NCBI GenBank assembly: GCA_032718475.1
Contig: JAUCBJ010006769.1
Location: 47,901 to 111,900, forward strand
Source of the DNA: Nemertoderma westbladi
Lineage: Eukaryota; Animalia; Xenacoelomorpha
DNA: 64,000 bases
Direction: 5' to 3'
The notes below the pieces were generated by a model that ran no database searches, was not told where the DNA came from, and saw nothing but the letters and a program-made list of their open reading frames with translations. Position numbers and translations under genes: made by a program. Below are positions 1 through 64,000 of this stretch, one piece after another; positions within the stretch are counted from its first letter, which is position 1, and each line of letters begins with the position of its first letter.

Positions 1-1600
1 ACTAAACCAACCAGTTAATATTTGCTTTGACAGAGTGTCCTAGGGCTTAAACAAACAGTATGGGTGTACTGAGTACAATACTGTAATCTTGGCAACCTCA
101 TCGATTTATACTAAGCCTTGTGTAGAAATCCATTACATAAGCCATTTTTCATCACGACACCAGCTGTTATTGGTGTTATTTTACCATTGCGCCTAAGGCG
201 TTTTTTCGTTTATGTCTATTTTTCGAGCCCACGGCTCATGGACGAAATAGCGGAACATACCAGGGACCTTAGAATCGCGGTATCTAGCCGCTGTGAAAAT
301 TTCATCAAAATCGTTAGAGTAGTTTTGGCTGTAGATCAGTCAGCCAGCCAGTCAGTCAGCCACGAGCAATTCTTACAGTAATGAACCTCTTAACAGTAGT
401 GATTGCCTGCTGTCGTCGGCATCATTGATGGCATCAACAATGCCCCCTTGTTGTGGGAGGCCCTAGGCCGCGGCCTACTCGGCCTATATGCCTAAATCCG
501 GCCCTGATTATTAAAAAAATAGATTTAAATAAATACATCAAATACATAAACAATTATATACTCTATCAACTTTATAATAGTAGGCTCCCTACTGCACTAT
601 AATATTAAATATATATGGCGCTTTAAGTATAAAAACAGAGTTATGACTTATTCTAATCACAACTAGATGGCCACAGAGTTTCGTAAATAGCGCATTCTTT
701 AGGAGATGCTTTATTATCTGTCACACTACTTCACACGACTTCACACTAATTTACACTGATTCACACTAATTTGCCGACCGTCGCTGAATTTGATCATATA
801 TAAGGAGGATTGCAACTGACACACGTAGGGATTATGAAATAGCATTTAATTCACACAAAACCACTATAATTTAAGTCGCAGTTGCTACCGGTAGACTCTT
901 TCTCCGCTTACCTCATTAATCGAGAAGATTGAGGGGGTTTATGATTATTTATAGGTATTCTCCAAATATAATATCCTTAAATATAAACAACAATTAACAC
1001 AATATAAAACAGCAGTAAAACGGTGCTGTGAACAGTCAGTATGTGTTCATGAAGTTCAGTTTGGTGCAATGCGTCGTATTGAGTAGTTAATAGATTTACG
1101 TTCTTATAACAAAGGCCATCAGATGTTCTTGGGCCAAAGTCTGAAATGACCGTACTTAGTACAGAATCCTGAGAGGAATCTAATTCTCAGAAAAACCATA
1201 ACCATAATGCATTGCGCTAGTGGTAATTAGGGATTAGTGGTAATGTGGCTGAGGGCTACAACATTTAGATGGAGTCTTCTTATATTTAGCTAAGTTAACC
1301 TTTCTTTGGCTACCCAATATGCCTGGGTTGGGACAATGTTAATCCTATCTGGTCGGGCTGCTAATATAACTAACATATTTTGCTTTGCTGGAAAGGCAAA
1401 GCATTTTACAGAAGTAGTAGGGTCTTGGCCGGCTCTGCGACAGTTAGACCTAACTGACACCCATTGGGTGTCATATGACACCCAATTATCACCCTATGGG
1501 TGTCATTGGGTGTCATTGGCGCCAGACTGTCTGGGTGACACCTCCCAATTAGGCTAATTAGACCCTAATTGACAGGTGCACCCCATCAATTAATTAGTAC

Positions 1601-3520
1601 TAAATTGGAGAGATACGCCTATTCCTACTATCGGAAGAGACGGTAACAATACCTGCAATATCCTACTGTAAAGTTTGTAAATCAAATCATAAATCCGACC
1701 TTCTCACCAAAACAGTAAACCCTAAGTAAGCGAATATATTGCAGTATCGATCTCTTTTAACCGGTGAGGCAGAAAACAGTCTACGAGCAGACAAACTTCG
1801 ATAAAACAAAATCCCGCGCAGCGAATCCTAAAATCAGGCTGACTCACTGACGGACTAAGGGGCTCGTATACTTTGCCGCGGTGTGATTTATATGGTTGGG
1901 CAAAGGGACGCTAGCTAGGTATAGAGCAGATTTGGAGATGGCTAACTAGCGAGCAAAGTGCAGTAAGGACGAAAGTTAATTTTATATATTTCGAGGTGTA
2001 AATAATTTCTAACGCGCGTGTGTTAATTCTGAACGGTCAAAACAGTTTTGCTCCTTCACATATATAATTACTGGGTACGGTGTGCATTTTACGAATATTC
2101 TAATTTTATAACTTGTAGGTCCAATACTCACGAATGATAAGGTTCCTTCCCCTCTTGCGTATTTCCAGGACTCAAATTCAGGCATAAGGTTAATACTACG
2201 CCCAGAATTCGGCAATTTTAGGTACCAGGTCCCTGATACTAAGAAGAGATGTGTTAGTTTACTACTGTAGGCGTACAGGTACTAATAGCTATCCTGGCTC
2301 CTATCTAGAATTTTAGTCACCCAGGTAGTCCGGGTAACTTCCTATTAGGGCGTTGGCGGGGACACGGTAGATGTTAGTATATCCCTGATAGCCTCAATTT
2401 ATTTGCGCCTAGCGTAAACTGCCCTACCGCCTGAACGGTACAATCCCAATTCAGGTGAAAACACAGCAACCCCCCTAGCCTACAAGTTCTGATGTAATAG
2501 ACACGGTCGTACTGCAAATAGTCGCACACACACCTGTACTTAGCAAGAGTTAAGCGTACAGTTTGCTGCACCCTAACCAATGTGTATGCCTTGTACCGGT
2601 GTGCCTACGTCCTATCTGCGTACTAGTATCTGCTCTCTCTCCTCCCCCCCCGTAGGAATATGAAGGTCTACTGCGGTTTTTCCCTGAATCAAGACAGTAC
2701 AGTCCCTATGATGTAATTTTAGGCTTGCAGCGTGTCACTACGTCTACCTTTGTATCTTTTGGTCTTACACTTAGGTAGCAAGGATCGAACGCTGTCTAAC
2801 CTTTCAGGCGATGGGCGAATAACTAGATGGTATTGCGGGTTGTCTCTCGTCTACATTCCCGTGATGTTCCCGTTCATTGCTGTGGCCCGATCTCTAGCTG
2901 GCCATCCTGTCCCTGAGTTTGTTCACCGTAGTGAAACCATATTAAAACAGATAGAAAAGCTGAGAGATGTGACTAGTATTTTTGACTTTATTACAAAACA
3001 TATAATAACTATTATACAATAAACAATGTAATCTGAAATAAGACAGAAAGTGAATGATGGAAATTGAGATTAGTAATTGATAACTAATGAACGAATCGCA
3101 CCTTTATATACTAAATTTGTGCCGCAATCAATCGAGAAAATTCTCGATTGTTCTATGGGTTCTAACAAGGTTTTAAAGATAGCTTATTGGTCCAGCTAAT
3201 ATATAACTTGCACGACATTGGTTACAATCAAATAACTACAGCCTTATTGGTACAGACAAATGCAATTAATTTGTAGCGGTTAATTTAAATGAGTTGAAAT
3301 TCTGCACAAAAAATAATTCGCACTTACTAGGATTCGAACTCGATACCTACTACACTTATAATTTCCAACGCTCTACCAACTGAGCTACTGAACCACTTGA
3401 CCGATAGATACATAATAGATAGAACCAATACTAATGAGAACTCAAAGTAATCTTTACAAAGTTAATTCGAATAAAATAAAATTTTGAAAATCCACGGCAT
3501 TTAGGGAATATAATTCTATA
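1601..3520 (-). repeat. 3' LTR (1920 bp)
   Basis: Matches 16181-18100 at offset 14580, with no differences noticed by eye. The three small ORFs in each copy translate identically. Confidence 0.97.
3308..3394 (-). ncRNA. tRNA-like Pol III unit inside the 3' LTR
   Basis: Identical copy of 17888-17974. Confidence 0.6.
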
Positions 3521-3530
3521 CCGCTCCATG
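3521..3530 (-). other. Short polypurine-tract-like sequence before the 3' LTR
   Basis: Sense CATGGAGCGG abuts the LTR and resembles the GGGGCGG-type PPT of BEL/Pao elements. Confidence 0.45.
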
Positions 3531-4329
3531 AAAACAGGATATTATCGTGCATAAAATATACGGTTTTCACCAATAATCAATCAAACTATAGAATACTTAG
3601 GGCGTACTTACATATTTACAATTAAATTTCAAACAATACTTCCTTTCTTCGTAATGATTCGATACAAAATAATTACAAATTCAAACTTTACGTATTTAAA
3701 GGCTTTACTAAGTAAGTACAATATAAATCTAAATTAAATTCACCAATATAAATCTATTGCATCTCAAATATTGCATAAATTCAAACAATTACAAATACAA
3801 ATAAATGTAAACAATAAGAAAGGCTCGCAAGTCTTCCATCTACTATTGCATCCCAAATATTGCATAAATTCAAGTAATTACAAATACTTTCGTACCTAAA
3901 TGTAGATTGCATAAGTTTGGAATAATTACAAATATGAGTCTTTCTGAGCACAAAATTTTCTGTCTATATAACTTTCTCTTTTACACTGTAAATACAAATA
4001 CTGCTTATAAAATATAGTATTCGGAACAATACAAATTGCATAAGTTTGGAATAATATTGCATAAGTTCGGAATAATTACAAATATAAAATATAAATTCTT
4101 ACTAAATATAGATCTTACTAAATATAAGTCTTTACTTAAATATAAATATAAACTGCATAAGTTTAGAATAATATAAACCTTTGCATCTCAAATATGAAAC
4201 ATAAATCTTTCAAATATAAGTTCCTTCTAAATATAAACTTTGTTTTCTAAATATAAAACATATAATTCAAAATAAATCACAAATCATAAGAAAGGCCCAC
4301 GAGTCTTCCGTCCACCCTTGCCCTCCCTT

Positions 4330-5766
4330 TTATCGCTTAGTAGATCGAGCCCTGCCGCGTCCTCGAAAACTGCGCACAGGTGACTTTGCTCGCGATATGG
4401 GACTAATGGGGCGAGTCACTGGTTTACTTGGGACGTTGAGAGACGGTGCGACTATTTCCTCACAAATTCGTCTATTTGGCATCCCAAAACCTCGACCAAT
4501 TCCTCGTGACCGATCAGTTGTGGCTACAGTCGGTAGAACGTCTGGGAACGCGTGAGAAGCGGACGACGCAGACCCAAGAGTAGCTTGCGCCCCCTGTTGA
4601 TCAGCTGGTGTATGTCCCGATCCTCCTACCGGTTCTCTTGGAAGTGATACCGTATCCCGAGTAACTCGAATAGTCGGCTCAACTCCCTTACGTTCTTCCA
4701 CATTAATAATTTTCTTCAATTGTTGGCCCACCTTCTGGACCCGTATGATCCTACCCTGCCCGTCCTCCCGAGGGTGACGTGCAGACGGCGCAACCGGAGT
4801 GGCTGGTATATTCGTCGCCTCTAGGACCTCTTCTTCCTCGAATACGCTCGCTCGTATACGTTTATGGTAAAACGCGGCTCGGTACGCCCATGCGACGGTT
4901 AACCAAGCTCCTTTATTCCGCTTTTCGGTTCGGAAACGATCAAATTCACCATACGTGATACGATTTACGACTTTCTGAAAATTCCACGTGTTCTTGTTAT
5001 CCGGGTGAATCTGTAACAGATACTCGCGCACCACTCGGAATCCGCTGTCGTGGGGCAAAATATCAACAACCTCGATAAGTTCGTCATATTGGGGCATAGC
5101 GGAGATATATCCTTCCGACATCATCGTCTGAGGATTTACCGCCCAAAATCCGAGATGCGCTCTCATCGGAAACCGTCTTCTCTGTGCCGATACATGTTCG
5201 TCGGCTAAATCTTCCCACTCATCAAATAACTTCCTCACGAGTTTTACAGATTCGTGTTCATAAGGTATGTCTCTCAGTTGGCATTCAGATGCTCGATGTC
5301 CCTTTATATTGCAGTAAGTACATTGAGCCATAAATCTCCAGCAAGTATAAAAGGTATGAGACCCTTGATCCCCACACCATCCACAGATTAGCTGAGTCGT
5401 AGTAATGTGCTTTCCACTGCACTTTGCCATATGATGTCCAGCGACGCCACATTTACTACACATCGTATTAGCAGGGTACCACACTCGTTCGTATATAAGA
5501 TCTCCAATCGGTCGAGCGCTTCCTCCCATACTATAATCGTAATCATCTGGGTCTATGGGTTGGTAGGTTTCTGAAGGTTGTATACAAACTATAGCATCTG
5601 TTGCTTCGAGTTGTCGAATCTCCGTCTGAGATTTCTTCGGGAGGTTCCTTTCTATCTCAAGAAGTTCCTCTAAAGGATCGTCGGCGATCGTAGTAGTTAC
5701 GTTGAATTCATCACCAAGGTGACCGATAGGCGCACGCGTCTGCCGTGATTCATCCGTAATCTCCAC
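4330..5766 (-). CDS. Additional 3' ORF B: three CCHC-type zinc knuckles and an Arg/Gly-rich tail (probable RNA-binding protein)
   Basis: CSKCGVAGHHMAKC, CGWCGDQGSHTFYTC and CTYCNIKGHRASEC, plus RGIGRG and RGRGRAR near the C-terminus. Overlaps ORF A in the -1 frame and has no ATG at its start. Confidence 0.75.
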   Translation of the reverse strand: MEITDESRQTRAPIGHLGDEFNVTTTIADDPLEELLEIERNLPKKSQTEIRQLEATDAIVCIQPSETYQPIDPDDYDYSMGGSARPIGDLIYERVWYPANTMCSKCGVAGHHMAKCSGKHITTTQLICGWCGDQGSHTFYTCWRFMAQCTYCNIKGHRASECQLRDIPYEHESVKLVRKLFDEWEDLADEHVSAQRRRFPMRAHLGFWAVNPQTMMSEGYISAMPQYDELIEVVDILPHDSGFRVVREYLLQIHPDNKNTWNFQKVVNRITYGEFDRFRTEKRNKGAWLTVAWAYRAAFYHKRIRASVFEEEEVLEATNIPATPVAPSARHPREDGQGRIIRVQKVGQQLKKIINVEERKGVEPTIRVTRDTVSLPREPVGGSGHTPADQQGAQATLGSASSASHAFPDVLPTVATTDRSRGIGRGFGMPNRRICEEIVAPSLNVPSKPVTRPISPISRAKSPVRSFRGRGRARSTKR

Positions 5767-6752
5767 GATACGTTTTGAGCAAAGTTTATGCTCTCGAAAA
5801 CTTCCGGTGTCATCTCCTTAGCTGAAGTTTGATCGTGTGACGTCCAATGGCAAGGTAGGCTCGCGAGTCTTCCACCCCATTCTTCCATCTCACCTTTCTC
5901 GAAAGCCTTGTAGGCTCTGTATAGGCTAAGAGCTTCTTTCTTTTCGCGGGTTGACTGATTCGCCTCGTCCAGCGTAAGTTCAAATACATCGGGTTCAACA
6001 ACCTTAGGTGGGTAAATGACAGTTTCTCCCGCCTTTGGTCCGGTCATAGCAAATGAGTGATATGGATTCGATAAAGGATACCCTCCTTCCTGGTAGCGTA
6101 GTTGTTGATGATTCGAACACCTCGCCAATATCGGTTCGGGATTTTCCTTATTCAAACGCATCGGAATCGCATTTCGTTGTTCGCGCATACAAGAACCGCA
6201 TTGATAATAAAGTTTATAAACTGAAAATGCTTCTTTGGTTTCTCTATCGTCCCCTCGAGTTCGTCTGTAAAGATGCATTCCATCGAATTCATCTCTTACC
6301 GCGGGCATAGGTTCGTGCGCCTTTAGGTATTGCATGGTATGATACAAACGACTAATTTCAGTATCGGGGTCTTCGCTAATGTCTCCCGTATCACACAAAG
6401 CGTCGTACGGGTAAAGTTCATTGAAGGTTTGGCGCAAACTTTCGATTCTTTCGTTTAATGCGTTTTGCCTTCTCTTTAATACATTCGAGTCATATTTAGT
6501 TCTCGCGAGTTTCGCTGTACTTTCCGATAATTCTTTTATACCAAATATAGTATAATCCTTGGCTCCAAATCTTTCGAATGGCGCTGCTGCCTCCTCTTGG
6601 ATATCATATCCCCATCTCGGCTCTCCTTGTGTCCCTTTCTCCATAATTAGAGGTGTAGTTACATAATCATTACTACTAGAGGGAATACAACAGAGTTTGT
6701 GGTTAGTTGTGAGGAGACGTGAGAGTTTCGTCTGCCCTTTGGGCTTCGACAA
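5697..6752 (-). CDS. Additional 3' ORF A of the retrotransposon (unknown function; first ATG at codon 37, MEKGTQ...)
   Basis: 351-codon open frame with normal protein composition, a short coiled coil and a CxxC..CxxH cluster. No signal peptide or transmembrane segment. Confidence 0.65.
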   Translation of the reverse strand: MSKPKGQTKLSRLLTTNHKLCCIPSSSNDYVTTPLIMEKGTQGEPRWGYDIQEEAAAPFERFGAKDYTIFGIKELSESTAKLARTKYDSNVLKRRQNALNERIESLRQTFNELYPYDALCDTGDISEDPDTEISRLYHTMQYLKAHEPMPAVRDEFDGMHLYRRTRGDDRETKEAFSVYKLYYQCGSCMREQRNAIPMRLNKENPEPILARCSNHQQLRYQEGGYPLSNPYHSFAMTGPKAGETVIYPPKVVEPDVFELTLDEANQSTREKKEALSLYRAYKAFEKGEMEEWGGRLASLPCHWTSHDQTSAKEMTPEVFESINFAQNVSWRLRMNHGRRVRLSVTLVMNST

Positions 6753-7310
6753 CGCTCTAACCTCCTACCCATAGCCTAAGATCTAGGGTTTCTTTAATGA
6801 CACGCTGCTTCTTATCTAAAATTTTTTTTTTGCCGAAGTAAAAACGAATTTGGGCTAAACTGGCCGTGAGTCTAAAATACTCACTTTTTGATCCCAAACT
6901 ATTATCAGAAAATAAGCAATCAAGAATTAGTAATAAATATAGGGGAGTCAAATTTGACGTAACTTATTGAAACAAGACCGTGTAAAATTTAATTAAAATT
7001 TTTAAGAAAGGCTCGCAAGTCTTCCTCTCTTGTTTCTCTAATTTTAAGTTCCACCCGACTGTACCCTGAAATCTATTCACTGGAGAAAATTTTAAAAAAT
7101 TTTTCAAATCCAAATGGATTGTCTAAAATTTCGAAAATGTCTCAATATTGTGAGTTCCAAGTAGAATTCCATTTCTTATACCTCCAAATCCCGCTCCTAT
7201 GTGACACATAAGGGTACTACCCTCAATGTTCACATATAAAGACAATGGAATTCTACCGCTGTCCTTACTACGGTGTACAGGTACGTGGAAATCTATTTGT
7301 AAACTCCTAA

Positions 7311-10300
7311 TTATTTACTAGTATTAGGTGGAGATTTGTAATCTCCAGACTCGTTACGAGTCTCTTCAAGAAGTACAAGACGTTGAGTCGGTCTGTCTAC
7401 TGTACGACCGTCAATTGTTCGTACCGTCACAGTTCTTGTCACTCCATCCATAGATGGATGTGTGGCTAAAATGACACCTGTTATCCAGAAGCGTCTTTTT
7501 AGATTCACTTCTGCCAACAGCACGTGATCTCCCGGCTTTAATGCGCGGGTGTTATTATACCAGTTTGTTCTGGCAGAAATAGAGGGCAAATAATGGTTTT
7601 GCCATATTTCCCAGAATTTGTTAGCCAGTAGTTGCGTGATTTTCCACGCTTTTCTCCCGTAACTATCGCTTTCCATTGGAATGGAAATCGGTGTCAAAGT
7701 CGTCGGTGCCTGCATTAGCAGGTGTGCCGGTGTCAAAGCAAACTGGGATTGTTTGTCATCGGGTACTAATACTATTGGTCTAGTATTTAGTATTGCCTCG
7801 ATTTCAACAAACAATGTTGTCAGTTGGTCGTCTGTTAATATGTGGTTTACTGGAATGACCTTTGCCATTGCTGTCTTTATAGATCTAATCAGTCTCTCCC
7901 AGACTCCGCCTCTCCAAGGACTATCTGGAGGATTGAACTTCCAAACAATCTTGTGAGGTTGCAGTTCGTTTGAGATTTGATCATGATCTAATTTCTTAAA
8001 GGCTCTAGCAATTTCATTCCGAGCACCAACAAAGTTTGTCCCTTGGTCTGAGTACAAGCATTTTACTAGTCCGCGTCTAGCGATAAATCGCCGCAGTGCT
8101 AGTATAAACGCGTTGGTGGAAAGATCCATCACACGTTCAATGTGAACTGCCCTACTGGACATACATGTGAAAATCAGTCCCCAGCGTTTTACTAGTATGC
8201 GTCCACGTTTAGTATGTATGGGACCAAAGCAATCAATTCCAGTCTCTGTAAAAGGTGGTCTGAATGCTTGAAGTCGTGCTTGTGGTAGTTCACTCATTTC
8301 TTGGGTACCTATTCTAGAATGTACCTTTTTACAAATAATACACGTACGTGTCACTGAACTTAATGCTTTACTGGGTCTAATTAATACAAATCTAGTACGT
8401 AAGTAGGAAAGACAGTGGTGTCTTCCAGCGTGTTTCAGATGTAGATGTGCGTCCAGTATCATTGCACGTTGTAGTTCGTGGTGTTGCGGTATTATTATTG
8501 GGTACCTAAAGTTCGTGTTAAAGTCAATGTTTTGAAGCCGAGATTTATGACAAATTAAGCCATTATAAATTATCGGACTCCAACTCAGTATCGGTGACGA
8601 CTTGATTGGTTGACCTTGATGTATAGATGTGAATTCGCGCGCGAAATATCGCAGTTGATAATGGCGAATTAATATAATCTCACACCTGTCAATCTCAGCC
8701 AATGTAAGTCGACGTGTGAAGTCACGTTTGCCTTTAACGTATTGTACAAAACGTACAATCCACGCTAATTTTCGGCAAGCGTTTGACCAAGAGTCTGTTA
8801 AGTTTACAATACGGTCGACGTAAGTATTTGTGACGTCATCAGGTAAGTCAATGGAGAACTTGGAAGGTTTTGAATTACTAGAAGGGCCCACGGGTCCGCC
8901 GGTAAGTATTCCCTTGTTGACTGTTGATCCGTCCGGGTCTACAAGTAATTTGTCCTTCTTTGTCTTCTTACCTTGATTGTCGGTACTTTGTAAGTCGATC
9001 GCTAATGGTGGTTTGAACTCTATGGGGTCAGCAGGTTTTGGTAAACTTAATTTTCTGCCGACATTAATCCCAGGTCTCAACGTAGGTTGCAAGTTCGGTA
9101 TGTCTCTTGAGCGCAAAGTAACACCTGTATTTACATTAGCGTAGGTACTACCCACATCTGCAATACATGAGGTTTCACCATGCTTATGGTTGCTCAAGTG
9201 TGTCAAAATTGGTAGTTTGTCAATACAAGGCCGCTCCAATAGAGAAACTGCGGCTTTATTGTTAGTCAATACATTACTAGTGTCTAGTCGACTGTCTAGT
9301 AGTGTGTCTGGCGATACGTCTGGTAACGTATCTGGTTGTTTGTCAATAGAAGGCCGCTCCAATAGAGAAACTGCGGCTTTACTGTTTGTCAGTGCGTTTC
9401 TAACGTCTGGTGGAACATTTTGTGATATGTCTGGCAAAATGTCTGGTTGGCTGTCTAGTAACGTGTCTGGTTGACCGTCTGGCGATATGTCTGGTTGACC
9501 GTCTGGCGATATGTCTGGTGTAGAAAGGCTCGCAAGTCTTCCTCTCTTGACCTTTGAAGTTATATCCTTCCATTTTGCCTTCGGTTTCTTCTTGAGTTTC
9601 GCCGCCGTTGTCTTTTTCTTTGTATCGACGGGCATTGTTGGTGTCGTTGGGGTAGGTAGACTCGCAAGCCTATCATCTGTCGTCGATGGAATCTCTAGCT
9701 GACTCGTCTTCTCCCCAAGTTCTAAACTCACCTTGTGGATTAGCTGCTCCTTGTGACTTATCATACTAGTTACACGTCTGTTATGTTTTGTATGTAAGGT
9801 AGTATGGTCTACGTCGTGTGAAAAGGAATGAATTGAATTTATAGTTAATAAACTACATGTACTCTGTACATCGTCTTCCTCGTCACTTACGTCTAGTGTG
9901 CGCACAGGCGCTCGAGTATACCACCCTATCGGCGTTCTGCAGGCGTATGCGTTTCCTGCTACAACTGTCGATGGTCTGGTTTCCCACACCTGATGTAGGT
10001 TGAATTGGTCCGTCCCGATCAGCATTGCTACCGATCTATAATTGGCAGGACATTCGGGTACACCAAGGTGTCTAAAATACTTACGGTCCTCTAGAGATTG
10101 TGCCGGCACTGGACCTAGTAGGTTACTAAAGTCCTTCGTGGCCGCAAAGGTTAAATCTCTAAAGGGTAACAAAGACCTCTCCCTCTCGCTGTGTTGCGAT
10201 TTTGGAAGAAGAGAGTCTAAGTCTAACTTAACTCGTGTCACTGGTATTGCACGCTGTCCGTGCATACTACTTACTGTATAACTGACGTGCTTACCTTGTC

Positions 10301-11219
10301 TAAGATCTGTTACGACGTCAGCTATCTTTTCATCTACGTAACTGTGAGATGAGGCTGAGTCTAGAATCGCGTAAATCCTCTTACTTCCTTTTGTGCCAGT
10401 AACTTTAATCGGGATTACACTGAATCCCTTCAGTTGGTCAGTGGTCAGGAGCGCGATTGACGGTTGTTCGTCTCCATTTGAATATTCGTCGTCTTCTGAT
10501 TCTTCGTCCGACGATCCGGATTGTTCTGAAAAGCAATCCTCTATATGGGTCACGAAAGTCGGAGTCGTTTTCGATTCCCGTTTTCGGTAAGCCGCATCAC
10601 ATCTCGCTGCTGCTTCCGGGTGTTCCCTGGCGAAGCGTTTCGTCGGCGTGTGGCTGTCTGTGTGGAGCAGACCGTCGTGGTTGCGTCCACAGGATGGACA
10701 AGTGTCGGTATTTGGGCAATCCTTACGGACGTGTCCGTGTCGCGTACACCGCCAACAAGAGTCCAGTGGCCGTATCTGCAGCCGTCGTTCTTCTGAGTTC
10801 AACTCGCGAAATTGTCGACAACCTCGTAACTTGTGACCAATATACCGCTTACCTAAATGTTCGCAGTATTGGCAGCCGTTGAAGTCGGCGCTGAGTTGCT
10901 GTCTCGTCTGTTTCGTTCCAATGGGCGCAGATACTCTATTACCGTCTGAGAATTGTCGTGATTCCGTCGGTGTGGCGTAAGTGGCCGTCTTTGTGGATGT
11001 TGTCTGGGGTTTTTGTCGGTTGGAGGATGGCAGTGTGATCCCTTCTGCCACGATGTGCTGGTCGGTATAGTTAGATCGAGTCTCTACTACCGCCTCCCTG
11101 GATATTAAAAGGTACACATCTTCTAATTTTAGGAATCCTCCTCGCTCCTCTCGCTGATATTCGACCTTCCTCCACTCCCGACGAAGTCGATGGTGGAGTC
11201 GTCCTATTATCTTTAATAA
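7311..11219 (-). CDS. pol: Rest of polyprotein: capsid C-terminal part, three Cys/His knuckles, aspartic protease, low-complexity spacer, HHCC-DDE integrase and C-terminal DUF5641-like region; putative exon 2
   Basis: Knuckles CQYC..H....C, CWRCTRHGHVRKDC and CPSCGRNHDGLLH. Protease YAILDSASSHSYV...RTPIGW. Integrase HLHLKH...CIIC, TGIDCFGP, YSDQGTNFVG and GGVWERLI, then FWEIWQNHYLPSI. No YVDD or Pao RNase H motif. Confidence 0.92.
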   Translation of the reverse strand, partial: LLKIIGRLHHRLRREWRKVEYQREERGGFLKLEDVYLLISREAVVETRSNYTDQHIVAEGITLPSSNRQKPQTTSTKTATYATPTESRQFSDGNRVSAPIGTKQTRQQLSADFNGCQYCEHLGKRYIGHKLRGCRQFRELNSEERRLQIRPLDSCWRCTRHGHVRKDCPNTDTCPSCGRNHDGLLHTDSHTPTKRFAREHPEAAARCDAAYRKRESKTTPTFVTHIEDCFSEQSGSSDEESEDDEYSNGDEQPSIALLTTDQLKGFSVIPIKVTGTKGSKRIYAILDSASSHSYVDEKIADVVTDLRQGKHVSYTVSSMHGQRAIPVTRVKLDLDSLLPKSQHSERERSLLPFRDLTFAATKDFSNLLGPVPAQSLEDRKYFRHLGVPECPANYRSVAMLIGTDQFNLHQVWETRPSTVVAGNAYACRTPIGWYTRAPVRTLDVSDEEDDVQSTCSLLTINSIHSFSHDVDHTTLHTKHNRRVTSMISHKEQLIHKVSLELGEKTSQLEIPSTTDDRLASLPTPTTPTMPVDTKKKTTAAKLKKKPKAKWKDITSKVKRGRLASLSTPDISPDGQPDISPDGQPDTLLDSQPDILPDISQNVPPDVRNALTNSKAAVSLLERPSIDKQPDTLPDVSPDTLLDSRLDTSNVLTNNKAAVSLLERPCIDKLPILTHLSNHKHGETSCIADVGSTYANVNTGVTLRSRDIPNLQPTLRPGINVGRKLSLPKPADPIEFKPPLAIDLQSTDNQGKKTKKDKLLVDPDGSTVNKGILTGGPVGPSSNSKPSKFSIDLPDDVTNTYVDRIVNLTDSWSNACRKLAWIVRFVQYVKGKRDFTRRLTLAEIDRCEIILIRHYQLRYFAREFTSIHQGQPIKSSPILSWSPIIYNGLICHKSRLQNIDFNTNFRYPIIIPQHHELQRAMILDAHLHLKHAGRHHCLSYLRTRFVLIRPSKALSSVTRTCIICKKVHSRIGTQEMSELPQARLQAFRPPFTETGIDCFGPIHTKRGRILVKRWGLIFTCMSSRAVHIERVMDLSTNAFILALRRFIARRGLVKCLYSDQGTNFVGARNEIARAFKKLDHDQISNELQPHKIVWKFNPPDSPWRGGVWERLIRSIKTAMAKVIPVNHILTDDQLTTLFVEIEAILNTRPIVLVPDDKQSQFALTPAHLLMQAPTTLTPISIPMESDSYGRKAWKITQLLANKFWEIWQNHYLPSISARTNWYNNTRALKPGDHVLLAEVNLKRRFWITGVILATHPSMDGVTRTVTVRTIDGRTVDRPTQRLVLLEETRNESGDYKSPPNTSK

Positions 11220-12413
11220 CGCTTGTGTCCTTTTGGGCTCCTCCCCGAGGCGCACCCATGAGGCGGACACCTTTCCACCACCCCTGGGGCCAGTCCGACA
11301 GATGTTATTATCAGACCGGGCCGGAGGGTGGCCTGATGCTTCCCGGGTTCTGTTTTCGGTCCCCCGATCACACCAGCACAGCTCGTCGAACGTGTAGCCA
11401 GATGGGCGGCTACTGTCAACTTACTGTGGCCTGACTGTACATTGAGCCAACTCAAAGTATAACAAAGAGTCAACCGGCAGGTGGACCAGTCGATAGCGAT
11501 CGAGCACCAAGGTCGCCCTTGGGCCTAACCGACGGTCTTGTCCCATGTGGGCTTGCGCTACCCAACATGGAATATTGACACGTTTTCACCTGCCTCGCCG
11601 GCAGTATTGAGGGGACACCGTTCCTCAACAATACTGACTAGCTCGAAAGCTAGAAACAAGTAACCACTTACCCGTCCTGTACACGTGTACTCAACAGATG
11701 TTCACGAAATCAAGTACACTACGGTAAACACAAATCTGACACATACCATGCACACACAGAGGACATAATCGGGTAAAGACAAAATCGGGGTCAAAATCAG
11801 AAGGGACAAATTGTATCGATCGGAGGCAAATCGAGAGTACCTTACTTTGCCGTCAGGGCAAAATAACTTTGTGTGCACAAAGTATGCTGGGGTGCAGTAA
11901 AGTATGGTCCTACTAATACCAGCGGCGTCTTGTCCAACTGGTAAGGGTTCCCATACCCACTCGCAGTGGCCACACATACAATCACATGTACTCACGTACC
12001 CACAGCAACAGAAAGCTCAAAGCCCGACGGTTTATTCCAATGCCACCAAAGACCAATCAGCTGAACATGGAGACAATAACATATAGTATCAAAAAAACGG
12101 AACAGCTGATGGTCAATGGAACCATCCAAGCCCCAAGCAAACTGCCACTGATCGCCCACATACAAAACATAGTCCACGCCACATGAACCACAAATCACGC
12201 CATGCCACCACCCCTACTGTGTACAGGACTGGCAGTACGGCAACAGGCCGACTAGACGGTACCACGGCACCATGGCAATTCATGGTTCGTTAGACACGAG
12301 GGCCTTAAGTATCTCCCTAGCACTATATACCCCAATTTAACGTGCCCCCAGACCCTCACGAGTCCGCCGCCGCCTGTTACAGTCACCCCTATAGAGACCT
12401 CACCTCTTTAGGT
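11220..12413 (-). ncRNA. 1194-nt structured insert interrupting gag; candidate group-I-like self-splicing intron
   Basis: The 5' junction sits at a U-G wobble in a P1-like hairpin and the last nucleotide is G. Excision gives in-frame ...NTPTV|LLKIIGRL.... Many stems and GNRA loops, with no TIR, TSD or long ORF. Confidence 0.55.
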
Positions 12414-15332
12414 AACTGTCGGGGTATTTCCGTAATCCAGTTGTCCAATTGATCTTAAGGTAGTGATAGCGTTCTTAATCTCGTCGGCCAGTTTTAGTAA
12501 GTCGACGGGTTTAGTGATAGCCCCTCCCTTACAGAGTTCTTCTATTACTGACCTGGCCATACTTACTGTACCTCCGTATATCGAAGTCAAACGATCGTAC
12601 GCTAGTTCGAAAGCGTCTGGTACACCGACGAAAGTCTCCGCCAAACGTTTAGGTTCTCCTGACAACGTTTGGAGCAAGTAATTGAACTTCTCTCGTGACG
12701 TAAAGGCGCACACGGCGATCTGGGATTCGATATAGTCTACGAAGGTATGCCAGTGTTTTGAGCTACCGGAGAACTTCGGTGGTTGTTGTACCGGCAATCC
12801 CTGTCTGGCTGCGAATTTCGCTATCTCCTCGGCAACGTTCAGAGTTTCGCGTCCTTGGTTGGTAACCTGGTTGATGTTCTCCCTTCTAGGCGCTTTTCCC
12901 TGATACGATGTGGGGTTTGAAGGTACCGGTCTTTGTGGTCCCTTCGGGTGTCTATTGTGTTCGAATTCGGAATTTCTCGAACTGTCGGTGTAACCTTCCT
13001 CCAGACGTTCCTCGATCTGAGCCAACTTATTGACAACTGGTCGCAGAATGTCGGCGAACTGTTGTGTACTAATTGCGTCCGTTGGTTGTAACGCCTTCTG
13101 TGTTGGTGTATTCTGTGGAGGATTGTCTGCAAAGGAGTTGTCTGAACGCTCGCGTTTATATTCATCGGCCGCCCCTGTTCTAAATACCTCGCGTTTCGGG
13201 TAATCCGATTCGCTCGAAGTACTACTATCATCTGGATATGGTGGTCGACGTGCTCGCGTCCGTTGCGTCGTTCGAATTCTAACGGCTCGTTTCGGAACAT
13301 CGTCCACTGTTCTTCGTTGTTCGGTAGGCTCACAAGTCTTCCTCGAAGTCGTAGATTGCGATGTAAACTGAACCGGTCGCGTATCCACTGTTCTCCGTTG
13401 TTCGGTAGGCTCACAAGTCTTCCTCGAAGTCGTAGATTGCGATGTAAACTGAACCGGTCGCGTATCCACTGTTCTCCGTTGTTCGGTAGGCTCACAAGTC
13501 TTCCTCGAAGTCGTAGATTGCGATGTAAACTGAACCGGTGGGCGAATGACAGCATTTGAAACCGCTGGCCTTATAGGTCGAAACGTCATTGGATAAGCGT
13601 AATGTGTAACGGGTTTAGGTGTCAAAGGTGGACTCACCTGTTTTGTCGTCAGTAGTGCGGGTCCGGTCAATAAACTACTACGATCCGTAATCGGTGGGTT
13701 ACTTACCTTGACTCTCGGAATAGGCGACGACGTTGCTCTTGGCGGTATAAACTCGTTCGGAATAACAAACCTATGTTCCGTCGCACCATGGATAGGAGAA
13801 ATATCACTACTACCCGCAATCGAAACAGGTTCCTTAGTCGTAACCGGTGCAAACATATGAGTTACCTGTGGGAATCGTTGACACACGTCTTTTACTAATT
13901 GTCGTTCCCGTCCGGGTGCTCCTACGCTTCCTTCCTTCTTCCGTTCCTGAATTTGGCGATGTCTTACCTCTAACTGGTCCAAATCATGTCCGTCGCGAGA
14001 TCTCATCGATCGATCGCGGGCTAGAAGATCCAGATTTTCCTTAGTTTCGGCTAATTCTCTCGCCCTCTTCTCAAGTTCGAAACGAAGTTTAACTTCCTTT
14101 TCTCGTTGTTCCGTTTGTTGTTGTTGCGCCTCGAACTCTGCTTGTCGTATCGCTTGTTGGGCTTTTATTTGCCGTGTCTTCATCTCGACTCTGGCTTCCG
14201 AAACTAATCTTTGTCGCTCTAACTCTGCCGCAGCCGTTTGTCGCTCTAACTCTGCCGCTGCCGCTGCCGTTTGTCGCTCTAACTCGGCTGTTGCCGTTCG
14301 TTGCGCTAACTCGGCCGCTGCCGCTTGTTGGGCAATGTCCAACTCTAACCTTTCCATTTCGGCCGCTTCGAGTTCGGCTTGTTCCTGCAGATGAGAGATT
14401 CTCGCTACATTCGCAACACGTATTTTCTCTTCCTCTACTGCTGTTTGTATCATTAGAAGTTGAGCTTGTTCTTCCATCTCGTGTTGCTGTCTGTAGAACT
14501 GTTGCTGTTGTCGAGCAACTTCTGACGTGACTATACTTCCCTCGCAGATTTCGCTACGAATACTTACCAATGATTGATTTAGTATTCCCGGTGCCGATTC
14601 GATTTGTGCGAATGGAGTTTCCCTCGTGTATTCCGACACGGTTTCCAAATCGCCGACGTCTTCGCCGCACATGCGTAAGTGGTCCGTCAGGTGTTTTAAT
14701 TGTCCATCCAGTCGGTACAGTTCCTGTTCTTCCTCGGGTTGTAATAATTCGTCCGAAACTGACTCACCTAACAACTGGTCCGCTTGTTCCTGTTGTATCT
14801 GTCTAATCGTCGACTTAAACTGAATCAGTTTCTCTCTAGTGATCATTAGTTTCTCGAGGATTCTAAGTTGAGTATCCATGTCCTGTCTCTGTCTAGCTAG
14901 ATCTTGTAGGCCAACTAGATTATCTACGGACTTATATACTTTACTCTGTACTCTAACCTGGAGGGTGTAGAACTCGAATCGAGACATCGGAGCGGTCAAC
15001 CCGTCTAATATGCGTTGGCCTTCTCCAATGCTCCTGGTTATATGCGCCATATATCCTCCGACGCTTCTAACCACACTTTCTGTGCTTCCTGCTGAACTTA
15101 CCAATTCCGTTTCCCTATGTCTAGGTTGCGGAACAGTTAGAAAGTCCTCGGTCCTGCCGTCGCCTCGTACTACGGCATCCGGTACTCCCGTTGGATGTAC
15201 TGGTGACGCACACGGTGTAGGTTCGGTAGGCTCGCGAGTCTTCACCTGTTGTTCTTCCGCTGCTGACTTATCTCCGTCACACGAGTCATAGTCGGTTTGT
15301 GTATTCTTCGTATAGTCTTGTTTGTCACTCAT
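12414..15332 (-). CDS. gag: Gag N-terminal part (coiled coil, Pro/Thr-rich repeats, first half of Pao capsid DUF1759-like domain); putative exon 1
   Basis: 974-aa ORF. Its C-terminus PPKFSGSSKHWHTFVDYIESQI...EKFNYLLQTLSGEPKRL...AFELAYDRLTSIYGG is typical BEL/Pao capsid. The ORF stops abruptly at LDYGNTPTVT*. Confidence 0.9.
13304..13537 (-). repeat. 81-bp in-frame tandem repeat (about 3 copies) in gag
   Basis: PVQFTSQSTTSRKTCEPTEQRRTVD(TR) repeated three times. Confidence 0.95.
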
Positions 15333-15412
15333 TTCGGTAGTTGTAAGTCAAGTGAAGTGAGTGTCAAAGTATCGAGTTTACCGTATTTGTATAAGACGGT
15401 ACTAATTACAGT

Positions 15413-15545
15413 CATATAAAATTAGCCTACCGGCCGATTTTATAGCAGATGGATAAAATTAGCCTAAACGGCCAATTTTACAGCAAATAAATGTCACGGG
15501 ATAAGTATATAATAAAATTAGCCTAGCGGCCAATTTTATAACAAA
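15413..15545. repeat. Three copies of a ~30-nt motif in the 5' leader of the retrotransposon
   Basis: ATAAAATTAGCCTA(N1-3)CGGCCRATTTTAYAGCA at ~15415, ~15453 and ~15512. Confidence 0.8.
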
Positions 15546-16168
15546 TAAATCGGATAACGATATGCGTTATCAAAAGGTAAATTAAATACAATAATACGGA
15601 CTAATTCAGCAATGAACAAAGAAATCATACGTAATGCATAAATACTTGAGACAGTGGAACCCACAATAATTTTAACTAATACGGTAATGCCTAACTTATT
15701 TATGCAACTTTTCGAACTCACCCACTCCAATAATTCTCCAGAAAAACAGATTCCCAGATACAAACCGAACGTGAACCTTTCCGTTTTTAACGTTGCGGAC
15801 GAAACGCGATTTTCCCAACCAAAGTTGTTGAGTTATCTATCTCCCAAACTTGCTAAACACGGTCTTGCTCCCGTTACAGTCTAGAAATGAGTTCTGAATC
15901 CTGAAAAAACAAAAGAGTTAGGTTTTACTTTTACGAAAAATTTTGTACCGGTACAATATGGTATTTAAACCCTTTTTAAACACCGGTATTCAATTCCAAA
16001 AATATTTTACACGCGGTTCAAATCAAATTTTATTTCAAAAAATTAGCACTTAGCTAATCAAATACAAATTTTTACCTCAAAATACAAAATTTTCAAATAA
16101 CTTTAGTCCTACCGAACCGTAGTTCAGTAAAGCATATTCCTACTAAATTAGGAAATATGTTATAATAA

Positions 16169-16180
16169 TCATATTCCTAC
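16169..16180 (-). other. Primer-binding-site position, complementary to the element's own LTR rather than to a tRNA 3' end
   Basis: Sense GTAGGAATATGA directly follows the 5' LTR, with no TGG. Its exact complement TCATATTCCTAC occurs on the sense strand at 17243-17232. Confidence 0.6.
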
Positions 16181-17680
16181 TAAATTGGAGAGATACGCCT
16201 ATTCCTACTATCGGAAGAGACGGTAACAATACCTGCAATATCCTACTGTAAAGTTTGTAAATCAAATCATAAATCCGACCTTCTCACCAAAACAGTAAAC
16301 CCTAAGTAAGCGAATATATTGCAGTATCGATCTCTTTTAACCGGTGAGGCAGAAAACAGTCTACGAGCAGACAAACTTCGATAAAACAAAATCCCGCGCA
16401 GCGAATCCTAAAATCAGGCTGACTCACTGACGGACTAAGGGGCTCGTATACTTTGCCGCGGTGTGATTTATATGGTTGGGCAAAGGGACGCTAGCTAGGT
16501 ATAGAGCAGATTTGGAGATGGCTAACTAGCGAGCAAAGTGCAGTAAGGACGAAAGTTAATTTTATATATTTCGAGGTGTAAATAATTTCTAACGCGCGTG
16601 TGTTAATTCTGAACGGTCAAAACAGTTTTGCTCCTTCACATATATAATTACTGGGTACGGTGTGCATTTTACGAATATTCTAATTTTATAACTTGTAGGT
16701 CCAATACTCACGAATGATAAGGTTCCTTCCCCTCTTGCGTATTTCCAGGACTCAAATTCAGGCATAAGGTTAATACTACGCCCAGAATTCGGCAATTTTA
16801 GGTACCAGGTCCCTGATACTAAGAAGAGATGTGTTAGTTTACTACTGTAGGCGTACAGGTACTAATAGCTATCCTGGCTCCTATCTAGAATTTTAGTCAC
16901 CCAGGTAGTCCGGGTAACTTCCTATTAGGGCGTTGGCGGGGACACGGTAGATGTTAGTATATCCCTGATAGCCTCAATTTATTTGCGCCTAGCGTAAACT
17001 GCCCTACCGCCTGAACGGTACAATCCCAATTCAGGTGAAAACACAGCAACCCCCCTAGCCTACAAGTTCTGATGTAATAGACACGGTCGTACTGCAAATA
17101 GTCGCACACACACCTGTACTTAGCAAGAGTTAAGCGTACAGTTTGCTGCACCCTAACCAATGTGTATGCCTTGTACCGGTGTGCCTACGTCCTATCTGCG
17201 TACTAGTATCTGCTCTCTCTCCTCCCCCCCCGTAGGAATATGAAGGTCTACTGCGGTTTTTCCCTGAATCAAGACAGTACAGTCCCTATGATGTAATTTT
17301 AGGCTTGCAGCGTGTCACTACGTCTACCTTTGTATCTTTTGGTCTTACACTTAGGTAGCAAGGATCGAACGCTGTCTAACCTTTCAGGCGATGGGCGAAT
17401 AACTAGATGGTATTGCGGGTTGTCTCTCGTCTACATTCCCGTGATGTTCCCGTTCATTGCTGTGGCCCGATCTCTAGCTGGCCATCCTGTCCCTGAGTTT
17501 GTTCACCGTAGTGAAACCATATTAAAACAGATAGAAAAGCTGAGAGATGTGACTAGTATTTTTGACTTTATTACAAAACATATAATAACTATTATACAAT
17601 AAACAATGTAATCTGAAATAAGACAGAAAGTGAATGATGGAAATTGAGATTAGTAATTGATAACTAATGAACGAATCGCA

Positions 17681-17832
17681 CCTTTATATACTAAATTTGT
17701 GCCGCAATCAATCGAGAAAATTCTCGATTGTTCTATGGGTTCTAACAAGGTTTTAAAGATAGCTTATTGGTCCAGCTAATATATAACTTGCACGACATTG
17801 GTTACAATCAAATAACTACAGCCTTATTGGTA
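17681..17832 (-). promoter_or_regulatory. Putative LTR Pol II promoter (three CCAAT boxes followed by TATATAAAGG); same in the 3' LTR at 3101-3252
   Basis: Plus-strand ATTGG at ~17766, ~17797 and ~17826, and CCTTTATATA at 17681-17690. A sense AATAAA lies about 110 nt downstream (~17567-17572). Confidence 0.5.
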
Positions 17833-17887
17833 CAGACAAATGCAATTAATTTGTAGCGGTTAATTTAAATGAGTTGAAATTCTGCAC

Positions 17888-17974
17888 AAAAAATAATTCG
17901 CACTTACTAGGATTCGAACTCGATACCTACTACACTTATAATTTCCAACGCTCTACCAACTGAGCTACTGAACC
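17888..17974 (-). ncRNA. tRNA-like Pol III unit inside the 5' LTR
   Basis: Sense GGTTCAGTAGCTCAGTTGGTAGAGCG (A box/D arm) ... GAGTTCGAATCC (B box) ... TTTTTT terminator. The cloverleaf is otherwise degenerate. Confidence 0.6.
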
Positions 17975-19305
17975 ACTTGACCGATAGATACATAATAGAT
18001 AGAACCAATACTAATGAGAACTCAAAGTAATCTTTACAAAGTTAATTCGAATAAAATAAAATTTTGAAAATCCACGGCATTTAGGGAATATAATTCTATA
18101 AGTACAATTAAACCCTAACAGGTGTCATATGACTCCTAATTAGGGTTTAATTGATTATCCTAATTAATCAGACTGGTTAGCGCCCTGACACACAATGGGT
18201 CATCAGTGATGTCTAACTGTCGCAGAGCCGGCTCAAGAGGGTGTCATAAGTGACACCGCAGCTCTTTTATTCATTAATACTTATTTATTTGTACCTAATT
18301 TTAATTAATTATTTGTATTCTATTTGACTTTATTTATTCATTTTAAATTAATTATTCATTTGTACTTTATTTTAAATTAATTAACTGTATTACTTTTATT
18401 TTATACATTGATTTCTATTTTTAGATTAATTGGTTTTTATATTACTTACCGCTACTAAATGAGATCATTATTGGAAACATCTAACCATAGACTTGCAGCC
18501 TTATTTAGCCCTAGGGTATACAGCTCCCCTACTGGTAACTATTTTGGAGTTAATGTTAGCAAAGGGCCCAAACTTAAGACAAGCTATCGCCTAGGTTACC
18601 AGTTACGCATGAATGAGCAATTTATCGGGGCCCCTCTTAAAATTCTTTGTGCTGCGTCAGGATTGCCTCATTTAAGGAAGCCGCATCCCTATCGATAATC
18701 TAATTATGGTAGCGCTAACCATTTTTAGTATACTGTATAATTAAATAGGGCCCTCTCTTAATACATAAGTTTATAAATATATATATATACAGTTTATCTT
18801 CAATTTAATCTGTTTTTATTTACAACCCTAATTGTTCTACTGTAATTTATGTTTTATAATAACAAGTTATATCCGGTTAATCCGTATTAATTTTCTTTGT
18901 ACTGAGGTTATCGAGGGCGCTCTTTCCAATGGTCCTATTCTCAAAACGATCTAACCTACTGTATAATTAATTACTTAAGACTGCGAGGTTGCGTAATTAA
19001 CACATCTCATTTACCAGTTTTCCTTAAAAACTATGAAGTTATATTGCTCAAGAGTTCTAAGGGGCGAGCCATGAGGCAAGATGTTTGAGACTTATTTAGA
19101 TATATTATTACTTAATTTTGACCCCCAATCGGCATCTACTACGGCATAGGCTATATCTTTTGCAGAGTCACAGAGTAGTATGAAGTTCCCCCGTCTGCCG
19201 CTAGAGGGCGAAATATCTCAAAGTGAAAACCATACGATAGCCATGAATTGGTTACTAGGCAATAATACTGCATTTTGCAACGTTAGGCCTATTGCTGACC
19301 GAACG

Positions 19306-19389
19306 AAAACTGCCCTGGTTCATGCAGGGATCGAACCCATGACATACGGGAGATGTGAATTCAACGCAACCACTACACCAAGGTGGAAC
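19306..19389 (-). ncRNA. tRNA-like A/B-box sequence in the left Polinton arm
   Basis: Reverse complement reads TGGTGTAGTGG ... GGGTTCGATCCC ... TTTT. Confidence 0.5.
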
Positions 19390-19451
19390 AGTAACCGTCG
19401 AATTTGTTCGTTGACGTTCGAATTTATAAGACTCTCATTTAAGACCTGACA

Positions 19452-20345
19452 CAGACTATGCCTCACTGAGACATAGACTATGCCTCACTGAGGCATAGAC
19501 TATGACTCACTGAGGCACTGAGGCATAGACTATGCCTCACTGAGGTATAGACTATGACTCACTGAGGCATAGACTATGCCTCACTGAGGTATAGACTATG
19601 CCTCACTGAGGCATAGACTATGACTCACTGAGGCATAGACTATGACTCACTGAGGCACTGAGGCATAGACTATGCCTCACTGAGGCATAGACTATGACTC
19701 ACTGAGGCATAGACTATGACTCACTGAGGCACTGAGGCATAGACTATGCCTCACTGAGGCATAGACTATGACTCACTGAGGCATAGACTATGACTCACTG
19801 AGGCATAGACTATGCCTCACTGAGGCATAGACCATGACTCGCTGAGGCACTGAGGCATAGACTATGCCTCACTGAGGCATAGACTATGCCTCACTGAGGC
19901 ACTGAGGCATAGACTATGACTCACTGAGGCATAGACTATGCCTCACTGAGGCACTGAGGCATAGACTATGACTCACTGAGGCATAGACTATGCCTCACTG
20001 AGGCATAGACTATGCCTCACTGAGGCACTGAGGCATAGACTATGCCTCACTGAGGCATAGACTATGCCTCACTGAGGCATAGACTATGCCTCACTGAGGC
20101 ACTGAGGCATAGACTATGACTCACTGAGGCATAGACTATGCCTCACTTAGGCATAGACTATGCCTCACTGAGGCATAGACCATGCTTCACTGAGGCACTG
20201 AGGCATAGACTATGCCTTACTGAGGCACTGAGGCATAGACTATGCCTCACCGAGGCACTGAGGCATAGACTATGCCTTACTGAGGCACTGAGGCATAGAC
20301 TATGACTCACTGAGGCATATACTATGCCTCACTATGCCTCACTAT
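19452..20345 (+). repeat. Tandem array of a palindromic 22-bp unit (CACTGAGGCATAGACTATGCCT) with interspersed 8-bp CACTGAGG duplications
   Basis: Read directly. Each unit contains TGAGGCATAG-A-CTATGCCTCA. Confidence 0.97.
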
Positions 20346-20924
20346 GGATGGGCTTTACCACTGTACTCGCATCTGCTGTCTCATTGGCTGCTCGATGCCT
20401 CCGATTAAGGGTCTAAGGTCTTCAAGCTGATCATTTGCTTAGTTCTCTAATTGGAGGGAGGTGAGTTCGAACCCTGGAAGCGCATTATTCTTTTTCCTAG
20501 CTCTTGGTTAACTCTAGTATACACTATCTTTGACTCTCCCAGCTATAGTGATAGTATGCAACCTTGGGAGTTAATGCGTTGTCTTACGAGTAAAGGCCAA
20601 GAGATTAGACTTCAGGTTGCCTCTATTGGTTCATTCTTCTTAACTTTATAAAATAACTCAACCCGTATTTAAAGTTTTAAAAATTATGACTTAGTCGACT
20701 AATTTTCCAAAGTATATTATAAAAACATATAATTTCTTGAATAAATAGACCTAATAGTAATAAATATTGTGGGGTAAATACATTTATAATACTAATATAA
20801 TTATTATGGATAAATAGTCCTAATACTAATATAATTGTTATGGATAAATAGTCCTAATACTAATATAATTGTTTTGGATAAATAGCCCTAATACTATTAT
20901 GAAAGGAACTCAAACAAACAAATG

Positions 20925-21977
20925 TCAATAGCGTCGTCCTGCGCGGGCATTTACTGAACGAGAGTTTTTTATCATAGGTCTTCGAAAATTAGTAAAAGCT
21001 GGTTGATTTACTTTACTTTCATCTTCCTCGTTACCCAACTGTTTCTTAATTTTATTCAATTGTTCATTAATTTTCAGTAATTTACTTTTATTTCCCAGAA
21101 CCTGTCTTAATATCTCTTCTCTATTTTCCTCATTTTCTTCCATTTGTTTAATAAATTTCCGCATTTGATTTTTGTTTCCTAATATTTGTCTCAATATCTC
21201 TTCTTTATTTTCATCATTCTCTTCTAAATGTTTAATAAATTTCTGTAATTTAATTTTACTTCCTAGAACTTGGGTCAATGTCGCCTCTTTATTTTCTTCA
21301 TTTTCCTTCAAATGTTTAATAATTTTCCGCAATTGATTCTTATTTCCAAGTAATTGCCTCTTTATTTCCTCATTATCATCATTTTCATCCTCTTCTCCAC
21401 TTTCCTGATCTTCACTTTCTTCACCCTCTTTCTGACCTTCACTTTCTTCATCCTCTTCCCCGCCTTCACTTTCTTCATCCTCTTCCTGTTCTTCACTTTC
21501 TTCATCCTCTTCCTGTTCTTCACTTTCTTCATTCTCTTCCTGACCTTCGCTATCTTCACCCTCTTCTTGACCTTCACTTTCTTCATCATCATCCTGATCT
21601 TCACTTTCTTCGTTCTCAACCTCACTCTCTTCAACTTCATCCTGACCCTCACTATTTTCATTCTCCATCTCATCATCCTCTTCTTCTCCATCTTTCTCAC
21701 TCAAATTTTCCTCATTTTCTAGGGGTAACTGTTTTTGTATCCCTTTCAAAATATTCATAACTTTATGAAATTTACTTTCCATTGTCTGTTTTATATTTAA
21801 TATATCACGCTCATCTCTCTTTTTCTTTTCATCTTCACTAAAAATATCTTCGGATTTTTTAAATTTTTTTGGTAATGGAGCCATTAGTTTTTCCTTTCCA
21901 TGTGTTTCCATATGACGAGATAAATTGTCTTGTCTCATTTCTTTATTACAGACCAAACAAGTTTCATGTCTATGCAT
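20925..21977 (-). CDS. C2H2 zinc finger / acidic-tract / coiled-coil repeat protein, sole ORF of the Polinton-like element
   Basis: ATG-initiated, intronless, 350 aa. N-terminal CLVCNKEMRQDNLSRHMETH, basic NLS-like PKKFKK, long EEDEESE repeats, four (EE)ILRQxLGNKxxLxKxIKxLEEN repeats. Confidence 0.75.
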   Translation of the reverse strand: MHRHETCLVCNKEMRQDNLSRHMETHGKEKLMAPLPKKFKKSEDIFSEDEKKKRDERDILNIKQTMESKFHKVMNILKGIQKQLPLENEENLSEKDGEEEDDEMENENSEGQDEVEESEVENEESEDQDDDEESEGQEEGEDSEGQEENEESEEQEEDEESEEQEEDEESEGGEEDEESEGQKEGEESEDQESGEEDENDDNEEIKRQLLGNKNQLRKIIKHLKENEENKEATLTQVLGSKIKLQKFIKHLEENDENKEEILRQILGNKNQMRKFIKQMEENEENREEILRQVLGNKSKLLKINEQLNKIKKQLGNEEDESKVNQPAFTNFRRPMIKNSRSVNARAGRRY

Positions 21978-22114
21978 TATATAGCAATGTCAATTGAAAA
22001 TATTGAATTTTAGCTAAATGATTTTACAAAATTTTAAATAAATTAAACTTTTATGAAAATAAATAAAACTTTTTAATATAAAACTTAGAGAATGACTGGG
22101 AATGCGTTGAACGG

Positions 22115-22262
22115 GGGTTATTATAGAGGGAGGCTAGAATGGATTATCCAATCAGAGTGCGAGGGTGAGTTAGGCAGCCAATCAGGACTCGAGGGAGGAA
22201 AGTTAAACAGCCAATGAGAGAGCAGATGCGAGTACAGGGGTAAAGTGCCCGCCCATCCATGG
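22115..22262 (-). promoter_or_regulatory. Putative promoter of the zinc-finger ORF (three CCAAT boxes, GC box, TATA-like sequence)
   Basis: CCAATCAG/CCAATGAG at ~22148, ~22179 and ~22211, CCCGCCC at ~22248, and minus-strand CTATAATAA at ~22118-22126, upstream of the ATG at 21977. Confidence 0.4.
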
Positions 22263-22433
22263 TGAGATAACGTCACACTAACTCTCAAGGATAGTTATAC
22301 TCACCATTCAAATATCCCTCGCAAACCAGATTCCCCCCAGCATCTAACGTATTCCACTTCAATGCAAAATATATAGAGCTTTAGTTGGATTTGAACCTGT
22401 GCTTGTAAACTTTTTTGTGCTCGTATATTGAAG

Positions 22434-23322
22434 TGAGGCATAGACTATGCCTCACTGAGGCATAGTCTATGCCTCAGTGCCTTAGTGAGGCATAGTCTAT
22501 GCCTCAATGAGTCATAGTCTATGCCTCAGTGCCTCAGTGAGGCATAGTCTATGCCTCAGTGAGTCATAGTCTATGCCTCAGTGCCTCAGTGAGGCATAGT
22601 CTATGCCTCAGTGAGGCATAGTCTATGCCTCAGTGAGGCATAGTCTATGCCTCAGTGAGGCATAGTCTATGCCTCAGTGAGGCATAGTCTATGCCTCAGT
22701 GAGGCATAGTCTATGCCTCAGTGAGTCATAGTCTATGCCTCAGTGCCTCAGTGAGGCATAGTCTATGCCTCAGTGAGGCATAGTCTATGCCTCAGTGAGT
22801 CATAGTCTATGCCTCAGTGAGGCTCATAGTCTATGCCTCAGTGCCCCAGTGAGGCATAGTCTATGCCTCAGTGAGGCATAGTCTATGCCTCAGTGAGGCA
22901 TAGTCTATGCCTCAGTGAGGCATAGTCTATGCCTCAGTGCCTCAGTGAGGCCTAGTCTATGCCTCAGTGAGGCCTAGTCTATGCCTCAGTGAGGCATAGT
23001 CTATGCCTCAGTGAGTCATAGTCTATGCCTCAGTGAGGCAGTGAGGCATAGTCTATGCCTCAGTGAGGCATAGTCTATGCCTCAGTGAGTCATAGTCTAT
23101 GCCTCAGTGAGTCATAGTCTATGCCTCAGTGCCTCAGTGAGACCTAGTCTATGCCTCAGTGAGGCCTAGTCTATGCCTCAGTGAGGCATAGTCTATGCCT
23201 CAGTGAGGCATAGTCTATGCCTCAGTGCCTCAGTGAGGCATAGTCTATGCCTCAGTGCCTCAATGAGGCATAGTCTATGCCTCAGTGAGTCATAGTCTAT
23301 GCCTCGGTGAGGCATAGTCTGT
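22434..23322 (-). repeat. Inverted copy of the 22-bp palindromic array
   Basis: (CAGTGAGGCATAGTCTATGCCT)n. Confidence 0.97.
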
Positions 23323-23383
23323 GTCAAGTCTTAAATGAGAGTCTTACAAATTCGAACGTCAACGAACAAATTCGAAGGTTACT

Positions 23384-23467
23384 GTTCCACCTTGGTGTAG
23401 TGGTTGCGTAGAATTCACATCTCTCGTATGTCATGGGTTCGACCCCTGCATGAACCAGGGCAGTTTT
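23384..23467 (+). ncRNA. tRNA-like A/B-box sequence in the right Polinton arm
   Basis: TGGTGTAGTGG ... GGGTTCGACCCC ... TTTT. Confidence 0.5.
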
Positions 23468-24840
23468 CGTTCGGTCAGCAATAGGTCTAACGTTGCAAAA
23501 TGCAGTATTATTGCCTAGTAACCAATTCATGGCTACCGTATGGTTTTCACTTTGAGACATTAAGCCCTCTAGCGGCAGACTGGGGAACTTCATACTACTC
23601 TGTGACTCTGCAAAAGATATAGCCTATGCCATAGTAGATGCCGATTGGGGGGTCAAATTAAGTAATAATATATCTAAATAAGCCTCAAACATCTTGCCTC
23701 ATGGCTCGCCCCTTAGAACTCTTAAGCAATATAACTTCATAGTTTTTAAGGAAAACTGGTAAATGAGATGTGTTAATTACGCATACCTCGCAGTCTTAAG
23801 TAATTAATTATACAGTGGGTTAGATCGTTTTGAGAATAGGACCATTGGAAAGAGCGCCCTCGATAACCTCAGTACAAAGAAAATTAATACGGATTAACCG
23901 GATATAGCTTGTTATTATAAAACATAAATTACAGTAGAACAATTAGGGTTGTAAATAAAAACAAATTAAATTGAAGATAAACTGTATATATAAACTTATG
24001 TATTAAAAGAGGGCCCTATTTAATTATACAGTATACTGAAAATGGTTAGCGATACCATAATTAGATTATCGATAGGGATGCGGCTTCCTTAAATGAGGCA
24101 ATCCTGACGCAGCACAAAGAATTTTAAGAGGGGCCCCGATAAATTGCTCATTCATGCGTAACTGGTAACCTAGGCGATAGCTTGTCTTAAGTTTAGGCCC
24201 TTTGCTAACATTAACTCCAAAATAGTTACCAGTAGGGGAGCTGTATACCCTAGGGCTAAATAAGGCTGCAAGTCTATGGTTAGATGCTTCCAATAATGAT
24301 CTCATTTAGTAGCGGTAAGTAATATAAAAACTAATTAATCTAAAAATAGAAATCAATGTATAAAATAAAAGTAATACAATTAATTAATTTAAAATAAAGT
24401 ACAAATGAATAATTAATTTAAATAAATACGAATAAAATAAATGTCAAATAATTAATTAAAATTATAAATAAATAAGTATTAATGAATAAAAGAGCTGCGG
24501 TGTCACTTATGACACCCTCTTGAGCCGGCTCTGCGACAGTTGGACAACACTGATGACCCATTGTGTGTCAGGGCGCTAATCAGTCTGATTAATTAGGATA
24601 ATCAATTAAACCCTAATTAGGAGTCATATGACACCTGTTAGGGTTTAATTGTACTAATTAATTGATGACACCTGTCAATTAGGGTCTAATTAGCCTAATT
24701 GGGAGGTGTCACCCAGACAGTCTGGCGCCAATGACACCCAATGACACCCATAGGGTGATAATTGGGTGTCATATGACACCCAATGGGTGTCAGTGAGGTC
24801 CAAGTGTCACAGAGCCGGCCAAGACCCTACTACTGACGCC

Positions 24841-27800
24841 CTTGGTCCTGGATTAAGGACCCATATACTTGGCTGCAGGGGTATATCAGGCCTGGCCAGG
24901 CAGATGGTGATCTACCAATTGCTGGTCAGGAGTAGAGTGTTCTCATGTCCACTCTGATTGCACTTCACTGCGACCTGCACCTGGCAGCAAGGGTACAGGA
25001 CATTACCCAGCAGGTGAGCTGCACAGCCAATGGTGGGTCATGTGCGCCAGATTAGATATGGGTGATGGGCCTCATATCTGACTCCACTGCGACACCCACC
25101 CTGTGGAATGGCAAACCAGGGTGTGGTATTTGCCCCGAGAGCTGACTCGGCAAAAAGCACCCCCCAACCCCCACTATGGATTACATTAGCAATGCGGAGG
25201 TCCGGCCACTAGAGGCCAGTGGAACTACCGGACACAATCGGCCCCACAGGCGTCAGTTATCTCCTGACCGGCTGACCGGCTGCCTGTCTCACTGCCTACT
25301 GGAGAGAGAGCGGCCAACAATTCTTTGAGTCCCTTTCCTGATGACCTTTCTGGCCCAAACCCTGGGTCATCAGGGAGGCCAGATTGTGAGGGGGAGAGGG
25401 ATTCTGGAGTTGGAGGCTACTCTCATGTTCCACCCCGACCAACAAAGCCATTGGTGAATCTGAGGCAAGTCACTAGACTAGCCTCTGTAAACACCCTAAC
25501 ACTCGGGTCCCGACATGCGACAAGGTGAGCTGACTGCCTTGGCAGATAAGCTTTCTCTTAGCGCAGTGGGTGTTCAAGAGCACCGAATGCAGACTGGACA
25601 GACTAATGAGGTTCTGATTAAGGACATGGGGGGCGGTTGGCGACTCGCCCTCGCGTCAGCAGATGATAGTGGCAATGGTGGTATTGGTCTATTGGTAAAT
25701 CCAACTGCACATGCAGCATTGGACAAAATATACCAAATCTCTAACCGCATCATCCGTTGCCACTTCCCATGTTCTGGAAGACTGGCTAAGAAATTTCCTA
25801 AGGTGGTTCTGATTGTGTGCTACTCTCCAACTAGAGTTGCCCCTGTTGAGGAGGTGGAAAATTTCTACCACAATCTACTGTACAAGCAGCTACATCGGAT
25901 CAGCATGCATTCTTAACATTCCTGGGAGACTTTAATGCAAGTCTGCATCAATCACCTACATCGCCCTGGGTCTATAGCAATAGTGTTAACCGAAATTCCG
26001 TCCATCTTCAGGATTTTATCTCTGGAAATGGATTGTTTTCGGCTGGAACCCAGTTCAAGAAGCGAACTGGAAAGCTATGGACTCATAGTGGACCCAGTGG
26101 TCACAAGTCCCAGATAGACCATATTCTGTATACTGGTCCTCTCTGTTGCAACAGCCAAGTGTGAGATCCAGCTTCACACTACAGCTGAGCAACAGGTATG
26201 AGGTTCTTGCCTCAGAGGCGGGACTGTGAGGGCTATACTGCCTTAACAGAAGCAGTTAAGTTAGCAGCTGCAGAAACAGTTCCTGTATACCCTCGAAACA
26301 GGAAATGGGCCCCCTGGACTGACAACCTAATTCAGAAGTGCCGAAATAACCTAGTCCCGACTCAAACAGACTACAGCGGCCAAGAATGCAGTTAAGGCTG
26401 CATCTAGGCCCCTGAACAGGCAGTACTATGTTAATCTACAGGAGCTAATAAACCCACAGGTTGATGCCATCAATGACGCTGACGACAGCAGGCAATTATC
26501 CCAGGCATGGAAATCGATCAACTTGCTTACTGGTCGGAAAAGCCAACCAACCACCAAGGTTAAGGCTGAATCACCAGCCGATCGCCTCAATGGTTGGAAG
26601 GCCCACTTTGAAAAGCTCCTCAATATTGACAGGGTATTGCCTGATAACTTTATAGAAGTAAAAGTGTCTGAGTCTGTACTCCCAGATATTCCCATTGGCG
26701 ATATCTCCTTTGCAGAAGTGAAGGCTGCTGCAAAGAGCATTAAGACCAATCGTGCCAGTGGAGTAGATGGTGTTCCCCCTGAGCTCTTTAAAATACCTGA
26801 GTGTTTAAAGCTCATCTATCCCATCATAGTAGACATGTACAGAACAACAAGAGTCCCACAAGAAATGAAAACAAATAAGTAGGTGCCAGTTCCCAAGAAG
26901 GGCAACCTAACACTCTATGGTTCCTTCGCGGAATCTCATTGATCTCGATTGCTGCAAAGCTATACAATAGAATTCTATTAAATCGCATCAGGGATCCCAT
27001 TGAGAGGCAATTCGGTCCCGGACAATTCGGTCCCATTAATTTTGTGTTTTGGGACCGAATTGTCCGGGACCGAATTGTCCGGATACTGACTAGGACAATT
27101 CGGTCCCAAAACATGCATATTAATGGGACCGAATTGTCCGGGACCGAATTGTCCGGGACCGAATTGTCCGGGACCGAATTTTCCGGGACTGAATTGTCCG
27201 GGACCCAATTGTCCGGGACCCAATTGTCCGGGACCGAATTGTCCGGGACGAATTGTCCGGGACGATTGTCCGGGACCGAATTGTCCGGGATCGAATTGTC
27301 CGGGACCAAATTTAATTGGTACTACTGTACTATATAATGGTGAATGTTCTAGAACCTTAAAAGATATTATTATATGGTAGCTAGTGTTTTTTTTTACTAG
27401 CTAGTATTTTTTTGAAATAAAAAAATTTTACTTTTTTTTGTTAACATTATTAGTTATGGTAGCTATTATGGTGTTTTTATGGAGCTTGTGAATTATTTAC
27501 TAGCTAGTAATAGTATGTATTTAAAATGTGTAAAACTGATTTTTTTTATATATTGCGTACGTATACTGTATGTGTTGTTGGTTGGTTAACAAGCCTAAAT
27601 TATTATCTTAGATAATAGCTGGATCTCATTCAGGGACTGTTATAATATCATCAATATTTTTGGTAATTAATATAATCAGCAACAGTTTAGGCCTAATTCT
27701 GAAATATCAATGTTTTCACAAGTTTTTTTATAATTTCAAGGAAATGCTAGCTAGTAAAAAAAAACACTAGCTACACCTTAATAAATAATATATAATAATG

Positions 27801-29440
27801 TTCTCGAACAGTTACCAATAACAAAAATAAAAAAAAGTATAGTATTTTTAAAATTTCAAAACATTCTAGCTAGTAAATAACACTAGCTACCGTAAAAAAA
27901 TATCTCTACTAATGTTCTAGAACATTCACCAATATCAAAAAAGCACTAAAAAGCTGCTATCAGGAACCGGACAATTCGGTCCCGGACAATTCGGTCCTAG
28001 GACAATTCGGTCCTAGGACAATTCGGTCCTAGGACAATTCGGTCCAAGGACAATTTGGTCCCAGACAATTCGGTCCCATTTATTTAGTGTTTTGGGACCG
28101 AATTGTCCGGGACCGAATTGTCCGGGACCGAATTGTCCGGACCGAATTGTCCGAGACCGAATTGACCGGGACCGAATTGTCCTACATCCCATTGAGAGAC
28201 TGCTCCGTGGAAATCAGAATGGGTTCCGTAAAGGTCGTGGGACCATGGAGCCCATTTTGGCACTTAGAAGGATAATTGAAGAGTTATCAAAAAAGAAAGA
28301 CAGGCATATGGCTGTTATCTTTGTTGACTTCTTCAAGGCCTTTGATTCAGTCTCTCTCTCACGTATGTTCAGCATACTTTCATTATATGGGATTCCTGAT
28401 GAAATTATTGTAGCAATCAGATCAGCATACGATGGTTCGACAACATTTGTATCTACTGTTAACGGTGACACAGAACCATTTGAAGTGTTATGGGGCGTCC
28501 TCCAGGGAGACACACTTGCACCATTCTTGTTCATAATTGTGGTTGACTATGTTCTACGCATGTCCTTAGATCATTATAATGATGATGGGGTGATGATAAC
28601 TCCACCTACTGGCTCCAGAAGTCGTGGAAATCCTGCCAAGTACCCAACTGATCTAGACTTTTCTGATGGCTTAGGAGTACTCTCAGAATCACTAGAGGGA
28701 GCCCAACGGCTCCTCGGCTCATTAGAACATGCTGCTTCTAGTGTTGGTCTTTTTATTAACTCAAGAAAGACCAAAATTTTGACAGTTAACTTTGAAAGTC
28801 CTCAGCAAGTCTCTGATCGGATGAGCATAAGCTCAAAGGATGGTATTCTTGAGCATGTGGACGACTTCTGTTACCTGGGATCATGGATCTGGAAGTCAGT
28901 AGAGGACCTTCGAATACGTAAGGGAAAGGCATGGACAGCCTTGAATAGGCTTGCAAGGATTTGGAAGTCACCGAGAATTAATCGGAAACTGAAGGTCCGA
29001 TTATTTAGAGCAGCAGTAGTTCCAGTACTCGTCTATGGGAGTCCATGCTGCGCTCTAACTGCTGAGGACACCAAATCTCTGGATGGAACATTCACAAGAA
29101 TGCTACGCCGGGTTCATTGTGTCAAGTACAATGCACACATCTCTAACCAGACACTATATAACATTGGAGGTGTCTCATTGGTTCCCCCAAGCTTGACACT
29201 AGAACAAAATCGCCTCCGCTTTGCAGGACATTGCTTTCGCCGTGAGGACCAGCCAGTGCATAATCTTGTACTTTGGAAGCCTCATGGAGTGAATAAGCAT
29301 GGTGGACATCCCATGACTTTCTTGAGACGCATCTTAAAGGATACTGGTCTCGTTGTTATCAGAAAATGACACTGACTATATATTACGAGGGGCTATATAA
29401 TTGGAATGCCAGAAACGCATCGTTTAATCTGAACCAACAA
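24841..29440 (+). mobile_element. Decayed RTE-type non-LTR retrotransposon (APE endonuclease plus RT), frameshifted and interrupted
   Basis: APE motifs AVGVQEHR, GGIGLLV, IVCYSPT, LGDFNA and QIDHIL (25480-26130). RT motifs ASGVDGVP, RGISLISIAAKLYNRILLNRI, NQNGFRKGRGT, FVDFFKAFDSV and GVLQGDTLAPFLF, with degenerate DFSDG in place of YADD. C-terminal RLRFAGHCFR. Several stops and frameshifts. Ends approximate. Confidence 0.88.
27007..28185. mobile_element. Non-autonomous DNA-transposon-like insertion with 15-bp subterminal tandem repeats (GGACCGAATTGTCCG)
   Basis: Flanked by duplicated ATCCCATTGAGAG (26994-27006, 28186-28198). Removal restores RT ...RIRDPIER|LLRGNQNGF.... Repeat blocks in both orientations at 27007-27310 and 27969-28185 surround an AT-rich core. 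Confidence 0.85.
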
Positions 29441-29544
29441 CCCACTGTGTAGGTTAAATTGGAACAAGAAGTGAATTGTTGTGGGGTGAGAGACGGTGAA
29501 TTAGTACTGTATATAGTGTAATGGGACAATATGATAATGCTAGA

Positions 29545-30090
29545 TATATAGATTTATTTATACATTATGTAAAAACAATAACAAATACACCAAACAATGT
29601 CCCGGTATAAAGTTATTGTCCAACATAACATATAGGATTACCCCTAAAGCTTTGCAGCTTATTTCCAAGGGGGTCCTTTATGTTACTTGTACTTGTACAT
29701 GTACATGTACAACTTTACCGAGAGCATGACTAATACATTGTACACTAATACACTAATACATTATGACATAATAAACTAATAACTTACTGTAAGCCTATTG
29801 TACCTATTTATACATTGCACACGGAGGTGAGATTTAACTGCAGATTTAAAAGAATGTTGATAATTTAGGTTTTTAATTTCATTAGGCAGAGCGTTCCAAT
29901 TTTTAATGCCGTTAAAAAAGAAAGTATCAGATTCAAAGGATTTACAATTCGGGAGGTAGAAGTTTGAAGCACTAGCTCTGGTACTGTAAGAGTGTGTATC
30001 GCGTACTCTGTTGAATTTTTGTTTTAGGTAATTGGGACACTTACCATTGTACACTTTATGCACATGGTTAAGGCGTAGCTGCTTAACTCT
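29545..30090 (-). pseudogene. 5'-truncated CR1/L2-type LINE 3' end
   Basis: HKVYNGKCPNYL...HSYSTR...TFFFNGIKNWNALPNEIK...SFKSAVKSHL is the typical ORF2 C-terminus. The 3' UTR ends AATAAATCTATATATC on the minus strand. Confidence 0.8.
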
Positions 30091-30106
30091 GCGGGGTAGC
30101 TAACAA

Positions 30107-30600
30107 CGGCGGGGTAACTCAGTTGGTTGAGCGCCGGGCCTGCAATCTATTGGTTGTAGGTTCAGCCCCGCCTGGGTCCACTCAGACGCGTAGTTGTAAA
30201 TGAAAAAATGTAAAAGTGAATGCTCGCCATAGCGAAAAATATTTACCGACCATATTGGGGCTCGAACCCGGTACCTAGGTTTCAAACTTCCGGTTATCAT
30301 CAGCCGGGTGTGACCAGCCATTCCCGCTATTCCCGCCATACCAGCTATTCCCCTACTCTGCCAGTAATTGCACCCATGCCATGCCTCAAACGTTGTACTT
30401 TCCTCAGAGTGATTATGAATATCTAAATATGATATCCAACTCCATAGCGAATCCTTCACCCATCCTGGCAGCTCAGTTCAGCACACACACACACACACAC
30501 CTACACACCGGGCTGGCGGCTGAAGTTATACGGAAGTTTGAAACCTAGGAACCGGGTTCGAGCCGCAATAAGGTCGGTTGATATTTTTCGCTATGGAGAG
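30107..30600. repeat. Cluster of tRNA-derived SINE-like fragments including an inverted pair
   Basis: 30107-30180 has TAACTCAGTTGG...GGTTCAGCCCC. 30223-30312 is an imperfect reverse complement of 30505-30600 (GGGTTCGAGCC B box). Confidence 0.55.
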
Positions 30601-33265
30601 GTTTATCATATTGTCCTATTACATTATATAGTTAAAGAAGAACGCAGCAGTGTGGCTAGTGCAATATCGACGGACTCACCCAGAAGTCTGGAACCCTTCA
30701 AAGATATCAAACCGAAACCGCGCCCTCAGTAACAACCAACCACCTACAGTCTCGTACCGAGATAACCACACAATAATTGCCATTCAGCCTGCAAAATAGG
30801 CCTACACTTTAACTTTTGTCGATGTCACTCATTATTTGTCCTTGGCGTATTGATCACCTCAACAATAGATTGACAAAGCTCTATACTTATACGATTTCAA
30901 TGGAACTGCACAAACTCAGACTGTGTGTACCGGTACTAACTACTACAGTACAAACTTATTATATTATTATACATAGTAATTACAGTATAAGCCGATGGCC
31001 TTCCCTTGTTAAGTAGTAGTTAGTAGCGTTAGTAGCTTCCTTTATCCCATACTAATAAACATCCCATCTTCCATTTCATCCTGTATTATTTTTAATAAGT
31101 AGATCGAATTCAAGGTAACATGTCTGTCTACTAATTATTATTTGACACAAGAGTAGACGGTATTAAGTGAACCATTCTTGTTAAACTATTATCGGATTTA
31201 TTCTTTACCCAATACAGTACAACAAGGGCCGTTCACTTAGTATAAAAACGATAATGGATAGCCACATGGCCTCCCCCCACGGTAGGCCAGTGGGCCGTGT
31301 CAAAAATGAAAGCTATATAGAAAATAAATCCTGATAATATTTATTATACCTGTGTTCAAGGTAATTAATAAAAATGTAAATATAATTTAACAATAATATG
31401 AAAAGTAAATTAGAAAAAAATCCCTTCATTATTATTTAAGTATATTTTCTGCAAATCTACACTCCAATTCGTTTTCGGTCTGCACGGCACGCCCATTTTG
31501 GTGCATTGCCCACATACATCTCCCAAGTACTTCTGAGACGGGGGGGGGGGGGGGGGGGGAGGGGGGGCTGGATGCAAAACCCGCCTTGGCGAATTAATAT
31601 CCCGCCTCAATGTTAAATTCTTAATTTATGGAAAGAAGCAGGTTACAGTGGCACGTTATTTTAACCAAAACAATAAATTAAACACAATATAACAGGTTAC
31701 AGTTTTATTTTTGAGAGTAATCAGCTATTATTTGCGTCCAATTTCCCCTTGAGAGGGCTGACATCGCCTGGGGTTTGTAAGTGGTATATTCCCACAACTC
31801 ATACGGTCCCAGCACTGAGTTCCTTATCACAACAACTGCTGATCTGGTTCTAAATTCAGGTTGAATTACATTGCCAGTGCCGAGACTGTATGGGGTTTGT
31901 AAATATGCGTCCCTGTCCCTTATGAGTCTCCGAGGGGTTCGGGTCAGCTGCCAGACGACTCATGTCTACAATTAATACGGCTGTACGGTGTTTGCAAACA
32001 TTACAACTACAGTAGGCCTACTGCTTACATACAGTGTACCGTCGGAAAACCGGTACTCGTACTTGAATAGAGAATATTAATGAGGAGGAAGTCGCTATGT
32101 TTAAATTTTAAGAAATTCAAGGATACAGTGTGTGATAACGCCTAGGATATTTTTTCAAGTAAAACAATAAATATATATAATAAAACAGTGAATTAATAGT
32201 AAATGAAACAGCGTACTTTATTTTTCGAATAATAGTCCTTTATAATTAATTATATTCATGCACTTAAATTTTTCAAACTAACAATGTTAATTAAAGTACC
32301 TTTTCTAGCATTAAACTAGCAATGATATTGAATAGCTAGCGCCCCATAGCGGGAATCCTGTAAAATTACTAAATAAAAGATAATAATATGAACTGTCGTT
32401 GGCCTGCACATTCCTATGAGTAACTGTCTTTCCTATGAGCCAATAGCAGAGAGCCCTGATCGTTGATTGGAGGAGAAAAGAGCGGAGTGATTGACATATT
32501 GTACCATTTTATAAACTAAAGTACGTTGATTCATTCCACACTAGCCTACTCTCATAACGTTGGTTATTGGGAGCCTTTTTTTCTTAAAACCGCTGATCCT
32601 TGCTTTTTAAACAGATTAATTAAAGTAGCAACCATTACTGATCTGTAGTGTATGAACATAAGTTAGGGTATCGCATTACTGCAACTGAATTCCGTTAGAA
32701 TACCGCTGGTACCTTAAATTGGATGAACTTTTAGTGTTAGTTAACTGGGTGGAAGCGGGGCATTGTGGGTCGACTGGATTTTACTTCCTAATTAAATGCA
32801 AAGTAGTTGTTATGTTGTGTCTTTATTTTACCTACTTGTTTTTTTTTGTTTATATTGGGCCAGACTGTTTGCAATTGCAATCAATTCTTATTGATACAGG
32901 TACCGGTACTCTAAGTAAATAGGCCTACTTCTGTATTTATGACTGTTGTTATGACGTAATTAATTGTTGTGACGCTGATGCTGAACCATAGTAAAGCGTA
33001 AAGTTAGGATTTAGTAAGTAAATTCTTTAATTAGGCCAGTAGGCAATAAAATAAAAATTACAATATGAATTATTCTGAAATATTTGGTTTTTGTCTTTTA
33101 TTAATTACCGGTATTCTTTCAAATTCGAATTAGAAGTTTCCTTAGTCTATAGGTTTACTTAATAATTTATCTAAAACCGAAACACTAAAATTTTAATATT
33201 TATTTAATTGAACTAATGTGTTACAAACAGGAATTGTCATATAACTTCATTTAAATATATAAATA

Positions 33266-33450
33266 ATGAGGAAGATTGTTCTCGCGATATTGCTGTGTAT
33301 ATTGCTGTGCGTGGATGTGTGTACAGGATGCCCGATGTCCTGCACCTGCAGTAAACCTAAGGACCGACCCGATGTATCGAAGGTGGTCTGTTCAAGTAAT
33401 CATTTGGGGCAGGTGGATGAGACACTATTCCCAGCCGATACGTATATTTT
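33266..33450 (+). CDS. ADGRA3: ADGRA2/3 (GPR124/GPR125)-like adhesion GPCR, coding exon 1 (signal peptide plus LRR N-cap)
   Basis: MRKIVLAILLCILLCVDVCTG-CPMSCTC...VVCS..., then a GTAAGT donor at 33451 (phase 2). Upstream acceptor AAACAG at 33225-33230. Confidence 0.85.
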
Positions 33451-36085
33451 GTAAGTATATATACATATATATATATATTTTTTTATATGTATTAAAATTC
33501 AACATAAATAGTATTGCGGAAAACCTATACTATTGTAACCAGTTTATAAGATACTTCTGTGCAGTGCGCCAGACTTTCTGGTGCTATATTTCACTTTGCA
33601 GTTTACCCCAGTGAATGAATACCAGGTTTTCACTAAAATAAAATCCAGGTTACATAAGTGCTGATTCTAACCAAAGCAATAAATCGAGTATCTGTATCAA
33701 GTATCGTGTCAATGTCCGGTCCGTACAGGTTAACGTTATAAGATAGAAAAAAGCGTTATAAAAAACTTACTACTGTACTATGAAGAAATAAAAAATATAT
33801 AAATTCTTCAAATTTCGACTCGCCAAACATTCATGTGCGACGCGAAGGGCCAACGAGGGTTTGGGATGATTTGAAAGTAACAATTTAATATATTCCGTAA
33901 TATTCGTAGACCGTGTAATTCTGACTGTCATGAAATTTAGACAATAAAATGTCTAGAAGCTGAATTTCATTAACTAAATTGTAAGAAAGTCAGTTTAGGT
34001 TTAGTGTGATAGTATATGACTACTTAATCACTACTACACAGTCTACATTGTAAAATAATAAAATTATAAACTATACTTTAGTAAATTAGAAACAAACTAT
34101 ACCGGTATATCGTAGCTTATAATTAAATGTGAAACTTATACATGTTCTACTTTATTTATCAACTATACACTTTAATTTATTTTTATATAATCTTGTGGCT
34201 TGGGGCCAGCCACTATAAGTACAGATAGCTTAGCCTACAGTTGGTAATAGCTATATCTCTGTATCTGTATGCGTGTATAAAGTTGATAAATATTATTTTG
34301 AAATTAACAGATAATTTTACATGTAGAGGAAAATTCGCAATTCAATTGCAATGTTTTAGAGCTTTCACATTATAGACATAGACAGACATGCCTATTTTGT
34401 CCCGTACCGGTACTAAAAAGTGACCCAATTATTTTTACTATCACATAAACTTAATTAGAAATAATAGAAAATAGAATAAACACCCAATTAACAATTATGA
34501 TTAGTGTGCAGCTTACCGGTACCTGTATGTAACTGCTAACTGCAGTCTCTTTTATTATTTATTCCTACTAAATCCCAAACATTATCAGGGACCTTGAAAC
34601 CCTGAGAACGTCCTGATACTAACTATTAATAGCTACTCGCTCCATTGCCTTAATTCCCAACGGACAACAAATAAATGATTTATTATTCTCTGAATAATTC
34701 CCCCGCACGCGTTCAACCATTATTGTCTCGCACTTGTAGTTTGTGGAGGTATTTTTAACAGGTTTTGAGTAGGATCACTGGCGCCACAGTTCCCAATAAT
34801 AGCTCCCCTTCCTTATTATAAATCTCTAGGGATGGGCAATCCAGTCCTACACCATTATGATTAGCCCAGGGTTATGTGACATGACATTGCGAAACATTGT
34901 ATCACCTTGCGGATACATCAGCTGTAAAAATTATGTCCCTGATCCTTCTCGTTATATTTGGACCAGCTAGGGGGTGAGGGGAACTTAACGAAATCAAAAT
35001 TAAGCCCTCCCCTGGGGAAAAACCAACAAATAACAGCTGATTACGAGCTCAATTTAAACTGTAATCTGATCTATGAAATTAAAGGACAATCTATTTTCAT
35101 TAGGCATGATTTTGGTACAAACAAATGTACCAATTTCACGCGACGCACGTCACACACCATTTACAATTATTAGTATAATATAATAAAATGAATTCGTATT
35201 GCCCTCCTTTTCGACGCAGTCACCAAGCCCCAAGGCCAAGCTACACAGTTTCACGCCCAAACAAAAATTAATCTGTGTTTCAGAGATGTAATACAGTTAG
35301 TTGTTGACATAATCAATCAACGCTTTTTTGGATTATAAATAGTCCTTTTGAGGCAAAACCTACCCAGTCTGGGTAGTTGTCCATTACCAAGCAAGGTGTA
35401 AGTAGGATGTAGACGTTTATTAGAACTGTAATTCAGAACAAGTGTAGACTATTCATGGTTCACTAACCAGGTCACTGACCTACAATGCCTGGGTGGCGTT
35501 AATATCCGAGGATATTGCCCTCAGCTAAACTACCTGACAGCACTCCCTCTTAGCAACAGCAACCCGGGCTGTAACTACAGGAGAAAGTCGCTTAATTTGT
35601 TACAAATTGTGTGGCCGCTTTTATTAGGAGGCCAGCTCAGCACAATAGAGAATGGGCCCTATATCGATTGTTTGTAGTTAACTATTGTAGTTAGTGGCTG
35701 TCACGCCAGCGCTGCAGTTCTGCTTGGCTCTATCTGACAGCCGAACCATACGCTTACGTCATAAACGCTGTATAGCTGCACAGTAAATAGGCGTTTTTTT
35801 TTTAATGTGGCCCTCATTCCTCCCATGAACCTATGCCAGTAACCATTGTGTGCTTCCTACTAACTCTGTGCAATTCCAGTCCCTCATTAATACGACCAAC
35901 ATTACGGTTTAATTAGTAACTCATAAACTCGGGATGTAAACATGACAATTATTTTAGAAACATCGTATATTATCTGCTTTACTGATGATAGTTAAATATT
36001 TAAACCAGAAATAGATTCAACTGTGTTTAAATAATATATTGTTTACATGTTCGATTTTAAACGTTTTTTTTCTATTTCTTTTCAG

Positions 36086-36157
36086 GGACTTGAGTAACAA
36101 CGCTATGACAGAACTTCCGGCCAACTTTCTGGGACGTTTAGGAAACTTGGAGAAACT
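36086..36157 (+). CDS. ADGRA3: ADGRA-like exon 2 (one LRR, 72 nt)
   Basis: ttttcag|G GAC TTG AGT AAC AAC... = LDLSNNAMTELPANFLGRLGNLEKL|gtgagt. Confidence 0.9.
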
Positions 36158-39100
36158 GTGAGTAACACAAATACAACCAACAGTAACGGATTAAGGCTTA
36201 AAAAGTTTATCACCCCCCCCCCCCCCCCCCCGCAATCCAAGCCCCCGCCCACACACCCCACCCCCCATCCACCCCCACACCCCAACCCCGACCCCGACCC
36301 CGCCCCATTCTTTTGACCAGAAGTTAAGGAGGGGAAAAATGGTTACGTAGCCCTTTTATTTTCACAGCCCGCGGCCCAACATGAGCTAAATTCGGGGCGG
36401 GGCAGCCAACATGCACCCGGCCCCCCTCCCCACTCCAGCCGACGGCAGGGCTACTTAGTTTGTTCAAAATAACAAGAAAATGATATACCGGGTAACCGGA
36501 ATGTTTGTGCGAAGTTCGGGAGGGAGTCCTCCAGGAATGAACGTGGTTTATTGTGCGGGATTAGTAATAGAATATCTAACTGATATCCCATTGGGGGTGA
36601 TATACCGCGGTAGAATGCGTTGAGTGCCATATGGAGGTTTACTTTAACCCGAGTTCCTCTGGTCCAGCGCCATGAGCAATCCGCCCCAATAACCGCACTG
36701 CTACACACCTACAGCGCGGTTGCGGAATCACAAAGTTTATAATCGATATTCTCCTACAGACCTCGGTAGCTATTGGTTACCGTGCTATCGATTTTCATAA
36801 TCAAAGTGGGATTTTTCTCAATGACTCATATTTTGTGTTGGAAGCTGTTAGTTGTAGTTAAGCGATTTAATAAAAGATTTTCTGTGTGAGTTTATCTAAA
36901 CATAAGTTCGGAGTCACTTTAACTATGATATTTAGGATATATTTGTTTGGGTATGAGTGTCGTATACAGTCCGTTTCAGGGACCTAACGGTGGCGGTTAG
37001 TTTATTGTTTTGGTTAGGGTTAGTTGGTTTTAGGCCTCCACCACTGTAAACTGCACAAAAAATGTAACAATTTATTAATAGTAATTTTTTTGTTCATATA
37101 ATATGCAATAACTGGGATTTGGAGCGCAGTATAACAATGTTAGTTTAATGGGGAAACCCTGTGATTGATTGTATTGATTGACTGAGGGGATATGGCCTGT
37201 TTTACCTTTCATGTGTAAAATTATAAATCGAATTTACCTCAACTGGTGCAGTGAGTGAGTTCTCTCTGTGTGCGGGTGTAGAGTAGGCTTACTGTGTACT
37301 GCTAGAGATGTATGCAGTGATTACGATGGAGCTATTTGTGATGCTTTATAATTGTGTTGGATGTATTACATTGGATTGCCAACCGCAGTTTGTTGCTTTA
37401 TGTTTACAAACAGCTGAAACCCTCAATGTCCAACCAATTAAAAAGCGAGTTTATTTGCTTGCGAATTTTATACATATCGAATGGCCCCAGTTTAAAGCAA
37501 CATGAAGGCCACTGCAGTAGAGTAGACTCAAGTGCACTCTTTCTGTTATTTGTAAACCTGAAATATTTCAAGCGAATTCGGCCAATAAAATATCGCAAGA
37601 AATTTTTCTAGGGTAAAGTAAACCTTTACCTTAAATACTTCCTGTAAACTAAATCTAACACAATTAGTTTATTGTTTTGGTTATGTACAACCCGTCAATA
37701 TCCCGGGCACGTATTCTTCATGACATTCTGGCTTATTCACGACAAACTTCCGTTGTAGTTCAATCAAACCTTTACAACCCCCCCCCCCCCCCCCCCCCCC
37801 CAACTAATGTATTAATTTCAGCAATATTATTATTTCTCATGGGTCGTTAGTAAACCTCTCTCACGGGAATCGATTCACAAAGGAAATTATTGACATATTA
37901 TAAACCCCCATTGGCCTATATCTCCAATGTTTATAGGTAAACATTATATCTCACGGTTGATTTAACAGAGTCATGTTCTCCTGTCTGTTAACCTATATGC
38001 CCCTTAATAATGAATATGGCTATTAATCTATAGTTGGGGGCCCTTTTGCTAAGTCGCTATTTTCCATAGAGGCCCCACGGTACAAACACACAGCCCCCCT
38101 CTACGCCTATAGTCAGATTGACAAGAGCCAAGTCTATTATACCCACATAATCACATCGGACCCAGTGGGTTCGCTGTCATTCAATCCGCTCACATTGTAC
38201 CGACCCTTAAACGGCGAACAATAGCTAACGTTGATGGACAGTCGCGGATGCCATGCTGTTCCCTTCCAGTGTCCCAGCGGGACCGTTGAAATCCGCCGCT
38301 GTGATTGGTCGCTTGGCCAACCTTGTTTGGGCGACTTCATCCCGGACCTCCCGCTGACCTTCACCATTGCGTTAAGGGGCGTCTCTGATGTCTCATTCTT
38401 GGCCCCATCTCTCTCTCTCTCTCTCTCTCTCCTACTTCATTATAATTGCGTGACGGTTTTTACGTTGATGCAAGGTTATCTCTAGCAATTCCGGACCAAT
38501 GTTTCTCGTAATATTGGGGGGCTTAAACCCCCACCTATATCACAATGCTACGATTGCTACACTGTCGCTATGTATATGCTAGTTACCCCTTAATTGTAGT
38601 GTCCATTATACTTACCCGTTTCTCAAGGTTCTCAGCTAACACACAATCCGTATCTCCATCAGTATAAGACTCTACATCGTATTAGTATTGTAATTTGGAA
38701 GGCGCCTGCTTTTGAGTGACGTGCTAAACCGACTCATGCAATGCGCAACAGATGCATATGCTGCATAGAGCGTAGCATTAAACTATCCGCAACATGCACA
38801 GCACACACGGCATCAGCATTCAAGTGGGCTGGTAAACCATTCCAATTAAGTTAATCCCATTCAAGTTATTATCAATAAGTCATCATTATAAGTAATGATT
38901 AGCATTTTACTTCAAAGAACATCTGATAATTTAACAAAAGATAATTTAATGGAATTAAGTTGACCACCTCCAGTCAACATATGTCTATTATCGTATTTAT
39001 ATTTGTTAAGTAATTAGATAATTAAAATTGGATTTATATGTAATTAAAAAGAAAAATATATTTCGTAAAATGTAAATTATTTGATAATTATTATTAATTA

Positions 39101-40239
39101 ATTAATTGAGTTAGGCTGTGAACTGAGATGGTTAACAGAGTGCAATTAATATCATCACATCATTGCATATCATTGTTTTGGTTTTAAAGCCATATCATAT
39201 GTACGCAGCTTAGCCCAAGCTGTAACCCCATTTCTTTCTGTAATCACCTTATGGACCCCCCTTCTCTCTCTCTTTAAAATGGACACTAAGAACTCAAATA
39301 AACAAATAAACCAAACTCTTTGATCTTATATTGCCTCACCACACAATTTGTTTTCATGATGCTTGGTTTCCTTTCTTGAACAGGAGTTCAATTGCTGCCC
39401 TTTATACCCTGAGAGCTTCTAATTCTAGGCGCATATCTTTAAGACTCCGTTTCAAGTTCCCTCTTTCCCCATATTGGTATACGGTACACCTAATATCCCC
39501 AAGACGGATTCCTTTCACTGGTTCTGCACCTCTCTATATCTCCCAGCAGAGATTATCCCGCACGTAGAATGTTTAATTCTCATTCCCATCTGAGTCCACA
39601 ACCGTTGATTGCATCGCTTCAACAGAACCATTCTGCATTACAGAAACCCCGAAATGATTCCCTAATAATCTGTCTCTGTTCCGTCCCGCTCCATTCCTCT
39701 TTCGGCAGTTTACTTTGTTCCCCAACCGGTCCTGTCTGATACCCATCGTTGCGTTTCAGTGATTTTATGCGAAGTTTCCGTGCTTCATACAACAAACATA
39801 CAGTTAGTTAGTTTTATGTTTTAGTGTGCTGTGTAGGTGAGAGCGAGTGTGTCGCCATTTTAATGTCAATTTGATATTATTATGTTTTTTATTATAATTA
39901 TTTAAGATAAGCCCATAGCGGTAACAGGGTAAATCGCAAATGGAAAACCAGAATGAATAAATAGCATACTATTAGCATGTAGCAAATCTGTCCATCCCAA
40001 TAATTGACTTATATCAATTCAACATTCATTACTTACTTACAGTATAACAAACTATGATTGGCGGGCTCCTGAAGGATAAAACACCTGGTGTATTCCTTGC
40101 ATTTTATTAACAAACCCGTTTCAACCCAACAACAATAACCATGACCACATGGTTATGGTTAATAACTTTCAATAAACATTATTCAAGTTTCATTGAAACT
40201 CAGGGCGATTCTTAAACAACATAAAGACGGGTGGAACTT

Positions 40240-40580
40240 TACTGCCATACATGGTAAACTTACTGCCATACAGGGTAAACTTACTGCCATACAGGGTAAA
40301 CGTACTGCCATACAGGGTAAATGTACTGCCATACAGGGTATAAAACATATCATAACAGGTAAACCTACTGCTATTACATACAGGATAAACATACTGTCTT
40401 ACAGGGTAGACCTACTGCCATACAACGATACAAGGTAAACTTCTGCCATACAACGATACAAGGTAAACTTCTGCCATACAAGGTAAACATACTGCCATAC
40501 ATGGTAAACTTCCTGCCATACATGGTAAACTTCCTGCCATACATGGTAAACTTCCTGCCATACATGGTAAACCTACTATA
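40240..40580 (+). repeat. Intronic minisatellite, ~21-22-bp unit (TACTGCCATACAGGGTAAACT-like)
   Basis: Read directly; degenerate in the middle. Confidence 0.9.
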
Positions 40581-43500
40581 CCATGCCATGTAAATTATGA
40601 CATACAATACTTATAAATGCACTTATAAATACATACTTATAAATGAACCCAATCTCGTATATTAAAACTTTAAACGTTTTACAAATTATTTCAGTTCAAT
40701 ATACATCATCAGTGGTTAATTTACCCGCTGAAATTTGTTGTAACGCCTCGCTAGAATTTGAGTTTCCATTGTCAGCTAGGGTTAGCGCAATAAATATTAT
40801 CTCTTAGCGCTCGTCCGTTACTGAAAGGACAGGGGGACAATAGCTACGTATTCCGTCCAAAGGGCCGCATTGTTATCTGGGGTGGGCCGGGCCACCTAAG
40901 TTACTATTTGCTATCGACTAAGAGGTTATTGCCTCGGTTTCCTGGATGTCTTCAACTCCTGGACGATGGAACGTTATATATTATTGATGGGCTCACATCC
41001 TTAGAATTTCTGATACTCAACCGTACATAGATTTAGTCACAGCCTTAGGAAGAATTAGTATAACAGTACGGGATACTCTCTGTAGTATACTGGGCTGTTT
41101 CTTTCTTGTTCAAACAATTGTCCCTACTATGCATCATTGCACAACAGCGGTTGAACAATCGTTATTGTTAAGTGTTTGTGACATAGACTTATGGCTGCAT
41201 TATCGTGAGTATGATTTAATCTCTCTCTAAAGATTTAATTCCTTGTTCTTTCCTGCGTGTTATATTTTTAATAGAAGACTCCGATTTGTGGTAATCAGAC
41301 ATAACAAAAGGGCTAGATTTAATAAATTAACTATCGCCCCAGCTAAAAACCGTGGGGTTCCTTCCGAAATGCCAAATTAGCTTAGAATTCCAGCGGTGCG
41401 CGGTTTGGTTTTGCCTTACCGGTGGCGCGCGGTTTGGTTTTGCCCTACCCGGCTCAAACAATGGCGCTGAATTCCAATATACCGGTATCGGTATATATAT
41501 ATAGCCCTGCTGTGGTACGAACTGACAGCCTATTATGCTTGCATGTCAACCATATTGTTATATAGAGATTGGCCCCCCTACTGCCCTTCGCAACCTACTG
41601 TTTGCATTGTTTAACCGAACCGCAAAGTATTTTGATCACGGAAGATAATCTTCCTTTTGTAATCCTGTATGGTTGATTTACTGGGAATTTACAGTTGACT
41701 TTATACAGGGTAATTAATTGCGGATATATTAATATTGGCGTATAAAAATTTTTTTTATTTTAATTCTATTCATACAATCATTATCACCAGCACAGAAACG
41801 GACAATAAGTACCAATCCTAGATAAGATTATAGTTAGCTTCACATAAACTACCATGATTATTTAACACATTTGGAAGTATTTTGTTAATTTTAAACTATT
41901 TTATTGATTGAAATTATTCGTTTTGTTTCTCAGTAAACTCAATTATTATTGTAATATCACGCAGCAACCATTCCTTCCAGTGTTTCATACGAAATTTCAA
42001 CGCAGCTGATAAGTTTATAAACGTATAATTACCGGTTTAGTTGTATTCTAATTTATTTCTGGTATGTAGAAATAATGTTATTGTTCCTTATAAGTGTACT
42101 GTAATTAGTTAATATAATAATTAACTGTAAACATATGGAATTACCAACGATAATTCGTTGCACCAATGTGAATCAGCCCAGTTAGTGTTTATTTAGTAAG
42201 ATAAGATTGCCACTCTTATGTCACCGGCTGTAGATAATTTTCATATAGGACTGCCACTCATTATTCCTAGAGTAGCGACACGTGTTATTGAAATTGGGTA
42301 AAGAGTAAAGTAATGTTGCACACAAGTCGGCAGATGTCTGAATTGTTGAATTTGATTGGCATCTCCATGGCTTCGTCTTACGAGTGGTACGCAGAAAGCC
42401 AATTAATACCGCTGTATTGTTGCTCATGAAGTTATCGCCTCCTTTCGTAGAGGAAACTAGAAACGGTCATCTGTTGGTGGGGGGCGAGCCAGGCAGTTAG
42501 CTTTGCCTTATCAGCATATGTATAATTAAAAAATGAGGGCAATAATAAAAAAAAACTGAACGCAATAATAATTTATCCCTCTCCAGGGGAAATTCGACGC
42601 AAATAACAGCTGATTACTCGCAAAAATATAGCTGTAATCTGTTCTATTGTGTTTAGTTTATTGTTTTCCATTCCTCACCAACCGGTACTGTACTTGTTGA
42701 TTCCCAACCCATTCCTCACCAATGGCTTTATCTCGCATTAGCCTCTCTGGGTTTCCTTTGGGCTTGCTTTGCATTAGGATTCGGTTGATTTTGGGCTTAT
42801 AATTATTTTATTTCGTGCCCCGTTTGTTTTGTGTGAAACACAGGATAATTAATTTAGTTGATTAAGAAAACGATTTTTCCTTTAAATATGTTGTATTTAT
42901 TTAAAGAAATAATAATACCGGTACATAAAAATATACGATGCATGTGTTGATTGTTAAAAAAACACATTATTTTATTATTTTAAATTTTTCTCATGTTGAT
43001 GTCTCATATTTTTGCGGCTATATGTTTTTATTGCAATGCCTTTAGCTATCAATTTCTGCAATAAAATAAAATTCCCCTGTAAGAAGACAGAATATAGTCC
43101 TGCACGAATCGGACATAGATGAGACTTGGATTCACCATATTGCTGGTGGCATCCAAGTGAACTCCTGTTATCTGTGCTGACGGTACGCTGTTGTGTCTTT
43201 CTCACCTGTATATATTTAGATAGTTTGAATTCCAAAAACCCAAACTCCAGTATACATAATTTGTTTTTCAAATGGTTCAACATATTCCTCGATTCCGCAG
43301 CTAGTGCCCTAGGGAATTTATTCCCGTGTCACACGACGGGAGTTTGCGCGATTTTCGGTGCGTTTCACCCGTCAATTAAATGATCTTCGGTTTTTAGGCA
43401 CGACTCCGTGGGGCATTGTTAGGGACAGGCGTTAGTGGGATTAGCGAAACGCCTGTCAGTCGATGAGTGATGAATCGTGTGGGTCGTCCGATCTCTGTCT

Positions 43501-46068
43501 AAACATTTCGAGGAGTGCGAAATCTTGGATTCTCTTATCTCGGAGATGACGCCTGGCTCTTGATTTTTGACTTTATTTACTGCCGTTTTTCCATATTTTC
43601 TTCAGTTTTCCAACACGGTTTCCAGTTCATCCATTCTGATTGCTCTCTCAGGCGATTCATCATGCCACTACACTTTGTTTGACAATCTCTTCCAAATAAC
43701 ATTGATGGAGATTTTTCTGAATTATGATGGGAATTGGTCTTTCGCCAAAGTATCATCAGTCTGAAAGTTATCATTTTTGCTCCCTTTATTAGGTATTATT
43801 TACTGGTTTCATTTTGCGGGAGACATATAATCATACAGTACCGGTACACGTTCTGTATGTTATGTTTTTTCCGGAATACACATCACTCACACTGTCACAC
43901 ACATCTCTCTTGTAGCTAAAAGGCACTCGCTCTCCACAATGTACCATAAACTACCACTACCAGAATAAAATAGAACTAACTAAGGAACCAACTCTACATA
44001 CAAACCGGTTGAAAGGAACAGGACAGGCCTAAGGGCTAACCGTCCGCCTAATTTAAATCCCTTATTAATCAATATGACAATGAATGTAGTTAAGCTGCTC
44101 TTAATAGATAATTAATCCGCTAAGCATAATATTATGTTACCATTTCACTTCCCACTGAAGGCCAGGTCGTGTGGCCTGGTGGCTGGTCACCTTCGACCAA
44201 TCATATACAATTACTTAGAAATCGACACATTTCACATCTATTTTCGCTGCTGTTGAATTTGTCAACAGATGGGGTTGTGTGACATTTTAATAGGGACCTG
44301 ATTGTCAGTCCCTATTAAATGTATGTCAGATAATTAGTCTTTGCGGAACTGATTTGTTATTTTTTGATTTGATTATATTAATTTAGTTCCAGTTTAACCT
44401 GTTTCACACCGGGGGTTTCTTGGGTGCCAACTAAGTGACCTCAGCCCCGAGGTTGGGAGACAGCGCGTGTGCCGCCGCCATACCAGTAATTTTGTATCAA
44501 CTTTCAGTCATTATAATTAACGCCAACATCTTTCATTCTGTCCTATAAAAACTATAATATTAAATAGCTCTGACTTCAGTTAGAGTGAGTTGTAAACTGA
44601 TAACCTGTCAATTTAAATATACCGATATTTACATTTAAATTGCACAGTTATAATATTCTTGTTTCTTAATCATTTTGAGTAAACTCAATATCTTCATTGT
44701 GTGTGGGAATTCGATTTTAATTGACTGGGTTCGTAAGGATGAGTCGTGTTTCAGTGACTAGCTGCTTGTTTTTTTCTTTGATTGAGTGAGTGTATGTTGT
44801 CTAGTGCTCGTATCTGTAATGTTCAACAACCACCAATCCATTACTCTACACCTACCGGTACTGAATACTGACAGGGCCAGCACTGTGAGGCAGTTGTCAG
44901 TCAACCTAATTGGCGGTGTCCCGTTGCCATGGTACTACTAGGAAGACCATTCTCGAGACTGGTCTCAACCCCAGAGTCCAGCTTCCTGAGAGTCCGTCAG
45001 ACTGGTGGCTAGGCAACTGAGTTCCGTTGATAAGGAGCTGCGCATAGCGATATCCAACTGTTTGTCTCTATGTTTTGTCGACAAGAGTTGCTGGGATTCT
45101 GACAAGGTATATTTGTTAATCCGGTGGTTAATAAGCCAGTGTTTCTGGTGTAAATGAAACCACTGATACCTCCCACACACAAGTTAATATATTTCACATG
45201 TGAGTTTAAAATGTCTCCAAATACTGTATCCTGTCACTCAACGTGATAAGAAATTAAGGTAAAAGAAGTTAGATAAACTAATATTGGAGATTTAAGTATT
45301 TTTATTGGTTTTTCCTGCTAGTTTTTATTGATGTTGATGGTATTGGTTTGCTTTTAATTCAATTTTTGATTAATATATAAAATGTGTTCTGTTATATTTG
45401 AAATATATTTTCATTGCGATTATAATGCTATCGTGCAAATCGCGTTTCAGAGTTTAGTTAGTTGTTTTAAGGAAATCAATGTCGGTGGTGTTTTCTGCTT
45501 CATTTGGCATCCCAAAAAATCGCGGGTGCGGAATATTTTATTAGCCGCTTGGCTTGATTTAACGGGAACCCTTGTGGAGATCTGTGTAGGCCGGATAACA
45601 TTGGTATCGATTCGATTTGAGTTGCACGACGGAGACGTAGTTCCCCCGGTTCTCAACCAATTCCCTCTTGACCGCCTGGGGAATTCCTAATCCACGGAAA
45701 TTAAAACAAAACATATTACTAACTGGCTGTGTGGCAACTAACTGTACTGCTCCGTTTGCCTAATTAATTCGTCCGAGGTGTGTGTTTTTGGAATGTCCGA
45801 AGAACCTCATTCCATGATTGACTCAAACCTTCAGCACTCAGCCCCTGTTGTTATTTATGGTAATGTAGTCCTTATCGCTACTTTGGTTTGTTTTTCCAAT
45901 TCGAATAATGCAACCTTTATCTTTGGAGTAAGTGTAAAAATATACGAAGCTTTTTTCCCGTGGTATATTGTATTAGTTTTAGGTGCTCGCCTCTGTGTTA
46001 TTGAATATTTCATTGACTTCTTTTTGGGTGATGGTTCCTGTTATATTGTATGTCCTGGTTCGCGTTTA

Positions 46069-47057
46069 GCCTGGTTCACAATTGTGTAGTTGTTACACAC
46101 ACACGTATGTGGGGCGAGCCACGAAGTGAGCGAAGCCTTAGCATATGGGTGCCATTGGCGAGTTGTCTGTCGTCGTCTGTCGTCGTAAATTTTTGATCGC
46201 TAATAACTCGGTTATTCCTTGATAAAATTAAACGAAACTTGGTATGTATGTAGTCCGTCAAAAGTTTAGAAAGAATCTGAAGTTTCGTCAAAAACGAACG
46301 AACGCAACGAGGCACAATATGAGGACGAGTATTGTGTTGAAGACTTCTGACTAACGGCAGACAACTCGTTAATGGTACCCATATGCTAAATGCTTTGCTC
46401 ACTTCGTGCTGCGCGAAGGCCCCACGAACGTGTAGCTACGACACAAAGCCTTGTGTAGCTACACTTGTGTAGTCGTTTTTCTACACGAGGTGTTGTGTAG
46501 TAACTACACAAGGCCTTGTGTATGTGTAATTTTGCAACTACACAAGGGTTGAAATAAATTCAACTTTTTGGAAACTACACAAGGCATATTGAGTGTCTAT
46601 TTAGGTAAATAATCGTCTATCGTGTTCGTGTATGGTATAGATGCACACATTTCTCTGGTTTCTACGCGTCAATTCACTTTCTCAGATTTTCACCTAGCAA
46701 CGATAGTAGGTGGTCGAACTGATCGGGTGACATCCTCATGTACCTGAAGTACATTTCTGGGTCATTTATTCTCAACATGGGCACTAATTTATTAAATTCT
46801 GATAATTCTTTTCGTTTCTGGTAAGCAGGCCGCACCCATCACCTTATTTTCCTTTTTCTCATTAATTTTTTGCTATCATTATACATTTGGTAGCTGTAAT
46901 TACCGCAACAAGATCATCATTATCTGCCATTTCTCGAATATAATTGTAGAATACACAAGACTAAATACACAAAGTTGTGAACATTCACTACACAATACCT
47001 TGTGTAGAATGTGTATTCTACTACACATGTGTAGCTACACAAGATTGTGAACCAGGC
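46069..47057. mobile_element. Non-autonomous DNA transposon with 14-bp TIRs
   Basis: GCCTGGTTCACAAT ... ATTGTGAACCAGGC, flanked by TTTA on both sides. Many internal TGTGTAG/CTACACA motifs. Confidence 0.75.
46110..46423. mobile_element. Foldback MITE-like segment nested in the element above
   Basis: CACGAAGTGAGCGAAGCCTTAGCATATGGGTGCCATTGGCGAGTTGTCTG is mirrored by CAGACAACTCGTTAATGGTACCCATATGCTAAATGCTTTGCTCACTTCGTG. Confidence 0.65.
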
Positions 47058-48719
47058 TTTAGGGTCAGGGTTTAGGTTGTTGATGATCATGGTCTTGGTC
47101 AGGTTAAGGTCATTGTGTTTTGGTTACTCCCTATTACTATAAGGATAAGAACGCTGATTAATTGATTGATCACTTGTGTTGTATACAGCACCAATTATTT
47201 TTCTTAATTGCTTAAAATTATGACTTTATCTCCATCTGGTGAGCGTGTTTGTATTTATAAATGAATGAAAGTGTGTTGGATGATTCATAATGAATGTGTG
47301 ATTAATTGCGACAGTTGTTCTCGTGCACCATGCATGCACCGTAAAACCACCATAAAGGAAAGGACTCGTGTCTCAAGTGTTGAGCTATTAAATTCTCTTT
47401 ACGGCAGTATCCTATGTAAATCTATTATTATTGTAATTTTTTCAACTCCTTATGATAACTTTATTGATTTTCAGTCCTGGTATCTTTATAACAGACAATC
47501 CCATCTTCAGTAGCCTCACTTTCCAAGCTCTACAATTCATTAGGCCTACTCTACTCTGTATCTATCCCCAACACACGAAGTGTTGTTATCACCGGTTTAA
47601 TAGGAATATGCTGGTCTCATTATGATGTGAGTCCACTGATGAGGATTGTATATCGAATGGGTTAGGTTTGATAAATATTTAATAAACTTATATCTTATCA
47701 GAATTTCAGAAGGACAATTTATGGAAATATTTATTATAAAATAGATGTGAAGAATTATTTTGATTTATTTCTTAATGTTTCCAAACAATGGACTTATTGT
47801 ATTGTGTCCAGTAAAGAGGGTTGTATTATTTAATTAAGCGTAAAATGTAATGACTCTCCAGTAGGTTAATTTGTTTGAATAGCCCGTGCCAGATAATGCA
47901 TTGCCTTGTTCCGGTTCAGGGAGACACATAGGGTTCATAATAATAGATTTATGTATACCAACTTAGGGAAGATTGCTATGTTGCTACAGCCATGAGTTTC
48001 CAAGAGTTTTTAGTCATTCAAGCTTTTTTCATATAGCATTTACTCAAAATGAATTATTTTTAGCTATACAGATAGATTTGATTGCAAATACTAAAATACT
48101 ACTATACCAATATTTAAATATTGTTATTATTCTAATTATGTTATTGCCTCAAGATTCATAGTTTCCAAAAACGACCGGTTTGTTCCGTAATCATCTTGGT
48201 GAAATTGTTTCTCTCAACAAACCAAAATAAACATTATCACTAGACCTGTGGTATTATAGTTACTGCGGTGGTCTTAATTCAAAAAAAGATCAAACATTCG
48301 CATATCGAATTCATATTTTCACTTTATTTAACCAACCTTACCTTTATTTACTTTTAAGTCCGTTCAACTTTTAATTGTTTATCCCATTTCTATATTATTA
48401 TTCCGGTCTTTATATAGGTCGCCTTCTCCATTTTTAATGCCATTAAATGCCTTTCAACAAATACACGCCTCAGTGGCCCCACAAGTATTCCAAGAGTATT
48501 TAATTGCTCTAACCTGTAAAGTATAAAAACCTACGCCGTCAGGCACAGGTGTCACACGGACACCCTAAACAATGATCATAGCTCAATATATGCACCCCAT
48601 TATAGCTAACCCGGCAGGTTACAGCCTCATATGGGCTTAATCTGATAAAGCTGCATTCCATTGTGTATAGTTTGTGGGTTTGGGTTCTAGCTAGGTGTGT
48701 AATAGGTTGACACGTCCTA

Positions 48720-49252
48720 TACACAATGTCCTTGAATATAGTGTCGTAATTCAGGTACCGGGACCCCCCCCCCCCCCCCCACATTTTGCTACAAACCTTA
48801 ATGAGATTTTTTATTTAAATAATAATTAAATTAAATAATAATTTAATTAGCTATAGTTTCACTACCCTTCTTAGTGGGTGTGCCACAATTTTTATTTTTG
48901 CTTTTATTCTTTAGCTACAAGTGTTTGAAAAAGTGTCTCTAGTTATTCTTCAATCTTATTGATTTGTTGGTAGTATTTGAATTTGGTTGGGAAATAGCGG
49001 AGATATGAGCATTCGAGAGTTGCATGTATTTGCTTCCCCCGCAGGCCATTTTTTATATTTAATAAATACACCATGTTCTAGAACATTCAATATAAGATTG
49101 CTGAATAACTGCAATAGTACGACTAGTCCAATATCGCTGGAGACACCTTTTTCAAACACTTGTAGCTAAAGAGTAAAAGCCAAAATATAAATTCTGACTC
49201 ACCCGAAGTAAAGAGGATGGAATCACGACACTGTATTCCAGGACATTGTGTA
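48720..49252. mobile_element. Foldback MITE-like element
   Basis: Outer inverted pair TACACAATGTCCTTGAATATAGTGTCGT / ACGACACTGTATTCCAGGACATTGTGTA. Inner pair CTTTAGCTACAAGTGTTTGAAAAAGTGTCTC / GAGACACCTTTTTCAAACACTTGTAGCTAAAG. Confidence 0.7.
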
Positions 49253-51241
49253 ATACAATGTAATACTTTTTTTAGTAAATAATAGAGCATGCTATGATGT
49301 TATGTATATAGCAGGTAACTGAAATATTTATACTGGATGAAAAACTTAATAGACTTCAATACACTAACAATGTAAAGTGTAAAACTCAAACATGTAAATT
49401 CACGCTGAAACTTAATGTCGTTTTATTTTGTAACCAAATCCGCAGGCAGAAATATCATCGTGGGTGTTTTATTATCCTAGAGTCCCTGAAACATATCAGG
49501 TGTAAATAATTATCGCTGAAGAAATTGATTTTAATCTTTTAGTGTGAAATTAGTTATCAGCGGGAGGTCCAAAGATATCTACAAAGGGACATTCCATATC
49601 GCCTAGAGTTTAATCAATTCATTGTTCGTTTTAGAAATCGATTTCGATGGTTTTTAATTTTTACACTCGTCATTCTCTCCCAAAACGTGATCAAATACCC
49701 ACGTCACTCACATAGTGTTGCTGGGTGCTCTGGGTGCTGGGTGTGTAGGACTAAGTTCACACGCGACTGACAACTCAACCATGTAATATATCGTGCAAAC
49801 ATATACGCCTATCAAAATCCCGAACCAATTGTTCTCTTGAAATCCAATACATATTATGCAGACAGAAGAGGCCTTGATATTCACACATACAGCCCTGGAA
49901 ACATACATACAAACTGTCGCACTTATTGTTCTATTATACAAGCATTATTAACGCAACCAATCTATCGCAAGTATGCCTTTCTCACAGCATAAGTAATGGG
50001 CCACCGTTGATTGATTACGACTTACCGGCAGCTGGCAGTGTCTGCTATTGCTTTGTCTCTCTCTTGGTTGGTTTTACTACAATAGTTCCGGGGGTATTGC
50101 AATACACCAGGAAATGTCAATCTTCTCCGGGCCTCCTACCAGGGTGTACTGTACCACACAGTGATCAGTATAAGGGCCCCTATTCTATTCATTGTTTGGG
50201 TCGAACTGTCAGTCAATGTGTGTGGTATAGGGCCAGCTGGGTTGTATGGAGTACATACCACTCAAACTCCCATTGTGTATGCCTGCCCTCAATTATTGCG
50301 GACAATTAACCATCTATTTGGGTTTCATTATTAATAGAGCGACTTTATATATATTTATAGGGTGTAGTTATGCTGCTATGAATTTACTGGCAACTACTTT
50401 ACATCCATCCATCCATCCCCAATGCGCTTAAAACGGTTTGGATGGTTCTTTTTCGTTAATTTTCATTAACATCATGGGATTTGCATTTGCAGACATGTTT
50501 TTTTCAAACGTTTGTAATAAAGACAGTGAAAACGAAAATAAATAAATATAACTCACCCCCAAAGAAAATAGCTAGTCAATAGTTCGACTACCTGTTCCAA
50601 ATTTCTTTCGCTTATGAATAAACTTTACTTATGAGTAAAGTTCCCTTAAGTGTATATCGGTGTATATAAAGATTATATCAGTGTATAGTAATTCAATATT
50701 TTTTTTATGTTTACACTTGACTCATACGAGAAAATTAACACGAATTTTTATTCCTACGAATTATTGCGTTTTTTATCGCTTTCCTGTCCCAATGTGTTTG
50801 AAGTAACAATATAAATTCCCTTACTTTTTAGTTAATAAGTTATTTATTAGTCGACTTTGTCATGAATGACATTTTTTCTCTTGAAATCCTTTCCGATCAG
50901 CGGCTCTGTAATATCCTGTACACGTGCTATGCTACCTACCGTAGTACAGCAGTATAGGTCCCTTCGGCTATTTCTTCCCGCCACTGCGTAGACAGCGATG
51001 TTATATTGTCGATAAAATAGTCTTCTATTGTTCGCAACTTTTATTAATATGTAACTACAACATGAACAAAGGAAATGTTGATTCACTGTTCAATTATATT
51101 CCAACAACATTATGCGGCTGTCTGTTATAATATAGTTGTTATATTCCACTAATTCGTATGTTTTAAACTGAAAGTATAATATGTTTCTGTTCTTTTTATT
51201 TTTTTATTTTTATTAAATTGATAATTTCTTTTATTTTGCAG

Positions 51242-51313
51242 AGATTTAAGCGCCAACAGAATTTCCATAGTTACACCAGGAGCTTTCAATGGCCTGGGGA
51301 AACTCAAGAAACT
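51242..51313 (+). CDS. ADGRA3: ADGRA-like exon 3 (one LRR, 72 nt)
   Basis: ttttgcag| DLSANRISIVTPGAFNGLGKLKKL |gtaagt, phase 2. Confidence 0.9.
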
Positions 51314-53496
51314 GTAAGTTGATAGTTCAATTCTCATTATTGGCGAACTGCGTATATTTTTAATAATACGCTCGCTACGTGCGTTTGTGCGAATATGGTT
51401 GAAGGTTAATACGATGTAGTGAGTATTATGTGAGTAGGGATACAATGTATAGTTGTTTATTACACAGGAAACTTTTTTCAACTTGCAACATTGCCCCAAC
51501 CGGTAGTGTGATGCAAGGTTAAGTACAAATTCGCACTGCAGATGTATATGGGGGGGTATATGGAAGTCATTACTCATGAAATACAGTAAACCTGTTCACA
51601 AGGTCAAGGAATAAATAGCATTACATTTCTCAACCTTTGTATTATATGACACGCATGTTTTTTTGTTTTTTTTTAATGATTTGATCCTGCGCCCCATATC
51701 CGTATTATCTTCCCATATGGACCTGCCACACACATGGTTCTACTATATGTTTGTGAGAGGCAATGTACTTCACACGCCTATTCGTCCCATCTAGCCATCA
51801 GTACACCGCTTCTCTATGGGGGTAACATTATGTTTCTTATCCTATTCTATAGCAGACGGACTCCCATGGGGTCTTATGGTTAATAACACCTCATTTTCAT
51901 TAAATTTTCCAACTTTGGGTAATAAAAACCCTATTTATATAAATAATATATCAGGGAAATATGAAAGCCTTGAACAGAACTTGAACACTGCGAATATATT
52001 GTTGTTATAAGATTAATAATCTCTATATTTTCACTTTCACTCGCCTTTTTTCGTTTCATCTCCATCTTCCATGAATGCGCTATTTATTTAATCTGGGTAG
52101 GTTTTGTATTTAAAGAAACTCAATTTATAAAATGTGCCCTAAACTGCCACAACTTGTTACCAGCGTATTGTTAAGGTTAATTGACTTGGTGGTGTTGTGA
52201 TTAACATTGGTGTAGCTTGGTTACCGATACTAGGTATATGGTTCCACCTTCCTTCCCTCCCTTTCCTTCCTGTACTGTACAGCCCACCCTACTACCTACC
52301 GGTAACACTACAACCTGCTGCTATCTGCTAATTATCAATTCCCAAGCTACTATGCTTGCTACTAATGCTACTATGCATTAGGAACTGGGTGGACACAAGC
52401 CATAATGTGGCGCTCTCTCGTTTCTCCATACAGCGTTACTGTAGTGAGGGCTGGTCCGTTTTATACACAATCATAACATTTTTTTTTAATATTCTAACTG
52501 TGTAGGTTTTTTTTAGAAGATAGTAACGTAAGTGTTAAGATAACATAACATTGAAACTCAAGGTTATATATTTTTACAATATAACAAGTAACAAGTTATT
52601 ATAACTAGACAGGCACTACTGGTGAAGGTAAATTGGGTCCAGTCCACTCCACAGTACAAGAAGGTAGAAGCCGCAGATATACCGATCATACATTCTCATC
52701 CACTGACTTTGCGGATGAATCCTGTTTTCTAAAATGCTATAGGAGATGCACAACTTCAACTGAACAAATCGGAAACGGCTGTTAAAGAGATTGAATATAA
52801 ATGCTACCAAAACCGATTTCATGACATTTATAGTCACGATGTAAGCCATCGATAATAAACAAATAAAGAATATTATTAACGACTTCCAGTACCGCAGTAG
52901 TACCTTGGGTACTGGAATAGATAACTCCATCTAGAATGCTGCTGATATTCTTGTTTTATCTAATTGATTCGCATACTATTCTGAATAAATCCACAACCCT
53001 TTCCATAAATCAACCAGAACTTCAAAGTAACGTTATCCACTAACTACATCCAACCCAATTACTTTTATCTGTCATTAGCAGTTTCCACATATAGGCGCTT
53101 CCTTAAAGATTAACTCGGTACCACCGGAGTTAATTATACCAAATGGATATAATTAGTTGCCGGTTAATTCCCTGGGATCCAACATTCCTTGCCCATGGAA
53201 TCGTAAAGCCCACTTATATCATTTCCCCACACTAAGTAGAGAGAACCATCCCTTTATGCTGCCTCCCAGCTATCATTTATCTCTCCCATCAAATCCCCTC
53301 CATTCCTCGTCAATCTAAATTACTGTCTTTTTCATTTCGCCCCAAAGGCGTAGGAGTATCAGCTACTGGTGTTAAGCCCCCGTTTTAGTACAACCAAAAT
53401 CGAATCTTAACTTACTCTATCTTTGCTACATGTTCGATATCGTATGGTTGGGAGTCTGACCTCTCAGATAAGGTTTAGATTCACAGATTCAGTTAG

Positions 53497-53875
53497 TACA
53501 GAGTGGAAGGGTTTACTGTGGAAGATCACCAATGGTGGTGAACAGGCTTTCCTTTAGGAAACAGAGTGGACGGGTTTACTGTGGAAGTTCACCCATGGTG
53601 GTGAACATGCAGTCTTTTAGGAAACAGAGTGGAAGGGTTTACTGAGGAAGATCACCCATGGTGGTGAACATGCAGTCTTTTAGGTAACAGAATGGAATGG
53701 TTTACTGTGGAAGATCAGCCATGGTGGTGAACAGGCATTCCTTATAAGGAAACAGAGAGGAAGGGTTTACTCTTTACTGTGGAAGATCACCCATGGTGGT
53801 AAACATGCATTCGTTTAGGAAACAGAGTGGAGTTTACTGTGGAAGATTACTAATGGTGGTGAACAGGCTTTCCTT
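53497..53875 (+). repeat. 63-bp tandem repeat, about 6 copies
   Basis: CAGAGTGGAAGGGTTTACTGTGGAAGATCACCCATGGTGGTGAACA... at 53499, 53562, 53625 and onward. Confidence 0.9.
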
Positions 53876-54454
53876 GACGTAATGAGTCTAAAATGAAAAA
53901 TGATTCTCAAATTATTATATTATGTGTATGTACTATTCACCTCAAATAACATCTGAGATATATTATTCCACGTCACTAATTTCACCTCAAATTATCATTC
54001 AAAGACGAAACCTCCGGCATCCTGTTGGAATAGCTAACCGGTATAATTAATCGCTTAAAGATAATTATTAGCTAATCAGTTTCCCTCCTGTCCCGTTTTG
54101 GTTGCAGTTAAGAATATTTGATCTTTATACTCAAGTCAGTATTTGGTAAAAAAAATATCCTTAGTGTACGAGAAACAGGAAATTAAATTTCAACTTAGTT
54201 CCATTTATTTGTGATAAACGAAATCTCCGTTCGTCGAATCTAATGGTTCAGGTTATAAATCGCATTTCATTACGTATAATAATATCAATTAATGTAGTCG
54301 ATGCTATCGTCATAATCAAATATTATCTTTAGATTTTTTATTTTACTTACATTAATATTTACATTTCTGATAGAATATTGATAGACTGATATAATGATTT
54401 CATTGTGTCAATTCTAGTCTCTTATTATCGTTTCTAATGTTTTTCTTTACACAG

Positions 54455-54526
54455 AGATCTGTCTTACAACCGATTGAGTTCGCTAAGTAACGAGATGTTT
54501 CATGGGCTTATGACGTTGGAAAAACT
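54455..54526 (+). CDS. ADGRA3: ADGRA-like exon 4 (one LRR, 72 nt)
   Basis: tttacacag| DLSYNRLSSLSNEMFHGLMTLEKL |gtaagt, phase 2. Confidence 0.9.
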
Positions 54527-56281
54527 GTAAGTATTAACTCCAAAATGTTTTGTTTTTATTATTAACTAACTATTTTTGGAATATTCAGTAGAATAGAATA
54601 CTGTAGTTGTATATTTCGTACTACTGTCTCCTTCTCTCTCTCTTTCTCTCCCGACCATGCCCAGGTTTCGAACCCTGACAGGTCGAGTCGGGCAGTCAAC
54701 CACTCCACCATAGGGGCACTCAGCTAATGGTTAGCAGTATGCGTGGGTATGGAATTAACTCTCAAAAATTACACAAGGGGAATTAATTCCTGGGCGACGA
54801 ACCGTAAGAACAAATCCCTTTTCCTGCTACACTAGTGTAACTAATTGTGGTAGTTTTGGATGGAGATGGAGAAACATTAGAAATACACCAAGTGAACTAA
54901 TTGAAATGTAACGAACATAGATATCGAAATTGGGAAAATAATCTAGGCGTTGGGAATGCCGTGAGGAGGGTGTGGGTAGCGAACGCCTTAGGTAAGGTAA
55001 TTGGATTGGAAGTGATTCCTGAGGGGGGATCGCAGGTACAAGATCAGCAGTATAATGTGCGAGTTGTGCGCGGGAATTATAACATACGGCGAGGATAGAG
55101 ATGTATTCCATTGTAATTAAACCGAGTCCTATTCCTTAGTGAATACCAATACGATCGCGTTTCACTGTCAAGGATAACTTTATATATATTCTCTAACATC
55201 TGCTTTGTACATAATACAGTACAGAGTGGAGGGTTTTTTTTCCATTGATTCCACCCAGATTGTGGGTGGAGTTAATGTACCGATTCAAGGATTTCTTTCA
55301 TTCATTCAGGGTAGTTGGAGACTATTACTGCACGTTTCCGTATAATTCCTTGGCTATTAAAGGCTATTATTTGGATTCCTACTTGCCACTTCCCAAGCCC
55401 TCGACTGTGCTTCCCTTAATTAGGCTCAATGTCATTGTGTTTACTCCTTTGTCGACGGGAGTGTCACTATCTCCCGTATCTATGGAATATACTCCACGTT
55501 TTTTTCTCGCTCACGGCATCTTCGTTATCAATTGTAATTTTATTAAACTCTGTACTGCTAGTTTTCCATTCAAGGTCTCCATTTCTTCCATCTAAACTAA
55601 TATTTATTGTTACTTTCCGTTACATATGATACGAGACAGGTGATATATGTATCAGTTAGTTATCCTCCTCACTCCTATACAGCCAACTCGTTTCTCCTAT
55701 ACATTACCTCCTTCCTACACTTTACTTTATTTCCCTTCCCTACTTAATACGTTATTATCCTCCCATTCTCGATATTTAACCCCCCCCCCCCCCCCCGCCT
55801 CCACTACACTCCACTTACACTATACTTTATTTTCCTTCACAACTCCATACTACACTACACTTAATTTCCCTACCCTTCTCACTACTTTATTTACCTTCAG
55901 GGCTCTAGGCTTTATTTTCCTCTCCCCTACCCTATTCTTTATTTCCTTCCCTCCCCATAGACTATTAATCTCCATTCTATACTCTCCTCCCTTCCATTAT
56001 AAAACACTTTATTGCCCTCACACACTCTATACTTTATTTCCCTCATATTGTCTCTACACTATTCTCCTCCCAAAGAATGGACTTTATCTCCGCTATACTT
56101 TATGTTCCTCCCATCCCTCGTTACTCTACTTTATTTCCCTGCAATACTCTATAATTTGTTTCCGCGCCAGCTATAAAATATATATCTCAATTCCGGTAAA
56201 ACTATACTTTATTTCCCTCACACTCCTTATTTATTTGCCTCTCCTCCCCTACTCTATACTTTATTTCCCTCTCCTTCGCAG

Positions 56282-56657
56282 CACCTTATCCGGTAACCCC
56301 ATCGCCCGCCTCCCTTCCGACACCTTCGACCAGGTACCGAGTCTCCGTTACCTTGAACTCGCCACGGAATCCCTCACCTGCGACTGCGACCTGCGGTGGA
56401 TTGTCGGATGGCGTCGGAACAAACTGGTCCGACTCTCGGAGGATACGACGTGTAAGAAACCCGCGGCGATGCGGGATGCCGTTGTGCGGAAACTCAAACC
56501 CAACGATATGCACTGCGACTGGCCGGTGGAGGTTGACACCTTCATTATGCGACCGTTCGTACAACAACTCGTATTCAAAGGAGATAAATTACCGTTCGAA
56601 TGTCGGGCTACCAAAGTAGATGGCTCGACCCATCTAGTGTGGGTAAAAGACAAACAG
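56282..56657 (+). CDS. ADGRA3: ADGRA-like exon 5 (last LRR, LRR C-cap, start of Ig domain); gene continues beyond the window
   Basis: TLSGNPIARLPSDTFDQVPSLRYL...LTCDCDLRWIVGW...TTC..P...MHCDWP...QQLVFKGDKLPFECRA resembles the QVVFEGDSLPFQC segment of GPR124/125. Acceptor ttcgcag, donor CAG|gttggt. Confidence 0.85.
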
Positions 56658-56676
56658 GTTGGTGTAACAACTGTTT

Positions 56677-59600
56677 AACTGATTGTTCGTGTAATGTATC
56701 ACTCTATCTGATTGTTCGTGTAATGTATCACTCTATCTGATTGTTCGTGTAATGTATCACTCTATCTGATTGTTCGTGTAATGTATCACTCTATCTGATT
56801 GTTCGTGTAATGTATCACTCTAACTGATTGTTCGTGTAATGTATCACTCTAACTGATTGTTCGTGTAATGTATCACTATATCTGATTGTTCGTGTAATGT
56901 ATCACTCTAACTGATTGTTCGTGTAATGTATCACTCTAACTAATTGTTCGTGTAATGTATCACTCTATCTGATTGTTCGTGTAATGTATCACTCTATCTG
57001 ATTGTTCGTGTAATGTATCACTCTATCTGATTGTTCGTGTAATGTATCCCTCTAACTGATTGTTCGTGTAATGTATCACTCTAACTGATTGTTCGTGTAA
57101 TGTATCACTCTAACTGATTGTTCGTGTAATGTATCACTCTATCTGATTGTTCGTGTAATGTATCACTCTATCTGATTGTTCGTGTAATGTATCACTCTAA
57201 CTGATTGTTCGTGTAATGTATCACTCTAACTAATTGTTCGTGTAATGTATCACTCTATCTGATTGTTCGTGTAATGTATCACTCTATCTGATTGTTCGTG
57301 TAATGTATCACTCTAACTGATTGTTCGTGTAATGTATCACTCTAACTGATTGTTCGTGTAATGTATCACTCTATCTGATTGTTCGTGTAATGTATCACTC
57401 TAACTGATTGTTCGTGTAATGTATCACTCTAACTGATTGTTCGTGTAATGTATCACTCTAACTGATTGTTCGTGTAATGTATCACTCTAACTGATTGTTC
57501 GTGTAATGTATCACTCTAACTGATTGTTCGTGTAATGTATCACTCTATCTGATTGTTCGTGTAATGTATCACTCTAACTGATTGTTCGTGTAATGTATCA
57601 CTCTAACTGATTGTTCGTGTAATGTATCACTCTATCTGATTGTTCGTGTAATGTATCACTCTATCTGATTGTTCGTGTAATGTATCACTCTATCTGATTG
57701 TTCGTGTAATGTATCACTCTATCTGATTGTTCGTGTAATGTATCACTCTATCTGATTGTTCGTGTAATGTATCACTCTATCTGATTGTTCGTGTAATGTA
57801 TCACTCTATCTGATTGTTCGTGTAATGTATCACTCTATCTGATTGTTCGTGTAATGTATCACTCTATCTGATTGTTCGTGTAATGTATCACTCTATCTGA
57901 TTGTTCGTGTAATGTATCACTCTATCTGATTGTTCGTGTAATGTATCACTCTATCTGATTGTTCGTGTAATGTATCACTCTATCTGATTGTTCGTGTAAT
58001 GTATCACTCTAACTGATTGTTCGTGTAATGTATCACTCTAACTGATTGTTCGTGTAATGTATCACTCTATCTGATTGTTCGTGTAATGTATCACTCTATC
58101 TGATTGTTCGTGTAATGTATCACTCTAACTGATTGTTCGTGTAATGTATCACTCTATCTGATTGTTCGTGTAATGTATCACTCTATCTGATTGTTCGTGT
58201 AATGTATCACTCTATCTGATTGTTCGTGTAATGTATCACTCTAACTGATTGTTCGTGTAATGTATCACTCTAACTGATTGTTCGTGTAATGTATCACTCT
58301 ATCTGATTGTTCGTGTAATGTATCACTCTAACTGATTGTTCGTGTAATGTATCACTCTAACTGATTGTTCGTGTAATGTATCACTCTAACTGATTGTTCG
58401 TGTAATGTATCACTCTAACTGATTGTTCGTGTAATGTATCACTCTAACTGATTGTTCGTGTAATGTATCACTCTAACTGATTGTTCGTGTAATGTATCAC
58501 TCTAACTGATTGTTCGTGTAATGTATCACTCTAACTGATTGTTCGTGTAATGTATCACTCTAACTGATTGTTCGTGTAATGTATCACTCTATCTGATTGT
58601 TCGTGTAATGTATCACTCTATCTGATTGTTCGTGTAATGTATCACTCTAACTGATTGTTCGTGTAATGTATCACTCTAACTGATTGTTCGTGTAATGTAT
58701 CACTCTAACTGATTGTTCGTGTAATGTATCACTCTAACTGATTGTTCGTGTAATGTATCACTCTAACTGATTGTTCGTGTAATGTATCACTCTAACTGAT
58801 TGTTCGTGTAATGTATCACTCTAACTGATTGTTCGTGTAATGTATCACTCTAACTGATTGTTCGTGTAATGTATCACTCTATCTGATTGTTCGTGTAATG
58901 TATCACTCTATCTGATTGTTCGTGTAATGTATCACTCTAACTGATTGTTCGTGTAATGTATCACTCTAACTGATTGTTCGTGTAATGTATCACTCTATCT
59001 GATTGTTCGTGTAATGTATCACTCTAACTGATTGTTCGTGTAATGTATCACTCTAACTGATTGTTCGTGTAATGTATCACTCTATCTGATTGTTCGTGTA
59101 ATGTATCACTCTAACTGATTGTTCGTGTAATGTATCACTCTAACTGATTGTTCGTGTAATGTATCACTCTAACTGATTGTTCGTGTAATGTATCACTCTA
59201 TCTGATTGTTCGTGTAATGTATCACTCTATCTGATTGTTCGTGTAATGTATCACTCTATCTGATTGTTCGTGTAATGTATCACTCTAACTGATTGTTCGT
59301 GTAATGTATCACTCTAACTGATTGTTCGTGTAATGTATCACTCTATCTGATTGTTCGTGTAATGTATCACTCTATCTGATTGTTCGTGTAATGTATCACT
59401 CTAACTGATTGTTCGTGTAATGTATCACTCTATCTGATTGTTCGTGTAATGTATCACTCTATCTGATTGTTCGTGTAATGTATCACTCTATCTGATTGTT
59501 CGTGTAATGTATCACTCTAACTGATTGTTCGTGTAATGTATCACTCTAACTGATTGTTCGTGTAATGTATCACTCTATCTGATTGTTCGTGTAATGTATC

Positions 59601-62600
59601 ACTCTATCTGATTGTTCGTGTAATGTATCACTCTAACTGATTGTTCGTGTAATGTATCACTCTAACTGATTGTTCGTGTAATGTATCACTCTATCTGATT
59701 GTTCGTGTAATGTATCACTCTAACTGATTGTTCGTGTAATGTATCACTCTAACTGATTGTTCGTGTAATGTATCACTCTAACTGATTGTTCGTGTAATGT
59801 ATCACTCTAACTGATTGTTCGTGTAATGTATCACTCTAACTGATTGTTCGTGTAATGTATCACTCTAACTGATTGTTCGTGTAATGTATCACTCTAACTG
59901 ATTGTTCGTGTAATGTATCACTCTAACTGATTGTTCGTGTAATGTATCACTCTATCTGATTGTTCGTGTAATGTATCACTCTATCTGATTGTTCGTGTAA
60001 TGTATCACTCTAACTGATTGTTCGTGTAATGTATCACTCTAACTGATTGTTCGTGTAATGTATCACTCTATCTGATTGTTCGTGTAATGTATCACTCTAA
60101 CTGATTGTTCGTGTAATGTATCACTCTAACTGATTGTTCGTGTAATGTATCACTCTAACTGATTGTTCGTGTAATGTATCACTCTAACTGATTGTTCGTG
60201 TAATGTATCACTCTAACTGATTGTTCGTGTAATGTATCACTCTAACTGATTGTTCGTGTAATGTATCACTCTAACTGATTGTTCGTGTAATGTATCACTC
60301 TAACTGATTGTTCGTGTAATGTATCACTCTATCTGATTGTTCGTGTAATGTATCACTCTATCTGATTGTTCGTGTAATGTATCACTCTAACTGATTGTTC
60401 GTGTAATGTATCACTCTAACTGATTGTTCGTGTAATGTATCACTCTAACTGATTGTTCGTGTAATGTATCACTCTATCTGATTGTTCGTGTAATGTATCA
60501 CTCTAACTGATTGTTCGTGTAATGTATCACTCTAACTGATTGTTCGTGTAATGTATCACTCTAACTGATTGTTCGTGTAATGTATCACTCTAACTGATTG
60601 TTCGTGTAATGTATCACTCTATCTGATTGTTCGTGTAATGTATCACTCTATCTGATTGTTCGTGTAATGTATCACTCTAACTGATTGTTCGTGTAATGTA
60701 TCACTCTAACTGATTGTTCGTGTAATGTATCACTCTATCTGATTGTTCGTGTAATGTATCACTCTAACTGATTGTTCGTGTAATGTATCACTCTAACTGA
60801 TTGTTCGTGTAATGTATCACTCTATCTGATTGTTCGTGTAATGTATCACTCTAACTGATTGTTCGTGTAATGTATCACTCTAACTGATTGTTCGTGTAAT
60901 GTATCACTCTAACTGATTGTTCGTGTAATGTATCACTCTAACTGATTGTTCGTGTAATGTATCACTCTATCTGATTGTTCGTGTAATGTATCACTCTAAC
61001 TGATTGTTCGTGTAATGTATCACTCTAACTGATTGTTCGTGTAATGTATCACTCTAACTGATTGTTCGTGTAATGTATCACTCTAACTGATTGTTCGTGT
61101 AATGTATCACTCTAACTGATTGTTCGTGTAATGTATCACTCTAACTGATTGTTCGTGTAATGTATCACTCTAACTGATTGTTCGTGTAATGTATCACTCT
61201 AACTGATTGTTCGTGTAATGTATCACTCTAACTGATTGTTCGTGTAATGTATCACTCTATCTGATTGTTCGTGTAATGTATCACTCTATCTGATTGTTCG
61301 TGTAATGTATCACTCTAACTGATTGTTCGTGTAATGTATCACTCTAACTGATTGTTCGTGTAATGTATCACTCTAACTGATTGTTCGTGTAATGTATCAC
61401 TCTAACTGATTGTTCGTGTAATGTATCACTCTAACTGATTGTTCGTGTAATGTATCACTCTAACTGATTGTTCGTGTAATGTATCACTCTAACTGATTGT
61501 TCGTGTAATGTATCACTCTAACTGATTGTTCGTGTAATGTATCACTCTAACTGATTGTTCGTGTAATGTATCACTCTAACTGATTGTTCGTGTAATGTAT
61601 CACTCTAACTGATTGTTCGTGTAATGTATCACTCTAACTGATTGTTCGTGTAATGTATCACTCTAACTGATTGTTCGTGTAATGTATCACTCTAACTGAT
61701 TGTTCGTGTAATGTATCACTCTAACTGATTGTTCGTGTAATGTATCACTCTAACTGATTGTTCGTGTAATGTATCACTCTATCTGATTGTTCGTGTAATG
61801 TATCACTCTAACTGATTGTTCGTGTAATGTATCACTCTAACTGATTGTTCGTGTAATGTATCACTCTAACTGATTGTTCGTGTAATGTATCACTCTATCT
61901 GATTGTTCGTGTAATGTATCACTCTATCTGATTGTTCGTGTAATGTATCACTCTATCTGATTGTTCGTGTAATGTATCACTCTAACTGATTGTTCGTGTA
62001 ATGTATCACTCTAACTGATTGTTCGTGTAATGTATCACTCTATCTGATTGTTCGTGTAATGTATCACTCTAACTGATTGTTCGTGTAATGTATCACTCTA
62101 TCTGATTGTTCGTGTAATGTATCACTCTATCTGATTGTTCGTGTAATGTATCACTCTAACTGATTGTTCGTGTAATGTATCACTCTATCTGATTGTTCGT
62201 GTAATGTATCACTCTAACTGATTGTTCGTGTAATGTATCACTCTATCTGATTGTTCGTGTAATGTATCACTCTATCTGATTGTTCGTGTAATGTATCACT
62301 CTAACTGATTGTTCGTGTAATGTATCACTCTAACTGATTGTTCGTGTAATGTATCACTCTAACTGATTGTTCGTGTAATGTATCACTCTATCTGATTGTT
62401 CGTGTAATGTATCACTCTATCTGATTGTTCGTGTAATGTATCACTCTAACTGATTGTTCGTGTAATGTATCACTCTAACTGATTGTTCGTGTAATGTATC
62501 ACTCTATCTGATTGTTCGTGTAATGTATCACTCTAACTGATTGTTCGTGTAATGTATCACTCTATCTGATTGTTCGTGTAATGTATCACTCTATCTGATT

Positions 62601-64000
62601 GTTCGTGTAATGTATCACTCTATCTGATTGTTCGTGTAATGTATCACTCTAACTGATTGTTCGTGTAATGTATCACTCTAACTGATTGTTCGTGTAATGT
62701 ATCACTCTAACTGATTGTTCGTGTAATGTATCACTCTAACTGATTGTTCGTGTAATGTATCACTCTAACTGATTGTTCGTGTAATGTATCACTCTAACTG
62801 ATTGTTCGTGTAATGTATCACTCTATCTGATTGTTCGTGTAATGTATCACTCTATCTGATTGTTCGTGTAATGTATCACTCTAACTGATTGTTCGTGTAA
62901 TGTATCACTCTAACTGATTGTTCGTGTAATGTATCACTCTAACTGATTGTTCGTGTAATGTATCACTCTATCTGATTGTTCGTGTAATGTATCACTCTAT
63001 CTGATTGTTCGTGTAATGTATCACTCTATCTGATTGTTCGTGTAATGTATCACTCTAACTGATTGTTCGTGTAATGTATCACTCTATCTGATTGTTCGTG
63101 TAATGTATCACTCTAACTGATTGTTCGTGTAATGTATCACTCTATCTGATTGTTCGTGTAATGTATCACTCTATCTGATTGTTCGTGTAATGTATCACTC
63201 TAACTGATTGTTCGTGTAATGTATCACTCTAACTGATTGTTCGTGTAATGTATCACTCTAACTGATTGTTCGTGTAATGTATCACTCTATCTGATTGTTC
63301 GTGTAATGTATCACTCTATCTGATTGTTCGTGTAATGTATCACTCTAACTGATTGTTCGTGTAATGTATCACTCTAACTGATTGTTCGTGTAATGTATCA
63401 CTCTATCTGATTGTTCGTGTAATGTATCACTCTATCTGATTGTTCGTGTAATGTATCACTCTAACTGATTGTTCGTGTAATGTATCACTCTAACTGATTG
63501 TTCGTGTAATGTATCACTCTAACTGATTGTTCGTGTAATGTATCACTCTAACTGATTGTTCGTGTAATGTATCACTCTATCTGATTGTTCGTGTAATGTA
63601 TCACTCTATCTGATTGTTCGTGTAATGTATCACTCTATCTGATTGTTCGTGTAATGTATCACTCTATCTGATTGTTCGTGTAATGTATCACTCTAACTGA
63701 TTGTTCGTGTAATGTATCACTCTATCTGATTGTTCGTGTAATGTATCACTCTATCTGATTGTTCGTGTAATGTATCACTCTAACTGATTGTTCGTGTAAT
63801 GTATCACTCTAACTGATTGTTCGTGTAATGTATCACTCTAACTGATTGTTCGTGTAATGTATCACTCTATCTGATTGTTCGTGTAATGTATCACTCTATC
63901 TGATTGTTCGTGTAATGTATCACTCTAACTGATTGTTCGTGTAATGTATCACTCTATCTGATTGTTCGTGTAATGTATCACTCTAACTGATTGTTCGTGT
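56677..64000 (+). repeat. 29-bp satellite (CTGATTGTTCGTGTAATGTATCACTCTAW), about 250 copies, runs off the window end
   Basis: Period 29 (56679, 56708, ...). Near-perfect except for one A/T dimorphic position. Confidence 0.99.

Follow-up and report, generated by a model that had tools for sequence, protein, structure and literature searches.

Could a gag gene in an animal retrotransposon stay usable when 1194 nucleotides interrupt its capsid domain? The question is raised by a stretch of 64,000 nucleotides of Nemertoderma westbladi DNA (the window, to which all positions refer), in which the gag gene of an LTR element on the minus strand is cut by an insert at 11220-12413. An earlier note on this DNA had proposed that the insert is a group-I-like self-splicing intron. 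Nuclear group I introns carry a U.G pair at the 5' splice site and a terminal G. Excerpts from PMC9548176, PMC3073962 and PMC3679873 report them only from the rDNA of fungi and protists. Our literature search, which covered main texts without supplements and mostly journals outside subscription, found neither a group I intron in an animal nuclear gene nor a comparable element.

Results and Discussion

The host element has two identical LTRs of 1.9 kb each (1601-3520 and 16181-18100), showing that this copy is very young, and it is flanked by a 5-bp target duplication (1596-1600 and 18101-18105). Pfam detects DUF1759 where ORF1 ends; its matches in ORF2 are a zinc knuckle, an integrase zinc domain and DUF5641. 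This identifies a BEL/Pao-type element; LTRs, 5-bp duplication, DUF1759 gag and integrase with DUF5641 are all present. Because neither a reverse transcriptase family nor such a motif is found in the three sense frames of the element, we consider it non-autonomous. Its gag and integrase frames are long and open. The LTRs start and finish with TA instead of TG...CA, and an AT-rich repeat without a TGG primer-binding site follows the 5' LTR. Downstream of the integrase lie two extra sense ORFs, one of 495 codons with zinc knuckles (4330-5817) and one of 355 codons (5697-6764), for which no Pfam family and no relative was found. Additionally, an exact 28-bp repeat (7005-7032 and 9522-9549) ties a low-complexity stretch at the place expected for the reverse transcriptase to the spacer behind the integrase.

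The LTR element itself sits inside one arm of a foldback-like inverted repeat (1413-1600, 18101-20334 and 22483-24834) that contains internal repeats of 22-30 bp; in the second arm the corresponding site is empty. In the middle of this foldback element, an acidic, repetitive ORF of 354 codons (20925-21989) possibly begins with an N-terminal C2H2 finger. Further along the window we found a LINE-type reverse transcriptase gene (26355-29369; RVT_1, E 2e-17), interrupted at about 27000-28184 by a palindromic element of 15-bp repeats, and an LRR/LRRCT-Ig exon that runs into a 29-bp satellite of about 250 copies (56280-64000). The best structure matches of the LRR-Ig exon are animal receptors, which in itself points to an animal genome.

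Within gag, the DUF1759 match breaks off at profile position 116 of 148, at the ORF1 stop. Protein word searches gave no relatives; a profile search furnished 115 distant gag relatives, 66 of which went into a gag profile. On this profile ORF1 reaches position 151 and the first residue of the 3' exon is position 153, leaving one position for the single remaining codon. The two gag halves are consequently collinear with the relatives, and the insert does split the capsid domain, as the earlier note had read it. Among the 40 variants listed (241 further ones exist), 19 fall into the exons and 18 of these are synonymous, which shows that the host family is under protein constraint. The constraint applies to the family; expression of the insert-bearing copies does not follow from it. 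The features of the locus are collected in Table 1.

Table 1. Positions of the host element, the insert and its predicted parts in the window.
Feature	Positions	Strand	Remarks
Host BEL/Pao-type LTR element	1601..18100	-	LTRs, target duplication, Pfam domains
5' exon	12414..15332	-	gag as far as mid-capsid domain (DUF1759)
3' exon	7311..11219	-	remaining capsid, zinc knuckle, protease-like motif (by eye), integrase, DUF5641
Insert	11220..12413	-	ORF-less structured element, likely a self-splicing intron
P1 5' strand	12411..12419	-	last six bases of the 5' exon (U-1 = 12414) and first three bases of the insert
Internal guide	12379..12384	-	G12384 invariant, 12383-12379 hypervariable among copies
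Candidate P3 5' strand	12350..12360	-	predicted 11 bp with 12305-12295
Single hairpin with variable loop	12319..12346	-	predicted to stand at the expected place of P4-P6
Candidate P7 5' strand	12308..12315	-	predicted; bulged A 12314, G 12313 as G-site
Candidate P3 3' strand	12295..12305	-	predicted; two bases behind the P7 5' strand
Large peripheral domain	11671..12232	-	a long-range helix of 13 bp (12232-12219 with 11684-11671) closes it
Run of strong local hairpins	11277..11670	-	contains P4, P7 and P8 of the earlier note
Candidate J8/7, P7 3' strand and P9.0 5' strand	11263..11276	-	predicted; J8/7 11276-11272, P7 3' strand 11271-11265, P9.0 5' strand 11264-11263
3'-terminal part of the insert	11220..11222	-	candidate P9.0 3' strand and terminal G
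Empty equivalent of a further insertion site	6062..6092	-	foreign 5' flank from run X3 compared with the extra ORF 5697-6764

The insert has a G+C content of 52%, begins with A and ends with G. A stop codon follows after one codon, and the longest stop-free frame spans 104 codons, in agreement with the earlier statement that a long ORF is absent. Nine sequencing runs are listed, none on record as RNA; four were compared (X1, X3, X4 and X5, the last over 10400-13400) and three re-examined at the 5' end of the insert. In X1 and X4, contigs pass directly from 12414 to 11219, so that precisely 1194 nt are missing. Since the contigs of these runs are long, both are likely DNA. The borders of the earlier note are hereby confirmed, and the search for insert-less alleles that it had suggested locates the junction just where it had been predicted. 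The insert is likewise missing at this place from contigs of X3 and X5, in which two letters at the joint differ, and one diverged X4 contig also lacks the 1194 nt and has other letters at or near the joint. The empty sites fall short of proving splicing. Run X5, which carries a second species label, contains insert pieces and an empty gag site at a depth of only 2-6; this material may stem from a relative or from carry-over.

The empty site retains both flanking U bases and has no target duplication. It follows that nothing was duplicated on insertion and that U(-1) is part of the target. On the same ground we rejected the idea that a 4-bp repeat found at both borders might be a target duplication. 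The borders also separate the insert from the familiar classes. They read AC and CG and are unable to slide, so that none of the spliceosomal combinations GT-AG, GC-AG or AT-AC is present. The claim that usable GT-AG boundaries are missing holds for the borders given by the empty sites, but weak in-frame GT/AG pairs do exist at other borders. We found neither the end-to-end helix (terminal inverted repeat) nor the duplication at the empty site that mark MITEs and Introners, neither the 3' A-rich or simple-repeat tail nor the target duplication of SINEs and other non-autonomous retroposons, and, within a longest stop-free frame of this size, neither the transposase nor the TnpB/IscB nuclease of an IStron.

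The same sequence occurs elsewhere. The summed contig depth is 13,000-22,000 within the insert compared with 264-372 in the window's gag exon, a contrast that hints at many insert copies elsewhere, though it gives no copy number. In X1, X3 and X4 no contig joins the insert to the window's gag exon, where uncovered parts carry no weight. At the 5' border of the insert we detected ten rows of loose contig ends behind 12412-12419. Nine of them represent foreign flanks, of which seven are distinct, with two rows mixing 4 and 3 contigs; the tenth is an adapter. All nine flanks have U at -1, and in one row the insert begins with G. None of these flanks resembles the window's gag exon, and some are AT-rich and not evidently coding. 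One X3 flank could be assigned: compared by eye with the ten codons 6092-6063 it shares 9 of 10 residues and 22 of 30 bases and terminates on the U at 6062. As the matching codons belong to the extra ORF 5697-6764, a relative of that gene is a second host of the insert, and both identified hosts are retroelement genes. Additionally, a foreign 3' flank is joined at 11220 in X3, so that the terminal G is set by the empty sites and this one flank, two sites in all. From this data we conclude that the insert is a mobile family present at several sites and not confined to the window's gag. An ordinary nested element, against which the earlier note had set its intron, would recur at unrelated sites with target duplications; the sequence does recur at unrelated sites, but the one site at which filled and empty forms can be compared has no duplication, an outcome that speaks for the note's idea. 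Viral, metagenome and phage collections gave no relatives. A single prokaryote pattern match was discarded, its likeness being limited to the pattern itself.

What do the copies have in common? P1, the helix between the guide and the 5' exon that the earlier note had drawn, is 9-10 bp long with the U.G pair at 12414 and a pairing probability of 0.95. Together with the terminal G at 11220, the U.G at the 5' splice site gives the insert two group I marks. Within 12337-12412 the listed changes fall only at 12365-12366 and 12376-12383. All three alternative letters occur at 12379-12381, where small gaps cluster as well; 12382 seldom varies, and G12384, the partner of U-1, is without any listed variant. 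C stands at 12383 in 59% of the X1 depth, and G is found at -2 in three of the seven flanks, including both mixed rows; the usual letter at 12382 is C, and G is found at -3 in five of the seven. A rare G at 12382 suits the single flank with C at -3. The commonest guide letters match the commonest flank letters, guides and flanks being unphased. A guide variant from X4 (loose end behind 12379) pairs at six of six positions with a flank from X1 (behind 12415), again unphased, and the X1 contig with this flank has the two gaps expected from that guide variant. In one X4 contig the flank agrees with the window's exon as far as about -6; the listing gives no places for its seven differences, so that the comparison does not extend to its guide. 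With the 3' exon, P10 reaches by eye at most about 4 pairs and is weak.

We next consider the RNA evidence. An X3 contig of depth 260.5 joins a template-switch cDNA adapter directly to 12413, the first base of the insert, whereas in two further X3 contigs (depth 48.8 and 37.8) the insert is continuous with foreign flanks. This adapter, the four Gs included, corresponds to the standard Iso-Seq 5' primer (excerpts from 10.1101/2020.11.12.380428), which makes X3 likely cDNA. RNA 5' ends hence likely lie at the predicted 5' splice site, as seen in one contig of one run. The four Gs are the usual end of the cDNA primer and say nothing for guanosine addition, and a capped transcript starting at U|A would give the same picture as a cleavage end. 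Ligated exons from an insert-bearing copy are absent from the contigs; the joined forms come from the likely DNA runs or have other letters at the joint.

The sense strand of the insert folds better than shuffled sequences in three segments, with z values of -3.5, -2.3 and -2.4 and 0 of 100, 3 of 200 and 0 of 20 shuffles as good. For two exons and one antisense control we obtained -1.3, -1.2 and -1.6, with 11, 8 and 6 of 100 shuffles as good. The region behind P1 and the 3' end of the insert are predicted to pair in a strong helix (probability 0.98-0.99). In the whole-insert fold, only 8 of 12 paired variant places retain their pair. Other insert copies (X1 and X4) have a 116-117-nt internal deletion at 12017-12134, showing that this arm of the peripheral domain is dispensable, and loop deletions within 11277-11670 suit local folds. 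In the same region, 11375 U>C and 11334 A>G make up 82% and 89% of the depth in X1, 87% and 68% in X4, and 0% and 29% in X3 (unphased); they are likely a compensatory pair that fits a local helix other than the one of the earlier note.

The helices named in the earlier note all occur as complementary sequence. Its assignment of P7, J8/7 and P8 is poorly supported: this P7 has one of six canonical marks and contains two listed variants, and its 3' strand sits in a stronger 11-bp hairpin (-15.1 vs -6.2 kcal/mol), with a deletion variant in the loop of that competing hairpin. The Rfam search with RF00028 that the note had recommended gave no match to the insert at E<=10, and Rfam returned otherwise only chance-level matches. 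According to excerpts from PMC6125680, RF00028 also missed archaeal introns that subgroup models detected.

A better candidate emerges when the core is anchored on the terminal G. We found it by hand and then by a scan. The scan applied the group I numbering and spacing rules in full, and under them a single P7 is possible, with a bulged A and a G-C pair (12313-11266) as candidate guanosine site. It is accompanied by a P3 of 11 bp, a J7/3 of two bases and a P9.0 of two pairs immediately ahead of the last G. The letters of the P7 5' strand are unchanged in three variant rows (X1, X3 and X4), and two variable bases beside it are unpaired in the model. None of 35 listed variant places falls into the 40 paired positions of the core, where 1.2 are expected, so that this is not significant. 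As a control, 93 of 300 shuffles yield some core, 53 a near P3 of at least 8 bp and 11 a P3 of 11 bp. The candidate P7 3' strand has a rival local helix (-8.1 vs -5.5 kcal/mol). The model offers only 34 nt, one hairpin, at the place of P4-P6, and about 960 nt lie between P3 and the P8-like helix; excerpts from PMC6257700 place catalysis in P3-P7 and describe P4-P6 as a universally conserved scaffold. Judged from sequence, the P3-P7-P9.0 candidate seems better than the earlier P7/P8, but it is post hoc and without a normal P4-P6.

We rejected another possible P7 (12319-12313/11837-11832), which has a J8/7 of group IE type: it shows five of six marks, but 14 of 30 shuffles reach five, P4-P6 could not be accommodated, and the common variant at 12319 would disrupt its first pair. 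The heptamer 11838-11844, which we take to read like a group IE J8/7, lies directly behind a strong hairpin, perhaps by chance. An unanchored core scan gave 511,689 solutions and was uninformative. The group-I-like idea as such stands on the borders, U-1, the invariant G, the hypervariable guide and the cDNA ends at +1; what lacks support is the core first proposed. At its ends the insert appears to work like a group I intron, with the core as a candidate.

Taken together, we believe that the insert is probably an ORF-less, guide-directed, group-I-like intron which splices itself and reaches new sites through reverse splicing into the RNAs of retroelements. P1 would select the 5' splice site, guanosine would cut after U(-1), and the last G would mark the 3' splice site. 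The exons would then be joined, so that the host genes would stay usable. With less certainty, the catalytic domain may be formed by the P3, P7 and P9.0 strands of Table 1, with P4-P6 reduced or displaced. Guide variants would retarget the intron to new G-N-U sites: it would reverse-splice into RNAs that match in 4-6 bases, and these would then be reverse-transcribed into DNA. The reverse transcriptase would have to be supplied in trans, because neither the intron nor the window's host element encodes one, and retroelement RNAs would be natural hosts because they are copied and integrated. The guide variants may come from plain mutation with retargeting, or the flank may be copied into the guide by template switching; speculatively, the latter would agree with the clustering of small gaps. 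A bolder form of this proposal is possible, though we hold it only tentatively: a new class of ORF-less splicing ribozyme, a retrotransposon parasite in an animal nucleus that consists of only P1 and P3-P7-P9.0, rewrites a six-base guide for G-N-U sites, and moves by reverse splicing and reverse transcription to many sites per genome.

The same observations can be read differently. The insert could be a non-autonomous DNA-level element with a base-pairing guide, IS200/IS605-like or IStron-like, with target choice by the P1-like pairing, a transposase acting in trans and splicing secondary or absent. Guide pairing is found in IS608, and such an element would account for precise insertion without duplication, the exact empty sites in likely DNA runs, the target bias G-N-U and the AT-rich, not evidently coding flanks. 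IStrons moreover combine a group I intron with DNA mobility (excerpts from PMC13521648). We nevertheless consider this unlikely: the invariant pair at the cut is a G.U wobble, which is an RNA splice-site mark, cDNA 5' ends lie at +1, and the insert has neither an ORF nor a terminal inverted repeat. Quite improbable in our eyes is a non-autonomous retroposon with an internal promoter, whose transcripts would start at +1 and which would never be removed, leaving its host genes disabled. U|A suits a pyrimidine-purine transcription start, the adapter-joined end with four Gs is that of a standard cDNA primer, and X3 contigs also hold the insert still joined to foreign flanks. Such a retroposon should have a poly(A) tail, which is absent, and a duplication, which is missing at the single comparable site; it also leaves unexplained why the guide should vary so strongly next to an invariant G and yet match the flank in the window at 6/6 positions.

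Two further readings concern the way in which the insert would be removed or used. Proteins or an unusual spliceosome might excise it with P1 as a recognition helix, as has been proposed for the euglenid non-conventional introns. The missing canonical core would be natural in this case, and the helix between the region behind P1 and the 3' end resembles the end-joining structure of euglenid introns in excerpts from PMC11282704; the terminal inverted repeats and duplication-like borders described there are absent here, and U.G at -1, the terminal G and the candidate P7-P9.0 are marks of group I, so that we see little chance for such a mechanism. Finally, the earlier note had considered that splicing might switch between truncated Gag and the full polyprotein; such a regulatory device would be retained at this one site. 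The stop after one codon of the insert would serve this purpose, but the cut lies within the capsid domain, and the presence of the family at many unrelated sites (7 or more besides this one) together with the empty alleles of the gag site makes a switch very improbable.

How does the self-splicing intron that we favor compare with known systems? Nuclear group I introns (IC1, IE) have a P1 of 4-6 bp between guide and 5' exon, as here (excerpts from PMC3679873); they tolerate large inserts and often have no ORF, which also applies to our element. They differ in that the insert lies in protein genes of animal retroelements at many sites and has a hypervariable guide, and in that no normal P4-P6 was found. 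The reverse-splicing route of transposition predicts precise insertion behind 4-6 guide-pairing bases, then reverse transcription and integration. In excerpts from PMC3984707 and PMC3679873 the full route is proposed without direct evidence; in the present case the steps that lack evidence would be provided by the hosts themselves, since these are RNAs of retroelements. Bacterial IStrons, composed of a group I intron and an IS200/605 or IS607 transposon, are likewise mobile and occupy many sites; a group I ribozyme removes them from host mRNA, as we propose for the insert. They encode a transposase and an RNA-guided nuclease (excerpts from PMC13521648), whereas our eukaryotic element has no coding capacity and varies its guide. 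Introners, the non-canonical introns of Fritillaria and the non-conventional introns of euglenids form look-alike families at many sites, some with non-GT-AG borders, as here. In excerpts from PMC11282704 they are MITE-like with inverted repeats and target duplications, mostly spliceosomal, and the guide pairing to the 5' exon that is present here is not described for them there. Catalytic RNA within animal retroelements is documented, in the accessible parts of the literature, by the hammerheads of Penelope-like elements and retrozymes and by the HDV-like ribozymes of R2. These are small self-cleaving motifs, unlike the intron proposed here. In HDV-like ribozymes the pairing lies 3' of the cut, here 5'.

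Conclusion

If this reading is true, a multi-site family in animal retroelement genes would overturn the rule that nuclear group I introns are confined to rDNA. We could then learn from it in what way transcripts of RNA polymerase II can harbor a ribozyme intron that persists, and the natural guide variants would make spread by reverse splicing directly testable. Work on trans-splicing and RNA circles would also gain a collection of guides that nature has already retargeted.
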